Positions 1-64,000 of a stretch of 64,000 nucleotides of DNA are shown one piece after another. The notes under the pieces are model-generated. The model searched no databases. It was given only the letters and a program-made list of their open reading frames with translations, and was not told the DNA's origin. This DNA comes from Minisyncoccota bacterium (GTDB taxonomy: Bacteria; Patescibacteriota; Minisyncoccia; Minisyncoccales; JAQTVQ01). Positions within the stretch are counted from its first letter, which is position 1; each line of letters opens with the position of its first letter. The stretch spans positions 8,820 through 72,819 of the forward strand of contig JBBABZ010000003.1 of the NCBI GenBank assembly GCA_041657385.1, read 5' to 3'. The position numbers were made by a program, and so were the translations under genes.

Positions 1-2
1 TG

Positions 3-536
3 GATTGGGTTGAGGTGCTGGAAATAAAAAATAAAAAATATCAATTTAAAAAATACTCAAATAATGATTGCGGCTTTTTTTATCGCTCAAGTATTTTTAA
101 AAAGAAAGCGCCTAATATGATTATTATCTCAGCTCAATTATCTTTGAGCCAAGGCGGAAAAGAAGCGATAGAAGCAAAGATGAAAGAATATGCCGATTAT
201 CGCAAAGCAAGGCATCCATTGGCTTTTCCTTCTGCCGGCAGCGTATTCAAGAATCACGCCAAGCCGATAAAAAACAAAAGCTTGCTTGCGCAATTTCCGG
301 ATCTGGCCGTCTTTAATCAAAAAGGGGAAATACCCGCCGGCTGGCTGATAGCCAAGGCCGGGCTGACCGGAAAAAAAATCGGCGGCGCGCAAATTTCCGA
401 AAAGCATTCCAATTTTTTCGTGAACTTGGGCAATGCCAAAGCCAAAGACATCCGCGCTTTGATAAAATTTGCAAAAAGGAAAGTCAAAAAAGTTTTCGGG
501 ATAGATTTGAAAGAAGAAATAATTTATTTGTCGTGA
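3..536 (+). CDS. murB: UDP-N-acetylenolpyruvoylglucosamine reductase MurB, C-terminal portion (5' end lies outside window)
   Basis: ORF 15..536 is open in frame to the window edge. It carries the MurB C-terminal domain signature (PSAGSVFKNH ... GAQISEKHSNFFVNLGNAKAKDIRALI). Confidence 0.7.
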   Translation, partial: DWVEVLEIKNKKYQFKKYSNNDCGFFYRSSIFKKKAPNMIIISAQLSLSQGGKEAIEAKMKEYADYRKARHPLAFPSAGSVFKNHAKPIKNKSLLAQFPDLAVFNQKGEIPAGWLIAKAGLTGKKIGGAQISEKHSNFFVNLGNAKAKDIRALIKFAKRKVKKVFGIDLKEEIIYLS

Positions 537-798
537 ATTTCAAATGATTTTTTGATTATTGGACTTTTGCGTATGTTTGAAAATTGAATAAATGAAAATT
601 TATTGAAAATTAGAAATTGAAAATTGAAAATTTTTTCGAAAATAGTTTTCCACATATTGACAAATATTTCCAATGATTGAAAATAAAATAAAGAAGAAAT
701 TCTTTTAAAAAATATCGAAGATTTAGCAGGTAGTGGTCGGCTGCTTGCAGTGATATTCAAGATTTTAATAATTTTTTTAAATTTAAATTAAAAATAAA

Positions 799-861
799 AT
801 GGCTACAAAAAAACCAGCTAAGAAAGCAGCTAAAAAAGTTGCCAAAAAAGGCAAGAAATAG
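799..861 (+). CDS. hypothetical 20-aa lysine/alanine-rich peptide (MATKKPAKKAAKKVAKKGKK)
   Basis: ATG at 799 and TAG at 859-861, found by hand (below the ORF-track size cutoff). A strong intrinsic terminator follows immediately. No similarity is claimed. Confidence 0.25.
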   Translation: MATKKPAKKAAKKVAKKGKK

Positions 862-870
862 TTTTCCTAA

Positions 871-907
871 GCAACCTCCTCTCTCAACGAAAGGAGGTTG
901 CTTTTTT
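871..907 (+). terminator. rho-independent terminator
   Basis: Stem GCAACCTCC (871-879) pairs with GGAGGTTGC (893-901), followed by a T6 run. Confidence 0.6.
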
Positions 908-930
908 AAAAAGCCGTAATCGTAAAAAAT

Positions 931-1278
931 ATGCAAATCATTTTCAGAGCCAATAGAGAATTTTTATTAAGGCCGGAGCTTGAAGATTTTTTCCGGCAAA
1001 AAATGGAGAAACTGGAAAAATTTTTACAAGGAGTTGAACCGATAAAGATGGAGTTGGAAGTTTCTTTGGCTTCCGACCGTTTGCGCAAGGGGAGCTTGTT
1101 CTCCGCCAAAGCGCAATTGTGCTTGCCGAGAAAAAATCTAAGAGCCAGCGGCGAGGGAAGAACAATAAGAAACGCGATGATAGAAACGCGCGACGAGCTC
1201 GAAGAGCAGATCAAAAAATATATGACCCAGCCCATAGCGAAAAAACGATCAGAGAAAAAAGAAAGGAAAGCGTTCTAA
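931..1278 (+). CDS. hpf: ribosome hibernation promoting factor / RaiA (YfiA family)
   Basis: 115 aa with an N-terminal MQI...N pattern and the size and charge profile of sigma-54 modulation / HPF proteins. It is followed by a terminator. Confidence 0.7.
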   Translation: MQIIFRANREFLLRPELEDFFRQKMEKLEKFLQGVEPIKMELEVSLASDRLRKGSLFSAKAQLCLPRKNLRASGEGRTIRNAMIETRDELEEQIKKYMTQPIAKKRSEKKERKAF

Positions 1279-1300
1279 AAAACAAACCAACCCTATAAAA

Positions 1301-1332
1301 AAGATGCACAGGCGCCGCCTGGGCATCTTTTT
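1301..1332 (+). terminator. rho-independent terminator after hpf
   Basis: Stem GATGCACAGG pairs with CCTGGGCATC (one mismatch), followed by TTTTT. Confidence 0.65.
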
Positions 1333-1543
1333 AATTTTGTTTTCCAGCGCTTTGATTTTTTTGGCAAAAGCGATACAATAAGAAAGCTTTTATGGGTCAA
1401 TACCCCGCATATTATGCATCGGAGCTTGTCCCAAGAGGATTCCAAAGGGGTGCCCCCTTTGGCCGTAAAATCGGGGTAGAGACCCCGATTGCGGAGTCAA
1501 ATGGAAAATATAAAATTTGTTAGCAGTACAATAACATTCGATT

Positions 1544-4039
1544 ATGTCAATTTTCAGCAATTTATTCGGCAATTCCAACCAAAAATATCTTGAAAGGATC
1601 CAGCCCTTAATGGAAGAAATAAACGGGCTGGAGAAAGAGCTTGAAAAGCTTTCCGACGATCAGCTGAAGGATAAAACTGCGGAATTCCGAGAGTCTTTAA
1701 AGAATGGGAAAACCTTGGACGATCTTTTGCCGCAAGCTTTTGCCGCGGTGAGAGAGGCCGCCAGGCGCAATTTAAAACAGCGCCATTTTGACGTGCAATT
1801 GATAGGAGGTATTGTTTTGCATCAAGGGCGCATCGCTGAAATGAAAACAGGAGAGGGAAAAACTTTGACCGCCACTTTGCCGGTCTATTTGAACGCGCTT
1901 GAGCAAAAAGGATGCCATTTGATAACGGTCAACGATTATCTGTCCCGCCGCGATGCCGTTTGGATGGGCCAAATTTATAATGCCCTCGGGCTTTCGGTCT
2001 CCTGCTTGAACCACGAGCAATCTTTTCTATATGATCCGGGTTATAAAAAGGAAGACGACCAAAGCGATAAGAAGAGAGACGACTTGGGAGGTTTTTATAT
2101 TGTAGAAGATTATCTTAGGCCTTGCTCCAGGAAAGAAGCGTATCTTGCCGACATCACTTACGGCACCAATAATGAATTTGGTTTTGATTATTTGCGCGAC
2201 AATATGGTTTTTGATCTGGAGGATAAAGCCCAAAGGGATTTGAACTTTGCCATCATTGATGAAGTTGATTCTATTTTGATAGACGAAGCGCGCACGCCTT
2301 TGATCATTTCCGCGCCCGATGCGGAAAGCTCTAATTGGTATAAAGAATTTGCCCGCCTTATTCCGAAAGTTACCAAAGGAGATTACGAAATAGATGAAAA
2401 GCTGAAAGCAGTCACTTTGACCGAAGAAGGCATTAAGAAAATTGAAAATATTTTGGGGGTGGAAAATATCTATGAAGAAAAAGGAATAAAATATCTCCAC
2501 TTTTTGGAACAAGCTTTGCGCGCCCAAACTCTTTTTGAAAAAGATAAGGATTATGTTATTCGCAACGGCGAAGTTATTATCGTTGACCAGTTCACCGGAC
2601 GGTTGATGCCCGGACGCCGCTGGTCCGGCGGGCTGCATCAAGCTATTGAAGCCAAGGAGGGAGTGGCAGTCCAGCCGGAATCGCTTACCTTGGCCACAGT
2701 TACTTTTCAAAATTATTTCAGGATGTATAAAAAGATCGCGGGAATGACCGGAACAGCCGCGACCTCGGCTGAAGAATTCGATAAAGTTTATAAATTGGAG
2801 GTAGCTGTTATTCCGACCAATAAAAAATTAGACAGGAGCGATTCGCCTGACCGGGTCTATAAAACCGAATTGGGAAAATTTAAAGCCGTTGTCGAAGAAA
2901 TAGAGCAAAGGCATAAATTGGGCCAGCCTGTTTTGGTTGGCACCACTTCGATCCAAAAAAATGAGCTGCTGGCCAGGATCCTTGAAAAAAAGACCGGTAT
3001 CGCTTTTGAAGTTTTGAATGCCAAGAACCACGAGAGGGAAGGGCAGATCATCGCCCAAGCTGGAAGACTGGGGGCGGTTACTATTGCCACCAATATGGCT
3101 GGCAGAGGCGTGGATATTCTTCTGGGCGGCAATCCGCCCGATCCGCAGAAAGCGGAAAAGGTCCGCGCCCTTGGCGGACTGCATATCATTGGAACGGAAC
3201 GCCACGAAGCGAGGCGCATTGATAATCAGCTGCGAGGACGCGCCGGCCGCCAGGGAGATCCGGGTTCTACCCAGTTTTTTGTTTCCTTAGACGATGATCT
3301 GATGAGGATCTTCGGGGATAATTTGAAATCCGTGATGGAAAAATTCAATTTGCCCGATGATCTGCCCTTGGAGCATGGCATCATCAGCCGGAGCATTGAA
3401 TCAGCTCAATCGAAAGTTGAGGGAATGAACTTTGACTCCCGCAAGCATCTTTTGGAATACGATGATGTTTTGAACAAACACAGGGAAGTTTATTACCAAA
3501 AGAGAAAAGATCTTTTATCAAAAGATCCGGAGCAGCTTAAGTTTTACGCTCTTGAGATACTCGAAAAAGCGCAATTGTCTTTGGAAGAATACGCCAAAAA
3601 AGAAAATAGCGCCGGCTTTGGCCCAATGAGGCAAATGGAAAAAACTATTTGCTTGAGGATTTTTGATATGCTTTGGATGGAGCATTTGGAGAATATGGAA
3701 AGCTTGAGAGATTCGGTCCGATTAAGAGCGTATGGCCAGCGCGATCCTTTAGTGGAATACAAAAGCGAGGGGCATCGTATGTTCCAGCAGCTTTTAGATA
3801 CTATGGAAAAAGTTGCGGCCAATTCCATCGCGAAGGCTAACATCAGCCCCAGCGTCCAGATTTTACCATCCGGAACTCAAAGACCGGAGTTGCCAAAGGG
3901 GGCTGTTAGTGCTAAAATTTTCAATCAGAATTCAGGATTGAAGCTTGGCCGTAATGATCCGTGCCCCTGCGGGAAGATAGACCCTCAAACGAAGAGGCCG
4001 ATGAAGTACAAAAAGTGCTGCTATCCGAAATACGGATAA
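1544..4039 (+). CDS. secA: preprotein translocase ATPase SecA
   Basis: 831 aa with the SecA DEAD motor (MKTGEGKTLTATLPVYLNAL) throughout and a C-terminal Cys-rich zinc-binding tail (CPCGK...KKCC). Confidence 0.97.
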   Translation: MSIFSNLFGNSNQKYLERIQPLMEEINGLEKELEKLSDDQLKDKTAEFRESLKNGKTLDDLLPQAFAAVREAARRNLKQRHFDVQLIGGIVLHQGRIAEMKTGEGKTLTATLPVYLNALEQKGCHLITVNDYLSRRDAVWMGQIYNALGLSVSCLNHEQSFLYDPGYKKEDDQSDKKRDDLGGFYIVEDYLRPCSRKEAYLADITYGTNNEFGFDYLRDNMVFDLEDKAQRDLNFAIIDEVDSILIDEARTPLIISAPDAESSNWYKEFARLIPKVTKGDYEIDEKLKAVTLTEEGIKKIENILGVENIYEEKGIKYLHFLEQALRAQTLFEKDKDYVIRNGEVIIVDQFTGRLMPGRRWSGGLHQAIEAKEGVAVQPESLTLATVTFQNYFRMYKKIAGMTGTAATSAEEFDKVYKLEVAVIPTNKKLDRSDSPDRVYKTELGKFKAVVEEIEQRHKLGQPVLVGTTSIQKNELLARILEKKTGIAFEVLNAKNHEREGQIIAQAGRLGAVTIATNMAGRGVDILLGGNPPDPQKAEKVRALGGLHIIGTERHEARRIDNQLRGRAGRQGDPGSTQFFVSLDDDLMRIFGDNLKSVMEKFNLPDDLPLEHGIISRSIESAQSKVEGMNFDSRKHLLEYDDVLNKHREVYYQKRKDLLSKDPEQLKFYALEILEKAQLSLEEYAKKENSAGFGPMRQMEKTICLRIFDMLWMEHLENMESLRDSVRLRAYGQRDPLVEYKSEGHRMFQQLLDTMEKVAANSIAKANISPSVQILPSGTQRPELPKGAVSAKIFNQNSGLKLGRNDPCPCGKIDPQTKRPMKYKKCCYPKYG

Positions 4040-4082
4040 TCTTGTTTGACTTAATAACAAATTAATTTTATAGTAGAAAACG

Positions 4083-5501
4083 ATGTCTAAGAAAAATACC
4101 GTTTTGAGTTTGCTTTTCATTATTATTTTAGCGGTTGCGGCCGGCTTTTTTTGTTTTCCCAAATATCTCAACCAAGGGATAGATTGGGCCAATAAAATAA
4201 GCGGCTTAGGGATATATAAGGTTTCGGAAAATGAATTCAGGATGGGACTGGATCTCAAAGGCGGAGTGCGCTTGGAATACCAAGCTGAATTAAAAGATAT
4301 TAAGGCTGAAGACAGAAGCAACGCGATGGAAGGATTGAAAGATGTCATTGAGAGAAGAATCAATGGTTTTGGCGTTGCCGAGCCGCAGATCACCGTTTCC
4401 GGGGGCAACCGTTTAATGGTTGAACTGCCGGGGGTGGAGAATATTGAGGACGCCAAAGAATGGATCGGCCAAACTCCTTGGCTGGAATTCTTAGAGGAAA
4501 GAAATGCGAGCGATACAGAGATGATCATTGCGAAGAGAAAAGAAGTACAGGCTGTTGGAAATGATATGGAAAAAATTCAGCAGATCCCTGATTGGCAACT
4601 GGCCTTGGAAAATCCTTACTATATAAAAACGGAGCTGACCAGCCGTTATTTTAAAAAAGCCGCTTTAAGCTATGATCAAACCAGCAATGATCCGGTCATT
4701 GAAATAGAATTCAAGGACGATGGCGCCAAGCTTTTTGAACAAATTACCGAGAGGAATATCGGGAAAACCCTTGCTATAATGTTGGACGGCCAGTCTATCA
4801 TTGATGTGGGAGCAGGAGCGGTCTACGCTCCGAAAATTGACGAAAAGATCAGCGGCGGGAAAGCGGTTATCACCGGGCAGAAAGATATAAAGCAGGCTAA
4901 AATGATCGTTTCAAGGCTTAATCAGGGAGCTTTGCCGGTGCAGATCGGCCAGCCGATCAGCGAAAGCAAGATAGGCCCGACTTTAGGCAAAGTTTCGCTC
5001 AACGACACTTTGAAAGCCGGATTATTGGGATTTTTGCTGATCATTATCTTTATGGTCGTTTATTACCGCTTGCCTGGCTTGCTGGCTTCGCTGGCTTTGG
5101 TTTTTTATGCATTTTTGTTGCTGGCCATCTTCAAATTAATTTCAGTAACATTAACATTGGCAGGCATCGGAGGAGTTATTCTTTCGATTGGAATGGCTAT
5201 TGATGCCAACGTGCTGATCTTTACCAGAATGAACGAAGAGCTGAAACAGGGCAAGAGCTTCGGACAAAGCGTGGAAGAAGGATTCAACAGAGCTTGGCCG
5301 GCCATCCGCGACGGCAACGCCACAACATTATTAGTGGGATTTATTCTGTTGTTTTTGGGAACCAGTTTTGTTAAAGGATTTGCGACCACTTTGAACATCG
5401 GAATTTTGCTTTCAATGTTCACGGCGATCGTTGTCACCAGAACATTTTTAAGACTGTTCGTTGGAACTAAATTAGAAAAAATAACTTGGCTTTGGAAATA
5501 A
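4083..5501 (+). CDS. secD: protein translocase subunit SecD
   Basis: N-terminal TM helix, periplasmic domain (LDLKGGVRLEYQ), C-terminal 6-TM SecD/SecF block. Confidence 0.93.
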   Translation: MSKKNTVLSLLFIIILAVAAGFFCFPKYLNQGIDWANKISGLGIYKVSENEFRMGLDLKGGVRLEYQAELKDIKAEDRSNAMEGLKDVIERRINGFGVAEPQITVSGGNRLMVELPGVENIEDAKEWIGQTPWLEFLEERNASDTEMIIAKRKEVQAVGNDMEKIQQIPDWQLALENPYYIKTELTSRYFKKAALSYDQTSNDPVIEIEFKDDGAKLFEQITERNIGKTLAIMLDGQSIIDVGAGAVYAPKIDEKISGGKAVITGQKDIKQAKMIVSRLNQGALPVQIGQPISESKIGPTLGKVSLNDTLKAGLLGFLLIIIFMVVYYRLPGLLASLALVFYAFLLLAIFKLISVTLTLAGIGGVILSIGMAIDANVLIFTRMNEELKQGKSFGQSVEEGFNRAWPAIRDGNATTLLVGFILLFLGTSFVKGFATTLNIGILLSMFTAIVVTRTFLRLFVGTKLEKITWLWK

Positions 5502-5505
5502 TCTT

Positions 5506-6435
5506 ATGACAATCAATTTTCTTAAATATAAAAATTTCTTTTTCTTTTTTTCTTTGCTTGTCATTATTTCTTGTATTGCCTTGATGATCATCTGGCCTTT
5601 AAAGCCAAGCATTGAATTCACCGGCGGCAGCGTTTTGGAGATAAAATACCAAGACAATCGTCCGGCTACCCAAGAAGTGCAAGATAAAATAAAAGACCTG
5701 GGGTTAGGCGATGTCGTTATCCAGCAAGTAGAAGATAAAGGCCTTGTTCTAAGAATGCAGTCAACGTCTGAAGAAGTTGAAGGCATCCATCAAAAAGTCA
5801 TTGAAAAACTGAAAGAAACCGGCAATTTTGAAGAGCAAAGTTTTGAAGCTATCGGGCCGGTTGTCGGCAGAGAACTTTACCAAAAAACAGTCCTTTTGGT
5901 GATCGTTTCGCTGACCGCGATGCTTTTATATATTGCTTTCGCCTTTAGGAATGTTCCGGGGCCTGTCAGTCCTTGGATCTACGGATTAGCTTCTTTTTTA
6001 ATGCTTGTCCACGATGTCGTTGTCCCGCTGGGAGTTTTTTCCATCCTTGGAAAATTTTACGGAGTTCAAGTTACCATACCGATCATTACCGCCTTGTTAA
6101 CAGTGGTTGGATACGCGATCAACAATGTGATCGTGGTTTATGACCGAACAAGAGAAAACCTTCAAAGGACCAGGAACATTAATTTTGCCGAGATAGCCAA
6201 TCTCTCTATCAATCAAACTTTAAGCAGGCAGATAAATACTTCTTTAGCCGTATTATTTCCCTTATTCGCCATGTATTTTATAAGCGGAGTCGCTTTAAAA
6301 TATTTCTCTTTAGCTTTAATTTTGGGAATAATCACCGGAACTTATTCTTCGATCTTTTTAGCTACGCCTATATTGGTGGCTTGGTTAAATTTTCGTAATA
6401 GCAGGCAAAAAGCCAAAATCGGCAAAAAGAGATAG
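5506..6435 (+). CDS. secF: protein translocase subunit SecF
   Basis: Lies directly downstream of secD. Carries the FTGGSVLEI motif and C-terminal SecDF TM helices. Confidence 0.9.
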   Translation: MTINFLKYKNFFFFFSLLVIISCIALMIIWPLKPSIEFTGGSVLEIKYQDNRPATQEVQDKIKDLGLGDVVIQQVEDKGLVLRMQSTSEEVEGIHQKVIEKLKETGNFEEQSFEAIGPVVGRELYQKTVLLVIVSLTAMLLYIAFAFRNVPGPVSPWIYGLASFLMLVHDVVVPLGVFSILGKFYGVQVTIPIITALLTVVGYAINNVIVVYDRTRENLQRTRNINFAEIANLSINQTLSRQINTSLAVLFPLFAMYFISGVALKYFSLALILGIITGTYSSIFLATPILVAWLNFRNSRQKAKIGKKR

Positions 6436-6591
6436 GCTCCGCGATTGGGGAGTTAGCCCCGATCTTGCGGCAAAGGGTCGTCCCTTTTGCCGCCATCTTT
6501 CGCATAACTACGCGAAGCTATGACAAAGTGGGATGATCTTCTTAGTGCGCTTCCGATGGGGTATTCAGTAAAGATATCCACAGGTTCGTTA

Positions 6592-6620
6592 TTGACAAAA
6601 ATACTAAAAAGTAGTATAAA
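6592..6620 (+). promoter_or_regulatory. sigma70-type promoter (-35 TTGACA, 17-nt spacer, -10 TATAAA)
   Basis: TTGACA at 6592-6597 and TATAAA at 6615-6620, 10 nt upstream of the ATG at 6630. Confidence 0.5.
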
Positions 6621-6629
6621 AAAAAGGTC

Positions 6630-7691
6630 ATGGATAACGATTTTAAGAAATTTTCTTCAAAACTTTTAGAAGGTTTCCCCTTGCGCAACAAAGAGGTCGT
6701 TTTGCGCAGGTTTGGCTTAACTGAAAGCCAAAAAATGGAAACACTTGAAGCTATCGGCAAAGATTATAAGATCACCCGCGAACGCGTCAGGCAGATCGAA
6801 AATGACAGCTTGAAAAAGCTGAAAGAGAAGATCAAAACTCCAAAAATAGAATCAGAGTTTAAAAATCTGGAATCATATATTTCAGCCGTCTTAAAGCAGT
6901 ACGGCGGTATTAGAAGAGAGGATAAGCTTTTGGCTAATTTAACTGCGGAAAAAAACAAGAATTTCGCCTACTTTATTCTTTCTTTGAGCCCTTTATTCCA
7001 AAGGCTTGATGAAGGAAACGGCTGTTATTCCGTCTGGACTTCCAACAAGGAAACTTTTGAGCTGGCAAAATCATTGTGCCAATCGTTTGAAGTAAAGTTT
7101 CAAAAACTGGAAAAAACATTAACCGAACAGGAAGTTTTTGATATTTACGAAAAAGAGCTAAAGACGCAATTTAATATTTCTTTTGCAAAAGAAGCATTTT
7201 TTTCTTATCTGGAGATTTGCTGCCGTTTGGCGAAAACCGTTGATCAAAAATGGGGTTTGGTCTCTTGGGCGGAAGTCAGTCCCAAAACCATAAAAGACAA
7301 AATAGGAATGGTTCTAAAGTGCGAAAATAAACCTTTGCATTTTCAAGATATCTCTCGCTTGATCGAACAATTGAACGGCAGGCTGGAGAATGTCAAAAAG
7401 ATGTCGCCGCATATTCAAACGGTTCATAATGAGCTGATCAAAAACAATAATTTTGTTTTAGTCGGCAGGGGGATGTATGCCCTTAAAGAATGGGGATATG
7501 AATCCGGCCAGGTTAAAGACATAATTGCAAAGGCTTTAAAAGACGCTTCACAGCCCCTCACCAAAGAAGAGATCATCCAGATCGTGGCCAAGCAGAGAGC
7601 CGTGAAGGAATCAACTGTTTTATCAAGCTTAAGAAACAAGAATCTTTTTGGCAAAGACGAATCCGGCAGATATCAAATCCGTGAAGCCTAA
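6630..7691 (+). CDS. sigma-70 region 4 (HTH) domain-containing protein with ~290-aa C-terminal domain of unknown function
   Basis: N-terminus (LEGFPLRNKEVVLRRFGLTESQKMETLEAIGKDYKITRERVRQIENDSLKKLK) matches the sigma-70 region 4 HTH consensus. Regions 1-3 are absent. Confidence 0.6.
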   Translation: MDNDFKKFSSKLLEGFPLRNKEVVLRRFGLTESQKMETLEAIGKDYKITRERVRQIENDSLKKLKEKIKTPKIESEFKNLESYISAVLKQYGGIRREDKLLANLTAEKNKNFAYFILSLSPLFQRLDEGNGCYSVWTSNKETFELAKSLCQSFEVKFQKLEKTLTEQEVFDIYEKELKTQFNISFAKEAFFSYLEICCRLAKTVDQKWGLVSWAEVSPKTIKDKIGMVLKCENKPLHFQDISRLIEQLNGRLENVKKMSPHIQTVHNELIKNNNFVLVGRGMYALKEWGYESGQVKDIIAKALKDASQPLTKEEIIQIVAKQRAVKESTVLSSLRNKNLFGKDESGRYQIREA

Positions 7692-7831
7692 AAGAGGCGT
7701 TATCTTTTTTTGCAATTTTAGCGTTCTTGTGGGATTATTAAATTGTTATTTTCTAATCCGTTTCAAAGTTTCCGAAAGAAATTTTCTAATCTTATTTCAA
7801 AATTTTCTAGTTGGAAATTAGCTTGTCTTAA

Positions 7832-9133
7832 ATGACAGACCCAGAAACCCTAAAAATCCTTTATCAAATCTTCGGGGCGATCAGCTCCTTTTTTTCGTTT
7901 TGCTGGGAAATTTTTAAGATTTTTTGGTGGATCTTGCCGCCGATCATTTTATTTGAGCCGTTAAAAGAATGGTATCTCAAATTCAAACAGAACGGATGGG
8001 TCAGCAAGCAGAGTTTTATTTTATTGGAATTGAAGATGCCCCGGCAGGAATTAAAGCCGATCAAGGCAATGGAAAATGTTTTTGCTACGCTTTGGAGCAC
8101 TTACGATCCGCCCAACAAAAAAGAAAAATGGTTTGAAGGAAAAATTTTGCTTTATTTCACCTTGGAAATAAACAGTATTGAAGGCGTGCCTCATTTTTAT
8201 ATCCGTATTTCCAAGGCCTTAAGAAAGACAGTGGAATCGGCTGTCTATTCTCAATTTCCGGCCGTTGAGATCTCCGAGGTTCCTGATTATGTCAAAAATG
8301 TTCCTTCGGGCCTGCCGAATAAAGATTGGGATATTTGGGGATGCGATTATGTCCAGTCGAAAAGCGATGCTTATCCGATAAAAACTTACCGTCAATTTTT
8401 TCAAGAGAGCGAAGGGTTGAAAGAGGAAAAACAAATAGAGCCTTTGGCCGCTTTACTGGAAGGGCTGGCCCGTTTTGAAAAAGGAGAACAGCTTTGGATC
8501 CAGATAATGACCCGGCCGATCACTGTGGCAGAAGATAATTATGTCCAAAGAGGAAAAGACGAGATCAATAAATTGGTTGGCCGTCCGGAAAAGGTTGGAA
8601 GAAAATCGTTGTTCAAAGAGTTTTTTGATCTGATCTTTTTCAATATAGCCCCCGGGGGAGCCAAAGAGGGAGAGAAACCGATCATTCCTTCGGAAATGAA
8701 ATTAACGCCAGGGGAAAGGGATGTAGTGCAGATCATCGGCGAAAAAATTTCCAAGCCGGCTTTTTCCACTAATATCAGATTTGTTTATGTGGCCAAAAGA
8801 GAGAATTTTTTCGGCGCTATGAAATTAATCCCAATGGCTTTTTTCAACCAGTTCAACACCCAAAATTTGAACGGCCTGAAACCTTATGGCAAAACAGCTA
8901 CTAAAGTCCAAGCCCCCGCTTTTTTTGTCGGAGCCAGAACTTATTTAAAAAAAAGGATCATGTATCAGAGATTTTGCGATAGAGAAAAAATAGGCGAGGC
9001 ATCTTTTATCCTAAATACTGAAGAGCTGGCTACTATTTTTCATTTTCCGACTTTGGAATCCGTCTCTGAAGCTATCTTGCCCAGGATCGAAACTAAAAAA
9101 GGCAGTCCGCCCTTGGAATTGCCCATTGAATAA
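7832..9133 (+). CDS. hypothetical membrane protein genetically coupled to TraD/VirD4-like ATPase
   Basis: 433 aa with a hydrophobic N-terminal segment (IFGAISSFFSFCWEIFKIFWWILPPIILF). It lies immediately upstream of the coupling-protein-like ATPase, in the same orientation. Confidence 0.55.
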   Translation: MTDPETLKILYQIFGAISSFFSFCWEIFKIFWWILPPIILFEPLKEWYLKFKQNGWVSKQSFILLELKMPRQELKPIKAMENVFATLWSTYDPPNKKEKWFEGKILLYFTLEINSIEGVPHFYIRISKALRKTVESAVYSQFPAVEISEVPDYVKNVPSGLPNKDWDIWGCDYVQSKSDAYPIKTYRQFFQESEGLKEEKQIEPLAALLEGLARFEKGEQLWIQIMTRPITVAEDNYVQRGKDEINKLVGRPEKVGRKSLFKEFFDLIFFNIAPGGAKEGEKPIIPSEMKLTPGERDVVQIIGEKISKPAFSTNIRFVYVAKRENFFGAMKLIPMAFFNQFNTQNLNGLKPYGKTATKVQAPAFFVGARTYLKKRIMYQRFCDREKIGEASFILNTEELATIFHFPTLESVSEAILPRIETKKGSPPLELPIE

Positions 9134-9174
9134 TGTTATCATAGGGGAAGAGATATCAGTTTAAGCCAATCCAA

Positions 9175-11037
9175 ATGAAGGAAGAGATCAATTTTTTCGC
9201 TCAAACTAATTTTCGCAATCAGCTCAAAAAATTTGGCATCAAAACCGACGATCGCCGCCGGCATTTTTATGTAGTGGGAAAGACCGGCATGGGCAAGACA
9301 GAGATGATCAAGAATATGGCCATCCAGGATATCAGGAACGGCAAAGGCGTCGGCTTTGTGGACCCTCACGGAGAAGCTTCAATGGAGCTTTTGGAATTTG
9401 TCCCGAAAGAACGCATCAAAGATGTTATTTATTTCAACCCATCCGACTTGGACTGGCCGATATCTTTTAATATTATGGAAAATGTCTCTCTTGAATACCG
9501 CCATTTAGTGGCTGGCGGGCTGATGGGCGTTTTCAAAAAAATATGGCCTGATGTTTGGTCAGCCAGAATGGAATATATTTTAAACAATGCCATTTTAGCC
9601 TTGCTGGAAATTCCTGGATCAACTTTGCTTTCCATTAACCGGCTTTTTTCCGATGTTGATTGGAGGCAGGAAGTGGTGGCCCAGTTGAAAGATTCGGTCG
9701 TTAAGGCTTTTTGGGTTAAAGAATTTGCCCGCTATACCCAGAAATATGAGATCGAAGCGACAGCTGCCATCCAGAATAAGATCGGCCAATTCGTTTCCGC
9801 TCCGCTGATCAGGAATATTATCGGCCAGCCTAATTCCACGATCGATATGCGTAAAATAATGGACGAGAAAAAGATCTTGATATTAAACCTTTCCAAAGGA
9901 TTGGTGGGAGAGGACAATTCAAGGCTTTTAGGCGCCCTTTTGATCACTAAATTACAATTGGCCGCAATGTCGCGCGTGGACATACCCGAAGAGCAAAGAA
10001 ATGATTTTTATCTTTATGTCGACGAGTTTCAAAATTTTGCCACGGATTCTTTCGTCAATGTTTTGTCCGAAGCCCGCAAATACCGTTTGGCTTTAATTTT
10101 AGCCAACCAATACATCGCCCAGCTTACAGAATCCAATAGCGGCGGCCATAACACAAAGGTTAGGGACGCGGTTTTCGGCAATGTGGGAACAATGATCCTT
10201 TTCAGAGTAGGAGCCGAAGATGCAGAATTTTTAGAAAGGGAGTTTTCTCCAGAGTTCGAAGCGCCAGACCTGGTCAATCTTTCCAAATACAATATTTATG
10301 CGAAGCTTATGATAAACGGCGCTTCTTCCCGGCCTTTTTCCGCTCAAACTTTAATGCCCGAACCGCGGCCCGCCCAGTCTTTTAAAAATGAGATCATCGA
10401 TTTTTCCCGTAAAAATTACAGCAATGCGAAACGAACAGTTGAAGAAAGTATTGCCAATGTGGCTGAAACTTCAATTGACAGCAAGGGGCAAATCCAGCAA
10501 AAAGGACCGGTTGAAATTTTTGAAGATATTTGCCAGATTTGCGGCAAGAAGACCAGGATCACTTTCCGTCCAGACGGCAAAAGGCCGGTTTTTTGCCCCG
10601 CCTGTTTTAAAAGAATTGGAAAAGAGCGGCTAGAGGCGCAATTGACCAGCCAGAAAAGAACTTTTAACGGTTTGGCGGGAATGTCTTTGGCCGAAGCTAT
10701 GCAAGAAGAGCCAGTTTCTTTCAGTGGAAAGAAAAAAGAAGAAGACAGCGAAACAAGAGGAGAGGATAAACCCAAAAAAAAGAAAAAAGAAGTCCGGCTT
10801 GACGATTTGCGTTCGGTTTTAAAAGGGATCTCGGATAGAAACAAGGAAAAAGAGGAGGCCTCCCCTGATGAGGTTTTTCCAGGAGATAAGGCCGAAGAAG
10901 AGGGAGAGTTGGGTTTGGGAAGCTTGGAGCCCGAGAAAAAAGAAAATGGCGGAACAAGCATCCAAACAAACGATGGCCAGCCCGCGAAAAGCAAGATCGA
11001 GAAGATAGATCCGGGGCAAGTGGTCAAATTTAACTAA
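9175..11037 (+). CDS. TraD/TraG/VirD4-family (type IV coupling protein-like) P-loop ATPase with C-terminal zinc ribbon and acidic/lysine-rich tail
   Basis: Walker A GKTGMGKT, VDPHGE motif and Walker B FYLYVDEFQNFAT. C-terminus carries CQICGKK...FCPACFKR (CxxC...CxxC) followed by low-complexity EEDSETRGEDKPKKKKKE. A paralogue lies at 54839..56383. Confidence 0.7.
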   Translation: MKEEINFFAQTNFRNQLKKFGIKTDDRRRHFYVVGKTGMGKTEMIKNMAIQDIRNGKGVGFVDPHGEASMELLEFVPKERIKDVIYFNPSDLDWPISFNIMENVSLEYRHLVAGGLMGVFKKIWPDVWSARMEYILNNAILALLEIPGSTLLSINRLFSDVDWRQEVVAQLKDSVVKAFWVKEFARYTQKYEIEATAAIQNKIGQFVSAPLIRNIIGQPNSTIDMRKIMDEKKILILNLSKGLVGEDNSRLLGALLITKLQLAAMSRVDIPEEQRNDFYLYVDEFQNFATDSFVNVLSEARKYRLALILANQYIAQLTESNSGGHNTKVRDAVFGNVGTMILFRVGAEDAEFLEREFSPEFEAPDLVNLSKYNIYAKLMINGASSRPFSAQTLMPEPRPAQSFKNEIIDFSRKNYSNAKRTVEESIANVAETSIDSKGQIQQKGPVEIFEDICQICGKKTRITFRPDGKRPVFCPACFKRIGKERLEAQLTSQKRTFNGLAGMSLAEAMQEEPVSFSGKKKEEDSETRGEDKPKKKKKEVRLDDLRSVLKGISDRNKEKEEASPDEVFPGDKAEEEGELGLGSLEPEKKENGGTSIQTNDGQPAKSKIEKIDPGQVVKFN

Positions 11038-11054
11038 TTTAACAAATTAAAAAT

Positions 11055-12221
11055 ATGCGTACACTCAAACAAACAGATGTCCGAGATCAAAAAGTTTTAG
11101 TGCGTTGCGATTTCAATGTGCCTTTGGATGGAAGCGGCCAAATTTCTGATAATTTCAGGATATTAAAGACTCTGCCCACGATAAAATATTTAATTGAAAA
11201 AAATGCCAAGATAATTTTGATCAGCCACCTCGGATCGCCAAAAGGAAAGGATCCGAAATGCAGCTTGAGGCCGATAGCAGCGGAGCTTTCCAACCTCTTG
11301 GGGCAGGAAGTGAAATTTTTGAATGACTGCGCGGGCTCGGAAGTCGAAAAAGCCGTTAAAGAGATGGAAAAGAGGCAGGTTATTCTTTTGGAAAACTTGA
11401 GATTTTATAAAGAAGAAGAAAAAAACGATCCGCAATTTGCCAAAAAATTAGCCGGATTGGCGGATGTTTTCATCCAGGACGGTTTCGGCGTTTGCCACAG
11501 GGCGCACGCTTCAGTTACGGGAGTCGCCGCTCTTTTGCCTTCAGCCGCGGGGATGCTGCTTGAAAGAGAAGTGGAAGTTTTAAATAAGATCTTGGAAGAT
11601 CCTTACCGGCCTTTGGTGGCGATCATCGGCGGAGCAAAAATTTCTACAAAAATAAGAGTCATCAAAAAATTATTAGACAAGGCCGATCATCTGCTGGTGG
11701 GAGGGAAGATCGCCAACGCTATTCTGGCCATCAAAGGCATTTGCGTCAGAGAGCCGCTGCCCCAGGAGGCGGAGGAAGTTTTGAAAGACGTGGAGGCTAT
11801 GGATTTGACCGATCCTAAGTTGCATTTGCCGATTGACGGAGCGATGTCTTTAGCCAATTTGGATGAAAAGTATTTGAGGATCGGAGCGGTTGGAACGGTG
11901 CGCAAAGAAGAGGAGATTTTTGATGTGGGGCCGGAAACGATCGCTAATTTTAAGAATATTATCGCTTCCGCTAAAATGATCATTTGGAACGGGCCCCTGG
12001 GCTATTCCGAAATAAGGCCTTTTGAAAAATCCAGTTTGGAAATCGCCAAAGCCATCAAGCAAAGCTCTGCTTTTTCAGTGATCGGCGGAGGGGAAACCGT
12101 GGAATTCGTCACTAAGATCGGAATGCTTGATGATTTCGATCATGTTTCCACAGGCGGCGGCGCGATGCTTGATTTTCTTGCCGGAAAAATATTGCCGGGC
12201 CTTGAAGTTTTAAAAAATTAA
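11055..12221 (+). CDS. pgk: phosphoglycerate kinase
   Basis: 388 aa with PGK motifs (VRCDFNVPLDG, ILISHLGSPKG, GGGAMLDFL). Confidence 0.95.
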   Translation: MRTLKQTDVRDQKVLVRCDFNVPLDGSGQISDNFRILKTLPTIKYLIEKNAKIILISHLGSPKGKDPKCSLRPIAAELSNLLGQEVKFLNDCAGSEVEKAVKEMEKRQVILLENLRFYKEEEKNDPQFAKKLAGLADVFIQDGFGVCHRAHASVTGVAALLPSAAGMLLEREVEVLNKILEDPYRPLVAIIGGAKISTKIRVIKKLLDKADHLLVGGKIANAILAIKGICVREPLPQEAEEVLKDVEAMDLTDPKLHLPIDGAMSLANLDEKYLRIGAVGTVRKEEEIFDVGPETIANFKNIIASAKMIIWNGPLGYSEIRPFEKSSLEIAKAIKQSSAFSVIGGGETVEFVTKIGMLDDFDHVSTGGGAMLDFLAGKILPGLEVLKN

Positions 12222-12311
12222 AAAATTTTGAATGGCGATCCAAAAAATCATTAATTTTATATAATTTTGAAAAACGGCTGGTGCTATTCCGGCCGTTTCC
12301 AATTAGAAAGT

Positions 12312-13559
12312 ATGGCTCTGGAAAAAATCAAAAATCTTGAAAAAGCCGCCAAGCGGATAAAAGAAGCCGTCAAAGATCAGGAGCAGATCATTATTTACGC
12401 TGATTCCGATATGGACGGCGTGAGTTCGGCTATTATTTTGAAAGAATCGATAAACAACATCGCTTATTCCGTTTTAAAAGAAGGCCAGTCTCTCCCTCCT
12501 ATCCAGTTTTATCATCCTGATCGCAAAACTGAAGGGTATGGCCTTAATCGAACCGCATTGGAATTTTTAAGTGAAAAATTTTCCACTCCCTTTAAAGAGG
12601 GAGCAAAAAAGAAGGTTAAAAAAGCCAAGCTTGGACTTTTGATAACTTTGGACTGCGGCATTACCAATTTTGAAGAAGTTGAGATGGCCAGATCTTTAGG
12701 TTTTTTTGTCTTGCTGATAGACCATCATCAAGTCCTGGATAAAATGCCTAAGGCCGATATCGTCGTTGACCCGAACCAAGAAGGGGATAAAACTTTTAAA
12801 AGTTTTGCCAATGCCGGATTAACTTTCCAGCTGGCCAAGGAACTTTTGGGCGAGTCTATGTCGCAAGGTTTGCGTTCAAGCTTTTTAGAGCTGGCGGCCT
12901 TGGCAACCATTGCGGATATGATGCCGGAAGTGGAAGAAAATAGCGATATCATCATGGAAGGATTGTCCAGCATTCAAAATTCCCACCGGCCGGGCATCAA
13001 AGTTTTTTTTGAAATTTTTAATTTAAAAGATTTTGTTTCCAAAAGAGATCTGATCTCAAAAATGGTTTCCGTTTTAAATGTCGCTTCGGTCAGGCCGGAT
13101 CATCAGCACGATTGCTATTTGCTTTTAACGACCGGCAATTACGATCTGGCCAAATTGACGGTCCAATCTCTTTTGGAAAAAAGCGGCCGCCGCCATGAAG
13201 AATTAAAAGGCCTGGAAGAAGAAGTAAGATATATCGTCAACAGCAAGAACGGGTCGCCGGTCATTTTTGAAGGTTCCAAAAATTGGGATATTGAATTGCT
13301 CGGAGCCGTGGCTTCCCGCATTGTCCGCGAGTTTCAAAAACCAACTTTTATTTATACAATGAAAGAAGGATCAAGCCGGGGGTCGGTCAGAGCGCCGAAA
13401 GGCATGGATGTGGTTAAAGCTATGGCGGACAGCGCCGATTTATTGGAGATGTTCGGCGGGCATCCTCCGGCCGCGGGATTTACAGTTAAAAATGAGAATT
13501 TAGAAAAATTCAGAGATAAGCTGATCGAATATTTCAGCCGTCATAAAGCGCAAAATTGA
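12312..13559 (+). CDS. DHH/DHHA1 family phosphoesterase (RecJ-like exonuclease / nanoRNase-like)
   Basis: DHH motif (LLIDHHQV) and DHHA1 GGH motif (FGGHPPAAGF). Start chosen at ATG 12312 (MALEK). The upstream part of ORF 12267 overlaps a hairpin that is probably the pgk terminator. Confidence 0.8.
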   Translation: MALEKIKNLEKAAKRIKEAVKDQEQIIIYADSDMDGVSSAIILKESINNIAYSVLKEGQSLPPIQFYHPDRKTEGYGLNRTALEFLSEKFSTPFKEGAKKKVKKAKLGLLITLDCGITNFEEVEMARSLGFFVLLIDHHQVLDKMPKADIVVDPNQEGDKTFKSFANAGLTFQLAKELLGESMSQGLRSSFLELAALATIADMMPEVEENSDIIMEGLSSIQNSHRPGIKVFFEIFNLKDFVSKRDLISKMVSVLNVASVRPDHQHDCYLLLTTGNYDLAKLTVQSLLEKSGRRHEELKGLEEEVRYIVNSKNGSPVIFEGSKNWDIELLGAVASRIVREFQKPTFIYTMKEGSSRGSVRAPKGMDVVKAMADSADLLEMFGGHPPAAGFTVKNENLEKFRDKLIEYFSRHKAQN

Positions 13560-13648
13560 AATAGCGGTTCAAGCATCGTCCAGATCGTTATTTATTTATA
13601 AATTTTTTTTGTGATATATCTAATTCAATAATTATTAACAATTTATTT

Positions 13649-14674
13649 ATGAATTTATCCCAGCTTTTTAAGTCTCGTTTTTTTTCATCCATTGGGAAAA
13701 AACTGAAAAAAATCAAACAAAAAGGCCTCAGGGCCTTCACCCTCATTGAGCTTCTGATCGTCATCGCCATCGTTGCCATTCTCGCCGCGGTTATCATTGT
13801 CGGAACCAGCAGCGCCCAAGCCTCTGCCCGCGATGCCGGCCGTTTAAGCGATCTGTCTCAAACCAAGAAAAGCCTGCAAGCCTACTATCTGGCCTATAAC
13901 AGCTATCCAACCACCAGCGAAGACGGTATCTCGCTGGAAGAGAACGCTACCTTCACCCAAACAATGAAAAACAGCGGATATATGTCCACCGTCCCCAGGG
14001 ATCCGAAATACACCGCTTCCGCCGGAGAATATACCTACAAATATATCTCCACCGCTTCCGATGCCTTCACCCTTTGCGCCAAGTCCGAGGCCAAGAGCGG
14101 CAATTACTTCTGCGCCACCCAAGACAGCGGCGAGGTCAGCCAGACCTCCAGCGCCCCAGTGTTCGGTGTCTGGGGAGGCGGGGGGACTATAACAGTTTTT
14201 AAATCACCAACAGCAACAGGAGACGATTATAATGATTGGTTATTCCCCACTAACGCATATTTTAGCGATGATTTGTATGCCGAGATGACTAGCGCTTTAC
14301 CGGAGGATCAACCGGAGTATCAAGATTATTATAATTTTTCATTCAATATTCCTTCTGGTGCCTCTATCAATGGCGTTGAGATCTCTATTGAGGCGAGAAA
14401 GTATTTCATCCCAGAAACAGATTCTTTTATTTATATTGAATTATCATACGATGGCGGAATAAATTATACTAGTACTGGAAAATGGAAAAGGTTTGGTGAA
14501 TCAGAGGAAATAAAAATCTATGGAAGTCCAACTGATATATGGGGAAGGACCTGGTCGGATAGTGAATTCTCTAACAGCAATTTTAGGGTAAGAATTTCAC
14601 ATGACAGAACCCTTGATGCTTCTTCGCCTGCGTTAGACCATGTTCAAGCTAAAGTTTATTATACGTCGCCTTAA
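13649..14674 (+). CDS. type IV pilin / pseudopilin (prepilin-type N-terminal cleavage-methylation domain)
   Basis: N-terminal KGLRAFTLIELLIVIAIVAILAAVII is the class III signal/prepilin motif. It is followed by a Ser/Thr-rich globular domain. Confidence 0.8.
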   Translation: MNLSQLFKSRFFSSIGKKLKKIKQKGLRAFTLIELLIVIAIVAILAAVIIVGTSSAQASARDAGRLSDLSQTKKSLQAYYLAYNSYPTTSEDGISLEENATFTQTMKNSGYMSTVPRDPKYTASAGEYTYKYISTASDAFTLCAKSEAKSGNYFCATQDSGEVSQTSSAPVFGVWGGGGTITVFKSPTATGDDYNDWLFPTNAYFSDDLYAEMTSALPEDQPEYQDYYNFSFNIPSGASINGVEISIEARKYFIPETDSFIYIELSYDGGINYTSTGKWKRFGESEEIKIYGSPTDIWGRTWSDSEFSNSNFRVRISHDRTLDASSPALDHVQAKVYYTSP

Positions 14675-14727
14675 TTGCTAGAATACAGATAACGGTGTCA
14701 TATGCATAAGGTTTATGAAGCTATGGA

Positions 14728-15204
14728 ATGGCTTCCGTAAAAAATCTCTCTTCCCAGCAAGTTTGTATTCTTATAATAATCAATTATAATAAAGACATGG
14801 AAAGAGCCAAAAAATTAAAAACGAAAGAAAAAAAAGAAATTGATATCGGAGATCAGATCAGGGGTCTTGGCGTGGTAATTGAGCATATTGATAGCAAAGT
14901 TTCGCTTGTCGCGGAACAATACGGGGATATTAAGAAAACATTAGACAGCCATACCAAGATATTAGATCGCCACACTGAAATATTAGATAATCATACACAA
15001 ATATTGGATCGTCATACTAAGATATTGGATCGCCACGCTGATATCTTAGATAGCCACACCGAAATGGTCGGTTCTATGAAAGTGGATATTGAAGTGATCA
15101 AAGCAGATATCACATTCATTAAAGGAGGCCTTAAAAAGAAAGTTGATGCCGATGAATTTTCAGCTCTTGAAAAGCGGGTTGCTTTGCTTGAGAAGCGCCG
15201 GTAA
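14728..15204 (+). CDS. hypothetical coiled-coil protein with tandem heptad repeats (HTKILDR x5)
   Basis: 21-nt tandem DNA repeats (~14950-15065) encode DSHTKILDRHTEILDNHTQILDRHTKILDRHADILDSHTEM. The start may be ATG 14797 (MERAKK). Confidence 0.6.
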   Translation: MASVKNLSSQQVCILIIINYNKDMERAKKLKTKEKKEIDIGDQIRGLGVVIEHIDSKVSLVAEQYGDIKKTLDSHTKILDRHTEILDNHTQILDRHTKILDRHADILDSHTEMVGSMKVDIEVIKADITFIKGGLKKKVDADEFSALEKRVALLEKRR

Positions 15205-15250
15205 AAATAGTTTTGTAAAAATAATTAGGCCAGCCGCTATTTTCAGATCC

Positions 15251-15305
15251 GCAGAGATCAGATCTCTGCAAATTTTACCAGAGGTCTAACCTCTGGTAAA
15301 ATATT
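15251..15305 (+). terminator. tandem hairpins, probable intrinsic terminator
   Basis: GCAGAGATC pairs with GATCTCTGC (15251-15269). TACCAGAGGT-CTA-ACCTCTGGTA (15276-15298) is followed by a T-rich tract. Confidence 0.45.
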
Positions 15306-15311
15306 TTAAAT

Positions 15312-17204
15312 ATGAATTCAAAAGAGATCAGGGGAAAATTTTTAAGGCATTTGGAAAAACAGGGCTGTAAAATAGTGCCGTCCAGTTCTCTTGTGCCGGA
15401 AAATGACCCGACAACTTTATTCACCAGCGCCGGCATGCAGCAGATGGTCCCTTATTTATTGGGCGAAAAGCATCCGCTCGGCACGCGCATTGCCAATTGC
15501 CAAAAATGTTTTCGAGCCAAGGACATCGAAGAGGTCGGCGATCTGCGCCATAATACTTTTTTTGAAATGCTGGGAGACTGGTCTCTCAATGATTTTTTTA
15601 AACAAGAACAATTAACTTGGATCTTTGAATTTTTAACAAAGGAGACCGGACTTGATCCGAAACGTCTTTTTGTGACGGCTTTTCGCGGCAGTCCGGAAAA
15701 CAATATTCCTAAAGACACGGAAACAGCCGATATTTGGAAAAGTCTTTTTAAAAGCGCGGGAGTGGAAGCCAAAGACGCCGATCTTTCCGAAAAGAACGGA
15801 ATGAAAGAAGAGGAAAGGATCTTTTATTACGATGAAAACAAAAATTGGTGGTCCAGATCCGGCAACCCGGAAAATATGCCCATCGGCGAATTAGGCGGGC
15901 CGGACTCGGAAATGTTTTGGGATTTTGGTGCGGAATTAAAATTGCACGAAAATTCCTTATGGAAAGATCAGCCTTGCCATGTCAATTGCGATTGCGGCCG
16001 GTTTTTTGAAATAGGGAATAATGTTTTTATGCAATATGTCAAAGAAAAAGACGGCATCAAGCTTTTTTCAAAAAAGAATGTTGATTTTGGCGGAGGACTG
16101 GAACGCATTGTTGCCGCATCCATAGACAGTCCGGATGTTTTCAGAACTGATCTGTTTTTGCCCATCATTAATCAAGTGGAAAAAATGTCTGGGAAAAAAT
16201 ATAACAGTTCTGACAGCGAAGACGATAAAGCTTTTCGCGTTATCGCCGATCACGCCAGAGCAGCGGTCCTTTTGGTATCTGACGGAGTATTTCCTTCTAA
16301 TAAAGAACGCGGCTATTTTACCCGCAGAGTTATCCGCCGGGCGCTGGTAAAAGCCCAGAAACTTGGCATAAACGAAAATTTTATGGCGCCGATAGCGGAA
16401 ATTGTTTATGAGATTTTCGAAGGCGTCTACGCTTTCCCGAAAGAAAAAGTGGCGGAAGAGCTTGAAAAAGAAGAAACTAAATTTAGAAAAACATTAGTTG
16501 AAGGATTGAAAAAATTCAATGAGCTTGCCTTAAGCGAAAAGGCAAAAGATGGTAATATGGAAGCCAGCCAGCCTAAAAAAACTTTAAGAGGAGTTGAAGC
16601 TTTTTATCTCTACCAATCATTCGGATTTCCGAAGGAATTGATCCAAGAACTGGTTTTGGAAAATAATTTTGAATTTGATGAAAAAGGTTTTGACGAGGAA
16701 TCTTTAAAGCACCAAGAGCTTTCCCGCACCGCGAGCGCGGGAATGTTTAAAGGGGGATTGGCGGATGCCGGAGAGCAGACGACGCGTTTGCACACTGCCG
16801 CCCATTTAATGCTGGCGGCTTTGCGCCAAGTGCTTGGAGATCATGTGTCGCAGAAAGGATCAAACATTACAGCCGAAAGATTGCGTTTTGATGTCGCTCA
16901 TCCCCAAAAAATTACAGCTGAAGAATTGCAGAAAGTTGAAAACTTGGTCAATGAGCAGATAGCTAAAAATATTACAGTAGAAGAAAGCGAGATGGACTTG
17001 GAAGAAGCCAAAAAACAAAACGCCACGGGCGCGTTTGAAAATAAATACGGCAACAGAGTAAAGGTTTATACTATCGGCGATTTTTCCAAAGAGATTTGCG
17101 GCGGCCCCCATATCAAAAATACCGGCGAACTGGGAAATTTCAAGATAACCAAAGAAGAAAGTTCGAGCGCTGGAGTCAGAAGGATCAAAGCCGTTTTGAG
17201 TTAA
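15312..17204 (+). CDS. alaS: alanine--tRNA ligase, lacking the C-terminal C-Ala domain
   Basis: Class II AlaRS catalytic core (FTSAGMQQ, GDWSLNDFFK) plus editing domain (HTAAHLM...H, CGGPH). At 630 aa it ends before the C-Ala/DHHA1-like domain. Confidence 0.9.
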   Translation: MNSKEIRGKFLRHLEKQGCKIVPSSSLVPENDPTTLFTSAGMQQMVPYLLGEKHPLGTRIANCQKCFRAKDIEEVGDLRHNTFFEMLGDWSLNDFFKQEQLTWIFEFLTKETGLDPKRLFVTAFRGSPENNIPKDTETADIWKSLFKSAGVEAKDADLSEKNGMKEEERIFYYDENKNWWSRSGNPENMPIGELGGPDSEMFWDFGAELKLHENSLWKDQPCHVNCDCGRFFEIGNNVFMQYVKEKDGIKLFSKKNVDFGGGLERIVAASIDSPDVFRTDLFLPIINQVEKMSGKKYNSSDSEDDKAFRVIADHARAAVLLVSDGVFPSNKERGYFTRRVIRRALVKAQKLGINENFMAPIAEIVYEIFEGVYAFPKEKVAEELEKEETKFRKTLVEGLKKFNELALSEKAKDGNMEASQPKKTLRGVEAFYLYQSFGFPKELIQELVLENNFEFDEKGFDEESLKHQELSRTASAGMFKGGLADAGEQTTRLHTAAHLMLAALRQVLGDHVSQKGSNITAERLRFDVAHPQKITAEELQKVENLVNEQIAKNITVEESEMDLEEAKKQNATGAFENKYGNRVKVYTIGDFSKEICGGPHIKNTGELGNFKITKEESSSAGVRRIKAVLS

Positions 17205-17244
17205 ACTATATTTTTTAAAATTAGAAAAGTTAATTAAGATCCCT

Positions 17245-18543
17245 ATGGTTAAAAAAATCTTTGATATAATTCCGCCGGGCGCTTCTTTCAAAGATGAAGA
17301 ATCCCAGCAGCTAAAATTTTTTGCGAAAAAAAATGATCTCCGGCCCCAAATGAACAAGCCAAAAGAAAAGATCCCTTTTTCTTCGGCAAAATTATTAGTT
17401 CCGGCAGCTGTTTTGGCCTTGCTTTTCGGGGCGGCTTATTTTTTAATTGAAGCCGAGGCAAAAATTGAAATATGGCCGGAAGCTTCTTCGGCCAAAGCCC
17501 AAGATCAAGTTTTACTCAAAGCGGGAGTAGACGGCCAGCAAGTCGATCTTGAACAAAAGATCATTCCCGCTCTTTTGGTCCAGAATACCATGGAGAATAA
17601 GATGGCTTTTTCCGCTACCGGCCCGATAGAAAATAAGGCCAAGGCCGCAGGAACTTTGAGGGTCTATAACAAATACGAGCCGCCAGCGGCTTTTACGCTG
17701 GTTAAGGGTACCCGCTTTCTTTCTCCACAGGAAAAATATTTTAAATCATTGAGTGTGATCAACTTACCTGCTCCTACCTATAAAGACGGCAAATTGGTTC
17801 CCGGATTCGTAGATATATTAGTCGAAGCTGATCAATCAGGAGCTGACTATAATACAGAATCTTCCGCCACATTTTCTATTCCTAAATTGGTCGGAACGAA
17901 TTATTTCTATACAACTTGGGCTGAAAATTTAAAACCGCTTGCAGGAGGTTCGGATACAGGGGTCAAAACCGTTACAAAGGACGATTTAGATAAAGCCAAG
18001 AATCAATTTCTTGAGGAGTCTTTTAAAAAAGCCAAAACAGCTTTGGCTTCCAGCGTCCAAGCAGATTACGTTTTGCTTGAGAGCCTGCTGAATCAAGAAG
18101 TGAACGGAGACCTTGTTTTTTCAGCCAAAGAAAAGGATGCGCGCGATACCTTCGAAGTTTCCGGCAAGATTGCCTCTAAGGCTTTTGTTTTTAAACAAAG
18201 CGATGTGAACGCTTATACCGTGAATCTTCTTTCCAAGGTTGCCAATTCCTCCAAGGAAATTGTGCCTGGCAGTTTGAAGATCGATCCCGTCGGCAAATCG
18301 ATTGACTTTGGACAGCAAACAGCCCAGCTGGTCCTGTCGGTTAACGCAAAAACCTATATGCTGGATAAGGAGCAAAAGATCAAAGATCTTTTGAAAGGAC
18401 AAAAATTAGATTATGCCGCTTCTTTGATCAATAATTCTTCAGGCGTAGAAAAGGCGAATATAATTTTATCTCCTTTTTGGAAGAACAAGCTTCCGTCCGA
18501 TACAGGCAAGATACAAATCAAGCTTATTTTTGACGGGGAGTAG
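17245..18543 (+). CDS. hypothetical membrane-anchored protein
   Basis: 432 aa with a single N-terminal TM helix (LLVPAAVLALLFGAAYFLI). No recognisable motif. Confidence 0.55.
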   Translation: MVKKIFDIIPPGASFKDEESQQLKFFAKKNDLRPQMNKPKEKIPFSSAKLLVPAAVLALLFGAAYFLIEAEAKIEIWPEASSAKAQDQVLLKAGVDGQQVDLEQKIIPALLVQNTMENKMAFSATGPIENKAKAAGTLRVYNKYEPPAAFTLVKGTRFLSPQEKYFKSLSVINLPAPTYKDGKLVPGFVDILVEADQSGADYNTESSATFSIPKLVGTNYFYTTWAENLKPLAGGSDTGVKTVTKDDLDKAKNQFLEESFKKAKTALASSVQADYVLLESLLNQEVNGDLVFSAKEKDARDTFEVSGKIASKAFVFKQSDVNAYTVNLLSKVANSSKEIVPGSLKIDPVGKSIDFGQQTAQLVLSVNAKTYMLDKEQKIKDLLKGQKLDYAASLINNSSGVEKANIILSPFWKNKLPSDTGKIQIKLIFDGE

Positions 18544-18660
18544 GGATTGAAGGGGCTGTCCCCGTAAGATATTCTACTATCCAAGACAGGAGTAATTCCG
18601 TTATTTGTTCAGAGAACAGCGGTTCTACAAAATACCAGGAATCAAGAATCTCTAACGGGG

Positions 18661-18689
18661 TTGACCAAAATAATGATTTTTGTTACACT
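18661..18689 (+). promoter_or_regulatory. sigma70-type promoter upstream of infA cluster (-35 TTGACC, 17 nt, -10 TACACT)
   Basis: Hexamers at 18661-18666 and 18684-18689. Confidence 0.4.
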
Positions 18690-18708
18690 AGCCTTGCTTT
18701 AAAAACTA

Positions 18709-18933
18709 ATGGAAAATAAAGAAGCAAAAATTAGAAAAGAAGGAGTGGTAGTGGAAAGCTTGCCAAATGCTTATTTTCGGGTATCATTAAACGACGACAG
18801 TTCAATTGTCCTTGCCCATTTGGCCGGAAAGTTGAGAATTAATCGAATTAAAATTTTGCCCGGAGATAAAGTTACAGTGGAACTAACCCCCTACGATAAA
18901 ACGCGGGGTAGAATAACTTACCGAGGAAGGTAA
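18709..18933 (+). CDS. infA: translation initiation factor IF-1
   Basis: 74 aa S1-like OB fold ([38 protein letters not shown]). Confidence 0.95.
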
Positions 18934-19006
18934 TTTAGGTTTCAATGGCAATGATTCAAAATTATCAAACAGATAATTTTGGATTGTCCATTGGGATTTT
19001 GATTTT

Positions 19007-19123
19007 GTGAAAGTACGACCATCAGTTAAAAAAATATGCAATGATTGCAAAATTGTCCGCCGCAAAGGATATGTTTATGTGATCTGTAAAAAAAATCCTA
19101 AGCACAAACAAAGACAGGGTTAA
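19007..19123 (+). CDS. rpmJ: 50S ribosomal protein L36 (bL36)
   Basis: Missed by the ORF track (38 aa, GTG start). Translation is [38 protein letters not shown], with the bL36 zinc-ribbon motif, in the conserved infA-rpmJ-rpsM position. Confidence 0.85.
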
Positions 19124-19148
19124 TTTTAATTTAAGATAAAATAAAAAA

Positions 19149-19538
19149 ATGGCACGTATTGCAGGAGTTAACCTCCCAGAAAATAAACAAATAGAGATCG
19201 CCTTAACTTATATCTACGGAATAGGACGTGTTTTAAGTAAAAGAATTTTAGCGGAAGCCAAAATTCCGTGCAACAAACTTGCTAAAGATTTGGATCAGCA
19301 AGAAGTGGCTATTTTGAAAGATATTGTCGAGAAAAGACACAAAGTCGAGGGAGAACTGAGAAGATCGTTGATGATGAGCATCAAAAGGCTGAAAGATATC
19401 GGCAGCTACAGAGGCTACCGCCATATTAAAGGATTAACTTGCAGAGGGCAGACTACCAGGATCAACAGCCGCACCGTCAGGGGAAATGTCCGAAAGACAG
19501 TTGGTTCCGGCAGAAAAACCGCTTTAGCTCCGACCTAA
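19149..19538 (+). CDS. rpsM: 30S ribosomal protein S13 (uS13)
   Basis: MARIAGVNLP...YIYGIG signature. Confidence 0.97.
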   Translation: MARIAGVNLPENKQIEIALTYIYGIGRVLSKRILAEAKIPCNKLAKDLDQQEVAILKDIVEKRHKVEGELRRSLMMSIKRLKDIGSYRGYRHIKGLTCRGQTTRINSRTVRGNVRKTVGSGRKTALAPT

Positions 19539-19582
19539 TTTAAATTCCGTTTTTTGTTTAATTCCATTTATATTTAATTCCT

Positions 19583-20038
19583 ATGGGTAAAAAGAAAATA
19601 ATCACAACAAATCCCGAACAGCTTATCAAAGAAAAGGAGAATATCGACAAAGCTGTCGCAGCTGAAGCGCCCGTTGCGGTCAGACCCCAAGCAACCAGAG
19701 AGGGTAAGATTTGCATTTTTAGCTCTTACAATAATACGATCATTGTCTTAACTGACAGTTTCGGTAATGTTGTGGCTCAAAAAAGCGCGGGAGGCATCGG
19801 ATTCAAGGGAACCAAAAAATCAACTCCTTTTGCCGCTTCCAAGGTAGCCGAAGCTTTAGGGCAGATCGCCTCGAAAGTGGGAATTAAAAAAGTTTTTGTG
19901 GAGGTTAAAGGAATCGGTTCCGGCCGTGAATCCGCCTTAAGATCCATTGCTAACCAAGGTTTTGATATAGCCGGTATTAAAGACAACACGCCGATCCCTC
20001 ATAATGGATGCCGCGCTAAAAAACCAAGAAGATTATAG
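19583..20038 (+). CDS. rpsK: 30S ribosomal protein S11 (uS11)
   Basis: uS11 core with C-terminal PIPHNGCR. Confidence 0.97.
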   Translation: MGKKKIITTNPEQLIKEKENIDKAVAAEAPVAVRPQATREGKICIFSSYNNTIIVLTDSFGNVVAQKSAGGIGFKGTKKSTPFAASKVAEALGQIASKVGIKKVFVEVKGIGSGRESALRSIANQGFDIAGIKDNTPIPHNGCRAKKPRRL

Positions 20039-20068
20039 AATTTAATCGTCAAGCGACACAAAATTCCT

Positions 20069-20692
20069 ATGCAAGAATTAAAATGTAAAATTTGTAGAAG
20101 ATTGGGCTTAAAACTTTTTTTGAAAGGCGATCGTTGTTATTCCGTCAAATGCGCTATGATCAAAAGGCCATACGCTCCCGGTTTAAAAGGCAAAAGAAGA
20201 ACTTCAGCTCCATCTGAATACGGAAAACAGCTCCACGAATCCCAGAAAGTGAAGAAATGGTATAAGATCAGCGAGTCCCAGTTTGGAAATTACGTCCAAG
20301 ATGTTTTGGAGCACAGAGAAGGAAGCCAGAATGTTGCGAACGTTCTTGTTCAAAAATTGGAAAAAAGGCTTGATAATGTTGTCTATAGGCTCGGTTTTGC
20401 CAGTTCCAGATCGCAAGCCAGACAATTAGTGAATCATGGACATTTTTTAGTGAACGGCAAGGATGTTGATATCCCTTCTTATCAGGTAAAAGTAGGAGAT
20501 AAGATTTCAATCAAGAAAGCGAATGACGGAGCTTTGAAAAATTTGGCAGTTTCGATCAAAAAATACAATGCTCCGGCTTGGATAGAACTCGACAAAGAAA
20601 AGCTGGAAGGAAATATTAAAAAAGATCCTATCTTGGAAGACGCCCAATTACCGGCCGAGATCACTACTATCTTTGAGTTTTATTCCAGATAG
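20069..20692 (+). CDS. rpsD: 30S ribosomal protein S4 (uS4)
   Basis: N-terminal zinc-ribbon-like CKICRRLG...CYSVKC and S4 domain. Confidence 0.95.
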   Translation: MQELKCKICRRLGLKLFLKGDRCYSVKCAMIKRPYAPGLKGKRRTSAPSEYGKQLHESQKVKKWYKISESQFGNYVQDVLEHREGSQNVANVLVQKLEKRLDNVVYRLGFASSRSQARQLVNHGHFLVNGKDVDIPSYQVKVGDKISIKKANDGALKNLAVSIKKYNAPAWIELDKEKLEGNIKKDPILEDAQLPAEITTIFEFYSR

Positions 20693-20771
20693 TCAATAGT
20701 TAAAAACTAAAATAAAAATATAAACAAAAATGCCTCGGCTCTTCTTTGAGCAGAGGCGGACAAGCAAAATT

Positions 20772-21752
20772 ATGATCCCCTTGCCTCAATCGTTCAAAGT
20801 TAAAAAAATCAAGGACAATCATGCTTCTTTCGAAATGGAAGGATTTTGGCCTGGTTACGGCAGTACTTTGGGAAACGCTTTAAGGCGCGTGCTTTTGTCT
20901 TCTTTGGAGGGAGCCGCTGTTACCGAGGTTAAGATCCAGGGAGTTTCCCACGAATTTTCCACCATCCCGGGAGTTTCCGAAGATGTATTGCAGATTTTGA
21001 TGAACTTGAAGAGGCTAAGATTCAAAAGCTTTACCAACGAACCGCAAAAAGTCACTTTGAGCGTTCAGGGAGAAAAAGAAGCCAAGGGGTCGGATATCAG
21101 GCTTTCTCCGCAAGTTGAGCTGGCGAATCCGGAAATGGTCATTGCCACGATCAATGATAAAAAAGCCAGCTTGGAGATGGAATTGCAGATCGAAAGAGGA
21201 GTAGGCTATGTTTCCCAAGAATTGATCAAAAATAAAAAACCGGAGATCGGCGTCATTGCTTTGGATGCTATTTTCACTCCGATCAAGAGCGTTAACTATA
21301 AAGTGGAGAATATGCGCGTAGGAGGCAGAACTGATTTTGATAAACTTGAAGTAGAAGTCGAAACCGACGGCACTATTGATCCAGAAACCGCTTTTGCCCA
21401 AGCTCTTGATATTTTGCTTGGACAGATGCAATTTATTAAAGAAAATTTGAATCCGGTAGAACCCAAGATCATTCCAGCCGAGCCGGTTGAAGAAAAAACA
21501 GAGAAAGCCGCGGAAGAAAAGATCGAAGCCAAAAAAGAACCAGTTGTTTCCGCTGTTGCCGATAAAGATCTAAGCGAGTTGAAAATTTCCAGCCGCACTT
21601 TGAATGTTTTGACCGATCACAAGATCAAAACAGTCGCCGGATTAACTTCCAAAACCGCCGAAGATATTGCTAATTTGAAAGGCATGGGAGAAAAAGGTAT
21701 GAAAGAAATAAGAAAGGCCTTAAAGAAAATGGACCTGGACTTTAAACTGTAA
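20772..21752 (+). CDS. rpoA: DNA-directed RNA polymerase subunit alpha
   Basis: GYGSTLGNALRRVLLSSLEGAAVT motif plus C-terminal domain. Start chosen at MIPLPQ (20772), inside ORF 20730. Confidence 0.95.
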   Translation: MIPLPQSFKVKKIKDNHASFEMEGFWPGYGSTLGNALRRVLLSSLEGAAVTEVKIQGVSHEFSTIPGVSEDVLQILMNLKRLRFKSFTNEPQKVTLSVQGEKEAKGSDIRLSPQVELANPEMVIATINDKKASLEMELQIERGVGYVSQELIKNKKPEIGVIALDAIFTPIKSVNYKVENMRVGGRTDFDKLEVEVETDGTIDPETAFAQALDILLGQMQFIKENLNPVEPKIIPAEPVEEKTEKAAEEKIEAKKEPVVSAVADKDLSELKISSRTLNVLTDHKIKTVAGLTSKTAEDIANLKGMGEKGMKEIRKALKKMDLDFKL

Positions 21753-21785
21753 ATTGGAGCCATTATAAATTAAACCAAAAGAAAG

Positions 21786-22136
21786 ATGCGAAATCTAATC
21801 AAAGGCAGAAAATTTCATAGGGAAAAAGCGCAAAGAGAAGCTATGTTCAAAACAATGGCCACTTCTTTGATTTTGAAAGAAAAGATCAAAACAGGTGAAG
21901 CCAAAGCCAAAGAATTAGCCGGTTATGTGGAAAAGAAGATCACTCATGCCAAAAAAGGCGATTTGGCCGCCACTCGTTATCTGGCCAGATTTTTTTGCGC
22001 GAAAGCGGTCGCCAAATTGGTAAAAGAGATCGGTCCGAAATACAAAGATCGCACCGGCGGATACACCAGCATTACCAAGCTAGGTCCCAGAAAAACAGAT
22101 GGAGCCAAAATGGCGGTAATTGAATTAGTTAAATAA
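21786..22136 (+). CDS. rplQ: 50S ribosomal protein L17 (bL17)
   Basis: bL17 family, in conserved position after rpoA. Confidence 0.95.
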   Translation: MRNLIKGRKFHREKAQREAMFKTMATSLILKEKIKTGEAKAKELAGYVEKKITHAKKGDLAATRYLARFFCAKAVAKLVKEIGPKYKDRTGGYTSITKLGPRKTDGAKMAVIELVK

Positions 22137-22152
22137 ATAAAATTTTTAAAAT

Positions 22153-22503
22153 ATGGAAGCAAGACAAACCCACATTATTGACGCCGCCGACAAGCCCTTG
22201 GGAAGGTTAGCGACGGAATTAGTTATCCTTTTAAGAGGCAAGCAAAAACAAACCTTTGCTCCGAACAAAGATTGTGGCGATTTTGTAGTGGTTAAGAATA
22301 TCAAAAAAGTTTTTTTCAGCGGGGACAAACTTAACCAAAAGAAATATTTTATTCACACAGGATATATCGGCAACGATAGAGAACAAGCTATGTCCGAAGT
22401 TTTTACAAAGAATCCCGGGGAAGTTTTAAAGAGGGCCGTTTCCGGAATGATGCCTAAAAATAAATTAAGACCGATCCAGATTAAAAGACTTAAGGTCCAA
22501 TAA
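22153..22503 (+). CDS. rplM: 50S ribosomal protein L13 (uL13)
   Basis: uL13 N-terminal signature (THIIDAADKPLGRLAT). Confidence 0.95.
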   Translation: MEARQTHIIDAADKPLGRLATELVILLRGKQKQTFAPNKDCGDFVVVKNIKKVFFSGDKLNQKKYFIHTGYIGNDREQAMSEVFTKNPGEVLKRAVSGMMPKNKLRPIQIKRLKVQ

Positions 22504-22526
22504 GAATTTTTGCGAGCAATATCAAT

Positions 22527-23162
22527 ATGCCAACAACTAAATCAAAAGAAACAACAACTAAAAAGAAAGTTCCGGCCAAAAAAGAGGAAACTGTAAAAAG
22601 GGTTGCCAAAAAAGAAGCCGTCGTTGAAGAAAAAAAGATAGCCGCTCCAGTCGTTGAAGTGATTATTGAACCGGTTATCGAACCGGTTGTTGAGCCGGAA
22701 GTTGTTGAAATGTCAGGTACTTCAGTGATCATTGACGGTGAAGAGTTTGCCACTGAGCCGACCGATAAAAATGCCAAGTATTTCGCTGGAGTCGGACGCA
22801 GAAAAACCGCTTCCGCCCGCGCTTTGCTGTTCACTCGCGGAATCAAAGAATTCATTGTTAATGGAAAAGACTATAAACAATATTTCCAAACTTTTGATTT
22901 GCAGCAAAAAGCCCTCGGATCGTTGAATAAAATGAAATCGTTGGAAAGATTTCGAGTGATGGTCAAAGTCCAAGGGGGAGGCCTTACCGGCCAAGCCGAA
23001 GCCATCAGATTGGCAATTGCCAGAGCTTTGATAGACTTCAGCGTTGATTACAGAAAGAGGTTAAAGAAAGCCGGATTTTTGACCAGAGATTCCAGAAGAA
23101 AAGAAAGAAAAAAACCGGGATTGAAGGGAGCTCGCAGAGCACCGCAATTCAGCAAGCGTTAA
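22527..23162 (+). CDS. rpsI: 30S ribosomal protein S9 (uS9) with ~80-aa K/E/V-rich N-terminal extension
   Basis: C-terminal 130 aa is canonical uS9 (GGGLTGQAEAIRLAIARAL ... RKKPGLKGARRAPQFSKR). The N-terminus contains VIEPVIEPVVEPEVVE repeats. Confidence 0.9.
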   Translation: MPTTKSKETTTKKKVPAKKEETVKRVAKKEAVVEEKKIAAPVVEVIIEPVIEPVVEPEVVEMSGTSVIIDGEEFATEPTDKNAKYFAGVGRRKTASARALLFTRGIKEFIVNGKDYKQYFQTFDLQQKALGSLNKMKSLERFRVMVKVQGGGLTGQAEAIRLAIARALIDFSVDYRKRLKKAGFLTRDSRRKERKKPGLKGARRAPQFSKR

Positions 23163-23186
23163 AACCAAAATATATTACACAAAAAG

Positions 23187-23210
23187 CGCACCCCTCGGTG
23201 CGTTTTTTGT
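23187..23210 (+). terminator. rho-independent terminator after rpsI
   Basis: Stem GCGCACC pairs with GGTGCGT, followed by T6. Confidence 0.65.
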
Positions 23211-23239
23211 TGACAAAAACAGATAGATATTGTATATTT
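23211..23239 (+). promoter_or_regulatory. sigma70-type promoter (-35 TTGACA, 17 nt, -10 TATATT) followed by a structured 5' leader
   Basis: Hexamers at 23211-23216 and 23234-23239. Downstream nested inverted repeats TTATTAG/CTAATAA, GACAGC/GCTGTC and GTCGGCCT/AGGCCGAC lie at 23252-23300. Confidence 0.45.
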
Positions 23240-23316
23240 AATTTCATTGCCAGCACTTATTAGTCTGACAGCCTAACGCTGTCGGCCTAATAAGGGTAGG
23301 CCGACGCACATTTAAA

Positions 23317-23730
23317 ATGTCTTTTTGGGATTTTTGCCAATTTATTTTCTTCGTCGTTGTAGTATCTTTTGGTTGTATACTAATGGCTACAATATATGAA
23401 TATATTGATTTGAGAGAAGGCGTAATGTCTGGGACTCCTTTGATTACCGGTTTATATGCTTCAAAGGGGGGTTCTAGCATCAATTTTGCTGAAAACAACT
23501 TCGAGGAAAATAACGGCAGTCGAGGAACGTGGTCTCAATACAAAGAAGAGATCGAGTTAGTCAGAATCGACGGAAATAAAAAAAGCTTTTGCGTATTTTT
23601 TAATTCCGAAAGATTGATAGAAATTACGGATAAATGTAAATGCGAGATGATGACTTTAGCGATCGAAGGCTGTATGAAAAACAGTTATTACAGGCTTTCC
23701 GCGCTTCCCGCTGTTCCTATCCAGCAGTAG
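23317..23730 (+). CDS. hypothetical small membrane-anchored Cys-containing protein
   Basis: 137 aa with an N-terminal TM helix. It has its own promoter and terminator. Confidence 0.5.
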   Translation: MSFWDFCQFIFFVVVVSFGCILMATIYEYIDLREGVMSGTPLITGLYASKGGSSINFAENNFEENNGSRGTWSQYKEEIELVRIDGNKKSFCVFFNSERLIEITDKCKCEMMTLAIEGCMKNSYYRLSALPAVPIQQ

Positions 23731-23745
23731 TAGTATTTCGTATCA

Positions 23746-23803
23746 AAACGCACAACCCTTAGTGCGTTTTTTGTTTTGCCCCTGCCTACCGGCAGGCAGG
23801 GGC
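23746..23803. terminator. bidirectional terminator region (two hairpins) between convergent genes
   Basis: ACGCAC pairs with GTGCGT, followed by T6 (23746-23774). A GC-rich hairpin GCCCCTGCC...GGCAGGGGC lies at 23778-23803. Confidence 0.6.
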
Positions 23804-23843
23804 CGTAGCTTGTAAAGCGGAGGCGGGGGTCTCTACGACAAGG

Positions 23844-25253
23844 TTATAGTCCTAACCCTGTCGGTAAAAGTTTGTCCGAGGCGAAGAGCGAGCCGTTGCT
23901 CAAAGCGTAAAGTTTTTTGTTTTTTTGGCAGAACCAAACTTTAGGATCGGCGAGCTGGCCGATATTGTAAGTGTTAAGATTGGAACGGGTATCGATCTCG
24001 CTTAAAGTTATTTGGCCGGCGTTGGCAAAGGCGAAATAATCGTCCTCGATCCAATCCGAACTCTGGACCGGCTGGCTGAAGCGCGAGATAAAAATTTTAG
24101 ATCCGGCGGTTTCCTGGAAAGGAACATCAATTTTTTTAAGCAAATAGACCTCGATCTCATTTTGCATTTGGCAAAGAAGCTTATCTCCGAAAGGAGACAG
24201 CTTTATGCTTTTTACGCCGTCAAAGATCTTCTCAAGGCCTTTGCTTTTTTCATCCAAGGCATAAAGGCTTTCATCTTCCTTTAAAAATGGACTTCCCTCA
24301 AAAACCATTAGTTCGTAAGCCGGACTTTTTTTAAAATTGAATAATTTTTCCGTTAGTTCCTGGGTCGGAAAATTTTTATTTTGGTCTATTTTTAGAGTTT
24401 TTCCTTCCTGGGTCAAAAGATAAAAGTAGCCGTTGTCCAATGTAAAAGTCTTGATCTTGTCTTTCAAAAATTGGGCGGGCAGATCGTCGGAATTAAGAGA
24501 TTTTTTCAAAATAAAGCCTTCTTCCTGCCAAAAGAACAATTCTTCTCCAAAGGAGCTGGCCAAAAAGATATTTTCAGACTTCTTGCTTAAAAAATCGAGT
24601 TTTTGCGCGGACGGATCGTCGGTTTTCAGATCAGCAAAAAAGTAATTTTCTTTCAGGGTTTTTTTATTTTTTAAATATAGCAGCAAATATTGGGAGCCGA
24701 CAGTCCTTAATTCAAGCAATTCGTATCCGGCCAAGAAAAGATCGAGTTTTTTTAGCTCCGTTTCTTTTTCGCGCCCAAGATCATAGATCGATATTCTTTT
24801 TAATTGGTTCGATCCGGTCGAGTTTTGCAAAATAATTTTTTCGCCGTCTAGCGGATAAAAATTTTCAATGTTCGATTTGACTTCGGCAAAAGAAATTTTT
24901 TCTGGGAAAAGAATGATGTTTTTTGCTTCAGCCACTTTGGTTTCTTTGACTTCCAAATTTTTAGACCAAGAAGAATATCCTTCTTTTTCTATCGTGACAT
25001 TGTATTCTTTGGGCAATAAACCTTGGACGAAAAGATAGTCATTGATAGGCTGGGTTCGGCCGATCAATTTTTGATTCAAGATGACTTTGGCGTTAGACGG
25101 AGAAACTTTGACAAATATCCCTCCGGTTTTTAAGAATTTTAAATTTTTGAGATCAAAGCGGTATCCTTGGGCGTAAAAAACGGCGCTTATCGCTCCTAAA
25201 GCGAATAGGACAGACAAAATTAAAAAGAGAAAAGTTCGCGTTGTTTTGGTCAT
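23844..25253 (-). CDS. hypothetical PEGA-domain-like membrane-anchored protein
   Basis: The only large minus-strand gene in the core region. N-terminal TM helix, then a PEGA-like segment (VKVSPSNAKVILNQKLIGRT ... YNVTIEKEGY). Confidence 0.5.
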   Translation of the reverse strand: MTKTTRTFLFLILSVLFALGAISAVFYAQGYRFDLKNLKFLKTGGIFVKVSPSNAKVILNQKLIGRTQPINDYLFVQGLLPKEYNVTIEKEGYSSWSKNLEVKETKVAEAKNIILFPEKISFAEVKSNIENFYPLDGEKIILQNSTGSNQLKRISIYDLGREKETELKKLDLFLAGYELLELRTVGSQYLLLYLKNKKTLKENYFFADLKTDDPSAQKLDFLSKKSENIFLASSFGEELFFWQEEGFILKKSLNSDDLPAQFLKDKIKTFTLDNGYFYLLTQEGKTLKIDQNKNFPTQELTEKLFNFKKSPAYELMVFEGSPFLKEDESLYALDEKSKGLEKIFDGVKSIKLSPFGDKLLCQMQNEIEVYLLKKIDVPFQETAGSKIFISRFSQPVQSSDWIEDDYFAFANAGQITLSEIDTRSNLNTYNIGQLADPKVWFCQKNKKLYALSNGSLFASDKLLPTGLGL

Positions 25254-25319
25254 TTTGCGCTATTATAGCCTAATTTTTCGGGCTTGCCAACCCAAAAAAA
25301 TTAAGTTAAGATACCCGTA

Positions 25320-26585
25320 ATGGAAGAGAAATTCGTTATAAAAGGAGGCAAATATCTGTCAGGGGAAGTAGAAATAGGGGGTTATAAAAATGCGGCCGGA
25401 CCGGCGTTGGCCGCAGCCTTATTGACGGAAGAAGAATGCCGGCTGTCCAATATGCCGTTAGTGGAAGATGTTTTCCGGCTTGTTGAAGTTTTGAAGGGAA
25501 TGGGAGCGGAAATTTCATGGGTAGGCAAAAATGAATTAAAAATAAAAGCCGGATCTAATCTTGATCCGAATAAGATCGATCCGTTGTTGGTCAGTAAATC
25601 CCGCATATCCGTTCTGCTTATAGGAGCTTTGGCTGCCCGCTTTAAAGAGTTCAAGATCGCTCATCCGGGCGGCGATCGGATCGGCTTAAGGCCGATTTTT
25701 ACGCATCTCAAAGCGTTAGAAGCTTTGGGGGTAAGATCTTTCGCCGAAGATAATTTTTATCATTTCAAAAGAGAAGAGTTAAAAGGGGCAGAAGTTATTT
25801 TGAAGGAATTTTCCGTGACTGCCACCGAGAATTTGATTTTGGCCGCGGTTTTAGCCGAAGGAACTACCGTTATCAAAATTGCGGCTGCCGAACCTCAAGT
25901 CCAGGATCTTTGCTTCCAGCTTGTTCAGATGGGAGCTAAGATCGAAGGGATCGGCACTCATACTTTAAAAATAGAAGGGCAGAAAAAGCTTTCGGGAGTC
26001 AACTATCGCATCATTCCCGATGTTAATGAATCCGCAACTTTTATTGCCGCTAGCGTTTTTACTAAAGATAAAGTCAAGGTCATTAATGCTCTGCCGGATC
26101 ATCTAGATCTGTTCTTGGATAAATTGCAAGAAATGGGAGTTAATTTAAAAAAGGGAAAAGACTTTGTGGAGGTTTACGCTTCCCCCGATTTGCGTGCTGT
26201 GCGCATTCAAGCTTTGCCTTTCCCGGGTTTTGCCACTGATTTTTTACCCGTAACTTTGCCGCTTCTAACCCAAGCTGTCGGGAAAAGCTTGATCCATGAT
26301 CCTCTTTACGAAAACAGGCTTAACTATACTCAAGAGCTTAAAAAGATGGGAGCGGATATTGAAATAGTCGATCCCCACCGCGTTATTGTTTTTGGCAAGA
26401 CCCCTTTGAGCGGGGTTGATATCGAAAGCTGGGACATCAGAGCTGGCGCCTCGCTTGTCATTGCCGGGCTTTTCGCCAAAGGCACGACCGTAGTGAAGAA
26501 TATTTATCAGATCGACCGCGGCTATGAAAAAATGGAAGAAAAACTCCAAAAGATGGGAGCGGATATTAAAAGGATTAAAGTTTAG
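25320..26585 (+). CDS. murA: UDP-N-acetylglucosamine 1-carboxyvinyltransferase
   Basis: 421 aa EPSP-synthase-fold MurA (KNAAGPALAAALL, catalytic loop region). Confidence 0.95.
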   Translation: MEEKFVIKGGKYLSGEVEIGGYKNAAGPALAAALLTEEECRLSNMPLVEDVFRLVEVLKGMGAEISWVGKNELKIKAGSNLDPNKIDPLLVSKSRISVLLIGALAARFKEFKIAHPGGDRIGLRPIFTHLKALEALGVRSFAEDNFYHFKREELKGAEVILKEFSVTATENLILAAVLAEGTTVIKIAAAEPQVQDLCFQLVQMGAKIEGIGTHTLKIEGQKKLSGVNYRIIPDVNESATFIAASVFTKDKVKVINALPDHLDLFLDKLQEMGVNLKKGKDFVEVYASPDLRAVRIQALPFPGFATDFLPVTLPLLTQAVGKSLIHDPLYENRLNYTQELKKMGADIEIVDPHRVIVFGKTPLSGVDIESWDIRAGASLVIAGLFAKGTTVVKNIYQIDRGYEKMEEKLQKMGADIKRIKV

Positions 26586-26595
26586 AAAAAAATAT

Positions 26596-27600
26596 ATGAA
26601 AATAGGCATCGATCTAGGAACAAAAAATTCATTGGTTTTTTTACCAAAAAAGGGGGTGGTTTTGGACGAGCCTTCGGTGATCGCTGTTTCTCTTAGCGAG
26701 AATAAGATTTTAGCTGTAGGCAAGGACGCCAAAGAAATGATCGGCCGCACTCCGGACAGCATTCAAGTTTTCCGTCCATTGAAAGACGGCGTGATCGCCG
26801 ATCACCGTATTACCCAAGCGATGTTGAGGCATTTTATCAAGAAAGCTTGCACTGGGTTCCATCGTTTTATAAAGCCGGAACTTTTGATCGGCGTGCCGGT
26901 CGGCATTACTTCAACTGAAAGGAGGGCGGTTATTGAAGCCGGTATTCTGGCCGGAGCCAAAGAAGTTTTTATTGCTAAAGAGCCTATCTTGTCGGCTATC
27001 GGCGCGGGCATCCCGATCAACTCTTGCTCAGGCCATCTGATCTTGGATATGGGCGGAGGAACTTCCGAAGTGGCTGTGATCTCTTTGGGCGGGATCGTTT
27101 CCGGCCGTTCTATCCGCATTGCCGGCGACGAGCTCGATGAAGCGATCGCCCAATATATCAAAGACAAATATAATTTAGCCATTGGCGACCAAACAGCTGA
27201 AGAATCAAAAATAAAGATCGGTACCGCGGTCAACGAAAAAGATCCCAGGTTTTTGGAGATCCGCGGACGGGATCTTATTTTGGGATTGCCTAAGACGATA
27301 AAAGTTTCTTCAAATGAAATTTGCACCGCCATAGAGGATCCGCTAGAAGAGATCGTCCAGTGCGTGAAAGATGTTCTAAGGGAGACTCCGCCGGAATTGG
27401 CAGCCGATATCATGAATACTGGAATGGTTATGGCCGGAGGAGGGGCTTTAATACGCAATATCTCCATCCTGATCTCCCAATCGATCGGCGTGCCTTGTTT
27501 TGTTGCCGATGATCCTTTACGCTGCGTGGCGAAGGGAGCCGGACTAATGCTGGATAATCTTGATCTTTATAAGCGCAGCGTGATGACTAAAAAGATTTAA
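26596..27600 (+). CDS. mreB: rod shape-determining protein MreB (actin-like ATPase)
   Basis: MKIGIDLGTKNSLVF..., DMGGGTSEVAVISLGG, MAGGGALIRN. Start chosen at ATG 26596. Confidence 0.9.
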   Translation: MKIGIDLGTKNSLVFLPKKGVVLDEPSVIAVSLSENKILAVGKDAKEMIGRTPDSIQVFRPLKDGVIADHRITQAMLRHFIKKACTGFHRFIKPELLIGVPVGITSTERRAVIEAGILAGAKEVFIAKEPILSAIGAGIPINSCSGHLILDMGGGTSEVAVISLGGIVSGRSIRIAGDELDEAIAQYIKDKYNLAIGDQTAEESKIKIGTAVNEKDPRFLEIRGRDLILGLPKTIKVSSNEICTAIEDPLEEIVQCVKDVLRETPPELAADIMNTGMVMAGGGALIRNISILISQSIGVPCFVADDPLRCVAKGAGLMLDNLDLYKRSVMTKKI

Positions 27601-27627
27601 TTTTTTTCGAACTTAAGTTTTACAATT

Positions 27628-28536
27628 ATGCTGGTTGGCCTTCAAAAACAATGGCATATTTTAAGAATAATGGCTGATGCGGAAAAGCTGCCGCACGCGC
27701 TTTTGCTTTCCGGACCGGATAAGATCGGCAAAAAAACTTTAGCCTTGGAATTGGTTAAATTTATTTTTTGCCAAGAAGAAAATAAGCTAGACGGGTTCGC
27801 CTGCGGAAAATGCCGCGCTTGCCTTGATGTTGAAAAAAAGACCCACCCCGATCTCGCCATGATCCTGCCCGAAGAAGGGTCCATCAAAATAGCGCAGATA
27901 AGAGATCTGGAATGGCGCCTTTCGTTAAAGCCTTATAGTGCTAAAATAAAAGTAGGGATCATCGATGACGCCCATCTTATACTGCCCGATGCCCAAAACA
28001 GCTTATTGAAAACCTTGGAAGAGCCAAAAGGAAAAACACTTTTGATCTTGGTCTCTTCCAATCCGCAGATGCTTTTGAAAACGGTTTTTTCAAGAGTCCA
28101 AACAATGAAATTTTTTTTGGCTTCCGATAAGGAGATCAGAGAAAGTCTTATTGATCTGGGCGCGGGCAAAGAGAAAGCCGAAAAAATTGCGAAATTTTCT
28201 TTAGGGAGGCCAGGCCAGGCCATAGATTTTTTAAGAGTCCCGGAAAAATTTTCAGCTCGGGAAGAAATTTTGGCGGAGATAGAAAAAATTATCAAGGCCA
28301 AAATTCCGGAAAGATTCAGTTATGTTAAAAAAATAACAGATGCTCCCGAGAGCACAAATGAAATATTGGCTTTGTGGGAGAGGCAATTAAGGGATATGCT
28401 GATCGCTGATCCGAAAGCCCCATCCAGCTTTGTCCAGTCGATTAAAAACTTGGAAGAAACGGTCCATTTAATTAAAACGACCAATGTAAACCAAAGATTG
28501 GCTTTAGAAAATTTAATGTTGAATTTAAATATTTAG
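27628..28536 (+). CDS. holB: DNA polymerase III subunit delta'
   Basis: AAA+ clamp-loader fold with degenerate P-loop (GPDKIGKKTLA), zinc module CGKCRAC, and SRV motif. Confidence 0.8.
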   Translation: MLVGLQKQWHILRIMADAEKLPHALLLSGPDKIGKKTLALELVKFIFCQEENKLDGFACGKCRACLDVEKKTHPDLAMILPEEGSIKIAQIRDLEWRLSLKPYSAKIKVGIIDDAHLILPDAQNSLLKTLEEPKGKTLLILVSSNPQMLLKTVFSRVQTMKFFLASDKEIRESLIDLGAGKEKAEKIAKFSLGRPGQAIDFLRVPEKFSAREEILAEIEKIIKAKIPERFSYVKKITDAPESTNEILALWERQLRDMLIADPKAPSSFVQSIKNLEETVHLIKTTNVNQRLALENLMLNLNI

Positions 28537-28620
28537 TCTGTCTGGCTGCGCCAGACAGCCGCCTAATTAATTTCGCAGGTTAAAAGCCCAAGAAAAAAAT
28601 TGGCGGAAATAAAATAATAT

Positions 28621-29181
28621 ATGATGACATACAAACAAATCATAGACTCGATTAAGCCGGAATTGATAAAAGTGGTTGATTTCACCCAGAAAAAATTATC
28701 GTCTATCCGCACCGGACGCGCGAGTCCCGTTCTGGTTGAAAATATCCAGGTTGAAATTTTTGGGGAGAAGATGCCCGTTAAGCAATTAGGCGCTATTTCT
28801 ATTCTAAACGCCCAGCAGCTTCTGATCCAATGCTGGGATACCTCTTATATGGATCCGATACAAAGAGCTATTCTTGAACACGGATCGGGGATGGGATGCT
28901 CGGTTGACCAAGACGGAGTGAAAGTTAATTTGCCGCCTCTTTCCTCTGACCTTCGTAAGGAGTTAGTTAAAGTTCTCTCCCAAACCGAAGAAGAAGGAAA
29001 TAAGACGATCAGGCGTTTCCGCGATGAAGCTTGGTCTACTTTACAGAGAGAGCAAAGAGAGGGAAACATCCGCGAGGACGACAAATTCAAAGGCAAAGAC
29101 GATCTGCAAAAACTGGTGGACGAATACAGCAAAAAGATCGGAGACCTGATCAAGATCAAACAAAAAGAGCTGGAAGAATAA
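28621..29181 (+). CDS. frr: ribosome recycling factor
   Basis: 186 aa RRF (LSSIRTGRASPVLVENIQVE ...). Confidence 0.95.
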   Translation: MMTYKQIIDSIKPELIKVVDFTQKKLSSIRTGRASPVLVENIQVEIFGEKMPVKQLGAISILNAQQLLIQCWDTSYMDPIQRAILEHGSGMGCSVDQDGVKVNLPPLSSDLRKELVKVLSQTEEEGNKTIRRFRDEAWSTLQREQREGNIREDDKFKGKDDLQKLVDEYSKKIGDLIKIKQKELEE

Positions 29182-29187
29182 CCGTGT

Positions 29188-29304
29188 AATTTTCAATTTT
29201 CAATTTTTAATTTTCATTCAATTTTCAATTTTATAATTTTCAAACCAATCCATTCCGGTAGTGCGGTTTAGAAATTAATCCGCCAGCAGGCGGAATTAGA
29301 AATT
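29188..29304 (+). repeat. intergenic repeat element copy A (AATTTTCAAT-rich tract + TCCGCCAGCAGGCGGA palindrome)
   Basis: ~85% identical to 33118..33212. Shares the motif ttttcattcaattttcaatttt ... atccgccagc(a/t)ggcggaattagaaatt. Confidence 0.6.
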
Positions 29305-29310
29305 CAAGTC

Positions 29311-30444
29311 ATGGCTTTAATCATCACCATCATCGCGTTTATCATTGTCCTCGGCGGGGTTGTTTTTGTGCATGAGCTCGGCCATTTTTTGGCTGCCAAA
29401 AGATCGGGCGTTAAAGTGGAAGAGTTCGTTTTGGGTTTTCCTCCTTTGATCTATAAAAAACAAGTAGGGGAAACTTTATATGGCTTAGGGCTGATCCCTT
29501 TTGGAGGTTACAATAAAATTTTAGGAGAAGACGTCAATGATCCAAATGCGATTGCCAATCCGCGGTCTTACGAATCGCAAAAGCCGCTGATAAAATTTTT
29601 GATCATCGCCGGGGGCATTTTTATGAACTTGATTCTGGCCGCTGTTATCTTCTATTTTTTGGCAGTTTCTTCCGGTTTCCAGCTTTGGCAGACCTTGCTT
29701 TATCCTGATTACAAATTTCCTTTCGGCCAGCAAGAGAATTTTCCTATGATCGCGGGAGTTTTTAGCGGTTCGGCTGCGGATAAAGCGGGGCTGGAAGCGA
29801 AAGACGCCATTCTTTCAGCTAACGGAACTTCCATTTCCAACTCTACGGATTTTATGGATTTTATCAGCAAGAACCAGGAAAAAGAAATATCGTTGAATTT
29901 AAAAAATACGAAAAGCGGGCAAGAAAGATCGGTAAAATTGAAGCTTGGCAAAGACGACGGGACAAAGCAGGCTTTGGGAGTAGCATTGGCCGATACCGCT
30001 TTGATCTCTTATAAGGAACCCTTTGAAAAAATAAGCGTTGGCTTCTTGCACTCTTATAACATTACCGATTTTTCTTTTTCTACGATCGGCCGGATCATCA
30101 AATCTTCTTTCGTGGAAAAAGACGCCAGCCTTTTAGGAGTTTCTTTTGTCGGTCCGGTCGGGATCTTTGCCGCAACAAAAATTATAATAAACCAGGGCTG
30201 GTTTGAAATGCTTAATCTTTGCGGGATCATTTCTTTGGCCCTTGCCACCACTAATATTTTGCCGATCCCGGCTTTTGACGGAGGCAAGATTGTTTTTATC
30301 TTTTTGCAGGCGATCGATAAGAAGAGATTTACTTTAGCGATGCAGTACAAGATCGAACAGGCCGGAGCGTTAGTTCTGATCGGCTTGGCGATATTGATCA
30401 CGCTGAAAGATTTCTGGGTCTTTAAAGACATAATATTCAAATAG
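29311..30444 (+). CDS. rseP: RIP metalloprotease RseP (site-2 protease family)
   Basis: HELGHFLAAK zinc motif, PDZ-like central region, C-terminal LDGG motif. Confidence 0.9.
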   Translation: MALIITIIAFIIVLGGVVFVHELGHFLAAKRSGVKVEEFVLGFPPLIYKKQVGETLYGLGLIPFGGYNKILGEDVNDPNAIANPRSYESQKPLIKFLIIAGGIFMNLILAAVIFYFLAVSSGFQLWQTLLYPDYKFPFGQQENFPMIAGVFSGSAADKAGLEAKDAILSANGTSISNSTDFMDFISKNQEKEISLNLKNTKSGQERSVKLKLGKDDGTKQALGVALADTALISYKEPFEKISVGFLHSYNITDFSFSTIGRIIKSSFVEKDASLLGVSFVGPVGIFAATKIIINQGWFEMLNLCGIISLALATTNILPIPAFDGGKIVFIFLQAIDKKRFTLAMQYKIEQAGALVLIGLAILITLKDFWVFKDIIFK

Positions 30445-30446
30445 AT

Positions 30447-31943
30447 ATGGCAGAAAAAATATTCGAGAAAAAACAATTGGCCAAAAAATCAGAAGATTTT
30501 TCCGAATGGTATACTGATGTCATTTTGAAATCCGGTTTAGCCGATTATGCTCCAGTGAAAGGCTGTATGGTTTTTAAGCCTTACGGCTATGCCATTTGGG
30601 AATTGATCCAAAAAGTTTTGGATGAAAAAATAAAAGCCAACGGCGTCAAAAACGCTTATTTCCCGCTTTTTATTCCGGAAAGTTTTTTAAACAAGGAAAA
30701 GGAGCATATCAAAGGTTTTTCGCCGGAGCTGGCCGTGGTAACGGTCGGCGGAGGGAAAGAGCTGGAAGAAAAGCTTATCGTGCGTCCGACCTCGGAAACG
30801 ATAATGTATTCTATGTTCTCCAATTGGATAAGCTCCTGGCGAGATTTGCCTTACAAAGTCAACCAATGGTGCAATGTCGTCCGCTGGGAAAAAAGGCCAA
30901 GATTTTTTATCCGCAATATCGAGTTTCTTTGGCAAGAGGGGCATACGGTCCACGCTTCCAGCGAGGAGGCGCAAGAGCAAGTGGATTGGGCGATGGAGAC
31001 TTATAAAAATATGTACCGCGATTATTTTGCAGTTGACGGGATAGCTGGCCGGAAGTCTGAAAGCGAGAAATTTCCGGGAGCCGATGCAACCACTACCTTT
31101 GAGACTCTTATGCCTTCCGGTATGGTTTTACAGAGCGCCACTTCCCACAACTTAGGCCAAAGATTTGCTAAGTCTTTCAACATAGAGTTTTCTGACCAAG
31201 AAGGGAAAAAAGCTTTTCCTTGGCAGACTTCTTGGGGTTTTTCAACCCGCAGTATCGCTGCTTTGATAATGGCGCATGGCGACGATTCCGGATTGGTTTT
31301 GCCTCCGGCTTTGGCTCCGATCCAGGTCGTGATAATACCGGTGCTCCGCGGCAAAGACGGCGATGCGGCAGTGGTTAAAAAATGCCAAGAACTAAAAGAA
31401 GAAGATCTGAAAAATTGCCGGGTTGAGTTAGATGCGAGAGAAGGCTACTCTATGGGATGGAAATTCAACGAGTGGGAACTGAAAGGAGTGCCCTTAAGGA
31501 TCGAGATCGGCCCCAAAGAATTGGAGGCGGGGAAAGCGACATTGGTCCGAAGGATAGATGGACAAAAAAGATCAGTTGATCTAAAAGATTTAAAAGAGGA
31601 TGTCGGAAAAGAATTAGCGCAGATTCAGGCCGAACTTTTGCAAAGAAGTAACAGCTATCTTTTAGAGAATACGCGTGAAGTCGAAAATTACGATGAATTT
31701 AAAAAAATAATGGCCGGACCGAAAGGATTTATAAAAGCGTGGTGGTGCGAAGATCCGGTTTGCGAAGCAAAAATAAAAGAAGAAACCAAAGCGACGACAA
31801 GGTGCCTGCCTGCCGATAGGCACGGTTTGCCTTCGTCCGCTTCGCCCGCCGTAGCTTCAGCGAAGGAGGGCCAGTCCGAAGGCATCTGCGTTTATTGCGG
31901 CAAACCGGCTAAAAACCAATGGATTTTCGCCCAAGCTTACTAA
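30447..31943 (+). CDS. proS: proline--tRNA ligase, archaeal/eukaryote-like type
   Basis: Class II core without the bacterial INS domain. C-terminal zinc-binding extension (CVYCGKPA) typical of archaeal-type ProRS. Confidence 0.9.
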   Translation: MAEKIFEKKQLAKKSEDFSEWYTDVILKSGLADYAPVKGCMVFKPYGYAIWELIQKVLDEKIKANGVKNAYFPLFIPESFLNKEKEHIKGFSPELAVVTVGGGKELEEKLIVRPTSETIMYSMFSNWISSWRDLPYKVNQWCNVVRWEKRPRFFIRNIEFLWQEGHTVHASSEEAQEQVDWAMETYKNMYRDYFAVDGIAGRKSESEKFPGADATTTFETLMPSGMVLQSATSHNLGQRFAKSFNIEFSDQEGKKAFPWQTSWGFSTRSIAALIMAHGDDSGLVLPPALAPIQVVIIPVLRGKDGDAAVVKKCQELKEEDLKNCRVELDAREGYSMGWKFNEWELKGVPLRIEIGPKELEAGKATLVRRIDGQKRSVDLKDLKEDVGKELAQIQAELLQRSNSYLLENTREVENYDEFKKIMAGPKGFIKAWWCEDPVCEAKIKEETKATTRCLPADRHGLPSSASPAVASAKEGQSEGICVYCGKPAKNQWIFAQAY

Positions 31944-31966
31944 AATATTAACAACCAAGAGAAATT

Positions 31967-33073
31967 TTGTTACAATTACCCATTATGTTCAACTCGAAAA
32001 TGTTCAATCTGATAAAAGGAAAGTTTGTCCATGATATCGCTATTGATCTGGGCACAGCCAATTGTTTGGTTTATGTTAAAGGCCGCGGCATTATTTTAAG
32101 CGAGCCTTCAGTGGTTGCTATTAATAAAAAAACAGGGCAGGTGCTGGCCATTGGGCGCGAAGCCGAAAAAATGGTTGGCCGCACTCCCGGGCATATTGTT
32201 GCCAGCAAGCCGTTGGTCGGAGGAGTTATTTCCGATTTTGAGGTAACGGAACAAATGTTAAGGTATCTGATAGAACGCAGCCGCCAAAAAGGATTTTCTT
32301 TGTCTCCTTTTTGCCGCGCAGTGATCGGCGTTCCCTGCGGCGTAACCGAGGTCGAAAAAAAGGCGGTAAAGGACGCGGCTAAGTCGGCCGGCGCCCGCGA
32401 AGTTTTTTTGATCGAAGAACCGATGGCCGCGGCCATCGGAGCTCATTTGCCGGTGCAGGAAGCGTCTGGAAATTTTATCGTGGATATTGGAGGAGGCACA
32501 GCCGAGGTGGCTGTAGTTTCTTTGGGAGGAATAGTAGTTTCTAAAAGTTTGAGAGTGGCTGGCAATAGATTTGATGAAGACATAGTCAATTTTTCCCAAG
32601 AGGAATATAAGCTTTTGATCGGTCCAAGGACTGCTGAACATATCAAGGTTAGTATCGGTTCGGTTTGCGCTGATGCTGTTTCTTCGAGCGGAAAAGATTT
32701 GCCTAAGGAAATTTCCATGCGCGGCCGTAATTTAGTAACCGGCTTGCCCGAGGAAGTTGTAATAACTCAATCCGATGTCCGCCGGGCTTTAGAAAAATCA
32801 GTCAAACAGATAATTTCCGAAGTAAAAGAAACCATAGAGCTTACTCCTCCGGAGCTTATTTCTGATGTAATGAAAAAAGGGATTTTTATGTCCGGCGGCG
32901 GCGCTTTATTGAGGGGTCTGGATAAATTGATCGCTAAAGAAACAAAGATCCCTACAATGATCATTGAAGATCCTATGACATCGGTAGTGCGCGGAGCGGG
33001 AGTGGTTCTTGAGAATTTGGACGAATTTTATAATGTCTTAGCCGAGATAGAAGAATTGGAAGTCCCGAAATAG
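31967..33073 (+). CDS. mreB: MreB-like actin homologue (second paralogue)
   Basis: DIAIDLGTANCLVYVKGRGIILSEPSVVAI and DIGGGTAEVAVVSLGG. The true start is probably ATG 31985 or 32000. Confidence 0.85.
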   Translation: MLQLPIMFNSKMFNLIKGKFVHDIAIDLGTANCLVYVKGRGIILSEPSVVAINKKTGQVLAIGREAEKMVGRTPGHIVASKPLVGGVISDFEVTEQMLRYLIERSRQKGFSLSPFCRAVIGVPCGVTEVEKKAVKDAAKSAGAREVFLIEEPMAAAIGAHLPVQEASGNFIVDIGGGTAEVAVVSLGGIVVSKSLRVAGNRFDEDIVNFSQEEYKLLIGPRTAEHIKVSIGSVCADAVSSSGKDLPKEISMRGRNLVTGLPEEVVITQSDVRRALEKSVKQIISEVKETIELTPPELISDVMKKGIFMSGGGALLRGLDKLIAKETKIPTMIIEDPMTSVVRGAGVVLENLDEFYNVLAEIEELEVPK

Positions 33074-33075
33074 CG

Positions 33076-33213
33076 AATTTTCAATTTTCCCTGCCTGCCG
33101 GCAGGCAGGAATTCCTAATTTTCATTCAATTTTCAATTTTACAATTTTTAAACTAATCCGTCCTGTTAGTAATGTTTAGAAATTATTCCGCCAGCTGGCG
33201 GAATTAGAAATTT
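33076..33213 (+). repeat. intergenic repeat element copy B incl. CCTGCCTGCCGGCAGGCAGG and TTCCGCCAGCTGGCGGAA palindromes
   Basis: Homologous to 29188..29304. The extra GC-rich palindrome at 33094-33113 resembles the hairpin at 23781-23800. Confidence 0.6.
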
Positions 33214-33252
33214 AATAAAAATTTAAAATTAATAATTAGAAATTCACAAAAA

Positions 33253-33546
33253 ATGGTTTCCGAAGAAGAAATAAAACATATCGCAAAATTATCCCGATTG
33301 GATTTTTCAGAAAGCCAATTGGAAAAATTTCAAAAAGAATTTTCCGCTATTTTGGAATATGTGGAAACCTTGGAAAAAGCCGATGTTGAAGGCGTTGAGC
33401 CGATGTCCCATTCAGTAAAGATCTCTAACATTTTCAGCGATGATAATTTTAATCAGCAGGGGACAAGGATCAATGATAATAAAAAATTGTTGGAAGCCGC
33501 CCCGGAATCTAAGGGAGATTATTTGAAATCAAAATCAGTTTTTTAA
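33253..33546 (+). CDS. gatC: Asp/Glu-tRNA amidotransferase subunit C
   Basis: 97 aa (IKHIAKLSRLDFSESQLEKFQKEFSAILEYVE). Confidence 0.9.
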   Translation: MVSEEEIKHIAKLSRLDFSESQLEKFQKEFSAILEYVETLEKADVEGVEPMSHSVKISNIFSDDNFNQQGTRINDNKKLLEAAPESKGDYLKSKSVF

Positions 33547-33547
33547 T

Positions 33548-34990
33548 ATGGAACCGGACAAACTTTCTATCCAGCAGCTTCATCAGGAATTAGTTGATAA
33601 AAAAATTTCCGCCGTGGAATTGGCTAAGTTTTTTTTAGATAAGATCAAAAAAGAAGACGGCGATATAAGATCGTTTATCACGATCACCGAAGATCTTGCA
33701 TTAAAGCAAGCTAGGATGGCGGACGAGATCATTGCTAAAGAAAAAGAAGAATTGCCGCTGCTGGGGGGAATTCCCTGCGCGATCAAAGATAATATTTTGA
33801 TCGATGGGATAAAATGCACTTCAGCTTCTAAAATTTTGGAAAATTATACGGCTCCTTACGATGCCACGGTTGTAAAAAAACTAAAAGACCAAGGAGCGGT
33901 TATTCTAGGCAAAACAAATATGGATGAATTTGCCATGGGCTCTTCCACCGAAAATTCCGCCTTTTTCGTTACCAAGAATCCTCGCGATACCAGCCGCGTT
34001 CCGGGAGGATCGTCCGGCGGTTCGGCCGCGGCAACTGCCGCTGGTTTTTGCAAATTTGCCTTGGGATCGGATACTGGCGGATCAATAAGACAGCCCGCTT
34101 CTTTTTGCGGCGTAGTTGGATTGAAACCCACTTATGGGGCTGTTTCGCGCTATGGGGCCATGGCTTTTGCTTCTTCCTTGGATCAGATCGGCCCGTTCGC
34201 CAGAAATTCCGAAGACTGCCGGATCGTTTTTGATGCGATCAAGGGCCGCGACCCTCTTGATTCAACTTCCTTAGACGCATCGGAAAGCCAGGAAGAATTC
34301 GATCTAAAAAATTTAAAGATCGGCGTCCCTAAAGAATATTTTGTGGCAGGAATGGATAAAGATGTCGAAAAAACCATTAAAGACGCGATTGAAAAATACG
34401 AGGAAATGGGGGCAAAAATTGTCGAGGTCTCTTTGCCTCATACCGAATACGCTTTGCCTTGCTATTATATAATCGCAACGGCCGAAGCCAGCGCTAATTT
34501 AGCCAGATATGACGGCATCAAATACGGATCTTCCGAGGTTAATAATCCTGAAGTAAAAGATCTTTTAGAGGTTTATATAAAAAGCCGTGAGAAATATTTC
34601 GGCAGCGAAGTGAAGCGCCGTATTATGTTGGGAACCTATGTTTTGTCTTCAGGCTATTATGATGCTTACTATAAAAGGGCTCAAAAGGTAAGGACCTTGA
34701 TCAAGAATGATTTTGAAAAAGCTTTGAGCCAGGCGGATATCTTATTAACTCCGGTTTCTCCTACTTTGCCTTTTAAGATCGGCGAAAAAATGGATGATCC
34801 TCTTTCAATGTATCTGTCCGATATTTATACGATTTCTATCAATCTAGCCGGCGTAGGAGCTTTATCCTTGCCTGCGGGATGGGTGGATCTGCCGTCTGGC
34901 AGATTGCCGGTGGGGATGCAGCTTATCGCTAAACCCTTTGAAGAAAAAAAGATGTTCCAGGCCGCCGCCGCTTTCGAAAAAATAAATTAA
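33548..34990 (+). CDS. gatA: Asp/Glu-tRNA amidotransferase subunit A (amidase)
   Basis: Amidase signature GGSSGGSAAA, S-cisS-K triad context. Confidence 0.95.
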   Translation: MEPDKLSIQQLHQELVDKKISAVELAKFFLDKIKKEDGDIRSFITITEDLALKQARMADEIIAKEKEELPLLGGIPCAIKDNILIDGIKCTSASKILENYTAPYDATVVKKLKDQGAVILGKTNMDEFAMGSSTENSAFFVTKNPRDTSRVPGGSSGGSAAATAAGFCKFALGSDTGGSIRQPASFCGVVGLKPTYGAVSRYGAMAFASSLDQIGPFARNSEDCRIVFDAIKGRDPLDSTSLDASESQEEFDLKNLKIGVPKEYFVAGMDKDVEKTIKDAIEKYEEMGAKIVEVSLPHTEYALPCYYIIATAEASANLARYDGIKYGSSEVNNPEVKDLLEVYIKSREKYFGSEVKRRIMLGTYVLSSGYYDAYYKRAQKVRTLIKNDFEKALSQADILLTPVSPTLPFKIGEKMDDPLSMYLSDIYTISINLAGVGALSLPAGWVDLPSGRLPVGMQLIAKPFEEKKMFQAAAAFEKIN

Positions 34991-35007
34991 AAAATAAATT
35001 TTATAAT

Positions 35008-35562
35008 TTGGATGATTGCCCCAATAAAAGTAAAATGGTTTTTCAAGAAATAATCTCGTATTTGAATTCTTCGCCGGTTCAAGGCTTTCTTTTGCCATTC
35101 AAAATAATTTTTATTTTGCTTTCTATTTTTTTTGCCGGGGCGATCTCTTATTTTATTCATAAAGCGCCCGGTGATATTTTGAGCGAAAAACAGAAGTACT
35201 CCGATCTTTTATTTTTCAACAATTTCAAAAAAGCTTCCGATACAAAATTCAAGAAAACATGGAAGAAGGCTTGCCAACTTTTGAAAAATGACCTTGAGCC
35301 GGAATATAAGCTGGCTGTTCTTGAGGCTTATGCTTTGTTTTCCGATTTTTTAGCTCAAAGGGACTGGAATGGGGGAAGTTTAGCCGCTCAGCTTGACTCA
35401 GCCCGATCGGATAAAGATTTTATGTTCGACAGAGGGAACATTCTTCGTCTTTCCAATTTGCGCGATAATATAGTTGCGGATAAAAATTATAGGCTCGATA
35501 TGAAAGAGGTTAAAAATCTTTTCACCGATATTGAAGGGGATATCAAAAGAGCGGAAGAATAA
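35008..35562 (+). CDS. hypothetical membrane protein
   Basis: One TM helix (FLLPFKIIFILLSIFFAGAISYFI), then a soluble alpha-helical domain. Confidence 0.5.
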   Translation: MDDCPNKSKMVFQEIISYLNSSPVQGFLLPFKIIFILLSIFFAGAISYFIHKAPGDILSEKQKYSDLLFFNNFKKASDTKFKKTWKKACQLLKNDLEPEYKLAVLEAYALFSDFLAQRDWNGGSLAAQLDSARSDKDFMFDRGNILRLSNLRDNIVADKNYRLDMKEVKNLFTDIEGDIKRAEE

Positions 35563-35647
35563 ATTTTATTGCTTTTTTAACATTGGAGATTTTTATCATT
35601 TTTAGGGCGGTTTGACTTTTGTTAGCAATAAAAGATAATAAAAAATA

Positions 35648-36220
35648 ATGATTGCAGTATTTTCTTTCCTCTTTTTTATTTTTTCCTGCCTTTATTTTTT
35701 CCTGCCGATCTACTTGGCCAATATGACCCCGCCGCTGGTAAAAAATCTTCCTTTTCTCCGCAATTTCAATACGCCGGTGGATTTTGGTTTTAAATTGCGA
35801 AACCATTATTTGTTCGGCGATCACAAGACTTGGCGCGGCGTGATTTGCGCTATCATGGTTGGAACAGTTGCGGTTTTGGTCCAAGGCTGGCTGGAATCCA
35901 ATTTTAAACTTTTTCAAAAAATTTCTTTAGTGGATTACGGCGGTTTTAATTTGTTTTCTCTGGGTATCTTAATGTCGGCTGGCGCTATGGCCGGAGATTT
36001 GGGAGCGGCTTTCATTAAGCGGCGCATAGACTTGAAACCGGGAGAAGCTTTCATGCCTTGGGATCAAACCAACTATGTGATCGGCAGTTTTATTTTTTTA
36101 CAGCCTTATGTCCATTTTAGCTGGATCATTTGGACCATATTATTCGTCTCAACCTTTTTTCTTCATCTGTTGATCAACCGGTGGGGCTATATGCTGGGAT
36201 TGCATAAAGCAAAATGGTAA
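35648..36220 (+). CDS. CDP-archaeol synthase-like (CarS/DUF46, CTP-transferase superfamily) integral membrane protein
   Basis: P(A/I)Y-LANMTPPL and PVDFG...FGDHKTWRG match the CarS/DUF46 signature. 4-5 TM helices. Confidence 0.55.
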   Translation: MIAVFSFLFFIFSCLYFFLPIYLANMTPPLVKNLPFLRNFNTPVDFGFKLRNHYLFGDHKTWRGVICAIMVGTVAVLVQGWLESNFKLFQKISLVDYGGFNLFSLGILMSAGAMAGDLGAAFIKRRIDLKPGEAFMPWDQTNYVIGSFIFLQPYVHFSWIIWTILFVSTFFLHLLINRWGYMLGLHKAKW

Positions 36221-36834
36221 AGAATCCAAAAGCCCTGCGCCTGAAAAAATTTTTCCAGAACCGTTATTTTGTTCTTCGCCACGGCTATTCCAATGTCCAA
36301 ATTGAAAAAGCTGCCGGCCGGCCGGCAAAAGATGAAAATTGCGGTTTGACCATAGAGGGGCGGGAAGAAGTTTCTGCCAGCGCCCAAAAACTCAAAAAAG
36401 AAGGGATCGATCTAATAGTGGCGTCGGACGTAGAAAGAGCCAGGGAAACGGCAGAAATTGCCAGCCGCATTATTGGAGCTAAGATTATTTTTGACAAACG
36501 GCTGCGCGAATTTGACGTAGGGGATTTGAAGGGCCGCAACTCTGATAAGATATGGAGCTATCTATGCGACCAAGACGATTTGGCAAACGCCGTTTTGCCC
36601 AATGGCGAAAGCCTTTCTGATGTCCAAAAAAGAGCTTATGAATGTTTGGCTGATTTGGATAAGAAATACAAAAATAAGACTCTTATTATAATTTCTCATG
36701 AATTTCCTTTGATGCTTTTGGAATGGACCTTAAAAGGAATGGAGCTTGAGGAGATCGTTGAAAAAAGATGTTCGGGTAAGATCAAGAAGATCGGCACCGG
36801 CTGTTTTCGCGAACTGTCTTTTAAAAATCGTTAA
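36214..36834 (+). CDS. histidine phosphatase family protein (phosphoglycerate mutase-like)
   Basis: RHG catalytic motif (FVLRHGYSN) and downstream His in ISHEFP. ATG overlaps the upstream stop (ATGGTAA). Confidence 0.7.
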   Translation: MVKNPKALRLKKFFQNRYFVLRHGYSNVQIEKAAGRPAKDENCGLTIEGREEVSASAQKLKKEGIDLIVASDVERARETAEIASRIIGAKIIFDKRLREFDVGDLKGRNSDKIWSYLCDQDDLANAVLPNGESLSDVQKRAYECLADLDKKYKNKTLIIISHEFPLMLLEWTLKGMELEEIVEKRCSGKIKKIGTGCFRELSFKNR

Positions 36835-36917
36835 AAGCAGAGTTTTTGATAATTTTTTGCCAAATTTTTTCTGGCAATTTTTCTTGCCAAATTTTTTAAA
36901 TTATTTTATAATTTTAA

Positions 36918-37413
36918 GGCCAAGCAGGCAGGCGATCGCGCCGTTTTCCGCGAGGAAAATGGTGAGGAAAGTCCGAACACCCAGTCCCGCAAAATGCGGA
37001 ATTAAAAGTAGAGGGCAACACCCTTCATCCGTAAGGATCGAGGTGCGAACAGTGACGTGTCTGGCCGAAAGGCTGGACAGCCCCGCCCTCTAAGCCCGTG
37101 GAATAAGACTTGCTGTAGAATACGGCATTAACTGTATCTCAGCATTTTATTGATTCAACGAGCATAGAGGGCGGGGATATTCCTATAGCGATATAGGGGT
37201 GCAACGGCTAAATCCTTACTCGGGTGCAAGAGCAAACTTGGGTGCGCAAGCATCCAAAGAAAAGTGGCTCGCTAGAGCCGAAGAGCAATTTTCGGCCCAG
37301 ATAGATGATCGCTTCGCCTCGCCGTAGCCTTTGGTTATGGCGGGCGATACCCGCCTTCGCTCCTTTTGGAGCTATGGCGGGTGATACAGAATTCGGCTTA
37401 TTGCCTGCTTGGC
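36918..37413 (+). ncRNA. rnpB: RNase P RNA (bacterial type A) with internal expansion
   Basis: CR-I GAGGAAAGTCCGAAC...TAGAGGGCA, CR-II/III GTAAGG..GGTGCGAACAG, CR-V ACAGAATTCGGCTTA. P1 stem GCCAAGCAGGCA/TGCCTGCTTGGC closes the ends. No real CDS here (ORF 36746..37093 is spurious). Confidence 0.85.
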
Positions 37414-37424
37414 ATCTTTTTCAA

Positions 37425-37449
37425 ATCCATAGTCGTCTATGGATTTTTA
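37425..37449 (+). terminator. rho-independent terminator after rnpB
   Basis: ATCCATAG-TCGT-CTATGGAT followed by T5. Confidence 0.7.
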
Positions 37450-37499
37450 AATAGATCGGTTCCCTTTTTAATTATTGCAGAAAAGGTTAAAATATTATT

Positions 37500-39161
37500 A
37501 TGGTTTTGAAAAATGCGTTTAATTCTTCGTCTAAAAGCGTCAGCCAGGCTACGGTTATTTTGGCCATAGCTGTTTTTTTGAGCCAGCTTTTGGGTCTTTT
37601 TCGGGACCGTTTGCTGGCCGGAACTTTCGGAGCCGGCCTTGATCTGAGCATCTATTACGCCGCTTTCCGCATACCTGATTTTATTTACAATATTCTTTTT
37701 GCCGGCAGTATTGTGGTTGCTTTCTTGCCTGTTTTTGCCGAGCATTACACCAAGGATAAAGACGAAGCCTGGCGAATGTCTAATTATGTTTTAAATTCGT
37801 TTTTATTTTTTACATTCATTTTGATAGCAATTCTTTTTGTTTTCGCTTCTCAATTCATCAAATTGATCGTTCCAGGTTTTGATTTAGAGGCTCAAACTAA
37901 AACCGTTGCTTTGACCAGGTTGATGCTTTTAAGTCCTTTGTTTTTTGGGTTGTCTTCCTTCTTCTCTTCGGTCCTGCAATATTTCAATAAATTTTTGGCT
38001 TACTCTTTGGCTCCGCTTCTTTATAATTTAGGCATAATTTTTGGCGTTATTTTCCTATCTCCAAAATTCGGCATATTCGGGGTTGGCTTGGGAGTGGTTT
38101 TAGGCGCGGCGGCGCATTTGCTGGTTCAAGTTCCGGCCACCATAAGCTGCGGTTTCAAGTATCGCCCGTTATTTGATCTAAAACATCCAGCGGTTTTAAA
38201 AATAGTCAATTTGACTCTTTTTCGATCTTTGGCCGCTTCTCTCAATCAGATCAATTTTATGGTCATCGCGGCTATTTCTTCGGGCATCAGTCTTGGCGCT
38301 GTAGCGATCTTTAATCTTTCTTTCAACCTTTCTTTTCTGCCGATCGGCATTCTCGGCGTTTCCTTAGCCACAGCCGTTTTTCCAAAACTTGCCCAAAATT
38401 GGGTTGAAGGGGAAAAAGAAGAATTTTATGAAAATTTTTCCTTGGCTTTCCGCCAAATTCTTTACTTGGCTTTGCCTATCGGGATCATGTTTTTCGTTTT
38501 AAGGGAGACTATCGTAGGGTTGATCCTGCAAACCGGCCAATTCGGGATGAGAGACGCGGCTTTGACATCAGCCTGCTTGGGTATATATTCTTTTGCTATC
38601 CTTCCCCAGTGTTTAGTGCCCTTGATCCTAAGAGGATTTTTCAGTGCAAAAGACACAAAAACTCCGGCGATCTTGGCTGCGCTGTTTGTCGGCCTTAATG
38701 TGGCACTGGCCTTATGGTTTGTCTTTTTAGCTGGCCAAGCCAATTCGTTTTCCTCTTTTTTAAGAAACAGCTTCGGTTCCAGCCAGCCAGTTGCCAACTT
38801 AAAAATACTAGCTCTTTGTTTAGCTTTTTTAGTTGCCCTTATCTTCCAGTTCGCGATCTTTATGGTTTTTTTGTACAGAAAAATAGGGAACTTTAAACTA
38901 GGAGAGATCTGGCGATCTTCTTGGAAGATATTTATCGGCGGTTTGGTCATTTTTATTTTTGGCCGATATTTTTTGGCAAAAATGATCCCAATTTTGGGTT
39001 TGGGTTTCTGGGGAAATTTTTGGCAGGGTGCAGTTGTTGGGGGGGCAAGTTTTCTGCTATACTTTTCAATAACGCTTATGCTGGGTTCGACCGAAGCAAA
39101 AGGTTTTATTCCCGGCCTTTTAAGCCGTTTCAAGAGATATGGAAAGCCCAAAACAAATTAG
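37500..39161 (+). CDS. murJ: lipid II flippase MurJ (MviN family)
   Basis: 553 aa polytopic MOP-family protein (GLFRDRLLAGTFGAG, AFRIPDFIYNI). Confidence 0.9.
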   Translation: MVLKNAFNSSSKSVSQATVILAIAVFLSQLLGLFRDRLLAGTFGAGLDLSIYYAAFRIPDFIYNILFAGSIVVAFLPVFAEHYTKDKDEAWRMSNYVLNSFLFFTFILIAILFVFASQFIKLIVPGFDLEAQTKTVALTRLMLLSPLFFGLSSFFSSVLQYFNKFLAYSLAPLLYNLGIIFGVIFLSPKFGIFGVGLGVVLGAAAHLLVQVPATISCGFKYRPLFDLKHPAVLKIVNLTLFRSLAASLNQINFMVIAAISSGISLGAVAIFNLSFNLSFLPIGILGVSLATAVFPKLAQNWVEGEKEEFYENFSLAFRQILYLALPIGIMFFVLRETIVGLILQTGQFGMRDAALTSACLGIYSFAILPQCLVPLILRGFFSAKDTKTPAILAALFVGLNVALALWFVFLAGQANSFSSFLRNSFGSSQPVANLKILALCLAFLVALIFQFAIFMVFLYRKIGNFKLGEIWRSSWKIFIGGLVIFIFGRYFLAKMIPILGLGFWGNFWQGAVVGGASFLLYFSITLMLGSTEAKGFIPGLLSRFKRYGKPKTN

Positions 39162-40953
39162 AAATTTCAGTATCATCTCCCATATAGACCACGGCAAATC
39201 CACTTTAGGAGACCGGCTTTTGGATATGACCGGAACGATCGCCAAAAACAAGCTGACCCCGCAATTTTTAGACTCGATGGATCTGGAAAAAGAAAAAGGC
39301 ATCACTATAAAAATGAAGCCTGTTTCAATGAAATACAGGCCGAAAAATTCGGATATAGAATACAATCTTAATTTGATCGATACCCCCGGCCACGTGGATT
39401 TTTCTTACGAAGTTTCCAGGTGCATGGCTGCCGTAGAGGGAGCCATACTTTTAGTTGACGCTACCAAAGGCATCCAGGCTCAGACTCTTTCCAATTTGGA
39501 AATGGCCAGAAAGGAGGGAATTACCATTATCCCAGTGGTCAACAAAATCGATCTGCCTCAAGCCAGAGTAGAAGAAACAAAAAAAGAATTAGCTAGCCTT
39601 CTAGGAATTTTTGAAGAGGATGTGATCCCGATCTCGGCAAAGACCGGAGAAAATGTTGAATTTCTTTTGGAAAAAGTTATCGCCAATGTTCCAGCGCCGG
39701 AACTGGCTCCGGAAAAACCTTTTCGCGCCGTTATTTTTGATTCCAAATTCGATGCTTTTTTGGGAGTTTTGGCTTATGTCAGGGTGGTTGACGGAAGTAT
39801 CAAGAAATACGATAAATTTTTCCTTTACGCTACCAAGGCTAGGGGAGAAGTCAAAGAACTAGGCTTTTTTAAACCTAATTTGGTCCCGGCAGAAGAACTG
39901 AATTCCGGTGAGATCGGTTATATCGCTACCGGAATTAAGGAGCTGGAAAAGATCAGCATTGGAGACACAATAGCAAGAGATTACGGTCCTGATGAAGTTG
40001 CTATCACTGTTGAGCCGCTGCCCGGCTATCAGCAGGCCAACCCTAAAGTATTTGTTTTCATCTGCCCAGAGAACCAGGCTGATTTTGAGTTATTGCGTAT
40101 TGCTTTATCAAAACTCAAACTTAGCGATTCTGCCTTGTTTTTCCAGCCCCAGACTTATCAGGTTTTGGGCCGGGGATTTTTATGCGGATTTTTAGGAACA
40201 CTGCACGGCGAAATTACTATTGAACGATTGAAAAGGGAATTCAATTTGAGCCTGGTCATCGGCGCACCGCAAGTTTGCTATAAGGTGATTGAATTTAATG
40301 GCAAAGAATCCCTGATCTTCAGCCCGAGCGAATTTCCCGAAACTCCGAAAACGGTCTTGGAGCCTTGGGCGGAAATAAAGATCATCACGCCCACCCAGTA
40401 TTTAGGCAATATTTACGATCTTTTAAAAAGTTTTGAGGGAGAGCATCTTGATTCTGTTTCTTTTTTGGGAGAGAAGTTTCTTTTGACCTATAACATTCCG
40501 ATGCGAAATTTGATAGGCAGTTTTTATGAAAGGCTTTTAAACACCAGCCAAGGATTCGCTTCTTTGTCTTATAAGGAAATAGGGTTTCGTCCGGGAGAAC
40601 TTGCAAAAATGGAAATTTTGATCTCCGGTAAAAAAGAGGAAGCTCTTTCGCGCATTGTGCCTAAAGATAAAGCTCATTTTGAAGGCAAAAGGATGGTAGA
40701 GATGCTTGAGGATGTTTTGCCTCCCCAGATGTTCGCCGTTTCCATCCAAGCGTGTTCTATGGGCCGTATCGTAGCTAGGGCAGACAAGAGTGCTAAGCGC
40801 AGGGATGTGATCGCTCCTTTATATGGCGGCGACTATACCCGTAAGAAAAAGCTTTTAGAACAGCAAAAGAAAGGAAAAGAAAAGTTGAAAGCCAGAGGGC
40901 AAATGAGGATCCCGCCGGAAGTATTTGTTAAGATATTTACTTCTTCCAACTAA
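39139..40953 (+). CDS. lepA: elongation factor 4 (LepA)
   Basis: RNFSIISHIDHGKSTL, DTPGHVDF, NKID, LepA-specific C-terminal domain. Confidence 0.97.
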   Translation: MESPKQIRNFSIISHIDHGKSTLGDRLLDMTGTIAKNKLTPQFLDSMDLEKEKGITIKMKPVSMKYRPKNSDIEYNLNLIDTPGHVDFSYEVSRCMAAVEGAILLVDATKGIQAQTLSNLEMARKEGITIIPVVNKIDLPQARVEETKKELASLLGIFEEDVIPISAKTGENVEFLLEKVIANVPAPELAPEKPFRAVIFDSKFDAFLGVLAYVRVVDGSIKKYDKFFLYATKARGEVKELGFFKPNLVPAEELNSGEIGYIATGIKELEKISIGDTIARDYGPDEVAITVEPLPGYQQANPKVFVFICPENQADFELLRIALSKLKLSDSALFFQPQTYQVLGRGFLCGFLGTLHGEITIERLKREFNLSLVIGAPQVCYKVIEFNGKESLIFSPSEFPETPKTVLEPWAEIKIITPTQYLGNIYDLLKSFEGEHLDSVSFLGEKFLLTYNIPMRNLIGSFYERLLNTSQGFASLSYKEIGFRPGELAKMEILISGKKEEALSRIVPKDKAHFEGKRMVEMLEDVLPPQMFAVSIQACSMGRIVARADKSAKRRDVIAPLYGGDYTRKKKLLEQQKKGKEKLKARGQMRIPPEVFVKIFTSSN

Positions 40954-41017
40954 ATAAAATTAAAGCACAAAAACCTCTTTTTAAAGAGGTCCGTCAAATA
41001 TCCCCAAAGACCCTTTT

Positions 41018-41125
41018 TTAGAAGGCGGGAGCAATCAAGCTTAGGATAGTAGAGATCGCGATCAGTACGACCAGAACGATCCAGATGATCCTAAAATTTC
41101 TTTTTGACTTTTTATCGCTTAACAT
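41018..41125 (-). CDS. hypothetical 35-aa hydrophobic peptide (MLSDKKSKRNFRIIWIVLVVLIAISTILSLIAPAF)
   Basis: Found by hand. Convergent with lepA. Followed on its own strand by hairpin CCTCTTT/AAGAGG (40974-40989) plus a T-run. One predicted TM helix. Confidence 0.3.
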   Translation of the reverse strand: MLSDKKSKRNFRIIWIVLVVLIAISTILSLIAPAF

Positions 41126-41134
41126 ATCGGCTGT

Positions 41135-41551
41135 ATGATAGCAAAAAAATCAAAAATTAAAAAGAGGTTTTTTTCACCTGACAGGAGAAGCCTTTTTTTA
41201 TCAATTTTGCTTTTGTTTCCGATAATCTATCTTGCTATCACTAATTTAAATCTAAATCAGGAGAGGCAGAAGATCATGGCCGAGATGGAGCAGGCAAAAG
41301 CAGCAGTCTCTGAATCAGCCGAGAAGGAAAATCATTTAAACAATTTATTAAGCCAAGTTTCCAGCCCCCAAGCCCTGGAGAAAGTGGCCCGCGAAGACCT
41401 GAACTTGCAAAAGCCGGGAGAAAAGATATTGGTAATTAAAAGAGAAGGCGAAGATCAAAACCAAAATACCACTTCATCCCAAAAAGAAAAGCCTGGCTTT
41501 TCTTTCCAAAATATAATAAATTGGGTAAAAGAAAAGCTGGGAATAAAGTAG
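41135..41551 (+). CDS. septum formation initiator family protein (FtsB/DivIC-like)
   Basis: N-terminal TM helix, coiled coil, and C-terminal ALEKVAREDLNLQKPGEKILVI motif typical of DivIC/FtsB. Confidence 0.65.
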   Translation: MIAKKSKIKKRFFSPDRRSLFLSILLLFPIIYLAITNLNLNQERQKIMAEMEQAKAAVSESAEKENHLNNLLSQVSSPQALEKVAREDLNLQKPGEKILVIKREGEDQNQNTTSSQKEKPGFSFQNIINWVKEKLGIK

Positions 41552-41666
41552 AGAGGCAGGCGGGCTTTGCCCCGCCGAAGCCGAGCCATCAAAAAAGATA
41601 TAGTTTGGGATAAAAAGAAAGACTATGCCCGCCTTCGCTCCTTTCAGGAGCTACGGCGAGGCGAAG

Positions 41667-41738
41667 GCGGGTGTCGTATAACGGCTATTATGGTTCCTTC
41701 CCAAGGAACAGACGGCGGTCCGACTCCGCTCACCCGCT
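41667..41738 (+). tRNA. tRNA-like element, possible tRNA-Gly(CCC) or pseudo-tRNA abutting recombinase 3' end
   Basis: Acceptor GCGGGTG/CACCCGC, perfect anticodon arm GTTCC-TTCCCAA-GGAAC (U33, CCC, A37), T-arm GGCGG-TCCGACT-CCGCT (T-loop has C55), weak D-arm. It competes with an alternative 11-bp hairpin (GCCCGCCTTCGC/GCGAAGGCGGG). No CCA encoded. Confidence 0.3.
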
Positions 41739-43190
41739 CATAGAGATAAACTCGTGTTTTTTAGACGACAGCGACCACGGTTTTTGCAATGAAATAATGG
41801 GTTTTTGGCCGGCAATAAGGTAGTCCGAGCCGATCTTTTTCAGGAAGTCCCGTTTTCCCTCCAAATTTTCGCTTTCCGCGATGGAATTGGCTTGAAATGC
41901 CTGCAAAATCCACTCTTTGAAGAGTCCGAGCCGAACATTTCCCTTTCGTCCAAAATTTTCTAGCTCCTCGTTAATTTCAACCTTGCGGTTGAGCAGTTTT
42001 TGTTTTTTGGCGACGTACTCTTCGCGGCTGATTGCTTGGTCTAAATAAGAGTCCAAGAGCCTGTTCAGTTTTGCCTCGACGGTTCTTAGTTCGGCTTTTA
42101 AATTTTGGGCGGAAGCGTTGGCGGTAGTGGAAAGCTCTTTGTGATCTTTTTCCCATCGTTTGAGAAAATTATCTTTCCACTCCGCGTTTAAAGCAACTTT
42201 TTGAAAAAGCTTATTCAGCTGTTGTTTTAATTTTTGCTCGCCGATATATTTTTGGCTGCAAACTCTGTTTTTCTTGGTACAGCGATAATAGGTGTAGGCT
42301 TTGCCAGAAGGTTTAACTCTGGTTTCAGCGGTGATCTGGCGGCCGCACTCGCCGCATTTAAACACTCCTCGGAAAGTGTAGGGTTTTAAACTTTTTGCCT
42401 GCGGCTTGCCGTGCTCCCGCATTATGCGCTGCACTTTTTCAAAAAGTTGCTTGGAAATGATCGGCTCGTGATTGCCTTGATATATTTCTCCTTTGAATCG
42501 GAACAGGCCATAGTAAAATGGATTTTTGAGCACATCCTGCAGCTTAGAGAGAGCGATGGCTTTCTTTTTCCTCTGTCCAACTAACCCGAGAGAAAAAGAC
42601 AATTTTTGTAAATTTTCTAAAGTATATTTTCCCGTAGCGTATGCCTCGAAAATTTTTTTAATGATTTCCGCCCTTTGAGGATCTTTAATGATCGTATGAT
42701 GGCGCAATTCATTTAAATATCCGACAGGAGCATAAGCCGGATATTCGCCATTTTTCAATTTTTGCCTTAACCCGCGTTTTACATTCTCGCTCAAATTATC
42801 AATGTAGTATTTTGACTGGCCGAAAGCGATATTAAGCATAAACTTTCCCTGCGGTGTCGGCTCAAACCAGAAAGTAGGGAATTTTAAGCCTTCGATTTTT
42901 CCGGTATCTACGAGATAGATGATCTTCCCTCCGTCAACACTGTTGCGCGCCAGCCTATCGGGATGCCAGCTTAAAATTCCAAAAGGCCCGCCAGATTCTA
43001 TCCTTGCGATCATTTGGTTGAATATGGGCCTGCCCGGAACCTTGGCGGTCTTTGCTTCGATGAATTGATCGGCGATTTCCAGTCCTTCCTTGGCGGCAAA
43101 TTCTTTTAATTCCATCAGCTGGGCTTCAATGCTCAAGACTTGGCGTTCTTCTTCGTCCGTGGATTTTCGAGCGTATAAAAAATATTTCAT
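41730..43190 (-). CDS. large serine recombinase (resolvase N-domain + recombinase domain + zinc ribbon + coiled coil)
   Basis: N-terminus MKYFLYARKSTDEEERQVLSIEAQ (catalytic Ser region), Cys cluster CGECGR...YYRC, C-terminal coiled coil. 486 aa. Confidence 0.9.
   Translation of the reverse strand: MKYFLYARKSTDEEERQVLSIEAQLMELKEFAAKEGLEIADQFIEAKTAKVPGRPIFNQMIARIESGGPFGILSWHPDRLARNSVDGGKIIYLVDTGKIEGLKFPTFWFEPTPQGKFMLNIAFGQSKYYIDNLSENVKRGLRQKLKNGEYPAYAPVGYLNELRHHTIIKDPQRAEIIKKIFEAYATGKYTLENLQKLSFSLGLVGQRKKKAIALSKLQDVLKNPFYYGLFRFKGEIYQGNHEPIISKQLFEKVQRIMREHGKPQAKSLKPYTFRGVFKCGECGRQITAETRVKPSGKAYTYYRCTKKNRVCSQKYIGEQKLKQQLNKLFQKVALNAEWKDNFLKRWEKDHKELSTTANASAQNLKAELRTVEAKLNRLLDSYLDQAISREEYVAKKQKLLNRKVEINEELENFGRKGNVRLGLFKEWILQAFQANSIAESENLEGKRDFLKKIGSDYLIAGQKPIISLQKPWSLSSKKHEFISMSG
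41735..41791. repeat. inverted repeat arm (57 bp, perfect) inside recombinase-1 3' coding end; partner at 43312..43368
   Basis: cgctcatagagataaactcgtgttttttagacgacagcgaccacggtttttgcaatg is the exact reverse complement of 43312..43368. Confidence 0.85.
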
Positions 43191-43311
43191 ATTCCTTTTA
43201 AGAATAAAAAATTAATTTGGCTTGGTGAAAATTTGGAGGGAAAAAATCGTCTTTCGTTTTCAATAAAAACATAATCGGACTTCCATATCGTCGGCCAAAA
43301 ACCTATTATTC

Positions 43312-43368
43312 CATTGCAAAAACCGTGGTCGCTGTCGTCTAAAAAACACGAGTTTATCTCTATGAGCG
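43312..43368. repeat. inverted repeat arm upstream of recombinase-1 start; partner of 41735..41791
   Basis: Exact reverse complement of 41735..41791. Explains spurious ORF 43187..43468. Confidence 0.85.
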
Positions 43369-43466
43369 ATTTATATGAAAAAGTTCGGACTTTCTTCCTT
43401 AACGGGGAGGACTGAAAAGCTGTCTTTTTTCTGTTGTATCTTTTTTGGTTAAAAGGCGCAAATCCC

Positions 43467-43602
43467 ACCCCGACTATTGCTCGTCAGCCCGGGTTTAGCC
43501 TTAAACCCAGTCTTCCTCGCAGACCGCGGCCCTGCTCGGGCAGGTCCGCTCGGATTGGGCCGCCAGCCAACGCATTTTAGCCGCAGGTGGGGGTAAAAAG
43601 GG
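43467..43602. repeat. ~133-bp inverted repeat (left copy) flanking the 17-kb cargo; partner at 60889..61021
   Basis: Reverse complement ~90% identical to 60889..61021. A diverged direct copy lies at ~62786..62930. Confidence 0.8.
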
Positions 43603-43763
43603 GGCTAAAATATAATATAAATCGAAGCCGATAGGCTTCGCCAAAAAATTGAAATAAAGTCGAAAAAGAGCTATCTTGAATAAAAATATAGCTTATTTAT
43701 CTTTGATTAAATTAGCCTAAAAATCAGAAAGGAGCGGCGTTGATGATTTAACAAAACAAAAAC

Positions 43764-45215
43764 ATGTTTGAACAATCATTTAAAAATATAGACAATATTC
43801 TTCATACTGATTCCGGTTGCGCAACAGAGCTTGATTATGTTGAACAAACTTCGTGGATCCTTTTTTTGAAATATCTTGATGATTTGGAAGATACTAAAAA
43901 AACTGAAGCGGCGCTGGCCGGAAAAAAATATGAATATATCTTGTCGCCGGAATATCGTTGGAATGTTTGGGCTTGTCCAAAGAATGGCGGCGGTAAACTG
44001 GACCACGGCAAAGCGTTGGACGGAGATGATCTTAGAGATTTTGTAAATCAAAATCTTTTTTCATATCTTAAAAAATTTAAAGCCGATGAACCGAATACCA
44101 TTGAGTATAAAATCGGAGAAATTTTTTCCGAATTAAAAAATAAAATTTCCAGCGGTTATAAGATGCGGGAAATTTTGAATATTGTTGATGGAATGCATTT
44201 TCGTCTTTACGAAGAGAAACACGAGCTTTCGCATCTCTACGAAGCCAAAATTAAGAATATGGGCAACGCCGGACGAAACGGCGGCGAATATTACACGCCA
44301 CGGCCGCTTATTAAAACCATTGTCAAAGTGGTCGCGCCAAAAATTGGCGACAAGATCTATGACGGAGCTTGCGGCAGCGCGGGATTTTTAGTGGAAGCTT
44401 ATAAATATCTTACAGAGAACCAATCCAAGCTTTCTTCAAGCCAGATGTCGACGCTTCAAAATAAATCGTTTTACGGCAAAGAAATAAAATCCCTCGCTTA
44501 CATCATCGGCATCATGAATATGATCCTGCACGGCATTGAAGCGCCAAATATCAGGCATATGAATACGCTGGCCGAAAACATCAATGACATCCAGGAAAAA
44601 GATCGTTTTGATGTTATTCTGGCAAATCCTCCTTTCGGCGCGGGTATTGGCCGAGAAATTCAGCAAAATTTTCCAATCAAGACCGGCGAAACAGCGTTTC
44701 TTTTTCTGCAACATTTCATCAAAATTCTCAAAGCTGGAGGTAAGGCAGGAATCGTTATTAAAAATACCTTTCTTTCCAACACCGATAATGCCTCGGTGTC
44801 TTTGCGAAAATTGCTTTTAGAAAATTGCAATTTACATACCGTTCTTGACTTACCAGGGGGTGTCTTTGCTGGCGCAGGCGTGAAAACCGTTGTTTTGTTT
44901 TTTGAAAAGGGTGCGCCAACAAAAAAAGTTTGGTTTTACCAGCTCAATCTTAGCCGCAATCTTGGTAAGGGCAGCCCTCTAAAAGAAGCGGATCTGGCGG
45001 AATTTGTGGAGCTACAAAAGACCAAGGCGGATAGTGAGAGCTCGTGGAGCGTTGACACTAAAGATATTGATCAAAATACTTTTGATTTGTCGGTAAAGAA
45101 TCCGACCAAGAGCAATGAAGTGATTTTGCGTGAGCCGAAAGAGATTTTGGATGAGATGAACAAATTAGATAAAGATAGTAGTGAAATTTTGAATAACATT
45201 AAAAGATTTTTATAA
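43764..45215 (+). CDS. hsdM: type I restriction-modification system methyltransferase subunit (HsdM, N6-adenine)
   Basis: 483 aa with HsdM N-domain, SAM motif (DGACGSAGFL) and catalytic NPPFG. Confidence 0.9.
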   Translation: MFEQSFKNIDNILHTDSGCATELDYVEQTSWILFLKYLDDLEDTKKTEAALAGKKYEYILSPEYRWNVWACPKNGGGKLDHGKALDGDDLRDFVNQNLFSYLKKFKADEPNTIEYKIGEIFSELKNKISSGYKMREILNIVDGMHFRLYEEKHELSHLYEAKIKNMGNAGRNGGEYYTPRPLIKTIVKVVAPKIGDKIYDGACGSAGFLVEAYKYLTENQSKLSSSQMSTLQNKSFYGKEIKSLAYIIGIMNMILHGIEAPNIRHMNTLAENINDIQEKDRFDVILANPPFGAGIGREIQQNFPIKTGETAFLFLQHFIKILKAGGKAGIVIKNTFLSNTDNASVSLRKLLLENCNLHTVLDLPGGVFAGAGVKTVVLFFEKGAPTKKVWFYQLNLSRNLGKGSPLKEADLAEFVELQKTKADSESSWSVDTKDIDQNTFDLSVKNPTKSNEVILREPKEILDEMNKLDKDSSEILNNIKRFL

Positions 45216-45218
45216 AAT

Positions 45219-46499
45219 ATGGTTGACAGTGAACAAAAGATTAAGTGTCCTAAATGTGGAGAATCAATTTCAATTGATGATGTTCTAACGCACCAAATTG
45301 AAGAAAAAATTAAAAAGGATTTTGAGGTAACTCAAAAAATAAAAGAGGGAGAATTAGCTCAAAAATCAGAAGATTTAAAAAAACAGGCTGCGGAAATTGC
45401 CGAGAACAAAAAAGATATTGGTTCAATGGTGGCAAAACAAGTAGCCGAACAGATGGGGAAAGAAAGACTGGGGCTTTTTAAAGAAGCGAGAACGGAGGCG
45501 GAAAAAGAACAGAGCGCAAAAACCGTGCTTTTAGAAGAACAATTGAAGAGCAAGGATGAGAAATTGGCACAGGCAACAAAGAATGAAGTGGAGTTACGCA
45601 AAGACAAGATAAAGCTAGAGGAAGATAAGCAGGTATTTGAATTGGAAAAAATACGTCAATTGGAAGAATCAAAGAAGGCAATTATTGAAGAAGCAAACAA
45701 GAAAGCAACAGAAGAGCAACAATATGTTATTGCTCAACTGAAAAAACAGCTTACGGATGCAACAAAAGCCAAAGATGATTTGGCACGTAAACTCGAACAG
45801 GGTTCGCAACAAACACAAGGCGAGGTTTTGGAATTAGAGCTTGAAGAGATTTTGAAAACGGAATTTTCACAAGATGAAATAATCCCCGTACCCAAAGGAG
45901 TAAAGGGCGCTGATGTAATTCATAAAATCATAGATCGTTCCGGCCGTTTATGCGGGCAGATTGTTTGGGAATCGAAAAAGACAAAAGCGTGGAGTGAAGG
46001 CTGGATTCAAAAGCTTAAAGACGACCAAAGACTTATAAAGGCGGATGTGGCGGTAATTGTCTCAATAATATTGCCCGAAGGTGTAAAGGGTTTTGCCCTT
46101 AGAGATGGTGTTTTTGTTTGTGATGTAAAACTGGCAATCAATCTTGCCTCATTATTAAGATATGATTTGCTAAAAGTAGCCGAAGCAAACAGAGCATTGG
46201 CTGGGAAAGAAGAGAAAAAAGACGTGGTTTATGCATATGTAAATAGTACTGAATTTAAACAAAGAATCCAAGCCATTGCGGAAGCGTTTATTGAAATGAA
46301 GAACGATATAGATAAGGAGAAAAGATCATATCAAGCCATTTGGGCAAAGAGAGAAAAACAGGTGCAGCGAGTTATAGACAATACATTTGGAATTTATGGA
46401 GACCTAAAAGGGTTAACTGGTGGAACAATACAAGAAATTAAAATGTTGGAATTAGATGCTGGTGAAATTAGAGTAAATGAAGATGAAAAAAATATTTAA
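45219..46499 (+). CDS. DUF2130-like protein (N-terminal CPKCG zinc ribbon, long coiled coil, C-terminal globular domain) embedded in type I R-M locus
   Basis: KCPKCGESISIDD at the N-terminus, ~200 aa of K/E-rich heptads, and a conserved C-terminal domain. Sits between hsdM and hsdS. Confidence 0.55.
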   Translation: MVDSEQKIKCPKCGESISIDDVLTHQIEEKIKKDFEVTQKIKEGELAQKSEDLKKQAAEIAENKKDIGSMVAKQVAEQMGKERLGLFKEARTEAEKEQSAKTVLLEEQLKSKDEKLAQATKNEVELRKDKIKLEEDKQVFELEKIRQLEESKKAIIEEANKKATEEQQYVIAQLKKQLTDATKAKDDLARKLEQGSQQTQGEVLELELEEILKTEFSQDEIIPVPKGVKGADVIHKIIDRSGRLCGQIVWESKKTKAWSEGWIQKLKDDQRLIKADVAVIVSIILPEGVKGFALRDGVFVCDVKLAINLASLLRYDLLKVAEANRALAGKEEKKDVVYAYVNSTEFKQRIQAIAEAFIEMKNDIDKEKRSYQAIWAKREKQVQRVIDNTFGIYGDLKGLTGGTIQEIKMLELDAGEIRVNEDEKNI

Positions 46500-46517
46500 T
46501 TTTAAAAAAGAGTAATT

Positions 46518-48410
46518 GTGTTTTTATCTAAATTTACTATCTTAAATAATAAAAGTTGTAAAACCATTAATCTTGCTCCGTCAAAAACTGAACCGGAAGT
46601 TTTGATTGGTATTAATGATTGTGGTAAATCAACGATACTCAGATCATTAGATATTTTTTTTGATGAGAAAAAAAGCCTCTATTTTCTTCGAGAAGATCAA
46701 CAAAAAAGTGATTTGTCTAATTCCCCGCTCACTGCGCAAGAATTCAACCATGCAATAAGTGATTTTGGATATGCACCATTTTACAATTATTCAGGAAATG
46801 TTATCGGAATCTTATGTGAATTCGAATTAGAAGAAGCTGATAAAACAGATACCGAATTTCAGGACAGTGCAAAAAATCTGCATTTGAAATGGGCTATCGG
46901 TGATTCCAACAAAATCGTCATTTTGCGTATATTTCATGATAACGCTGTCGCGGGTCCAAACCTAAATGGATATTACTTATTAAATAATGATTACAAAAAA
47001 GATGATAATTTTCTTGAGGCTTGGAATAAAACAAAAGAAGTATTAAAAAAAATTCGTAAAGATTTAGCTATAGCTGATGCGGATGTAACTAATGAAAATG
47101 GCAAAGGACCTTTTAAAAATATTGAAGAAATAAGGGCTATTTATAAAAAAGTAGAAGTTGATTTGGAGCTATCATGGTTTTTATATAAGGACTTCTCAAA
47201 AGATAAAACATTTTTTCCAAGTTTTAAATATCTTGATTGGAATTTTTCCTTGAAAGATTTAGAGGATTTGGCCACCGAAGCCATGAATGAGGTAACAAGT
47301 CCGTTATTAGGAGAAATAAAAAGTTTAGCCTCAACAAAGCAAGTTGAAGCAATTGTGGGAGTAAACAAGAAATTTGAAGAATTGATGGGCAATCTAAAAG
47401 ATGAATTGCCTACAAGCATAAAAAAAATTAGTTCCTCTGTATTTTTTAATGTAAACCAAAAAATTACTGATATAAAATTAACGAAGGAGAATGTTGATGG
47501 GGAGGTGCATATTGATAATCAAGGTGACGGAATAAAAAGACAAATTTGGTTCGCGTTATTAAAATGGCGCAGTAAGCTGCCCGTAAGCGAGATAAAAAGA
47601 AACAAATATATTTGGTGTTTTGACGAGCCGGAAACACATTTGTATCCATCAGCGCAAAGACAGCTTTTTAGCACCTTCCGTGATATGTGCGAAAAAGAGT
47701 TCCAAGTATTATTAAGCACTCACTCCACAGTGTTTATTGATAGAACAAGGATAAACAATATTAACAAAGTCGTTTTAAATAATGGCTATTCCGTAATTAA
47801 TAAAACGGACGATATAGATGATATTTTTGATTGTTTGGGTTTGAAAAATAGCGATTTTCTATTTTTTGATAAATTTCTTGCCGTTGAAGGTCCGACCGAA
47901 TATGAACTAATCCCAAAGCTGTATAAACTAAAATTTGGTAAAACTTTAATTGAAGATGGAATTCAGTTGATAAATTTAAAAGGTAAATCGCAGTGTGAAA
48001 ACCATAAACAAATTTTGGAAGATATTTTGTCAAAATTTAAAAAAGCTGATGACAAGATTTATTATTTATTTGATGCTGATACCAAAGTTACTAGAGGAAC
48101 GAATGTTTGTGTAGTTGGAACAAATGACATAGAGGATTCTATCCCTAACAATATTTGGATTAAATTTGTTAAAGATAATTGTGATATTGATTTGACAGAG
48201 CAAATCTTAGATGACGAGATAAGAGCAAAATTAGACCCTCAAAAGAAATTTTATAAATTACTTCATGATTATATTGCAAATAATGTAGTCAATGATAAAT
48301 ATTTACCATCAAAAGGCAGTGATTCTGGATCAATATTAGCAGGATGCTTTACCAATAAAGAAGAAATACCAACGAGTATTAATGATTTTTTTGATTGTAT
48401 CAATTTGTAA
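46518..48410 (+). CDS. OLD-family (overcoming lysogenization defect) ABC-type ATPase + TOPRIM nuclease
   Basis: Walker A GINDCGKSTILRSL, Walker B/D-loop IWCFDEPETHLYPSAQRQL, H-motif LLSTHS, then TOPRIM (LAVEGPTEYELIP glutamate, YYLFDADTK DxD). Confidence 0.75.
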   Translation: MFLSKFTILNNKSCKTINLAPSKTEPEVLIGINDCGKSTILRSLDIFFDEKKSLYFLREDQQKSDLSNSPLTAQEFNHAISDFGYAPFYNYSGNVIGILCEFELEEADKTDTEFQDSAKNLHLKWAIGDSNKIVILRIFHDNAVAGPNLNGYYLLNNDYKKDDNFLEAWNKTKEVLKKIRKDLAIADADVTNENGKGPFKNIEEIRAIYKKVEVDLELSWFLYKDFSKDKTFFPSFKYLDWNFSLKDLEDLATEAMNEVTSPLLGEIKSLASTKQVEAIVGVNKKFEELMGNLKDELPTSIKKISSSVFFNVNQKITDIKLTKENVDGEVHIDNQGDGIKRQIWFALLKWRSKLPVSEIKRNKYIWCFDEPETHLYPSAQRQLFSTFRDMCEKEFQVLLSTHSTVFIDRTRINNINKVVLNNGYSVINKTDDIDDIFDCLGLKNSDFLFFDKFLAVEGPTEYELIPKLYKLKFGKTLIEDGIQLINLKGKSQCENHKQILEDILSKFKKADDKIYYLFDADTKVTRGTNVCVVGTNDIEDSIPNNIWIKFVKDNCDIDLTEQILDDEIRAKLDPQKKFYKLLHDYIANNVVNDKYLPSKGSDSGSILAGCFTNKEEIPTSINDFFDCINL

Positions 48411-48411
48411 T

Positions 48412-49608
48412 ATGGATAAGAAGAACAAAACTAACTGGCAAATAAAAAAACTTGGCGAGGTTTGTGATTTTGAGGGCGGTTCGCAACCGCCTAAAGTTAA
48501 TTTTATTCACGAACCAAGAAAAGGTTATGTGCGCTTTTTACAAATAAGAGATTTTGGAAGCGATAAACACATTACATATATCCCAGACTCGAAGAAAAAT
48601 AGACACTGCACAGAGGATGATATTTTACTTGGTAGATACGGAGCTTCCGTTGGAAAAATATTGATCAATAAAAAGGGAGCATATAATGTAGCTGTAATGA
48701 AAACATTGCCCAAATACGATCTTTTAGATAAAAAGTATTTCTATTTTTATTTAATTTCAGATGAGTTTCAAAAGCGTTTAAGCAAGGTGGCGGCTAGGTC
48801 AGCACAAGCAGGATTTAGTAAAGATGATATTTATGACTTTCCAGTTGTAACGCCGCCCCTCCCTGAACAACGCCGTATTGTGAAAATTTTGGATGAGGTT
48901 TTCGAGAAGACGGCGAAGGCGAAAGAAAATGCGCAAAAAAATCTGCAAAATGCCAAAGAGCTTTTTGAATCGTATTTGCAGAGTGTTTTTGCTCCTCCTT
49001 CGCTAAAGTTAAGAGCGGACAAGGAACCATCGGGAACGAATTGGAAGGAAAAAAAATTGGGAGAAATCGCATCTTTTTCGCAGGGAATACAAGTTGGGTT
49101 AGAAAAACATTTGACGGAGCCAAAAAAAGATTATGTTAGATTTATCAGGATTGTCGATTACACTCAGGACACAGAAGATATCAGATATATTCCAAATCCT
49201 GGAGATAAATATTTTGTTAATGAGAATGATATCGTAATGGTCCGGTATGGCACACCTGGTTTAATCGGGAGAGGAAAAGCGGGTGTAATTGCCAATAATC
49301 TATTCAAGATAACAATAGATAAAAATTATTTGTTGAACGATTATTTATGTTTTTACCTATCTCAAAAAAATATACAAATTTATTTAAGTACCCGAGGTTC
49401 TGCTACTATGCCTGCATTAAATTTTGGGCAGCTTAAAACAGTAGTTATCAATTTTCCATCATTATCCGAGCAAAAAGCGATTGTTGCCAAACTTGATGCA
49501 CTTTCTACCGAAACTAAAAAATTGGAGGCGATTTATAAACAAAAATTAGCGGATTTAGATGAGCTGAAAAAGTCAGTTCTTAAACGTGCCTTTATTGGTG
49601 ATTTATAA
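48412..49608 (+). CDS. hsdS: type I restriction-modification system specificity subunit (HsdS)
   Basis: Two target-recognition domains separated by conserved coiled-coil regions, repeated at the C-terminus (LDEVFEKTAKAKENAQKNLQNAKELFESYLQ). ATG 48412 abuts the OLD gene stop. Confidence 0.85.
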   Translation: MDKKNKTNWQIKKLGEVCDFEGGSQPPKVNFIHEPRKGYVRFLQIRDFGSDKHITYIPDSKKNRHCTEDDILLGRYGASVGKILINKKGAYNVAVMKTLPKYDLLDKKYFYFYLISDEFQKRLSKVAARSAQAGFSKDDIYDFPVVTPPLPEQRRIVKILDEVFEKTAKAKENAQKNLQNAKELFESYLQSVFAPPSLKLRADKEPSGTNWKEKKLGEIASFSQGIQVGLEKHLTEPKKDYVRFIRIVDYTQDTEDIRYIPNPGDKYFVNENDIVMVRYGTPGLIGRGKAGVIANNLFKITIDKNYLLNDYLCFYLSQKNIQIYLSTRGSATMPALNFGQLKTVVINFPSLSEQKAIVAKLDALSTETKKLEAIYKQKLADLDELKKSVLKRAFIGDL

Positions 49609-49620
49609 TAAACTACATTT

Positions 49621-52011
49621 ATGAACGAATCAGAAACACGAGCCGAATATATTGACCCGAAACTTAAAGCGAGCGGATGGGGCGAAGTTGAGGGATCAAA
49701 AGTCCATCGCGAATTTCGTATTACCGAAGGTAAAATTCAAGCTGGCGGAATGCGGGGCAAGCCGGAAATTGCCGACTATATTTTGGTTTATAAAAACCGT
49801 AAAATTGGCGTGATCGAAGCCAAAGCCGAAAACTTGGAAGCCACTGAAGGTGTAGCGCAAGCCAAAGCGTATGCGCAAAAATTGCAGATTGATTATACTT
49901 ACGCCACCAACGGCAAAGAGATTTACGAAATATCTATGAAAACCGGGCGAGAAGGGATTATCGCCGATTTTCCAACTCCTGATGAATTGTGGAATAAGAC
50001 ATATTCTGACCAAAACGAATGGAAAGAAAAGTTTGCGAGCGTGCCAAACGAGGGCGAATACGGCAAGCGCTATTATCAAGAAATCGCCATCAATAATATT
50101 CTAAACGCTGTAGCGGAAGAAAAAAGCAGAATTCTTTTAACTATGGCAACCGGTACCGGAAAAACTGCTGTAGCTTTTCAGGTCGCCTGGAAACTTTTTC
50201 AAACTCGCTGGAATTTGAAACGCGATGGCGCCCGCCGACCGAGAATTTTATTTTTAGCTGACAGGAATATTTTAGCCGATCAAGCGTTCAACGCTTTTTC
50301 CGCTTTTGATAAAGATGCACTTGTCCGCATTAATCCGTTGGATATTCGCAAAAAGGGCGGAGTCCCGATGAGCGGCAGCGTTTATTTCACAATTTTTCAA
50401 ACTTTTATGAGCGGCCAGGGCGGCAGCCCGTATTTCGGCGATTATCCGGCCGACTTTTTTGATTTTATTATAATTGACGAGTGCCATCGCGGCGGAGCCA
50501 ACGATGAAAGCAATTGGCGGGGGATTTTGGAATATTTTTCACCGGCGGTCCAGCTTGGTCTGACTGCCACGCCAAAACGGGCAGATAATATTGATACTTA
50601 TAAGTATTTTGGCGAACCGGTTTATATTTATTCGCTTAAAGAGGGCGTAAATGATGGTTTTTTAACGCCTTTCAAGGTTAAACGGATCAAAACTACGCTT
50701 GATGATTATGTTTATACTTCCGACGATCAAATCATTGAAGGAGAAGTAGAAGAAGGGAAAATTTATGAAGAACCAGATTTCAATCGGATTATTGTTATTA
50801 AAGAACGCGAAGCCAAAAGAGTTCGCGTATTATTGGACGAAATAAATCAAAACGAAAAGACGATTATATTTTGCGCGACCCAAGATCATGCGTTGGCCGT
50901 TCGTGATTTGGTGAATCAAATGAAGAAAAGCAAAGACCCGAATTATTGCGTGCGCGTAACGGCAAATGATGGCGCCCGAGGCGATCAGTTTTTACGTGAA
51001 TTTCAAGATAACGAAAAAACGATCCCGACAATTCTTACAACATCGCAAAAACTTTCTACTGGCGTTGATGCTCGTAATATTAGAAATATTGTTTTAATGC
51101 GACCGGTAAATTCAATGATTGAGTTCAAACAGATCATTGGCCGCGGAACCAGGCTTTTTGATGGAAAGGAATACTTCACGATTTATGATTTTGTGGATGC
51201 CTATAAACATTTCTCCGATCCGGAATGGGATGGCGAACCGGTCGACGAAATATGCTCAAAGTGCGGGAAAGAACCTTGTATTTGTGAAAAGGAACCTCCT
51301 CAAATATGTTCAATATGCGGGAAAGAACCATGTGAATGCGAAAAACCGCCTAAGCTTTGCCCAATATGCGGCAAACTGCCATGCGAATGTAAAAATCAAC
51401 CAAAGAAAAAATTGAAAATAAAACTGCGTGATGGTAAGGAGCGCGAGATAAAGCATATGATCTCCACTTCTTTTTGGGGTGCCGATGGCAAGCCGATCTC
51501 TATTCAAGAGTTTATGGACAATATGTTTGGTACTATGCCGGAATTTTTCAAAAGCGAAGAAGAGCTGAGAAAGATTTGGTCGAATCCGACAACGCGGAAA
51601 GCGTTTTTAGAAAAAATTGCCGAAGCTGGTTATGGCAAAGACGAATTGGAAACGCTGCAAAAAATGATTGATGCCGAGCAAAGCGATTTGTTTGATGTTT
51701 TGTCATACATATCATTCTTAACTCAGCCAATTTCAAGAGTGCAGCGAGTAGAACAAGCAAAAGACAACATTTTTGAAGGCTTAGAAGAAAAACAAAAAGA
51801 ATTTTTAGATTTTGTTTTATCAAAATACGAACAAAAAGGCGTTGAGGAGCTTGATGAAGAAAAATTACCGATCTTACTAAATTTAAAATATCATTCGCCA
51901 GCTGATGCAATAAACATTCTCGGTGATGTAGAAAACATTCGATCAATTTTCTTCGCCTTTCAGAAAAATTTGTATGCCAAAACGAGCAAGGAGTACGCGC
52001 AGAAGAATTGA
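49621..52011 (+). CDS. hsdR: type I restriction enzyme R subunit (HsdR) with Cys-rich tandem-repeat insertion
   Basis: N-terminal PD-(D/E)xK domain (ADYILVY...VIEAKA) and SF2 helicase motifs (ATGTGKT, DECHR). Near the C-terminus, three ~36-39-nt tandem repeats encode C-x2-CGK-x-PC-x-CE (51243-51400). Confidence 0.9.
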   Translation: MNESETRAEYIDPKLKASGWGEVEGSKVHREFRITEGKIQAGGMRGKPEIADYILVYKNRKIGVIEAKAENLEATEGVAQAKAYAQKLQIDYTYATNGKEIYEISMKTGREGIIADFPTPDELWNKTYSDQNEWKEKFASVPNEGEYGKRYYQEIAINNILNAVAEEKSRILLTMATGTGKTAVAFQVAWKLFQTRWNLKRDGARRPRILFLADRNILADQAFNAFSAFDKDALVRINPLDIRKKGGVPMSGSVYFTIFQTFMSGQGGSPYFGDYPADFFDFIIIDECHRGGANDESNWRGILEYFSPAVQLGLTATPKRADNIDTYKYFGEPVYIYSLKEGVNDGFLTPFKVKRIKTTLDDYVYTSDDQIIEGEVEEGKIYEEPDFNRIIVIKEREAKRVRVLLDEINQNEKTIIFCATQDHALAVRDLVNQMKKSKDPNYCVRVTANDGARGDQFLREFQDNEKTIPTILTTSQKLSTGVDARNIRNIVLMRPVNSMIEFKQIIGRGTRLFDGKEYFTIYDFVDAYKHFSDPEWDGEPVDEICSKCGKEPCICEKEPPQICSICGKEPCECEKPPKLCPICGKLPCECKNQPKKKLKIKLRDGKEREIKHMISTSFWGADGKPISIQEFMDNMFGTMPEFFKSEEELRKIWSNPTTRKAFLEKIAEAGYGKDELETLQKMIDAEQSDLFDVLSYISFLTQPISRVQRVEQAKDNIFEGLEEKQKEFLDFVLSKYEQKGVEELDEEKLPILLNLKYHSPADAINILGDVENIRSIFFAFQKNLYAKTSKEYAQKN

Positions 52012-52128
52012 AGAAATATTATTGGGATAGTTCCTTTAAGGCAATATCCGAAGTAGGGATTTAAAAAGTAGTCTTCGACAAATCTTCTAAAGGTTTCAAA
52101 AAATAATGATTTATTTAATAAGCAAAAC

Positions 52129-52965
52129 ATGGAATTAAGAGACAGGATGCAAGAATTTAATCAACGCTGGAATGTTGAAAATAATGAATCGTATGGTGAG
52201 AGTTTTGCGAAATTTAAGATTCGCATTCTTAATATCTTAAAAAATATAGATAACCAAGTTACGGAAGGCAGCGTAACTTTATTTTGCCAATTGTATGGCA
52301 TACCAGAAAGTTGGGGATCTTATTCAGGGAGACGCAGATTGAGTGCGAACATTATCAATAGGATTAATGGTGAGAACAATGAAGTGGAGTTTTACAGGTT
52401 GCTAGAGGTTATTTTTTCTTTAGATATCCGTAGCCTCGATGGATATGGCGGATGGGAAGAATATAATAAGCGAAGCATCTATAAGGAAGTATGCCAAGCC
52501 ATTGGATTTTCAGATGTGAACCTTGCCACAACCATGACAGAAAAAGGGGAAATAATTTTTTATCCTAAGGGAGAAGAATTGTTAGATAACGAGCTTGTCA
52601 ATTTTGTTTTAAGCTTTTTATCGGTGGAGAGTAACAAACATTTTGAAGAAGCCCTTGGTTTTTATGGCGCCAAAAAATGGGTTAAATGTGCCGAGAGCTT
52701 ACGCCGTTCCCTTGAACAATATTTGCGAAAAAAGTTCAATAATAATATCGGCCTCAAGACGAATATCGTTGAAATCGGGAAAAAGTTAAAGAACCAAAAT
52801 TCGCCAGCGCAGATTAGAAGTATTGTTTCTATAATCTTTGGCCATCTTGATCAGTTTTTTAACGATAATAGCAAACACAATGATGGCGAGTTGGAAGAAT
52901 CTGATGCTGAATTTTTGATTTACCAAACAGCATTACTTATGCGTTATATCGAGAAATATCTCTAA
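52129..52965 (+). CDS. hypothetical protein
   Basis: 278 aa, alpha-helical, no motif recognised. Confidence 0.5.
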   Translation: MELRDRMQEFNQRWNVENNESYGESFAKFKIRILNILKNIDNQVTEGSVTLFCQLYGIPESWGSYSGRRRLSANIINRINGENNEVEFYRLLEVIFSLDIRSLDGYGGWEEYNKRSIYKEVCQAIGFSDVNLATTMTEKGEIIFYPKGEELLDNELVNFVLSFLSVESNKHFEEALGFYGAKKWVKCAESLRRSLEQYLRKKFNNNIGLKTNIVEIGKKLKNQNSPAQIRSIVSIIFGHLDQFFNDNSKHNDGELEESDAEFLIYQTALLMRYIEKYL

Positions 52966-52987
52966 AATCTTAACAGGAACAAATTAC

Positions 52988-53485
52988 GTGAATTTTTTAG
53001 CCGAAGATCTATTAAAAATTAAAACATTGGATCACTCTAAAATTCAAGCGTGGATCAAGCGGTATTTTTATGATTGTGGCTACTATTCCCGAACGGAAAA
53101 GGAAGTTTGGCGGGATAGAAAAGGCCGGATCGATGTGTTCGCCCAAAAGGGGAGCTATACGGTCGGGATCGAAGTCGATCACAGCTCGATCCGGCTGAAC
53201 TCAATTGAAAAGTTGAACGCACTTAATCCGTCTTTGGCGGTTTTTGTTTTAAAGGGGAAAGTTTTCAATTGGGAAAAAACTTATTCTCGTTTCAAATTTT
53301 TAAAGGTGAAATCTTTGATAATCCATTTGCAGACGAAAAGGTACAAGTGGGTCTGTCCCCAAGAGAAAAATTCTTGTAAAATAGACGAAAGTGTGGATAT
53401 TTACAATAAAAAAATACTTTCTAAAATGTGCCAAAATACAGATTCAGAAAATTTGAAAAAAGCCAAACGCCCCTCAAATTCATAA
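52988..53485 (+). CDS. hypothetical protein, possible restriction-endonuclease-like fold
   Basis: 165 aa. GRIDVF...YTVGIEVD could be a D...E-x-D/K nuclease core. Weak. Confidence 0.3.
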   Translation: MNFLAEDLLKIKTLDHSKIQAWIKRYFYDCGYYSRTEKEVWRDRKGRIDVFAQKGSYTVGIEVDHSSIRLNSIEKLNALNPSLAVFVLKGKVFNWEKTYSRFKFLKVKSLIIHLQTKRYKWVCPQEKNSCKIDESVDIYNKKILSKMCQNTDSENLKKAKRPSNS

Positions 53486-54282
53486 TCGGGCCTAAAGATA
53501 TTTTAATACTCCAAGACCTTGCCGCCTATAAGTTTTTAGATTCAAAACATATATTAGCCTTGCATCCGGAAATAAAGGAAAGAAGCCTTCAATCAAGGCT
53601 TCATTTGCTTTTCCACGGAGGATTGGTGGAGCGGCCGCCAAGCCAATTCACATACTTCCAAAAGGCGGCCCATATCGTTTACAGCCTGACCAAGAAAGGA
53701 GCGGAGCTGGTTTCTCAAGATATGGGAGTTTCCGATCAAGTAAAACAGCCCAAAAATATGGGCGTGTCTTTTTTACAGCACTCGCTGATGATCTCCAATT
53801 TCAAAACAATTCTGGAATTGGCCTTAAAAGAAAACGGCCAGTCAAAACTTTCTTTTTGGAGCGAGCCGAAAACCATTGATGTGATCTATTCCGGCGGCGA
53901 AAGGCTGCCAATCGCACCGGACGCGTTTTTCACGATAGAGGATAAGGATTATTTGATGCATTTTTTCCTTGAAGTGGACCGCTCAACGATGGCGCTTGAG
54001 CGGATGGTAAAGAAATTCAAAGGATACTGGGATTGGCGCGCCGAAGGCGGACACAAGCGAAAGCTGAAGATTTCCAATTTCCGCGTGCTGACGGTGGCCT
54101 TAACCGAAGACCGCAAAGAGAATATAAGAAAGATCGCTAGAAAAGCGGATGACAATCAAACCGGCAGCGAAATGTTCTGGTTTGCCTGTGAAAAAGCGTA
54201 TAATTTAGAAAACACCGGAAAGATATTGGATCCCATTTGGAAAACTTCGAAAAATGAAAATTTACACCATATATTGGAATAA
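53428..54282 (+). CDS. replication-relaxation family protein (plasmid/ICE-associated)
   Basis: PIAPDAFFTIEDKDYLMHFFLEVDRSTM matches the Replic_Relax core. The true start is probably internal (N-terminal region overlaps the previous ORF). Confidence 0.55.
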   Translation: MPKYRFRKFEKSQTPLKFIIGPKDILILQDLAAYKFLDSKHILALHPEIKERSLQSRLHLLFHGGLVERPPSQFTYFQKAAHIVYSLTKKGAELVSQDMGVSDQVKQPKNMGVSFLQHSLMISNFKTILELALKENGQSKLSFWSEPKTIDVIYSGGERLPIAPDAFFTIEDKDYLMHFFLEVDRSTMALERMVKKFKGYWDWRAEGGHKRKLKISNFRVLTVALTEDRKENIRKIARKADDNQTGSEMFWFACEKAYNLENTGKILDPIWKTSKNENLHHILE

Positions 54283-54330
54283 AGGTCGGCCAGGTTTTAA
54301 ATGTAATATTTTAACGCAACAATAAAACTT

Positions 54331-54837
54331 ATGTTTGCAAGAATAAAACAGGAAGCGATCTTGGAGAGTTGGGGAACTTTGGTCGGATCTGTCAGCGGCC
54401 GGAGCGAGGAATTTTTTAGAAAGACGGGAGAAGCCATAAATAGCTATAAAGTGCCATTTCTTGTAATGGACTATAAGGAAGTTGCTCCCAGTTTTGAAAA
54501 GGGGCTTTTCGGCAAAAAGCGTCCGGCCATCATCGTAACAAACAGAAAAATGCCTGAATATAAGATGTTTATCATGTGCAGGGATTATGGAACGCAACTT
54601 TCGATTTCTTGGTATCTTCTTTCCGCCAGCCCGTTGATGTACGCGATAACGACATTTGCGCAGACCTTAGCGCAAACAAAGAAGCCCATGGATGTATTTC
54701 AACTTGAAGAGCTTTCGTGCTGGACGGCAACCGTCCATCACGCGACAACCGCCGCCTCAAAAGAGATCGCCGAATCGGTTGGCTTCGATTTCTCCAAGGT
54801 TGATCAAAAATCAAGAGGTTTTTTAAATATTTCTTAA
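54331..54837 (+). CDS. hypothetical protein upstream of TraD/VirD4-like ATPase
   Basis: 168 aa. Its stop abuts the ATPase start. Confidence 0.5.
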   Translation: MFARIKQEAILESWGTLVGSVSGRSEEFFRKTGEAINSYKVPFLVMDYKEVAPSFEKGLFGKKRPAIIVTNRKMPEYKMFIMCRDYGTQLSISWYLLSASPLMYAITTFAQTLAQTKKPMDVFQLEELSCWTATVHHATTAASKEIAESVGFDFSKVDQKSRGFLNIS

Positions 54838-54838
54838 A

Positions 54839-56383
54839 ATGATTCCAGGCTGGTTGCGCCAATTCTTGGAAAAAGCCAAAGCGGTTTTGAAAAAGATTTG
54901 GGCCATCTTGAATAAGGATATTTTCGTCAAACCGCGTCCGTCAAAACCGGATGCGGCGAATGAAGTGCCTCCAGAAAGGAGGCTGGATTTGGGCTACGCT
55001 TGGGGCGTTGACGAGAAAACGAATATGGAAGGCTTTACCCAGAGAAAAGCGATCTATACGGATTATCGAAAGACGCATTTTTATATAATTGGCGCAACCG
55101 GCACCGGCAAGACCAAGTTTTTGGAGTCGCTCATTATCCAGGACCTCGTGAATGGCGAAGGCTTTGCGGTTATAGATCCGCACGGCGATCTGACCGAGAA
55201 TATCAAGGGTTGGCTGTATCACAAAACGCAAAAAGATTTTCAAAAGGATATTATTTTGATCGAGCCGACTAATCTTGAAAAGACCGTTAGTTTCAACCCC
55301 TTGGAGCCGATACCGGGCATCTCAAGCTCGGAGATCGCCAGCGAGCTGGTGGAAGTGTTTAGAAAGATTTGGATCGATTCCTGGGGCGAGCGGATGGCCG
55401 ATATAATGCGCAACTCTTTGATCGCGCTGGTGGAAAACGGCCTGACCTTGGCCGAATTGCCGCCGTTTTTGACAAATACCGCTTTCCGTAGAAAAGTGAT
55501 GCGTAATGTGAAGAATCCAACCTGCTTGGAACGGCTCGAATATTTCAATTCTTTGCCGCCTTCCACTTGGCGGGAATGGATCGAATCGACCTTGAATAAA
55601 GTAGATGCTTTTCTTTCGGATGCGAGGATCCGTGATATATTCTCTTCGCCTAAAAGTTCTTTCAACCTTCGGGAAATTATGGACAGCGGGAAAATCCTGC
55701 TGGTCAATCTAAGCCGGGGAAGACTGAAAGGCGGAGCCAATCTTTTGGGAGCGCTTCTGGTCAGCAAAATCCAGATGGCCGCTTTTTCCCGTGCCGATAT
55801 GCCGCAAACCAGCCGAAAGCAGTTTTATCTTTACATCGACGAGTTTCAAAATTTTGCCACGGAAAGTTTTGTCGAGATGTTAAGCGAGGCGCGGAAATAC
55901 AAACTTTCCCTGATAATGGCGCACCAGAATTTAAGCCAGCTCCCAAGAACTTTGAAGGATTCTATCCTTGCCAATTGCGGCATTCAAGCCTGTTTTCGCG
56001 TTAATCGTGAAGATGCCCAATTGCTGGCCAAGGAGCTGTTAAGCCCGCTTTACCAGCACCAGCCCGGCTGGGAGCTGAACATCCAGCGCTTGCAGGAACT
56101 GCCGCCGCGGACCTGCTTTGTGGCCAACCGGATGGAAGGCGGGATAATTTATATCTCCACGCCGGACGTGCCTAATCCTTGGGAGCTTATCTGGGGCGAA
56201 GAAGACGGCGAATGGAAGACTTATGACGAGGAAACTTTTCGCAGATTTATGGATGTAATGGGTTACGGTGCCTCTTATTTGCGGGATAGGGCCGAAGTAG
56301 AGGAGGAATATCTGCAAAGGTATACCGAGCTCGTTAAAAGCAAGGAAGGAGAGAATTTCAGGGAAAGAAAAGGCCAAATTTGA
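54839..56383 (+). CDS. TraD/TraG/VirD4-family coupling-protein-like P-loop ATPase (island copy)
   Basis: Walker A GATGTGKT, IDPHGD and Walker B FYLYIDEFQNFAT, the same signature as 9175..11037. Confidence 0.7.
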   Translation: MIPGWLRQFLEKAKAVLKKIWAILNKDIFVKPRPSKPDAANEVPPERRLDLGYAWGVDEKTNMEGFTQRKAIYTDYRKTHFYIIGATGTGKTKFLESLIIQDLVNGEGFAVIDPHGDLTENIKGWLYHKTQKDFQKDIILIEPTNLEKTVSFNPLEPIPGISSSEIASELVEVFRKIWIDSWGERMADIMRNSLIALVENGLTLAELPPFLTNTAFRRKVMRNVKNPTCLERLEYFNSLPPSTWREWIESTLNKVDAFLSDARIRDIFSSPKSSFNLREIMDSGKILLVNLSRGRLKGGANLLGALLVSKIQMAAFSRADMPQTSRKQFYLYIDEFQNFATESFVEMLSEARKYKLSLIMAHQNLSQLPRTLKDSILANCGIQACFRVNREDAQLLAKELLSPLYQHQPGWELNIQRLQELPPRTCFVANRMEGGIIYISTPDVPNPWELIWGEEDGEWKTYDEETFRRFMDVMGYGASYLRDRAEVEEEYLQRYTELVKSKEGENFRERKGQI

Positions 56384-56430
56384 AGAAATCCTTTACTTCT
56401 TTACTGTTTGTATAGTAAGAATAAGGCAAT

Positions 56431-57180
56431 ATGGATTTTATAGCTTCAAACTTAATAACTCCGGCCATAATTATTTCTGCGGCCGCCTATCTTACAAGAT
56501 TTTACGGTAAGGTTATCTCAGATCGAAAACCATTTTCTGACGATCGAGATTGGGAGATCGAATTTTCCGGAATTCTTTTTTTTATAACCATGCTCCTCTC
56601 TGTTGTGCCTGGGATTTTTAGCGCTTTAAAAATCGGTTGGCTTTTCCCTTTTGAGTGCCCTATAATTATGATTGTCTTTTTTTCGACGCTTTGGTTATCG
56701 ATTAGTATAGATATTCTTATTGATAAAAACACATATAAAAAGATATACGATATCAAAATTCCATTTATCCAAAATTTATTTAAATCAGCTAAAGATGACA
56801 GGACAAGATTAAAAGAACCCAACGCAAAATTTTGGACCATTAACGAATATGTGATACTTTGGTTTTTCCCATTCTTATATACATATATTTTGACCATCGA
56901 ATACCAGTCTCAAAATATAGAACGGTTATTCTCCGCAGGGCTCCTCGTTTTTTTAAATTCTATTTTAATAGCACTATTCTACTCACTAAGGAGAAATCGG
57001 CCACGGAAAGCTGATATAATTTTTATAAATAGAGAAAGGTCTCTTTTTGATGTGCTGTTATTAAAGGTAAATAATGATAATGTTCGCATTAAGCAGAAAG
57101 AGAAGGTTTCTATTATTAATAAAGACCAAATTGAGAGGATAGAATTACTTCCGATAAAAGATAATGCTAAAAAATATTAG
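56431..57180 (+). CDS. hypothetical polytopic membrane protein
   Basis: 249 aa, at least 5 hydrophobic helices. Confidence 0.5.
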   Translation: MDFIASNLITPAIIISAAAYLTRFYGKVISDRKPFSDDRDWEIEFSGILFFITMLLSVVPGIFSALKIGWLFPFECPIIMIVFFSTLWLSISIDILIDKNTYKKIYDIKIPFIQNLFKSAKDDRTRLKEPNAKFWTINEYVILWFFPFLYTYILTIEYQSQNIERLFSAGLLVFLNSILIALFYSLRRNRPRKADIIFINRERSLFDVLLLKVNNDNVRIKQKEKVSIINKDQIERIELLPIKDNAKKY

Positions 57181-57201
57181 AATTAATTAAAAAAACGATA
57201 A

Positions 57202-57984
57202 ATGCCAGATAAGATTATCATTTACCCGGAATTTACTATAGAAGAAATGGAGAGCGCTTTGTCTCCTTTTATGTCGAGTAGAACCCATAGCAGAAATATA
57301 GCTTACAGTTTGCAATTTTTGAAATATTGCGAAGAATTGATAAAACAAAAAATTGAGGTTAAATTTGCGATAGATTCTATCTTCTCAAAAGCGATGACCG
57401 TTATAGCATCTTCTGTCATAGAATGTTTGATATTTGATTCTTTAAAGAAAAATGATTGTTGCTTAGAGAAATGGAAAGACTTCCAACCTCCAACAGAGTT
57501 ACCGATTTATAAAGATGATCCAAACAGAAGGGTGAGGATAGTTTATCAAGAAAAAATAGAAGAGCCTCTAGACAAGTTTGTTCCTTTCGGAATGGCTATA
57601 AACTTAGCTATTGAAAATCAAATTATTGATAGTGGGATTAGATCATCGCTCGACAAAGTAAAAAGCGCAAGAGATTTGATACATATCAGAGGCGGCGAGG
57701 ATTTGGATATGAAAAAAATTAATTTAGATTTTTATTTTAAAATTACGCGGCCTACCTTAATAAAGATAATGGAGAAATTAAAACTAAAAAAAGCTATAGA
57801 ACTATTTGAATTGAGCAAAGCATCAGAATCAAAACCAAAAGAGATTGTTAAAAAACCATATTATAAGGGAGCTTCTATGGTTTGGTCTGTATCTAATAAG
57901 AAATGGTATTTAGTTAAAAAAGAAGGGGGGTTGGTTGATTTTCTTGGGGAGGAGAAAGATATTGAATGGCGAATTGTAAAATAA
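57202..57984 (+). CDS. hypothetical protein
   Basis: 260 aa, no motif recognised. Confidence 0.5.
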   Translation: MPDKIIIYPEFTIEEMESALSPFMSSRTHSRNIAYSLQFLKYCEELIKQKIEVKFAIDSIFSKAMTVIASSVIECLIFDSLKKNDCCLEKWKDFQPPTELPIYKDDPNRRVRIVYQEKIEEPLDKFVPFGMAINLAIENQIIDSGIRSSLDKVKSARDLIHIRGGEDLDMKKINLDFYFKITRPTLIKIMEKLKLKKAIELFELSKASESKPKEIVKKPYYKGASMVWSVSNKKWYLVKKEGGLVDFLGEEKDIEWRIVK

Positions 57985-58003
57985 ATATAAGATCAAAAAT
58001 AAA

Positions 58004-58816
58004 ATGCAAATTGATTCACCCGATATCAACGCGTTAATAAAGGATATTTTGCCGATCGAGGCTTCTTTCACCGGAGATCCCGGCCGTCCGGAGTCGGAAC
58101 AGGCTGTGGCGCAAAGCATAGAACGGTGGAGATTAAGCTATTTAAAAGAGCTGGAGGCGAACAATTCCCTTGATGATATCAAAAAATTCAAAGTTTTTAT
58201 CACCAGCCTATTATTAAGGGCCAACAGAGGCGAGGTCGGCGGGAGATTGTATAGGGCTCTTAACGATAGAATAAACGATTTCAAAGATCTGGATAGGAAA
58301 ACCGTCGCAGCCGTTTTAAAAGATGCTGGTTACCGTTTCCAACTTCAAGGCATAGAGACGGTGCTGGATGCCAAAAAATTATTGCTTGATAGGTATCAAG
58401 GCAGCTGGGATGGATATTTTAAAGAAGCAAAAGAAAATTACAGAAATAATTTTCCAGATGACGATTTTTTAAAGATAAAGGGGGTGGGCTTCAAGGTAAG
58501 AGATCTGGCCTCGAGCTGTTTTTTAAAAGAATATTCCGCTAATGATTTTCATGTAGTGGATGTTCTAGTAAGGACAGGTTTGATTTTATACGGATACGGC
58601 AATTTTAATTTTGGAACTAATCCTAATAATAACGAAAACTATTTATTTTTAAGGAATTTGATAATCAATATCTCCGAGCAAACACCTTATTCCCCAGGAG
58701 AAATTGATAGAATTTTTTGGCATTTCGGTCGGGCAGTTTGCAAAAGTAAGCCGTTGTGTGAAAAATGCTTCATTAAAAATATATGTTTGACCTATAGAAA
58801 TATAAAAGAGATTTGA
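58004..58816 (+). CDS. HhH-GPD superfamily DNA glycosylase with C-terminal 4-Cys (FeS-type) cluster, endonuclease III/MutY-like
   Basis: HhH-GPD signature LKIKGVGFKVRDLASSCFL...FHVVDVLVRTG (Lys + Asp). C-terminal C-x5-C-x2-C-x5-C (CKSKPLCEKCFIKNIC). Confidence 0.65.
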   Translation: MQIDSPDINALIKDILPIEASFTGDPGRPESEQAVAQSIERWRLSYLKELEANNSLDDIKKFKVFITSLLLRANRGEVGGRLYRALNDRINDFKDLDRKTVAAVLKDAGYRFQLQGIETVLDAKKLLLDRYQGSWDGYFKEAKENYRNNFPDDDFLKIKGVGFKVRDLASSCFLKEYSANDFHVVDVLVRTGLILYGYGNFNFGTNPNNNENYLFLRNLIINISEQTPYSPGEIDRIFWHFGRAVCKSKPLCEKCFIKNICLTYRNIKEI

Positions 58817-58842
58817 TAGGAAACTAAAAATTACAATATTTT

Positions 58843-59364
58843 ATGGCAAAACTTTTTACGGATGGAAATAAACACAACGAACTTGCTGATGAAGTTATCA
58901 ATGCATCTACGAAAGCTCTTTCATATTTTTTTGAAGAGTGCCAGGAAGCGATTAGAACGAAAGATATAAGCGCAGTTGAGCTGTATCTTTTTTATCTTTG
59001 CCAGACGTGGTTTTTGTTAAAAAGTCATATTTTAGAGATGGGCGCAGACCAAAACGACCAAATGGTATTATTCGGAACAATAATTCATAAATTTTGCAAC
59101 AGAGCTGCCTCCTTAACATTTTCTAAGAACTTAGCGGCGGAAAATAATAATTTAGATTTTTGGGGTCAGGAATTAAAGAAAAATTTGATTTTTTATCAAC
59201 AAATAGCAAATGAGGGGGGAGTGGCTGAATTAATGCAGGTTGCTTATAATAAGATTATTAAGTCTGATGATCAAGATTTTCAATCGGCAACAGGCAAAGC
59301 GTTTTTAGCATCCGCATACATTGCCTCTGTTCATATCGAAGAAAAATTAGAAGAACTAATGTAG
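58843..59364 (+). CDS. hypothetical protein
   Basis: 173 aa, helical. Confidence 0.45.
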   Translation: MAKLFTDGNKHNELADEVINASTKALSYFFEECQEAIRTKDISAVELYLFYLCQTWFLLKSHILEMGADQNDQMVLFGTIIHKFCNRAASLTFSKNLAAENNNLDFWGQELKKNLIFYQQIANEGGVAELMQVAYNKIIKSDDQDFQSATGKAFLASAYIASVHIEEKLEELM

Positions 59365-59390
59365 AGAAGCATTTTTTATCTATAAAAATT

Positions 59391-59654
59391 ATGGCTAAAA
59401 AGACTCAAAAACTTTCTAATCTTAGTCCATTCGCATTCCAGAGGGAGCTTTATGCATCTGATGGTATAAACATTATAAGGACAATTCCGACTAAGGGCGG
59501 AAAGGCTCCCTTCATCGCTTATCTTAAAATTGGTTATGGGAAAGAGATTGAAGTCGATTATTCGATTGACGATGTCGCCCAAGTTTTATCTTCCGGATAT
59601 GAAATTACGAAAGAAGATTATGACAAATCTGACGGCGAAGTTAGGAATAGATAG
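59391..59654 (+). CDS. hypothetical protein
   Basis: 87 aa. Confidence 0.4.
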   Translation: MAKKTQKLSNLSPFAFQRELYASDGINIIRTIPTKGGKAPFIAYLKIGYGKEIEVDYSIDDVAQVLSSGYEITKEDYDKSDGEVRNR

Positions 59655-59700
59655 TTTCCCGCGGTATGATAACCTTTATTTTTTAAAAGAAAGTTAAGCT

Positions 59701-60237
59701 ATGGATTTTCCTAAGGAGCTACGACCAGCAAATAAAATGGAACTTCGGCTTTCGGATGGCATAGTAGTAGCCTTGCCAGTGGCTTATCCAAAGTTTTTAG
59801 CTTGGAAGGGACCATCTGTTGTTTTTGATTATGGAAACAAGCCCATAATTAATTACAAAGAGGAAGCGTGTTTTGCTGAGCTTGCAGTTCTTCGCCTTTT
59901 ACTTGATCAGGGATGGGACGGAGTGTGGGTTGAAAGTTACGGGGGCACTCATTATTTGCGAAGTATGCCTCAAGCATGGAATTTGCAATCGGAACATATA
60001 TTGATCCCGCAAGACAAAGAATGTTTACTGCAAAAGATATGGAAAGTAGCCAAGACGACGGCTTGTTTCGATGTTTTTGCATGGCACGATGACCAGTTAG
60101 TATTTTTTGAGGCTAAAAGGACAGGAAAAGATAAGCTTACTTCTCCTCAGATAAGATTTATAGAAGGAGCCTTGGCGTGTGGGATATCGCCGGAATCGCT
60201 CATTATTGTTGAGTGGGAAGATATTTCTTCGAGTTAA
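59701..60237 (+). CDS. VRR-NUC / PD-(D/E)xK-type nuclease domain protein
   Basis: FDVFAWHDDQLVFFEAKRTGKDKLTSPQIRFIEGALACG matches the VRR-NUC core (D ... E-A-K ... Q). Confidence 0.55.
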   Translation: MDFPKELRPANKMELRLSDGIVVALPVAYPKFLAWKGPSVVFDYGNKPIINYKEEACFAELAVLRLLLDQGWDGVWVESYGGTHYLRSMPQAWNLQSEHILIPQDKECLLQKIWKVAKTTACFDVFAWHDDQLVFFEAKRTGKDKLTSPQIRFIEGALACGISPESLIIVEWEDISSS

Positions 60238-60239
60238 AT

Positions 60240-60780
60240 TTCTCCTTATAGGCTATTCGGGCGGTCGTCGTTGGTTTTAAGTAATCAGCCGCCGCCGGTA
60301 GGCCTTGCTCTCTTTGACGATAGGAAAAGTGTGTTTTAAAGGTCCCGCCAAAGCGGGATTTTTAAAAGCCGGACGGCGGCGGCTGATTAGTATCCTGAGC
60401 TGGAAATTTTCGGAAAGGCTTTTGCGATAGAGTAAAAGACTTTCGGGAAAAGCGGACCCGCAAAAAACTATAGGAACCGGCCGCCGGAAAATCAAATGTC
60501 TCCGCGTCAGGTGTCATTTGATAGCGAAGCGGTTTATGGCGGCGGTTCCGTTAAATGGTTTTTGGCGGGGGAGCGGTTTCCGGCGGCCCCTGCCTGCTTT
60601 CTTGGAGTCTTGTCACTGGCCTTGGTCAGTTCATCGCGTGATTATGGCTCTATCCATCACATACCTCTGTCCAGGCGCTGTTTTGGCTTGGAGTTACCTC
60701 TTACTTAGGCATTGCTTCCAAAACAGCGCCGTTGACTACGGCAGAACCGTCCGGCGTTCGGATTGGGCCGCTTTCGATAG
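60240..60780. other. GC-rich noncoding region with multiple long perfect stem-loops (candidate structured RNA or oriT/ori/att region)
   Basis: 17-bp stem TAATCAGCCGCCGCCGG ... CCGGCGGCGGCTGATTA; GGAACCGGCCGCC ... GGCGGCGGTTCC enclosing ATCAAATG...CATTTGAT; 13-bp stem GGCGCTGTTTTGG ... CCAAAACAGCGCC. No long ORF. Confidence 0.5.
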
Positions 60781-60782
60781 CT

Positions 60783-60872
60783 AAAAAGTCTGCGTTCTTC
60801 ATTTCTCTGCGTGTTACCTTTACTCTGCGTTCTTAGAACGCAGAGTCAACGCAGAGAGAACGCAGACTTTTT
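60783..60872. repeat. nested palindrome (AAAAAGTCTGCGTTC ... GAACGCAGACTTTTT with inner CTCTGCGTTC-TTA-GAACGCAGAG)
   Basis: Perfect 15-bp outer and 10-bp inner inverted repeats centred at 60833-60835. CTCTGCG/CGCAGAG occurs four times. Confidence 0.8.
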
Positions 60873-60888
60873 AGCGAGCCAACGCATA

Positions 60889-61021
60889 CCTTTTTACCCC
60901 CACCTGCGGCTAAAATGCGTTGGCTACGGCCCAATCCGAGCGGACCTGCCCGAGCAGGGCCGCGGTCTGCGAGGAGGACTGGGTTTTAGCAAAAATACAG
61001 GCTGACGAGCAATAGTCGGGG
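60889..61021. repeat. ~133-bp inverted repeat (right copy), partner of 43467..43602; overlaps 3' extension of recombinase 2
   Basis: ~90% identical to the reverse complement of 43467..43602. Confidence 0.8.
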
Positions 61022-62529
61022 ATGGCAAGACTAAGAATTATTGATAAAATAGGTCCTAGCTTCGTTGTAGATATACTCATTTCAGAAAACGCCAATTTTT
61101 TGGCCGACAATGCCCACGGTTTTTGAAGCGAAATAGACGGTTTTTGGCCGACAATGCGGAAGTCCGAGCCGATTTTTTTGAGGAAGTTTTGTTTTTCCTC
61201 CAAATTTTCACTTTCCGCGATGGAATTGGCTTGAAATGCCTCTAAAATCCATTCTTTGAAGAGTCCGAGCCGAACATTTCCCTTCCGTCCAAAATTTTCC
61301 AGCTCCTCGTTAATTTCAACCTTGCGGTTGAGAAGTTTTTGTTTTTTGGCGGCGTATTCTTCGCGGCTGATCGTTTGGTCTATGTAAGCGTCCAAAAGTC
61401 GGTTTAATTTCGCGTTCACTGTTTTTAGTTCCGTTTTTAAATTTTGGGCGGAATCGTTGGCGGTAGTGGAAAATTTCTTGCGATCATTTTCCCATCGTTT
61501 GAGAAAGTTATTTTTCCATTCCGCGTTTAAAGAAACTTTTTGAAAAAGTTTATTCAGCTGTTCCGATAGATTTTTTTCGCCGATATATTTTTGGTGGCAA
61601 ACGCGGTCTTTCTTGGTACAGCGGTAATAGGTGTATGATTTGCCGGAAGGTTTGACCCTTGTTTCGGCGGTGATCTGGCGGCCGCACTCGCCGCATTTGA
61701 ACACGCCGCGGAAAGCGTAATGTTTCAAACTCTTTGCCTGCGGTTTGCCTCGTTCTCGCATAACGCGTTGAACTTTTTCAAAAAGTTGTTTGGAAATGAT
61801 CGGCTCGTGATTGCCTTGATATATTTCGCCTTTGAATTTAAACAAGCCGTAATAAAACGGATTTTTTAGCATTGTTTGGATTTTGGAAACGGCGATGGCT
61901 TTTCCTTTTCTTTGTCCGGCTAAGCCAATGGAAAAAGAAAGTTTTTGCAAATCTTCCAAAGTATATTTTCCCGTGGCGTAAGCTTCAAAAACTTTCTTGA
62001 CCGCTTCGGCGCGCTGTGTGTCTTTGACAATGGTGTGATGGCGCAGTTCGTTTAGATAGCCGATAGGGGCGTAGGCCGGATAATCGCCGTTTCGCAGTTT
62101 TTGGCGCAATCCGCGCTTGATGTTCTCGCTCAAATTGTCGATGTAATACTTTGACTGGCCGAAAGCGATATTTAACATAAACTTTCCCTGCGGGGTTGCG
62201 TCAAACCAAAAGGTGGGGAATTTTAAGCCGCCAATCTTGCCAGTGTCCACGAGATAAATAATCTTTCCGCCGTCAACGCTATTACGCGCCAGCCTGTCCG
62301 GGTGCCAGCTTAAAATTCCAAAAGACCCGCCCGCTTCTATTTTGGCGATCATTTGGTTGAATATGGGACGGCCTGGAACCTTGGCGGTTTTCGATTCAAT
62401 AAACTCATCGGCGATTTCCAATCCTTCTTTTAAAGCAAATTCTTTTAGCTCCGTTATCTGGGCTTCAATGCTTAGGACTTGGCGTTCTTCTTCGTCCGTG
62501 GATTTTCGAGCGTATAAAAAATATTTCAT
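60910..62529 (-). CDS. large serine recombinase (second copy) with C-terminal read-through extension into the inverted-repeat element
   Basis: MKYFLYARKSTDEEERQVLSIEAQ start chosen at 62529 (the ORF-track N-terminal extension is probably spurious). ~80% identical to recombinase 1. Its C-terminus runs ~55 aa past the point where recombinase 1 stops. Confidence 0.85.
   Translation of the reverse strand: MKYFLYARKSTDEEERQVLSIEAQITELKEFALKEGLEIADEFIESKTAKVPGRPIFNQMIAKIEAGGSFGILSWHPDRLARNSVDGGKIIYLVDTGKIGGLKFPTFWFDATPQGKFMLNIAFGQSKYYIDNLSENIKRGLRQKLRNGDYPAYAPIGYLNELRHHTIVKDTQRAEAVKKVFEAYATGKYTLEDLQKLSFSIGLAGQRKGKAIAVSKIQTMLKNPFYYGLFKFKGEIYQGNHEPIISKQLFEKVQRVMRERGKPQAKSLKHYAFRGVFKCGECGRQITAETRVKPSGKSYTYYRCTKKDRVCHQKYIGEKNLSEQLNKLFQKVSLNAEWKNNFLKRWENDRKKFSTTANDSAQNLKTELKTVNAKLNRLLDAYIDQTISREEYAAKKQKLLNRKVEINEELENFGRKGNVRLGLFKEWILEAFQANSIAESENLEEKQNFLKKIGSDFRIVGQKPSISLQKPWALSAKKLAFSEMSISTTKLGPILSIILSLAIPDYCSSACIFAKTQSSSQTAALLGQVRSDWAVANAF
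61075..61165. repeat. inverted repeat arm (~91 bp, 1 mismatch) inside recombinase-2 3' coding region; partner at 62612..62703
   Basis: ctcatttcagaaaacgccaattttttggccgacaatgcccacggtttttgaagcg... is the reverse complement of 62612..62703. Contains an internal direct repeat tttttggccgacaatgc. Confidence 0.85.
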
Positions 62530-62611
62530 ATTCCTTTTAAGGATAAAAATAATTTGAATTTGTGAAAATTTGGAGGAAAAAAATCGGCTTTCGTTTTCGA
62601 TTAACATTTTC

Positions 62612-62703
62612 GGACTTCCACATTGTCGGCCAAAAACCGTCTATTTCGCTTCAAAAACCGTGGGCATTGTCGGCCAAAAAATTGGCGTTTTCTGAAATGA
62701 GCT
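62612..62703. repeat. inverted repeat arm upstream of recombinase-2 start; partner of 61075..61165
   Basis: Reverse complement of 61075..61165. Explains spurious ORF 62562..62750, which encodes the recombinase C-terminal peptide. Confidence 0.85.
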
Positions 62704-63021
62704 GTTTGTATGAAAAAGTTCGGACTTTCTTCCTTGAAGAGAACAGCTAAAAACGGTCAAACTGCTCCGGTTTCTGTCTGGTATTTTTGTTGTATCTTTT
62801 TTGAGTAAAAGGCGCAACTTCTTGCCCCCGACTAAGCTCACTTCGCCCTGTTTTGGAGTACCAATCCAGAGCTTCGCTCGCAGACCGGCAACCGGCTTGG
62901 GAATCGGGCTTGGCACAACGCATTTTAGCCGAAAAGATGGGGGGGAGGGGAGAATTTAAAAATATATCGAAGCCGTAGGCTTCGCGTTAAATTTGAAAAA
63001 ACACTATAAAAAAGGTAAATT

Positions 63022-63810
63022 ATGGTTATGAACTACTGGACAAAACTAAGCATTGATTACGCAAGCCAAAAGAGCTACTTGGACGATTTGTTCCAAGTTT
63101 ATCCCACTATCCCAGAGGGAATACGCGATATAGACAAAAACCTTTGGGGGAACATCGAAAAGGCGTTTGAAAAAAAGGATAATGTAGAGTTATTGAACAA
63201 CCTTTTAAAGTTGGATTTATTTCCTATCAAGGATTCTTATGTCGCATATTTAAAAAGGGATAAATCTTCATTAGAAAGAAACCCTGCAACAGTAGATCGT
63301 CTTTGCGGGCGAATATACGAGATCGGGCTAGATAATCTTTTTTCGCAATGCTCGGAGCCTAAAGAAACGAATAGGCAAATCGGGCCATTGTTTAGAAGAT
63401 GGCTAAACAAGAAAAGTTTAGGGATTCAGGCAGTTAAACTAGCCGAATTTAGCAAAACAACTGGCAATGCTATTTTAGACGGCGGCGATGCCGAGATGAT
63501 GCATTTTGCAAAAGAACATTTAAATTACAAGCGAAATAAGGGGCTTGATTTTATTGGTCGATTCAATGGCAAATATGTGATAGGCGAGGCGAAATTTTTA
63601 ACCGATTTTGGGGGTCATCAAAACGCTCAATTTAATGACGCAATTTCGACCCTCAAAACTAAAGGTGTAAAAGCGATACCAGTTGCGATTCTTGACGGAG
63701 TGCTCTACATAGAGGGTAAGAATAAAATGTATAAGGAGATAACAGCTAAGCTAAAGAATGAAAATATTATGAGTAGCTTGGTGCTAAGAGAATTTTTGTA
63801 TCAAATATAA
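63022..63810 (+). CDS. putative type II restriction endonuclease (PD-(D/E)xK candidate)
   Basis: LDFIGRFNGKYVIGEAKFLTDFGG gives a D ... E-A-K core. Lies immediately upstream of a DNA methyltransferase gene. Confidence 0.4.
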   Translation: MVMNYWTKLSIDYASQKSYLDDLFQVYPTIPEGIRDIDKNLWGNIEKAFEKKDNVELLNNLLKLDLFPIKDSYVAYLKRDKSSLERNPATVDRLCGRIYEIGLDNLFSQCSEPKETNRQIGPLFRRWLNKKSLGIQAVKLAEFSKTTGNAILDGGDAEMMHFAKEHLNYKRNKGLDFIGRFNGKYVIGEAKFLTDFGGHQNAQFNDAISTLKTKGVKAIPVAILDGVLYIEGKNKMYKEITAKLKNENIMSSLVLREFLYQI

Positions 63811-63819
63811 CTTTTTATT

Positions 63820-64000
63820 ATGTTTTTGGAATACGAAAATAAAAAATCAGAAACAGACATATTGGCCAACACCGAAAAAGTTGAGCTTGAGTTTGTTTCT
63901 GGTCAAAATTCCTCCAACAAACTAATAAAAGGAGATAATCTTGCCGTTTTAAAAACCTTATTAGATGATTACAAATTGGGTGGCAAAATAGACTTAATTT
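63820..64000 (+). CDS. DNA methyltransferase (N6-adenine/N4-cytosine, ParB-less Mod/MboII-like), 5' part only
   Basis: NKLIKGDNLAVLKTLLDDYKLGGKIDLI is the canonical N-terminus preceding DPPY in N-4/N-6 MTases. The ORF continues past the window end. Confidence 0.7.
   Translation, partial: MFLEYENKKSETDILANTEKVELEFVSGQNSSNKLIKGDNLAVLKTLLDDYKLGGKIDLI

Follow-up and report, generated by a model that had tools for sequence, protein, structure and literature searches.

A mobile type IB restriction-modification operon with a DUF2130 gene and an OLD-family gene, two putative accessory nucleases, in its hsdM-hsdS gap

Type I restriction-modification (R-M) loci are known to harbor accessory defence genes in their interior. 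PrrC and RloC (PMC2610378), RloAB (PMC10802264) and TgvAB (PMC11411939) all reside there, and embedded defence genes have been surveyed systematically under the term 'guilt-by-embedding' (Payne et al., 10.1101/2024.01.29.577857). Embedded or second-line ABC-ATPase effectors also have published precedent (10.1101/2024.01.29.577857, PMC12839542, PMC10802264, PMC2610378). Defence genes inside type I R-M loci and OLD-ABC modules that serve as a backup layer are both on record already. The first-pass annotation of the locus described here had taken the type I R-M interior to be a site for accessory defence genes, and these studies bear that out. Class 1 OLD nucleases are defined as lone genes that stand apart from other defence genes (PMC10568477). 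DUF2130 proteins have been catalogued as PD-(D/E)XK proteins of unknown function (Steczkiewicz 2012, PMC3424549), and our literature search found no functional papers on the family.

The window, that is the whole stretch of DNA analysed, consists of 64,000 nucleotides from a Candidatus Paceibacterota genome. Major features are summarized in Table 1. Five tightly packed plus-strand ORFs were called in the co-directional order hsdM, DUF2130, OLD, hsdS and hsdR, in agreement with the first-pass annotation. The intergenic gaps are 3, 18, 1 and 12 nt in gene order; as all lie between 1 and 18 nt on a single strand, the five genes almost certainly form one transcript. The OLD stop and the hsdS start, earlier described as touching, nearly do so: one base separates the TAA at 48408-48410 from the likely ATG at 48412 (TAAtATG). 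If hsdS instead starts further upstream, at the ATG at 48382, its first 29 nt lie within OLD. No catalytic motif is broken in any of the five products.

Table 1. Features of the operon and of the element that carries it (window coordinates)
Feature	Coordinates	Strand	Evidence
tRNA-Gly(CCC), left boundary of mobile element	41667..41739	+	ARAGORN, Rfam
Large serine recombinase, 486 aa	41730..43190	-	Pfam Resolvase, Recombinase, Zn_ribbon_recom
GC-rich repeat 'X', upstream of hsdM	43468..43601	.	inverted repeats I3 + I6, 92-100% complementary
hsdM, type I R-M methyltransferase subunit, 483 aa	43764..45215	+	N6_Mtase, HsdM_N, MTase_I
DUF2130 protein, 426 aa	45219..46499	+	PF09903
OLD-family nuclease, 630 aa, GTG start	46518..48410	+	AAA_15, AAA_21, OLD-like_TOPRIM, PADLOC Old
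hsdS, specificity subunit, 398 aa from ATG 48412	48412..49608	+	Methylase_S, Specificity_I
hsdR, type IB (EcoAI/FtnUII family) restriction/translocase subunit, 796 aa	49621..52011	+	restrict_EcoAI equivalog
Mobilisation genes of element, joint span	53428..56383	+	Pfam
Replic_Relax protein (relaxase-like)	53428-54282	+	Pfam Replic_Relax 3.1e-22
TraG/VirD4-type coupling protein	54839-56383	+	T4SS-DNA_transf, TrwB_AAD_bind, TraG-D_C

HsdM, HsdS and HsdR together carry the full domain set for classical type I methylation and restriction, and on sequence grounds hsdMSR is a complete type IB (EcoAI-family) R-M system. HsdM matches Pfam N6_Mtase (6e-67) and HsdM_N (2e-8) and PADLOC MTase_I (2.2e-160), and is 68-89% identical to HsdM at other DUF2130-carrying loci. 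HsdS matches PADLOC Specificity_I and, in two stretches that indicate two target-recognition domains, Pfam Methylase_S (2.1e-33). It is only 28-38% identical to HsdS in related operons, as its variable recognition domains would predict. HsdR scores 827.9 bits (9.1e-249; cut-off 550) against the NCBIfam EcoAI/FtnUII equivalog restrict_EcoAI and contains HSDR_N_2, ResIII, Helicase_C and EcoEI_R_C domains in Pfam. Three Cys4 knuckles in tandem are inserted at residues 543-591; 43-nt tandem repeats at 51248-51395 in hsdR translate in frame as ICSKCGKEPCICEK, ICSICGKEPCECEK and LCPICGKLPCECKN.

The operon is cargo of an integrative, mobilisable element at tRNA-Gly. The recombinase ORF ends within the 3' end of tRNA-Gly(CCC) and is flanked by 94-nt inverted repeats (I2, 41735-41828 and 43275-43368, 94% complementary). 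A second recombinase copy at 60910-62607 is 86% identical to the first. Repeat X, which has no match in Rfam, recurs as an inverted copy at 60889-61021, the pair enclosing a 17.3-kb cargo region, and a further copy, direct and diverged, lies after the second recombinase.

The third product belongs to the OLD family, as first proposed: it matches AAA_15 (7.8e-35), AAA_21 and OLD-like_TOPRIM (8.2e-9), and its best PADLOC model is Old (3.4e-38). An ABC ATPase (residues 1 to ~410) is fused to a TOPRIM domain (~448-530) and followed by a C-terminal helical region. The motifs read in the first pass are real and conserved, namely Walker A GINDCGKST (G31, N33, G36, K37), Walker B DEPE (369-372), the H-loop (H402-S403) and the TOPRIM E457 and D519-x-D521. 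The invariant catalytic residues are G31, N33, G36, K37, D369-E372, Q396, H402, S403, E457, G458, D519 and D521, and both the ABC-ATPase and the two-metal TOPRIM sites are intact. The only PDB relative found by sequence is 6P74, the class 1 enzyme TsOLD, which also ranks first (E 3.6e-16), ahead of GajA and the retron-Eco8 OLD, among fold matches to the AF2 model (pLDDT 86). Because class 1 comprises, by definition, stand-alone genes, the assignment of this protein to it is a loose one.

The second product falls in the DUF2130 family as proposed (PF09903, 2.4e-62, 211 bits; cut-off 26.7), and matches none of the PADLOC models, HEC and PDC models included, and none of the NCBIfam models. It is composed of an N-terminal CxxC knuckle (C10, C13), a long helix of ~170 residues (19-192), a PD-(D/E)XK core (E205, D219, D232, E251-x-K253) and a C-terminal helical region. 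C10, C13, E205, D219, D232, E251 and K253 are invariant across 64 family members of 22-53% identity. Foldseek searches with the AF2 model (pLDDT 77) returned weak matches to the PD-(D/E)XK nucleases Bax1, SPARDA nuclease, BamHI, MspJI, Cas4 and DdmD. The protein had also been described as a zinc ribbon; a four-ligand ribbon is not supported, since the single N-terminal CxxC is all that is conserved family-wide.

We surveyed DUF2130 neighbourhoods at 78 species-level loci, drawn from the best 80 of at least 524 loci by similarity to the query, labelling neighbours from our own ORF calls and a limited set of Pfam and PADLOC scans. The identical five-gene layout occurs in four independent flanks (the window; L006/L011/L089; L098/L099; L100/L101), and its reappearance in four independent genomic contexts indicates that the arrangement is not due to chance. 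The DUF2130-OLD pair in type I gaps, as first described, recurs in the window and seven further loci (L006, L098, L100, L040, L012, L019, L022) in constant order and strand. It is not tied to type I R-M alone: the pair also follows a fused RM+S system (L001), stands on its own (L023) and, as DUF2130-GajA-UvrD on an Aliarcobacter plasmid (L095), forms part of a Gabija locus.

The first-pass annotation envisaged a fixed pair, and recurrence across DUF2130 identities of 24-86% and OLD identities of 20-85% would suit an obligate two-gene machine, resembling GajA-GajB or AriA-AriB, that protects the R-M system and causes cell death if restriction is inhibited. However, the partners are freely swapped. 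L012 combines a DUF2130 of 85% identity with an OLD of 23%, L001 one of 24% with an OLD of 62%, and the two identities are uncorrelated over 8 pairs (rho 0.19); this lack of co-divergence argues against a specific protein-protein interface. A full OLD is present in fewer than 10% of the surveyed DUF2130 loci. In 13 loci, position +1 or +2 after DUF2130 is taken by an AAA_15/OLD-type ATPase; in 5 more, and in L026, it is taken by an AAA_13 ATPase, which PADLOC identifies as the candidate system PDC-S06. Depending on the locus, the slot can be filled by OLD proteins of different clades, by Gabija GajA-GajB, by PDC-S06 or by proteins with an ATPase alone. Close OLD relatives conversely occur without DUF2130 (L007, L008, L090-L093, L102), usually still adjoining R-M genes; in about half of the contexts of the window OLD clade Hypoth_Ymh, KTSC or UvrD is the partner instead. 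Single-gene class 1 OLDs have moreover been reported to defend without a partner (PMC12392090, PMC13261556). We therefore consider an obligate pair doubtful.

DUF2130 itself could instead belong to the type I enzyme as an accessory subunit, or regulate it, for instance as an extra nuclease for translocation-stalled DNA or a restriction-alleviation control factor, with OLD an unrelated insertion. hsdM lies at most four genes upstream of DUF2130 in 20 of the 78 loci, spanning two type I families, with S or R downstream in 13; in the second family DUF2130 is followed directly by hsdS in an otherwise empty M-S gap (L048, L050, L052, L062, L066). DUF2130 is conserved across phyla far more strongly than hsdS or OLD, and its identity is 57-86% where that of hsdM is 68-89%, and 51-53% where hsdM falls to ~25% (overall rho 0.83). 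Within the type IB lineage, though, the two identities do not correlate significantly (rho 0.39, p 0.21). The other 58 loci have no hsdM within four genes, and DUF2130 is also found beside type III-like (L013), type IIG-like (L001) and Cas12a (L053) genes or solitary on plasmids. An accessory subunit thus seems improbable. To our knowledge, classical type I enzymes require no subunit of this kind. Judged by these identities, DUF2130 stays with its R-M backbone family while the next position is swapped among ABC-ATPase defence effectors.

DUF2130 and OLD could also be independent hitch-hikers, unrelated single defence or selfish genes that collected in a permissive, co-transferred hotspot and are functionally connected neither with one another nor with R-M. 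Each occurs without the other, their identities are uncorrelated, and OLD is a compositional outlier (GC3 0.25 versus 0.40 in hsdM and hsdR). Fic, RhuM, Bro-N and HTH-M78 genes occupy the same gaps, and the majority of embedded systems work outside their host system too (Payne et al., 10.1101/2024.01.29.577857). Against this, of the 66 loci in which two or more downstream genes could be read, 19 have an ABC-ATPase defence effector immediately after DUF2130, far more than chance would give for a gene family at one or two copies per genome. These effectors come from at least four families or clades, the order is invariably DUF2130 then ATPase on one strand, and in at least seven of the 19 loci no type I R-M system was detected (L023, L029, L035, L047, L064, L065, L095). 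Hitch-hiking is possible, if on balance unlikely.

DUF2130 also occurs as a solitary gene. Several CPR genomes have DUF5671 upstream and an RNase_T exonuclease downstream, an apparently housekeeping-like setting; RNase_T/ExoX-like exonucleases are repeatedly linked to DUF2130 (L029, L039, L041, L043, L056); and on rhizobial conjugative plasmids solitary copies lie near relaxase and ParA genes. Such settings suggest that the core role of DUF2130 may be DNA processing rather than defence. With or without an ATPase or exonuclease partner, it might be an RmuC/SbcCD-like repair, recombination or plasmid-maintenance factor merely carried by mobile elements, and its coiled coil, CxxC and nuclease core do recall DNA-repair tethers (zinc hook, PMC2610378). 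It is also almost absent from phages (7 of 50,697 records). Yet DUF2130 is strongly enriched beside R-M, Old, GajA, PDC-S06, Fic, RhuM and Cas12a genes, and type III Res/Mod and Schlafen genes are further defence neighbours. Its patchy distribution, with near-identical copies (66-86%) in distant phyla, is the pattern of mobile defence cargo and not of housekeeping repair, which makes a role outside defence the reading we find hardest to credit.

We favor, with a probability of roughly 0.6, a layered defence in which a type IB operon travels as mobile-element cargo with two accessory nuclease genes built into its hsdM-hsdS gap. The R-M enzyme would be the first line against unmethylated DNA. 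OLD would be a DNA nickase or exonuclease under ATP control and form a semi-autonomous second line, triggered when infection goes on despite restriction, for example by phage anti-restriction or anti-RecBCD proteins or by abnormal DNA ends; we infer this role, trigger and targets by taking P2 Old, Gabija, PARIS and PrrC as analogues. DUF2130 would be a DNA nuclease that requires Mg and is borne on a coiled-coil stalk, probably dimeric through a zinc shared at the CxxC in the manner of Rad50/RloC zinc hooks. It might share its DNA substrates with whichever ABC-ATPase effector comes next, either as a co-effector or by sensing DNA ends for it. Embedding would provide co-regulation and co-transfer with the R-M system, to which we infer that both genes are functionally coupled; by the same analogies, the R-M-coupled suicide or backup function first suggested for the two is plausible. 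The recurrent place of DUF2130 ahead of ABC-ATPase effectors was not found in the searchable literature, and the new lead is that DUF2130 may be an overlooked companion of these effectors.

Compared with known systems, the locus resembles type IB R-M (EcoAI/EcoEI) in its HsdM, its HsdS with two target-recognition domains and its HsdR with N-terminal nuclease, SF2 motor and EcoEI_R_C, but differs in having two additional genes in the hsdM-hsdS gap and a Cys4-knuckle insertion missing from the 762-774-aa HsdR of L006 and L100. Like the candidates of Payne et al. 2024 (HEC-04, HEC-01, PDC-S06) and the BREX OLD-ABC 'backup effector' modules (NAR 2026), it places a co-oriented ABC-ATPase/TOPRIM or ABC-ATPase/PD-(D/E)XK combination within a modification-based system, and PDC-S06, found after DUF2130 in sister loci, comes from that catalogue; DUF2130, however, fits no model there. 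As in the zinc hooks of Rad50/SbcC and RloC, an invariant CxxC sits at the distal tip of an extended helical stalk on a DNA-processing module. In DUF2130, though, it lies at the N-terminus of a single helix and not at the turn of an antiparallel hairpin, the stalk bears a PD-(D/E)XK domain in place of an ABC head, and zinc binding and dimerisation are putative.

Among class 1 OLDs (P2 Old, Thermus scotoductus OLD 6P74, V. cholerae OLD, E. coli YbjD), 6P74 heads both match lists, and the window OLD likewise has no adjoining UvrD helicase, retron or separate TOPRIM gene. Unlike them, it is embedded in an R-M operon with DUF2130 upstream; it is ~15% identical to TsOLD, and GajA has an almost equal fold score. 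It shares the OLD fold with Gabija (GajA-GajB, class 2 OLD; E 3.6e-15 to 8U7I), and a UvrD partner is present beside its 56%-identity relative in L008 and in the Aliarcobacter locus, the latter additionally with DUF2130 upstream, whereas the window operon lacks a UvrD/GajB gene. With PrrC/EcoprrI, RloC and Campylobacter RloAB it has in common an ABC-ATPase-driven nuclease within a type I hsd locus, proposed as a second defence line should restriction be impaired (PMC2610378, PMC10802264). PrrC and RloC are anticodon RNases, and RloAB splits ATPase and TOPRIM into two proteins; the window OLD, in contrast, fuses the two, and its operon carries in DUF2130 an additional PD-(D/E)XK gene.

ORF calling between positions 43764 and 52011 finds exactly five long ORFs, all in one direction. 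The co-directional order hsdM-DUF2130-OLD-hsdS-hsdR described by the first-pass annotation is confirmed by ORF calls and profile searches alike with cosmetic corrections only, and the searches place the two embedded proteins in PF09903 and the OLD family, as it had proposed. HsdM has both its own N-terminal domain (HsdM_N) and a domain for N6-adenine methylation (N6_Mtase); HsdS has two target-recognition domains (Pfam); HsdR combines an N-terminal nuclease, an SF2 translocase and EcoEI_R_C, and scores above the family equivalog cut-off. Its domain content classes the operon as a type IB (EcoAI family) restriction-modification (R-M) system, for which methylation and ATP-dependent restriction are predicted. 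The genes are tightly packed, with gaps of 3, 18, 1 and 12 nt. OLD starts with GTG; it and hsdS, reported as touching, are adjacent but not in direct contact, one base lying between stop and start (TAAtATG). A scan of 43200-52400 for promoters and terminators gave 28 and 13 candidates versus 27.7 and 8.4 in shuffled sequence and is therefore uninformative on transcription units.

Features of the window and of comparison loci (L handles denote other genomic loci carrying DUF2130 and/or OLD relatives)
Locus	Feature	Position	Strand	Match or remark
window	RNase P RNA, bacterial class A	36920-37416		Rfam score 103.5, gathering score 100
window	First recombinase module	41667-43601		
window	tRNA-Gly	41667-41739		left end of element
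window	Large serine recombinase	41730-43190	-	94-nt inverted repeats on both sides
window	GC-rich repeat X	43468-43601		between first recombinase gene and R-M operon
window	hsdM	43764-45215	+	N6_Mtase 6e-67; HsdM_N 2e-8; PADLOC MTase_I 2.2e-160
window	DUF2130	45219-46499	+	PF09903 2.4e-62, 211 bits (cut-off 26.7), profile positions 5-253 of 255; COG4487
window	OLD	46518-48410	+	AAA_15 7.8e-35; OLD-like_TOPRIM 8.2e-9; PADLOC Old 3.4e-38
window	hsdS	48412-49608	+	Methylase_S 2.1e-33, two stretches; PADLOC Specificity_I models matched full-length
window	hsdR	49621-52011	+	NCBIfam NF046051 (EcoAI/FtnUII, type IB equivalog) 827.9 bits (cut-off 550); HSDR_N_2, ResIII, Helicase_C, EcoEI_R_C
window	Tandem repeats in hsdR	51247-51395		HsdR aa 543-591
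window	Three ORFs without family match			directly 3' of R-M operon
window	Replic_Relax protein and TraG/VirD4-type coupling protein			3' of the three unmatched ORFs; further unknown ORFs next
window	Eight ORFs, 165-278 aa, no significant Pfam match	52129-53485, 54331-54837, 56431-60237		between hsdR and second recombinase module
window	ORF with marginal Ogg-HhH match	58004-58816		below Pfam cut-off
window	Second recombinase module	60889-63021		
window	Inverted copy of X	60889-61021		3' of unknown ORFs
window	Second recombinase			after inverted X; 86% amino acid identity to first, identical orientation, same leader sequence
window	Tsp45I-family type II restriction endonuclease	63022-63810		1.2e-123; right edge of window, ~190 nt left downstream
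L091, L102	hsdM-OLD-Hypoth_Ymh-hsdS-hsdR			OLD clade without DUF2130
L092/L093	hsdM-S-R-YgjP-OLD-Hypoth_Ymh			OLD clade without DUF2130
L090	OLD + HARE-HTH/PDDEXK_5 protein			OLD clade without DUF2130
L007	OLD + KTSC			OLD 56-63% identical; recombinase-bearing element
L008	OLD + UvrD			OLD 56-63% identical
L091; L092; L102	Hypoth_Ymh	2733-3584; 11898-12701; 3202-3999		directly 3' of OLD
L006; L098; L004; L008	Small ORF, 107-111 aa	9674-9997; 4328-4651; 7665-7994; 3269-3604		directly 5' of OLD
L001; L007	KTSC (PF13619)	7786-7998; 9943-10365		beside OLD
L053	Cas12a (Cpf1)	11281-15066		directly 3' of DUF2130; Saccharibacteria contig

Within hsdR, three tandem repeats of 43-54 nt encode three Cys4 knuckles, ICSKCGKEPCICEK, ICSICGKEPCECEK and LCPICGKLPCECKN, located between the helicase core and the EcoEI_R_C domain. 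HsdR of loci L006 and L100 is 22-34 aa shorter than that of the window, and that of L098 (797 aa) may have such an insertion as well.

The operon is carried by a mobile element in a Candidatus Paceibacterota (CPR) host; a LepA gene just upstream is 100% identical to that of a MAG from this group. In the ordered gene list of the region, a pair of related recombinase modules stands in tandem. Behind each come a conserved leader and a different R-M cargo, the type I operon in one case and the Tsp45I-type type II enzyme in the other. Each of the two recombinase genes has its own flanking inverted repeats (about 94 nt long, with 94% and 99% complementarity). The 134-nt GC-rich repeat and its inverted copy (92-100% complementary) enclose the entire 17.3-kb cargo; they could represent an invertible segment, att-site remnants or terminal repeats of a recombinase module. 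An att direct repeat of the tRNA-Gly 3' end was sought as the right boundary and none was found; the inverted GC-rich repeat and the second recombinase module stand there instead. Rfam, run on the whole window, matched only the RNase P RNA and tRNA-Gly and assigned the GC-rich repeat 5' of hsdM to no family. The RNase P RNA scores barely above its gathering threshold, and its 497 nt for a 367-position model imply sizeable insertions.

The OLD gene encodes an ABC ATPase (AAA_15, 121.6 bits, cut-off 32.1), with Walker A, Q-loop, Walker B and H-loop all present, and on the same polypeptide a TOPRIM domain (OLD-like_TOPRIM, 36.3 bits, cut-off 23.2) with its conserved Glu and DxD metal site. Walker A residues G31, N33, G36 and K37, Walker B D369-E-P-E372, Q396, the H-loop H402-S403 and TOPRIM residues E457-G458 and D519-x-D521 are invariant among 54 homologues of 37-100% identity and four more distant ones beside other DUF2130 genes, and the active sites are intact, in line with the first-pass annotation. 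The sole PDB relative by sequence is 6P74, the class 1 OLD of Thermus scotoductus; with an AF2 model (pLDDT 86), Foldseek also ranks 6P74 first (E 3.6e-16), followed by GajA (3.6e-15) and the retron-Eco8 OLD. By invariant motifs, sequence match and fold ranking it is a genuine OLD nuclease of the fused type, and class 1 is its nearest class. GC3 makes OLD the compositional outlier of the operon (0.25, against 0.30 for DUF2130, 0.31 for hsdS and 0.40 for hsdM and hsdR).

The likeness to class 1 and GajA claimed earlier thus stands for the fold but not for the genomic context. Class 1 OLDs are described as single genes with no conserved partner, remote from other defence genes (PMC10568477), and the window OLD lies inside an R-M operon right after DUF2130; its relatives are partnered by DUF2130, Hypoth_Ymh, KTSC or UvrD. 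Class 2 does not fit either, as Pfam finds no UvrD-type (GajB) gene in the operon or its flanks. On the TOPRIM helical insert, a class 2 trait, the Foldseek values for 6P74 and GajA lie too near each other to favour either class.

The AF2 model of DUF2130 (pLDDT 77) has an N-terminal beta-hairpin, a single helix from 19 to 192, an alpha/beta core from 200 to 302 and a helical C-terminal region. The core is built from helix 200-215, strands 220-223, 233-238 and 244-253, helix 260-273 and strand 277-282. Among 64 family members (22-53% identity), the invariant columns C10, C13, S196, G201, E205, D219, G230, D232, E251, K253 and F346 comprise one CxxC and a complete PD-(D/E)XK signature. The predicted alpha-beta-beta-beta-alpha-beta topology and the (E)...D...(D/E)xK pattern together place the protein in the PD-(D/E)XK superfamily. 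Foldseek matches are weak (best E 4e-3) and repeatedly hit PD-(D/E)XK nucleases (Bax1, the SPARDA nuclease domain, BamHI, MspJI, Cas4, DdmD, McrC), in agreement with Steczkiewicz et al. 2012, who placed DUF2130/COG4487 in this superfamily, citing its Pfam clan, with function 'unknown' (PMC3424549).

The zinc ribbon proposed earlier for the DUF2130 N-terminus is unsupported, because a ribbon requires four Cys/His ligands in two knuckles and only C10 and C13 are conserved there; H25 alternates between H and R among relatives, and C245 and C301 lie inside the nuclease core and are invariant among close relatives only. A PDB search with the DUF2130 profile returned only designed C2H2 zinc fingers (a local match, 'KCPxCGxS') and a designed coiled coil, which are spurious rather than homologous. 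A CxxC at the far end of a long helix would be more in keeping with a zinc hook formed between molecules, as in Rad50/RloC (concept in PMC2610378).

The family is large (1,471 clusters at 50% identity, E <= 1e-30) and nearly absent from phages (7 of 50,697 records). DUF2130 matched none of the PADLOC v2.0.0 families at E <= 0.01 and no NCBIfam model, no functional literature on it was found in searchable texts, and a literature search found no counterpart among the named Campylobacter rlo genes. DUF2130 may resemble RmuC; a relaxed Pfam scan of the C-terminal domain, to E 10, gave neither a second family nor an RmuC match.

The five-gene layout, with an optional 107-aa ORF between DUF2130 and OLD, recurs in three more contexts with unrelated flanks (L006/L011/L089, L098/L099 and L100/L101), with OLD 84-87% identical to that of the window. 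In loci with hsdM 68-89% and hsdR 71-84% identical to the window genes, DUF2130 is 57-86% identical; these type IB loci are found in Patescibacteria, Legionellales, Brocadiaceae and Margulisbacteria. The gene following DUF2130 in them varies, being a member of the window OLD clade (85% identical) or of an unrelated Old clade (22-24%), PDC-S06 or Bro-N. Another type I family, whose hsdM is about 25% identical and whose HsdR has about 994 aa, carries a DUF2130 of 51-53% identity straight between M and S and no ATPase. Conversely, members of the window OLD clade (at least 70% identity) nearly always lie within or next to a type I locus, but DUF2130 accompanies them in only about half of these contexts. 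The recurrence of the OLD-DUF2130 pair in type I gaps, which the first pass had proposed to survey, is real, but the pairing is not fixed.

The small pre-OLD ORF may be a regulator or partner of this OLD clade. Those of L006 and L004 share the motif 'FL.AIDQ.KI..KF.S.EKG', and that of L008 has a faint WYL-like match (E 0.029). No remnant was found between DUF2130 and OLD in the window, where the gap of just 18 nt accounts for its absence, nor in L100 (about 18 nt). Hypoth_Ymh (PF09509, about 265-285 aa), which follows OLD directly in R-M loci without DUF2130, weakly matches PADLOC PD-Lambda-3_B (1.9e-9) and points to an alternative OLD partner.

DUF2130 neighbourhoods were surveyed in 78 loci, one genome per species, from the best 80 of at least 524 loci by similarity to the query. 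Labels come from our own ORF calls, with neighbours clustered and Pfam and PADLOC run on cluster representatives only; many contigs are short. Labelling by single-seed phmmer/jackhmmer missed divergent partners, including the L001 DUF2130 (24% identity) and several TOPRIM domains, which only Pfam recovered. Within this best-80 sample, hsdM lies within four genes upstream in 20 of the 78 loci, and hsdS and/or hsdR follow in 13 of these. Among the 66 sampled loci in which two or more downstream genes could be read, the first or second gene after DUF2130 encodes an ABC ATPase in 19: an AAA_15/OLD-type protein in 13 (TOPRIM confirmed in L011, L012, L019, L022, L023 and L070) and an AAA_13 ATPase, PADLOC PDC-S06, in five plus L026.

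An Aliarcobacter plasmid has a DUF2130 of 36% identity in front of a true Gabija pair (GajA 2e-190 and UvrD); next come genes for a methyltransferase, RhuM and a DEAD helicase. The L001 protein, only 24% identical yet a strong PF09903 match (1.9e-87), is followed by a KTSC gene and an OLD 62% identical to the window's, all 3' of a fused nuclease-methylase and an S subunit; in L023 the DUF2130-OLD pair stands on its own. Other neighbours include Fic, RhuM, Bro-N, HTH-M78, type III-like Res/Mod with Schlafen, a DUF4011 helicase-REase and Cas12a. Small KTSC proteins occur beside OLD in two loci (table) and beside DUF2130 in L084.

Several CPR and Bdellovibrionales-type genomes share a conserved neighbourhood, DUF5671 (a membrane protein)-DUF2130-RNase_T/ExoX-like exonuclease, that does not look like a defence island. 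The exonuclease gene lies 3' of DUF2130 in L029, L039, L041, L043 and L056, once with an ATPase-only AAA_15 protein between, and DUF5671 lies 5' in L025, L032, L036, L038, L039 and L043. Rhizobial symbiosis/conjugative plasmids (Mesorhizobium pMLa, L096, and 31 Bradyrhizobium plasmids) commonly carry a solitary DUF2130 gene (35-38% identity). Genes for relaxase, ParA, DUF736 and a metallopeptidase of the zincin-like (ArdC-type) kind lie near it, and neither R-M nor ATPase genes adjoin it.

In the best-supported reading, the type IB R-M operon offers two accessory positions. The first holds a DUF2130 nuclease gene that is stable within the lineage; behind it lies a swappable slot for an ABC-ATPase effector, here occupied by a class-1-like OLD. 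The identities of DUF2130 and OLD show no correlation (rho 0.19, n=8), which argues against a tight, specific interface; those of DUF2130 and hsdM correlate overall (rho 0.83), driven by the existence of two R-M families, and for type IB taken alone the correlation is not significant (rho 0.39, p 0.21). Since DUF2130 and OLD show no co-divergence, the explanation that they are independent hitch-hikers stays alive; pure coincidence is argued against by the order DUF2130 then ABC ATPase, which recurs with four families of effector and is also seen in at least seven loci that lack type I R-M. In the two-position operon, OLD would serve as a second-line, ATP-regulated DNA nuclease set off when restriction fails, by analogy with P2 Old and RecBCD inhibitors, PARIS and Gabija with Ocr, and PrrC with Stp (10.1101/2024.01.29.577857, PMC10802264, PMC12839542, PMC2610378). 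DUF2130 may be a coiled-coil DNase, possibly dimerised through a zinc hook, that works together with the ATPase encoded next to it, of whatever kind, or detects DNA ends on its behalf.

A bolder proposal, which we consider unlikely, is that DUF2130 is a widespread, previously unrecognised zinc-hook/coiled-coil PD-(D/E)XK nuclease acting as a generic front-end (DNA-end or R-M-status sensor, or co-nuclease) for Old, GajA-GajB, PDC-S06 and ATPase+RNase_T pairs, the whole forming a split Rad50/Mre11-like defence machine preferentially lodged in type I R-M operons. If so, many 'Old', 'Gabija' and 'PDC-S06' single-gene annotations would really be multi-gene systems.

Type I loci with extra defence genes are documented for PrrC and RloC (PMC2610378), RloAB (PMC10802264) and V. 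cholerae TgvAB (PMC11411939), and the 'guilt-by-embedding' survey that yielded PDC-S06 validated a fused ABC-ATPase/TOPRIM protein, HEC-04 (10.1101/2024.01.29.577857). As such loci and anti-phage OLD nucleases are already known, the locus as a whole is no surprise. The novelty lies in the second embedded gene, DUF2130, with an invariant nuclease site and CxxC and no catalogue entry, which directly precedes four kinds of ABC-ATPase defence effector and, in two families of type I R-M, lies in the gap between M and S, across very distant phyla. These positional links were not found in PADLOC or in the searchable literature; an ABC ATPase classification, Krishnan et al. 2020 (PMC7544218), may already describe them. 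Should DUF2130 cooperate with these effectors, it would be a further component of Old, Gabija and PDC-S06-type systems, could help explain the regulation of 'stand-alone' class 1 OLDs, which the OLD review lists among its open questions, and would exemplify genome-poor CPR bacteria stacking defences on one mobile operon.

Compared with known systems, Gabija has an adjacent UvrD/GajB gene, which the window operon lacks and which occurs beside OLD relatives only in L008 and L095. PARIS, RloAB and AbiL keep ATPase and TOPRIM in separate proteins, whereas the window OLD fuses both in one 630-aa ORF, which rules out such a split system; its PADLOC AriA match is limited to the ATPase part. An anticodon nuclease of the PrrC/RloC type, with an AAA_13-type ATPase and a C-terminal ACNase triad, is ruled out as well, since the OLD C-terminus is a TOPRIM domain and Pfam gives no AAA_13 match. 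In BREX, OLD-ABC modules paired with TOPRIM or PD-(D/E)XK nucleases form a backup layer (PMC12839542). The predicted stalk of DUF2130, with its CxxC at the far end, resembles the zinc-hook coiled coils of Rad50 and RloC.

Follow-up and report, generated by a model that had tools for sequence, protein, structure and literature searches.

Do the eleven co-directional genes g01 to g11 in the analyzed window (the whole 64,000-nt stretch of DNA) encode one anti-phage system, or are they parts of a mobile genetic element? A sequence-only reading had put forward a new defence system that combined a DNA glycosylase, a VRR-NUC nuclease, a coupling-type ATPase and a membrane protein and, as an alternative, cargo and maintenance genes of a mobilisable element. 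As described there, all eleven ORFs lie on the + strand with gaps of 1–48 nt; the only overlap (58 nt) is between g02 and g03. The same genes recur with 99–100% identity in two independent metagenome assemblies. The cluster makes up the right half of an integrative element of ~19.3 kb (about window positions 41735–61075) that lies beside a tRNA-Gly gene in a genome of Candidatus Paceibacterota (CPR/Patescibacteria), and we consider it probable that this element is mobilisable. It is ordinary in kind and unusual in its anatomy (Table 1).

At the left junction, the ORF of the large serine recombinase A terminates within the 3' end of tRNA-Gly(CCC), and its gene body is enclosed by inverted 94-nt arms (41735–41828 and 43275–43368; repeats I2). 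Recombinase B, located 19.3 kb away and 86% identical to recombinase A (BLASTP), has inverted arms as well (61076–61167 and 62610–62701; repeats I1). Its conserved part stops near 61076, its last ~54 codons run into the right terminal inverted repeat (TIR-R), and it probably opens a second element in tandem. TIR-L and TIR-R (134 nt) are 92–100% complementary. The same block was found, inverted, at both ends of the elements in loci L017, L107/108, L120, L123 and L126, and 134-nt TIR pairs bound elements of 7.7–19 kb on other contigs; in L108, a chromosomal P-type ATPase gene follows ~1.3 kb past TIR-R. The exact ends of the element are uncertain because both recombinase genes fall outside the TIR pair. 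The left part of these elements holds variable cargo, mostly restriction-modification (R-M) systems of type I or type III. The right end is constant and comprises, in this order, g02, g03, g04, g05, sometimes g06, a folded element of ~300 nt, a palindrome and the TIR. The palindrome, with its repeated CTGCGT/ACGCAG motifs, was kept in L013, L015, L123 and L126 and is a candidate protein-binding, oriT or att region. Downstream of the cluster, Tsp45I was detected (Pfam).

Table 1 Features of the element and its flanks in window coordinates.
Feature	Position	Strand	Role	Evidence
tRNA-Gly(CCC)	41667..41739	+	island left junction	ARAGORN, Rfam tRNA, sequence
Large serine recombinase A, 486 aa	41730..43190	-		Pfam Resolvase+Recombinase+Zn_ribbon_recom
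TIR-L, left terminal inverted repeat	43468..43601	.		inverted copy of 60889-61021; repeats I3/I6
Type I R-M operon: HsdM, DUF2130 protein, OLD-family AAA_15+TOPRIM nuclease, HsdS, HsdR	43764..52011	+	cargo	Pfam
g01, PDC-S32-like candidate defence protein	52129..52965	+	cargo	PADLOC
g02, small protein	52988..53485	+	core	PD-(D/E)xK-like motif D49...E62-V-D64-H, alignment
g03, wHTH + Replic_Relax relaxase-like nuclease	53428..54282	+	core	Pfam
g04	54331..54837	+	core	found in 68 loci
g05, soluble VirD4/TraD-like coupling-protein ATPase	54839..56383	+	core	Pfam, NCBIfam
g06, polytopic membrane protein	56431..57180	+		hydropathy, neighbourhood maps
g07	57202..57984	+	cargo	window's own element only
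g08, divergent HhH-GPD DNA glycosylase	58004..58816	+	floating cargo gene	NCBIfam, family profile, alignment
g09, small protein	58843..59364	+	cargo	window's own element only
g10, small protein	59391..59654	+	cargo	window's own element only
g11, VRR-NUC family nuclease with N-terminal extension	59701..60237	+	accessory	family profile matches, maps
Structured non-coding element, ~300 nt	60283..60600	+	core companion	nucleotide identity, nhmmer, covariation
Imperfect palindrome	60770..60885	.		repeat I7, sequence
TIR-R, right terminal inverted repeat	60889..61021	.		inverted-repeat partner of TIR-L
Large serine recombinase B	60910..62607	-		Pfam, BLASTP, repeats I1, sequence

Across about 100 related loci, only g02-g03-g04-g05 recur as a set, which g06 sometimes joins. 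In 80 metagenome loci anchored on g03, the genes g03-g04-g05 were present wherever the contig leaves room, and g02 adjoined g03 or was fused to it; paralogues of g05 in housekeeping contexts lack g03 and g04. The four genes form the invariant core of TIR-bounded, serine recombinase-associated elements with variable R-M or defence cargo. Together with g06, where present, they most likely serve DNA processing and transfer in a family of mobile elements that is frequent among the tiny, uncultured CPR/Patescibacteria. This core, the TIRs, the serine recombinases and the variable cargo support the alternative offered by the sequence-only reading.

The genes g01 and g07–g11, glycosylase and VRR-NUC nuclease included, are accessory cargo that differs among elements. 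Within the about 100 loci, g01, g07, g09 and g10 were not found beyond the window's own element. The product of g01 matches the PADLOC candidate PDC-S32 (5.4e-17), g09 shows weak Cas4 matches (E about 1e-3), and g07 had no family match in Pfam, PADLOC, PHROG or NCBIfam. Six proteins of the cluster had been listed as unknown; g04, g07, g09 and g10 stay in this category, and g01 and g02 leave it through the PDC-S32 match and a PD-(D/E)xK-like motif, respectively. For g11, whose sequence alone gave no direct Pfam match, the proposed VRR-NUC affiliation was recovered through its family, 23 of whose 64 members match VRR_NUC (best 8e-8), with D124, E137, K139 and Q150 conserved. Outside the window's own element, VRR-NUC was found in two loci, L024 and L175, where it adjoins the ATPase.

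The HhH-GPD matches of g08 in NCBIfam are weak but consistent (N-glycosylase/DNA lyase, 1.5e-6; mutY, 4.8e-5), with all scores under the curated cut-offs of Pfam and NCBIfam, and the family profile matched MIG, Ogg2, EndoIII and MutY in the PDB at 3.5e-4 to 3e-3. The Lys, Asp and four-Cys cluster pointed out earlier are indeed family features, since K164, D181 and C246/C252/C255/C261 (C-X5-C-X2-C-X5-C) are invariant or nearly so. With MIG (PDB 1kea), EndoIII, MutY and archaeal Ogg2, g08 has in common the HhH hairpin, the Lys two residues past GVG, the Asp 17 residues beyond this Lys and the C-terminal four-Cys loop. It differs from them in an N-terminal extension of ~60 aa and in its small family (47 clusters), which is apparently restricted to CPR. 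MIG is plasmid-borne and encoded next to an R-M methylase.

If the eleven genes were one new anti-phage system, the glycosylase would attack modified phage DNA, the VRR-NUC nuclease would cut the damaged DNA, and the ATPase and membrane protein would sense or couple. Defence genes abound in the surroundings (type I R-M and OLD nuclease upstream, Tsp45I downstream), g01 matches a defence candidate, g05 matches the mad8, DndH and HerA profiles, and glycosylase homologues often occur in defence or R-M neighbourhoods. However, the glycosylase was seen in five unrelated neighbourhoods, and homologues with 59–74% identity occupy three unrelated contexts (a prophage-like element in comM, a site beside rpsL/rpsG and toxin-antitoxin genes, and a DISARM/BREX-like island) in which the other ten genes are all absent within 10 kb. 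Moreover, g08 and g11 occur together in no related locus except the window's own element, and PADLOC detects no multi-gene system. The sequence-only reading had taken conserved co-occurrence as the mark of such a system; because this is absent, its defence proposal fails on its own terms. The one-system explanation is already largely refuted by the neighbourhood data and is very improbable.

Pfam and hydropathy confirmed the earlier domain calls for g03, g05 and g06. The g03 protein carries an HxlR-like wHTH at its N-terminus and matches Replic_Relax with 80 bits (E 3e-22); H118, D165, E182, D184 and R185 are invariant in the family alignment. Replic_Relax (PF13814) has a PD-(D/E)XK fold (PMC3424549) and represents the MobC relaxase class (PMC5357655). 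Judged by its sequence, g03 is a MOBC-class, PD-(D/E)xK relaxase-like nuclease, with a score against the NCBIfam MobC subfamily (13.7 bits) far under the cut-off of 200 bits. In about 13 loci, g02 is fused to g03 (fusion ORFs of 404–420 aa); g02 had no significant family or PDB match, and its D...E-V-D motif suggests a nuclease-like protein. The g04 gene is always immediately upstream of the ATPase gene and its product has an invariant C-terminal tail, SVGFDFSKVDQKSRGFLNIS; a search with its AF2 model (pLDDT 80) gave no informative fold match. All Pfam matches of g05 are over the curated cut-offs (T4SS-DNA_transf, 51 bits; TrwB_AAD_bind, 39 bits; TraG-D_C, 38 bits), and Walker A (GATGTGKT) and Walker B (YIDEFQNF) motifs are present; hydropathy revealed no TM segment, and g05 lacks the membrane anchor that coupling proteins usually have at the N-terminus. 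Several hydrophobic segments in g06 are consistent with a polytopic membrane protein; in some of the elements (L018, L103, L117, L120 and L121), its gene follows that of the ATPase.

In the mobilisation module of CloDF13 (MobC/MobB), a MOBC relaxase is combined with its own coupling protein, and pAD1 TraX is a similar case. As in CloDF13 and in streptococcal IMEs (Rel_PF13814/MobC), a PD-(D/E)XK-type 'replication-relaxation' nuclease adjoins a VirD4/TraD-family ATPase in the window, and mating-pore genes were found neither in the window's element nor in its distant relatives, whose loci have an S49 peptidase and a further T4CP-like ATPase instead. In contrast to CloDF13-type modules, the element is integrative instead of a plasmid, its ATPase lacks a membrane anchor, the additional partners g02, g04 and the folded element are conserved, and no similarity of g03 to CloDF13 was detectable. 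The same two families are adjacent on plasmids of Embleya (NZ_CP108778) and Bacillus (NZ_CP086062), where the T4CP-like ATPase adjoins a 'replication-relaxation family protein' within Gram-positive T4SS clusters. The T4CPs of both plasmids are 29–30% identical to g05, and the Bacillus replication-relaxation protein is 22% identical to g03 over 240 aa. Unlike the CPR elements, these loci have mating-pore genes (PrgI, VirB4-like and NlpC/P60). The gene pair is also known from the same phylum: in the part of a Patescibacteria T4SS survey (Microb Genom 2025) available to us, MOBC is the commonest relaxase class (58 relaxases), 39 relaxase genes are close to t4cp, and the MOBC/T4CP pairs are interpreted as acquired mobile elements (PMC12102498). 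That part gives counts and does not mention TIRs, serine recombinases, g02/g04, the folded element or R-M cargo.

Besides the absence of mating-pore genes, the missing anchor of g05 and the low MobC score of g03, a further counterpoint to transfer is that the ATPase domain of g05 also occurs in defence proteins (PADLOC domain-level matches to mad8, 6e-22; DndH, 2e-9; HerA, 1e-6), and the core very often adjoins R-M genes. It could then be a defence accessory, a nuclease with a DNA-translocating ATPase like DndFGH, MADS and HerA-nuclease pairs, that moves with R-M systems on islands. In many loci, R-M genes of type I or type III immediately precede the core, and SIR2-HerA is nearby in L160. We regard this explanation as distinctly unlikely: the R-M type varies or is missing, whereas the core is constant and stays next to the folded element, the TIR and the end of the element; g03 is a member of a relaxase/replication family, which is not among the known families of defence nucleases; and the matches to MADS, DndH and HerA span the ATPase core alone, with all partner proteins (mad1-7 and DndF/G in PADLOC) undetected. 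Alternatively, g05 could be an FtsK/HerA/A32-type packaging ATPase of a virus or satellite, consistent with a weak Pox_A32 match (Pfam, 1.2e-5), PHROG matches to an unknown phage family (4e-47) and 'terminase large subunit' (7e-14), and distant homologues in Bacillus phages. This is extremely improbable, as none of the elements has capsid, portal or tail genes and IMG/VR yielded a single distant match (29% identity) and no copy of the folded element (0 of 22 pattern matches were upheld by nhmmer).

The ~300-nt folded element that travels with the core is previously undescribed and had no match in Rfam. It was found downstream of the core in 15 of the 21 loci with sufficient downstream sequence, nhmmer matched it in 27 loci, and its nucleotide identity (80–83%) exceeds that of the neighbouring proteins (53–73%). 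Covariation is strong: for its 50 pairs, 95.5% of cells were paired (44–64% in slid controls), with compensatory changes in 21 pairs (5–9 in the controls). The ratio of G.U to A.C was 95:14, and the element is strand-specific. We see two possible identities for it, ncRNA or folded single-strand origin. The ssoA/ssoU of rolling-circle plasmids and the ssi/Frpo of conjugative plasmids, carried by elements with a single-stranded stage, are strand-specific, non-coding, extensively folded and 150–330 nt long. The folded element resembles them by description, apart from any sequence comparison, and we know of no sequence relationship; its helices (at least nine) and highly conserved unpaired stretches are equally typical of functional RNA.

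This likeness also bears on whether the core is a replication or maintenance module instead of a transfer module, with g03 as nicking initiator of the excised circle, the folded element as its single-strand origin and the ATPase pumping DNA during segregation or resolution. The annotation of Replic_Relax covers both relaxation and the replication of plasmids (PMC3424549), g03 matches the PHROG families 'replication initiation by nicking' (1.3e-12) and 'replication initiation protein', and the element lacks mating-pore genes. We nevertheless consider this reading unlikely, since the protein families that g05 matches best are coupling proteins (VirD4/TraD/TraG), the pairing of g03 with a T4CP recurs in conjugation clusters of Gram-positive plasmids, and the element has no replicative helicase or primase. 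The two functions are not mutually exclusive, as one nickase can serve both replication and mobilisation.

For a mobilisable element, we propose that excision and integration are the work of a large serine recombinase and that g03, aided by g02, may bind and nick an origin close to the right end of the element. The g05 ATPase, possibly docked at the membrane via the conserved g04 tail and/or g06, would pass the DNA on to a type IV secretion apparatus already present in the cell. This would be the chromosomal machinery that is widespread in Patescibacteria, which, as argued in the available part of the survey, is mostly not used for conjugation (PMC12102498). The folded element could be an RNA with a regulatory or scaffold function, or a single-strand origin that primes complementary-strand synthesis. 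The glycosylase, the VRR-NUC nuclease, the PDC-S32-like protein and the type I R-M/OLD genes would be independent cargo, with likely roles in defence, anti-defence or DNA repair to the benefit of the host or the element.

All eleven plus-strand open reading frames that had been proposed from the sequence alone (g01 to g11) were found, separated by intergenic gaps of 1-48 nt except for one overlap of 58 nt, in different frames, between g02 and g03. Nearly all genes of the window lie on this strand. The genes of the cluster reappear, 99-100% identical, on a JGI and an ENA metagenome contig that are independent of each other, and an identical g04 protein is deposited at NCBI from a MAG named 'Candidatus Paceibacterota bacterium'. 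The window is therefore DNA of CPR/Patescibacteria, with which the strand bias agrees. The domains assigned by the sequence-only reading, a Replic_Relax protein (g03), a coupling-type ATPase (g05), a membrane protein (g06), a glycosylase (g08), and a VRR-NUC nuclease (g11), were borne out by profile matches, hydropathy, and conserved motifs. Its favored proposal of one new multi-gene defence system was not, because the genomic contexts of the glycosylase are unrelated and four of the cargo genes do not recur. The alternative it had offered, a mobilisable element with a relaxase-like protein, a coupling protein, and cargo, agrees with our comparison of related loci, in which g02-g05 are constant and the restriction-modification (R-M) cargo is variable. 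We conclude that g01-g11 probably comprise both backbone and cargo genes of an integrative mobilisable element of CPR bacteria; they are not a new multi-gene defence system.

Coordinates of the integrative element, its ends, and neighboring features in the window
Feature	Position	Strand	Remark
RNase P RNA, class A	36920-37416		
tRNA-Gly(CCC)	41667-41739		
Large serine recombinase A (RecA)	41730-43190	-	
Integrative element E1, as read	about 41735-61075		
Arms bracketing RecA	41735-41828/43275-43368		
Conserved tail beside RecA	43369-43416		
134-nt repeat block, left	43468-43601		
Type I R-M operon	43764-52011		With embedded DUF2130 and OLD-family genes
DUF2130 protein	45219-46499		N-terminal zinc ribbon; between hsdM and hsdS
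OLD-family AAA_15+TOPRIM nuclease	46518-48410		Between hsdM and hsdS
Genes g01-g11	52129-60237	+	
GC-rich non-coding stretch			0.65 kb; after the eleven genes
Folded non-coding element	60283-60600		
Imperfect palindrome	60770-60885		Putative oriT candidate
Second putative oriT candidate	60877-60926		
134-nt repeat block, right (TIR-R)	60889-61021		Inverted copy of the left block
Recombinase B (RecB)			86% identical to RecA; beyond the right repeat
Arms bracketing RecB	61076-61167/62610-62701		
Second tandem element, apparent	61076-64000		
Conserved tail beside RecB	62702-62749		
Diverged copy of left-end sequences	62784-62960		Beyond RecB
Tsp45I-family restriction enzyme gene	63022-63810		Pfam 1e-123

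We interpret the region as two integrative elements in tandem at tRNA-Gly: E1 and, after it, a second one that appears to begin with RecB. The right chromosomal flank lies beyond the end of the window, as would the methylase partner of the Tsp45I-family enzyme. At the end of E1 beside the tRNA gene, the recombinase contains Resolvase, Recombinase, and Zn-ribbon domains. In related loci fetched for comparison (L017, L107/108, L120, L123, and L126), elements of 7.7-19 kb carry the inverted-repeat block at each end. The 134-nt terminal inverted repeats (TIRs) hold a hairpin (AGCCAACGCAT...ATGCGTTGGCT) and enclose cargo plus core, and contigs of related elements frequently break exactly at the TIRs. 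A chromosomal P-type ATPase gene is located ~1.3 kb beyond the right repeat of L108, and in L013 and L113 the right repeat is followed by a recombinase, as in the window. The cargo upstream of the core usually consists of R-M genes, which are type III Mod/Res in L013, L015, L105, L113, and L121 and type I in the window. The core could itself be an R-M-linked defence accessory; this is possible, but it fits less well with a core that stays constant while the R-M systems vary.

The bodies of RecA and RecB are bracketed by inverted ~92-nt copies of their own last ~31 codons; codons for the conserved tail (D/C)LYEKVRTFFL are found solely behind the upstream plus-strand copy of the arm. The RecA reading frame terminates one codon into the 3' end of tRNA-Gly, and that of RecB runs on into TIR-R for ~54 additional codons. 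Locus L013 shows the same arm state of its recombinase, tail included, and L113 has the same arrangement without the tail motif. With regard to the idea of an invertible recombinase, no full-length recombinase reading frame with the LYEKVR tail was found in any of the loci searched. Between TIR-R and a ~300-nt structured non-coding stretch downstream of g11 (the folded element) lies an imperfect palindrome in which CTGCGT/ACGCAG motifs occur five times and which is plausibly a protein-binding, oriT, or att region.

The constant part of the element was defined using 80 metagenome loci anchored on g03 (36-82% identity), in which g03, g04, and g05 stand side by side on every contig long enough to hold them. 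Immediately upstream of g03 lies g02, or the two are fused into one ORF of 404-420 aa (about 13 contigs, L130-L145). The g03 protein matched PF13814 (Replic_Relax) with 80 bits (cut-off 25.3) over 183 of 191 profile positions and reached 13.7 bits (cut-off 200) with the NCBIfam MobC replication-relaxation subfamily NF041423. Judged by these scores, g03 is a distant branch and not a member of the characterised MobC subfamily. In CONJscan-based typing, PF13814 stands for the relaxase class MobC (PMC5357655), and its proteins are PD-(D/E)XK nucleases (PMC3424549). Consistent with this type, g03 combines an N-terminal HxlR-like winged helix-turn-helix (residues 26-95) with a PD-(D/E)XK-type motif, and H118, P164-D165, E182, D184, and R185 are invariant in six sequences down to 38% identity. 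Its PHROG matches are annotated as 'replication initiation by nicking', and the palindrome and a second short stretch are candidate oriT sites for nicking by g03.

The g05 protein scored above the curated cut-offs for T4SS-DNA_transf (51.2 bits), TrwB_AAD_bind (39 bits), and TraG-D_C (38 bits). Its GxxGxGKT and hhhhDE motifs are invariant, it has the P-loop/all-alpha domain of type IV coupling proteins (T4CPs), and in nearly every related locus it is found two genes downstream of g03, which provides the linkage to a relaxase. Typical T4CPs possess an N-terminal membrane anchor, whereas no such anchor and no hydrophobic segment was found in the 514 aa of g05; in some elements the separate membrane protein g06 follows. 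Hydropathy analysis indicated several membrane-spanning segments in g06, which follows g05 in five loci. For the small nuclease-like g02, a single-sequence AF2 model had a pLDDT of 36, a profile search retrieved nothing significant from PDB and Pfam, and hhalign detected no nuclease homology between g02 and g03, with the fusion overlap alone being aligned. The g04 protein has a C-terminal tail that is invariant in the alignment, and its AF2 model was confident yet gave no informative fold match.

The best-supported reading is an integrative mobilisable element that would supply its own relaxase-like nuclease (g03) and coupling ATPase (g05) and borrow a resident pore. According to a survey, chromosomal MPF-FATA-like type IV secretion system (T4SS) genes are widespread in Patescibacteria, with 2,474 virB4 genes in its dataset; MOBC is the commonest relaxase class, and 39 relaxase genes adjoin t4cp (PMC12102498). 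The same survey describes T4SS genes as present almost everywhere and relaxases almost nowhere, and regards the machinery as probably not serving conjugation (PMC12102498). In Gram-positive conjugation clusters, T4CP-like ATPases likewise adjoin 'replication-relaxation' proteins; a comparison of g03 and g05 with CloDF13 revealed no sequence similarity. No mating-pore genes were found in the element or even in its distant relatives, which carry instead an S49 peptidase together with a second T4CP-like ATPase, joined in one case to an AlbA_2 domain. The mobilisation model is weakened by this lack of pore genes, by the missing membrane anchor of g05, by the large distance of g03 from the MobC subfamily, and by the lack of similarity to CloDF13. 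Its main rival is that the core constitutes a replication or maintenance module.

For the genes outside the core, the neighborhood analysis removed the tempting but unsupported claim of a new defence system. Among ~180 fetched loci, g01, g07, g09, and g10 did not recur, and g11 recurred in L024 and L175 only. When the ten proteins other than g10 were compared with PADLOC, PHROGs, and NCBIfam, no known multi-gene system emerged; for g10 the search covered Pfam alone. PADLOC 2.0 retrieved no complete system, the only matches being those to the ATPase domain of g05 and that of g01 to the single-gene defence candidate PDC-S32 (5e-17). A link of g05 to MADS was rejected, as the resemblance to mad8 is confined to the ATPase domain; the preprint on MADS offers no details of domains. 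Weak matches to Cas4 were obtained for g09 (E about 1e-3), which is regarded as unassigned.

The glycosylase g08 scored below the curated thresholds of Ogg-HhH (19.2 vs. 27 bits) and EndIII_4Fe-2S (14.9 vs. 20.5 bits) and reached 27.8 with the NCBIfam glycosylase model (cut-off 183). In 23 sequences of its family the motif IKGVGFK164...ND181FH, with K164 as the HhH Lys expected for lyase activity and D181 as the catalytic Asp, is invariant or nearly so, and C246, C252, C255, and C261 form an invariant four-Cys cluster. Among PDB entries, a profile of these members matched MIG, archaeal Ogg2, EndoIII, and MutY (3.5e-4 to 3e-3). On the basis of these conserved motifs and profile matches, the family is assigned to a divergent HhH-GPD type. 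It is small (47 clusters, one of them named Parcubacteria), and homologues with 59-74% identity reside in three unrelated neighborhoods: a prophage-like, serine recombinase-bearing element that interrupts a Mg-chelatase/comM gene, a group of toxin-antitoxin genes upstream of rpsL-rpsG-fusA, and a DISARM/BREX-like island. The co-occurrence with its neighbors that a joint system would imply was not observed, as the other ten genes are absent within 10 kb in all three contexts. Only very close relatives of g08 (83-95% identity) retain a Replic_Relax gene nearby, with different intervening genes. The glycosylase, which is often found near methyltransferases or R-M systems, behaves as a free-floating island gene, and nothing ties its function to g05 or g11. 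Possible roles would be stand-alone defence or an R-M-linked mismatch repair like that of MIG.

The g11 protein of the window itself gave no direct family match. An exhaustive search yielded 707 relatives, and Pfam VRR_NUC (PF08774) was matched by 23 of 64 aligned family members (best 8.2e-8). In the D...ExK...Q signature of the family, every aligned member has D124, and conservation of E137, K139, and Q150 is 90% or higher. The best PDB alignments were to the VRR-NUC domain of FAN1 (E 0.3).

The folded element retains 80-83% nucleotide identity where the neighboring proteins reach only 53-73%. An nhmmer profile located it on the gene strand in 19 close loci and on the opposite strand in 8 distant loci (copies include L017:11432-11735, L120:14845-15151, L158:9784-10089(-), and L019:1880-2184(-)). 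Of the 21 loci whose sequence extends at least 2.5 kb beyond the ATPase gene, 15 contain it, and it always lies near the g03-g05 core. RNAalifold predicted 50 pairs from 20 sequences, in which 95.5% of the cells were paired (44-64% with the partners slid); compensatory double changes affected 21 pairs compared to 5-9 in the slid controls, and no shuffle matched the observed covariation. G.U cells outnumbered A.C cells by 95 to 14, which points to the plus strand of the window as the folded strand, with the caveat that the structure had been predicted on this strand. No match was found in Rfam at the gathering threshold, and at E<=1 only a partial, terminator-like match of 47 nt to RsmY appeared. 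The element contains a hairpin resembling a bidirectional terminator. It is either a non-coding RNA or, as folded DNA, a single-strand origin (sso/ssi-like), each of which would suit an element with a putative nicking enzyme. A folded RNA could cooperate with g02-g05, for instance as a scaffold, or as a factor conferring specificity, in DNA processing and export. That it represents a new class of mobile-element RNA working with g02-g05, and that this TIR-bounded family is the missing vehicle for conjugation-like transfer in CPR, seems to us rather unlikely; if true, a vehicle would be supplied for the type IV secretion genes of CPR, which are widespread yet so far without relaxases. A viral origin of the element is unsupported: a scan of IMG/VR with the ATPase returned one distant match, and a scan of IMG/VR for the RNA motif returned 22 chance matches, 0/22 of which were confirmed by nhmmer.

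The element family recurs in at least 100 metagenomic contigs and commonly carries R-M systems. It provides concrete candidates, amenable to testing, for how the ultra-small, host-dependent CPR/Patescibacteria mobilise DNA, together with a new structured RNA or single-strand-origin motif. As a CPR integrative mobilisable element it is of a known kind, recorded as counts in the 2025 survey (PMC12102498). When the literature was searched for CPR islands of this type, that T4SS survey alone emerged, and the combination of two extra conserved partners, long TIRs, self-bracketed serine recombinase genes, and a strongly covarying 300-nt element is undescribed in the literature searched.

The g05 family is represented in CPR by >5,700 matches. 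Paralogues with ~40% identity occur CPR-wide in housekeeping surroundings (secDF, sigma factor, mnmA, alaS, nrdDG/ftsA; loci L025-L096, e.g., L091:8548-11700). These proteins of ~590 aa are partnered by a ~440-aa membrane protein (441 aa) and lack g03 and g04; the g05 of the window therefore belongs to a mobile-element subfamily. Some of the housekeeping paralogues bear a C-terminal Schlafen AlbA_2 domain. The g04-g05 pair was also detected at 48-50% identity in MAGs labelled deltaproteobacterium, Smithella, and Actinomycetota (L020, L021, and L022), where the ATPase is lengthened to 680-813 aa, the upstream genes differ, and serine recombinases are present in L022 only. Either the pair has truly spread between phyla or the MAG bins are contaminated. 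Among plasmid homologues of g05, the best (35% identity) is encoded on the Sulfitobacter plasmid NZ_CP081110 (L098, 97127-101181), three genes from a large serine recombinase with 30% identity to those of the window, and the association of ATPase and recombinase is therefore not confined to CPR. Beside a distant version of the core, a pair of SIR2 and HerA(DUF87) genes was found as cargo (L160:7992-10857). Outside the element, the window contains a class A RNase P RNA that barely passes the Rfam threshold (103.5 vs. 100 bits) and spans 497 nt compared to the 367 positions of the model, so that it must contain large insertions.

Follow-up and report, generated by a model that had tools for sequence, protein, structure and literature searches.

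A folded, conserved non-coding block at the distal end of a tRNA-anchored serine-recombinase element in a Patescibacteria/CPR genome, and its candidate role as an origin for a MOB_C mobilisation module

The question raised by this locus is what a ~640-nt block dense in hairpins, lying between the cargo genes of an integrated element and a serine recombinase gene, does for the element that carries it. Coordinates refer to the window, the whole 64,000-nt stretch of contig that was analysed. A sequence-only reading had placed the block at 60240-60876 and had offered three functions for it, namely an origin of transfer or replication, the crossover site of the recombinase, and a large structured RNA. 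The evidence on each is taken in turn.

The hairpin-rich character of the region is real. An exact search of 60240-60960 returned nine perfect inverted repeats with arms of 10 bp or more, whereas 200 dinucleotide shuffles averaged 0.16 and their longest stem measured 13 bp. For the 723-nt region, folding gives z-scores of -8.8 (plus strand) and -11.6 (minus strand). The inverted repeats, all from the exact search, are as follows.

60780-60798 with 60857-60875: inverted repeat of 19 bp
60282-60297 with 60374-60389: inverted repeat of 16 bp
60674-60686 with 60718-60730: inverted repeat of 13 bp
60758-60770 with 60927-60939: inverted repeat of 13 bp
60479-60490 with 60577-60588: inverted repeat of 12 bp
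elsewhere in 60240-60960: two inverted repeats of 11 bp and two of 10 bp

Three stems of 17, 12 and 13 bp had been described at first. The 13-bp stem is as reported and the first stem measures 16 bp. The 12-bp stem exists in the window but is specific to it, as in 12 homologs its 3′ arm pairs with 60399-60407 instead. The structure also does not stop at 60876, where the block had been thought to end, but goes on to about 60942-61021, overlapping a 55-codon tail of the recombinase ORF.

The block does contain two ORFs of 70-72 aa, at 60277-60495 (minus strand) and 60496-60708 (plus strand), contrary to the earlier claim that none of at least 60 aa is confined to 60240-60780. Its non-coding status is nonetheless upheld. 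Codon periodicity is absent at the variable sites (43/94, 43/92 and 44/90; p=0.95), and homologs vary by indels of 1, 2, 4, 7 and 10 nt within the block. Judged by its sequence, the ~640-nt block is non-coding. A minus-strand open frame that recurs among the homologs was considered as a protein-coding gene in its own right, a reading ruled out by the lack of 3-periodicity and by the frame-breaking indels.

The block is the non-coding distal end of an integrated cassette, E1, in a Patescibacteria/CPR genome. Samples from anaerobic digesters or groundwater contain the organism (for example JGI 3300037067 and 3300014204/5). The features that define E1 and its neighbour E2 are listed here.

about 41740-61075: element E1, a cassette integrated by an LSR at the 3′ end of tRNA-Gly
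41667-43601: left end of E1, with tRNA-Gly(CCC), LSR1 with its inverted arms, and X1
41667-41739: tRNA-Gly(CCC), attL
41730-43190, minus strand: LSR1, with inverted arms at 41735-41828 and 43275-43368
43468-43601: X1, the proximal repeat of E1
60889-61021, minus strand: X′, the distal terminal inverted repeat of E1, a 92.5% inverted copy of X1
61022-61079: outer spacer of the distal arm, followed by the crossover core CTCA at 61076-61079; joint between E1 and E2
61076-62701, minus strand: LSR2 module of the second, tandem element E2, with its CDS at about 61096-62530
61076-61167 and 62610-62701: inverted arms of LSR2, 92 nt and 99% identical

From left to right, the gene order is tRNA-Gly, LSR1 (minus strand), a type I R-M system with DUF2130 and an OLD-family nuclease, the mobilisation module, six unknown ORFs, the non-coding block, LSR2 (minus strand) and a Tsp45I R-M system. 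X1 and X′ enclose 17.3 kb of cargo, and the LSR modules at 41757-43657 and 61096-63001 are direct repeats with 80% identity. The relatives of LSR2, all from CPR MAGs, align only to ~61096, so the last 55 codons of LSR2, to 60910, are non-conserved read-through. A tRNA remnant was sought where LSR2 should meet a tRNA and none was found; the expected position is taken up by the distal arm of E1. The architecture of the E1/E2 junction thus places the block ~200 nt inside the right end of E1 and assigns LSR2 to E2, in tandem. The earlier description of a cargo/recombinase junction is therefore right as to position but not as to ownership, since the recombinase belongs to E2.

E1 is one member of a wider family, whose loci are all metagenomic assemblies. 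Arms of 75-135 nt bracket the LSR in about 67 of 79 loci whose flanks are long enough; the two arms are 95-100% identical in most loci and 74-94% identical in about a dozen, and the recombinases are just 50-65% identical between loci. In nearly all loci a convergent tRNA gene lies with its 3′ end against the 3′ arm, the target being a tRNA for Gly, Gln, Ser, Ala or Trp according to LSR subfamily. An inverted outer repeat of the sequence upstream of the inner arm was present in 22 of 48 loci scanned, 1.3-5.5 kb away and with 86-100% identity, and such outer repeats enclose small cargo, mostly defence genes. As inverted repeats longer than the assembly k-mer leave orientations ambiguous, the apparent inversion of the cargo in one locus, L088, may be an assembly artefact.

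The tRNA-targeting LSR elements of the tycheposon and IME types resemble E1 in their integration at a tRNA 3′ end, the restoration of the terminus and the recombinase at the edge, and resemble its family in a cargo of defence and R-M genes with an optional relaxase. Unlike these elements, the E1 family holds the LSR gene and the cargo each within long, mostly near-identical inverted repeats, and an integrated member keeps an inverted, intact copy of attP. This double bracketing of LSR and cargo appears to be undescribed in the literature searched, which yielded no description of a CPR recombinase architecture with dual inverted repeats.

Junctions compared in 12 islands locate the crossover. 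A single core of 4-6 nt, identical to the tRNA 3′ terminus, occurs at three places per island, where the tRNA meets the element, at an internal joint, and where the element meets its flank. The window has CTCA as its core, which occurs at the tRNA end (41737-41740) and at ~43365-43368, 61076-61079 and ~62698-62701. L088 fuses the cargo arm of LSR2 to a foreign flank exactly at 62699, and this flank reconstructs ...CACCCGCT-CCA, the native end of tRNA-Gly, matching the right end of E2. For E1, the predicted circle junction would be sp′(61022-61075)-CTCA-A(E1, 41741 onward) and the predicted empty site would be ...CACCCGCTCCACGATGTTAC.

These positions bear on whether the adjacent serine recombinase could use the palindrome around TTCTTAGAA (60780-60875) for crossover or attachment. 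Attachment sites of LSRs take the form of imperfect palindromes some 50 bp long, and this palindrome, with repeated half-sites that resemble protein-binding sites, lies beside the recombinase gene and about 200 nt from the element end. However, the core shared by the 12 islands lies elsewhere, in E1 at 61076-61079, and the TTA centre, about 240 nt further left at 60834, coincides with no junction. The homology of L088 likewise ends precisely at 62699 and not at the palindrome, which sits ~240 nt inside the element and is missing from the proximal arm. Moreover, the core of the palindrome varies freely between cassettes whose terminal repeats are nearly identical. A crossover role for the palindrome is accordingly regarded as highly improbable.

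At the same position in related cassettes, the block is a conserved and length-preserved module. It recurs whole, with its length kept, in 13 other metagenomic loci, with 630-680 nt between the cargo stop codon and X′ in 11 of 13. Scanning metagenomes for a 16-mer of the terminal repeat recovered 86 loci, and the cassette ends beside this repeat are of two types, a promoter-like P-end and a D-end that carries the module seen in the block. In the closest relative, L001, the far end of the island is organised likewise; stem 3, the outer arms and a palindrome with six motifs are all present, and the differences from the window in these parts are compensatory. The strain variants L094-L097 were also examined for covariation, and their SNPs are all within the LSR2 CDS with none in the block. 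A blastn search of 72,556 plasmids and 50,697 phage records gave no matches to the block and no similarity to a characterised oriT. The module consists of two domains, and in both the helices are kept by compensatory changes across homologues, as the check proposed at the outset had asked of a structured region.

60282-60600, plus strand: domain 1, ~320 nt with 12 helices, in cassettes with the MOB_C nickase module only
60618-60942: domain 2, the common distal end of cassettes in the family, with any cargo

Domain 2 contains the following parts.

60674-60730: stem 3 hairpin, 13 bp and perfect, belonging to the generic distal-end core
60755-60942: large nested hairpin, with arms a/a′ and b/b′ around a C-rich 27-nt loop
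60755-60770 with 60927-60942: arms a and a′, the right arm in X′
60877-60887 with 60915-60925: arms b and b′, the right arm in X′
60780-60875: A-tract/palindrome/T-tract unit, with a 19-bp perfect outer stem and the centre TTCTTAGAA

Over 26 distal ends, domain 2 has four helices (stem 3, a/a′, the A5-palindrome-T5 stem and b/b′), and 16 of 44 pairs show compensatory changes. Stem 3 is kept in the 26 ends, three of its positions showing compensatory UA/CG changes, and a/a′ and b/b′ covary, with for example GC in 14 ends and CG in 10, or CG in 15 and GC in 11. The two hairpins that involve X′ are made by pairing of X′ itself with a direct but incomplete copy of the terminal repeat. The consensus energy of domain 2 is alike on both strands.

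The palindrome had been described by a motif, CTCTGCG/CGCAGAG, occurring four times. The repetition is confirmed, and the wider form TCTGCGT gives six copies in 60789-60866, three on each strand, with only three more across the 64 kb; the right-hand copies have an 11-nt period. The palindrome core varies by element (CTGCGT, CTGCAT, CGTCAT, CGTCCT, CGTCGT or TGTCAT) with its self-complementarity kept, the A5 and T5 tracts never change across the 26 distal ends, and the stem between them covaries. The unit takes the form CTAAAAAG-stem...stem-CTTTTTAG between plus-strand cargo and minus-strand LSR2, and so has both the form and the convergent-gene position of a bidirectional intrinsic terminator. 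From form alone, we infer that 60780-60875 is a putative bidirectional terminator. In the circular or tandem form, such a unit would part the cargo operon from the convergent recombinase gene, and the half-site repeats with their 11-nt period would probably also bind a protein. In short D-ends, a second A5-palindrome-T5 unit stands where long D-ends have domain 1.

A broader role for the distal end has also been considered, in which the whole of it, domain 2 included, is an attC-like folded signal for cassette exchange or an oriT used in trans, through which even small relaxase-less cassettes would be moved, with domain 1 as an add-on. Every cassette closes with a block of 330-400 nt of fixed architecture and variable palindrome core, an investment of 15-25% in cassettes of 1.5-2.5 kb, and contigs of cassette size end at the two arms. 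The 11-nt period of the half-site repeats is also in its favour. Domain 2 and its half-site repeats occur in cassettes without any relaxase as well, and domain 2 as part of an oriT would need to act in trans. Serine recombinases work on double-stranded sites, however, and this, together with the position of the crossover core, speaks against the broader role; nor was evidence of cassette arrays or shuffling obtained. The A-tract, stem and T-tract of the palindrome are also more simply explained by a bidirectional terminator. An exchange signal or trans-acting oriT spanning the distal end is thus considered quite unlikely.

Domain 1 is built around two helices of wide span.

60282-60297 with 60374-60389 (span 60282-60389), plus strand: helix 1, perfect over 16 bp, enclosing two hairpins
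inside helix 1: a small hairpin, and a terminator-like hairpin with a U-tract at 60334-60367
60399-60407 with 60577-60585 (span 60399-60585), plus strand: long-range helix 5, enclosing helices 6-12

A profile search identified domain 1 in 14 other loci (E 1e-81 to 1e-109), and blastn with 60282-60603 matched 15 loci at 74-83% identity. An alignment of 13 sequences (A3, with domain 1 in columns 61-392) gave a consensus fold of 154 pairs, 31 of which have double-sided changes. In the covariation test of domain 1 alone, which covered 105 pairs from 12 helices, the share of paired cells is 96.4% and falls to 42-50% once partners are slid by 1-3 columns. Double-sided changes affect 19 pairs against 9.6±1.9 in shuffles, and 0 of 500 shuffles reach 19. 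Folded as ssDNA, domain 1 has z-scores of -10.1 (plus strand) and -7.2 (minus strand). The consensus energy of the domain is -196 kcal/mol on the plus strand against -165 kcal/mol on the minus strand, putting the plus strand ahead by 31-32 kcal/mol.

In four homologs helix 1 is swapped entirely, AUCAGCCGCCGCC.../...GGCGGCGGCUGAU becoming AAGGAGGCCGCCC/GGGCGGCCUCCUU in a compensatory manner, and 8 of 13 pairs carry double-sided changes. Helix 5 is recovered by single-sequence folding as DNA and as RNA, on the plus strand only. Helices 5-7 are invariant in sequence across the 13 sequences, and as they never vary they are uninformative on structure. Domain 1 also contains five CGG(G)AAA(A) motifs. 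A CS-6-like hexamer, TAGCGA, occurs in the window and in L159 only and is thus not conserved. An invariant 21-mer of the domain had no match in a viral-contig collection. None of the 4227 models of Rfam 15 was relevant, either for the 64-kb window at gathering thresholds or, at E<=1, for the stretch 59600-61600, and nothing recurrent came from 11 homologous loci searched at E<=1. The sole Rfam trace was an RsmY-like terminator hit of 17 bits against a cutoff of 57.

The distribution of domain 1 follows that of the mobilisation genes, which in E1 are arranged as follows.

52988-56383, plus strand: mobilisation module, with p165, the Replic_Relax/MOB_C nickase, p168 and a VirD4-like T4CP (Pfam, NCBIfam, PHROGs)
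53428-54282, plus strand: Replic_Relax/MOB_C nickase (Pfam)
54839-56383, plus strand: VirD4-like T4CP (Pfam)

The nickase, a protein of 284 aa, matches Pfam Replic_Relax with E=3.1e-22 (80 bits, where the cutoff is 25.3), has an HxlR-like wHTH at its N-terminus (residues 26-95) and matches the PHROG phage family 'replication initiation by nicking'. Replic_Relax (PF13814) represents the MOB_C/MobC relaxase class (PMC5357655) and has a PD-(D/E)XK fold (PMC3424549). TraX, the MOB_C prototype, has a wHTH and binds short direct repeats 70-120 bp from nic (PMC12857230), five in number according to reviews. A test for direct repeats of a TraX-like site found the TCTGCGT and CGG(G)AAA(A) repeats, the former of which also occur in relaxase-less cassettes.

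Replic_Relax is encoded in every domain-1 locus with enough upstream sequence, accompanied by the T4CP in all but L134, and domain 1 is present in 10/10 loci that have both MOB genes and downstream sequence. Four domain-1 loci show no MOB gene within an upstream sequence of only <=2.8 kb. In L126, L128, L139 and L144, domain 1 starts about 20-65 nt past the T4CP stop codon. Cassettes of 1.5-2.5 kb, whose distal ends are short, lack both MOB genes and domain 1. Searches of all loci collected with nhmmer, using both a single sequence and a profile, found no domain 1 outside Replic_Relax cassettes, and none near the more distant T4CP genes of L017, L037, L039, L053 and L076. Domain 1 is also the most conserved DNA of these cassettes, above the neighbouring genes; by blastn it is alignable in 10.5 of 16 loci at 79% identity and the MOB genes in 4-6 loci at about 70%. 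It is the only non-coding stretch of the module that is conserved, as the other intergenic stretches are not.

These observations point to domain 1 as a candidate cis-acting oriT or replication origin of the MOB_C module that would act as a folded single strand. This is the best-supported reading of domain 1, held at about even odds. The original suggestion of an origin is thereby narrowed. For the left half it agrees with the occurrence of domain 1 in MOB cassettes only and with its standing as the sole conserved non-coding stretch, which is associative evidence, the link to the module being one of co-occurrence. 

Twelve helices with significant covariation would also be expected of an RNA. 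Domain 1, or the ~600 nt up to the T-tract at 60868-60872, may be a new structured ncRNA on the plus strand downstream of the operon, which might control transfer, maintain the element or scaffold the relaxosome or recombinase; this is the main rival reading, less likely than the origin. It seems rather doubtful that domain 1, perhaps with the distal-end core, is a new class of large structured RNA dedicated to mobility and not a DNA origin, one that would for example scaffold the PD-(D/E)XK nickase or the recombinase, or lend either of them specificity. Compensatory changes fit folded ssDNA equally well, so covariation does not separate the two molecules, and the plus-strand preference in the consensus fold would be explained by either a plus-strand RNA or plus-strand ssDNA. 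Other features in keeping with an RNA are plus-strand G.U pairs that are invariant or nearly so (columns 190-365 in 13/13 and columns 193-230 in 12/13 sequences), long invariant A/G-rich unpaired blocks, G-N4-A hexaloops, the terminator-like T-tract unit at the 3′ end, and conservation above that of the flanking genes.

Several results weigh against a transcript. A fair strand test, using pairs that are Watson-Crick in most sequences and thus free of the bias from G.U-allowed prediction, counted 23 G.U against 13 A.C cells in domain 1 (p=0.13, not significant) and 21 against 19 in domain 2, and the minus strand of domain 1 also folds well beyond chance. No conserved promoter-like block precedes helix 1, alignment columns 1-60 being unrelated across loci, and the only promoter-like hit in the window is on the minus strand and is not conserved. 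The hairpin at 60334-60367 has the look of a canonical terminator and lies between the two strands of helix 1. As helix 1 covaries despite enclosing it, both sides must be on one molecule, which is natural for ssDNA but awkward for a transcript and counts against a read-through RNA. Rfam relatives are lacking in the window and the 11 homologous loci, and strict linkage to the nickase gene is what a cis DNA site predicts. For the large structured RNA first suggested, the covariation is strong; against it stand the lack of a conserved promoter, the internal hairpin and the weak strand asymmetry.

Among known RNAs, ROOL, GOLLD, HEARO/omega RNA and the IS110 bridge RNA resemble domain 1 in size, helix number and covariation, and also in their location, which for domain 1 is a mobile element with tRNA and recombinase genes close by. 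Unlike ROOL, GOLLD, HEARO and IS110 RNAs, it has no Rfam match or conserved promoter and contains a terminator-like hairpin inside helix 1. It is also tied to the nickase gene and not to the recombinase, which sets it apart from large mobile-element ncRNAs.

Under the origin reading, domain 1 would be the DNA-processing locus of the mobilisation module, an oriT and perhaps a single-strand origin as well. After the nickase opens the excised circle, domain 1 would act as a folded single strand, which the coupling protein would then pass to the secretion channel of a helper. The MOB_C oriT systems (pAD1 TraX, pAM373 and CloDF13) offer one comparison, as the E1 nickase shares their PF13814 family and N-terminal wHTH. 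In CloDF13, the MOB_C relaxase MobC is paired with its own coupling protein MobB. E1 is CloDF13-like in having its nickase beside a dedicated VirD4-like coupling protein, and other T4SS genes are absent from it. Like MOB_C oriTs, the candidate region of E1 is non-coding, lies beside nickase and T4CP genes and contains large inverted repeats and short repeats; inverted repeats are present in the oriTs of pAD1 and pAM373 according to reviews. Unlike the MOB_C plasmids, E1 is chromosomal, integrated by a serine recombinase and carried by a CPR host, with no plasmid sequence similarity found. Domain 1, a 320-nt multi-helix fold with a long-range helix, is far more elaborate than described oriTs, and the half-sites of domain 2 are found in relaxase-less cassettes too.

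Single-strand origins offer another comparison. The ssoA, ssoU and ssoT origins of rolling-circle plasmids, sso1 of ICEBs1 and ssDNA promoters such as Frpo of F are structured, orientation-fixed regions of 150-400 nt that function as folded ssDNA, and they are linked to a nicking initiator or relaxase. Domain 1 is like them in size, structure, fixed strand and nickase link, and the PHROG match of the nickase fits this likeness. Unlike sso origins, domain 1 did not show the conserved sso motifs.

CPR/Patescibacteria are tiny, mostly uncultured episymbionts in which gene exchange is poorly understood. The locus reveals a family of tRNA-anchored serine-recombinase cassettes with mostly defence cargo, some of which add a CloDF13-like nickase, a coupling protein and a conserved, folded non-coding element. 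Under either reading of that element, the alignments of 13 and 26 sequences are models for finding further copies. If it is an RNA, it would represent a new large structured RNA family. If it is an oriT or single-strand origin, it would provide a concrete handle on conjugative mobilisation in CPR bacteria and would be a first MOB_C cis site beyond the plasmids of Firmicutes and Proteobacteria.

An inverted repeat of 75-135 nt flanks each recombinase gene in ~67 of the 79 usable CPR loci (set L001-L080), and arm-to-arm identity is 95-100% in most loci of the CPR recombinase family. One arm codes for the final 20-30 codons of the recombinase, while the second lies ~30-350 nt 5' of the recombinase start. 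The window holds two such modules, those of LSR1 and LSR2, the large serine recombinases of the E1 cassette and of the tandem element E2:

41735-43368, LSR1 module with its inverted arms
61076-62701, LSR2 module with its inverted arms

Arm sequences are alike within one locus and divergent from locus to locus, a pattern which implies that the arms undergo continuing homogenisation.

Where the recombinase module meets the cargo, the integrated element also retains its own attP-like joint as an intact copy in inverted orientation. No serine-recombinase element described so far is known to have this layout. Comparison of junctions at 12 loci (L001, L010, L013, L014, L018, L031, L038, L060, L061, L069, L071, and L078) revealed an identical 4-6-nt core at attL (the element-tRNA junction), the internal joint, and attR (the element-flank junction). 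This core is identical to the tRNA 3' terminus, CCA included. Copies in the window are:

41737-41740, core copy
43365-43368, core copy
61076-61079, core copy
62698-62701, core copy

In contig L088, the Tsp45I cargo arm of E2 joins the native downstream flank of tRNA-Gly and not LSR2, hence the E2 cargo has the opposite orientation to that in the window. Position 9678 of L088 corresponds to window 62699, and the first base of L091 is the same position. The L088 orientation is either a genuine flip-flop inversion between identical arms or the product of assembler traversal of an unresolved repeat.

Contigs L094 and L095, from other samples, match the window outside differences in LSR2. All of these differences, 67 for L094 and 26 for L095, fall at 61326-62149, inside the LSR2 coding sequence, with zero across 12 kb of cargo and the non-coding block, the structured end of E1. 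Such confinement to LSR2 points either to mosaicism of the recombinase genes or to assembly chimeras of paralogs.

A conserved hairpin, CGAAGCC-N4-GGCTTCG, lies immediately inside the proximal repeat at every cassette start (P-end) and is followed by an AT-rich promoter-like stretch. This arrangement is found at many P-ends in L098-L183 and twice in the window:

43602-43657, P-end hairpin and promoter-like stretch
62946-63001, P-end hairpin and promoter-like stretch

In L173 (~900-1080), the terminal-repeat 16-mer runs straight into the 5' part of a recombinase coding sequence, an apparent rearrangement inside the serine-recombinase cassette family.

Cargo ORFs of the small cassettes (L001, L010, L018, L060, L069, and L078) are mostly defence-type, with metabolic genes in some:

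defence, AbiEii-like ATPase with pPIWI-associated-type nuclease
defence, C5 methylase
defence, type IIG Eco57I-like enzyme
defence, GmrSD/Mrr_N/Schlafen
metabolic, for example APH kinase and inositol monophosphatase

Within the window, the 3' portion of a type I restriction subunit gene contains three copies of a ~43-nt tandem repeat (51248-51395; period 51-54 nt, 63-81% identical), each coding for a CxxC-like 'C-P-x-C-G-K-x-P-C-x-C' segment. Separately, a bacterial RNase P RNA (36920-37416) narrowly passes the Rfam cutoff (103.5 vs. 100 bits) and, compared with the class A model, carries insertions of ~99 nt and ~55 nt. The large insertions and marginal score are consistent with a divergent CPR RNase P.

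The recombinase frame has no stop codon within its 3' arm (window 41730-41732 and 60910-61095). The LSR1 stop codon falls within the antisense tRNA gene. LSR2 adjoins E1 and not a tRNA, and its frame runs through X', the distal terminal inverted repeat of E1, for 55 further non-conserved codons. Given the stop-less arm and these differing ends, the predicted C-terminus of the recombinase is determined by where the element integrated.
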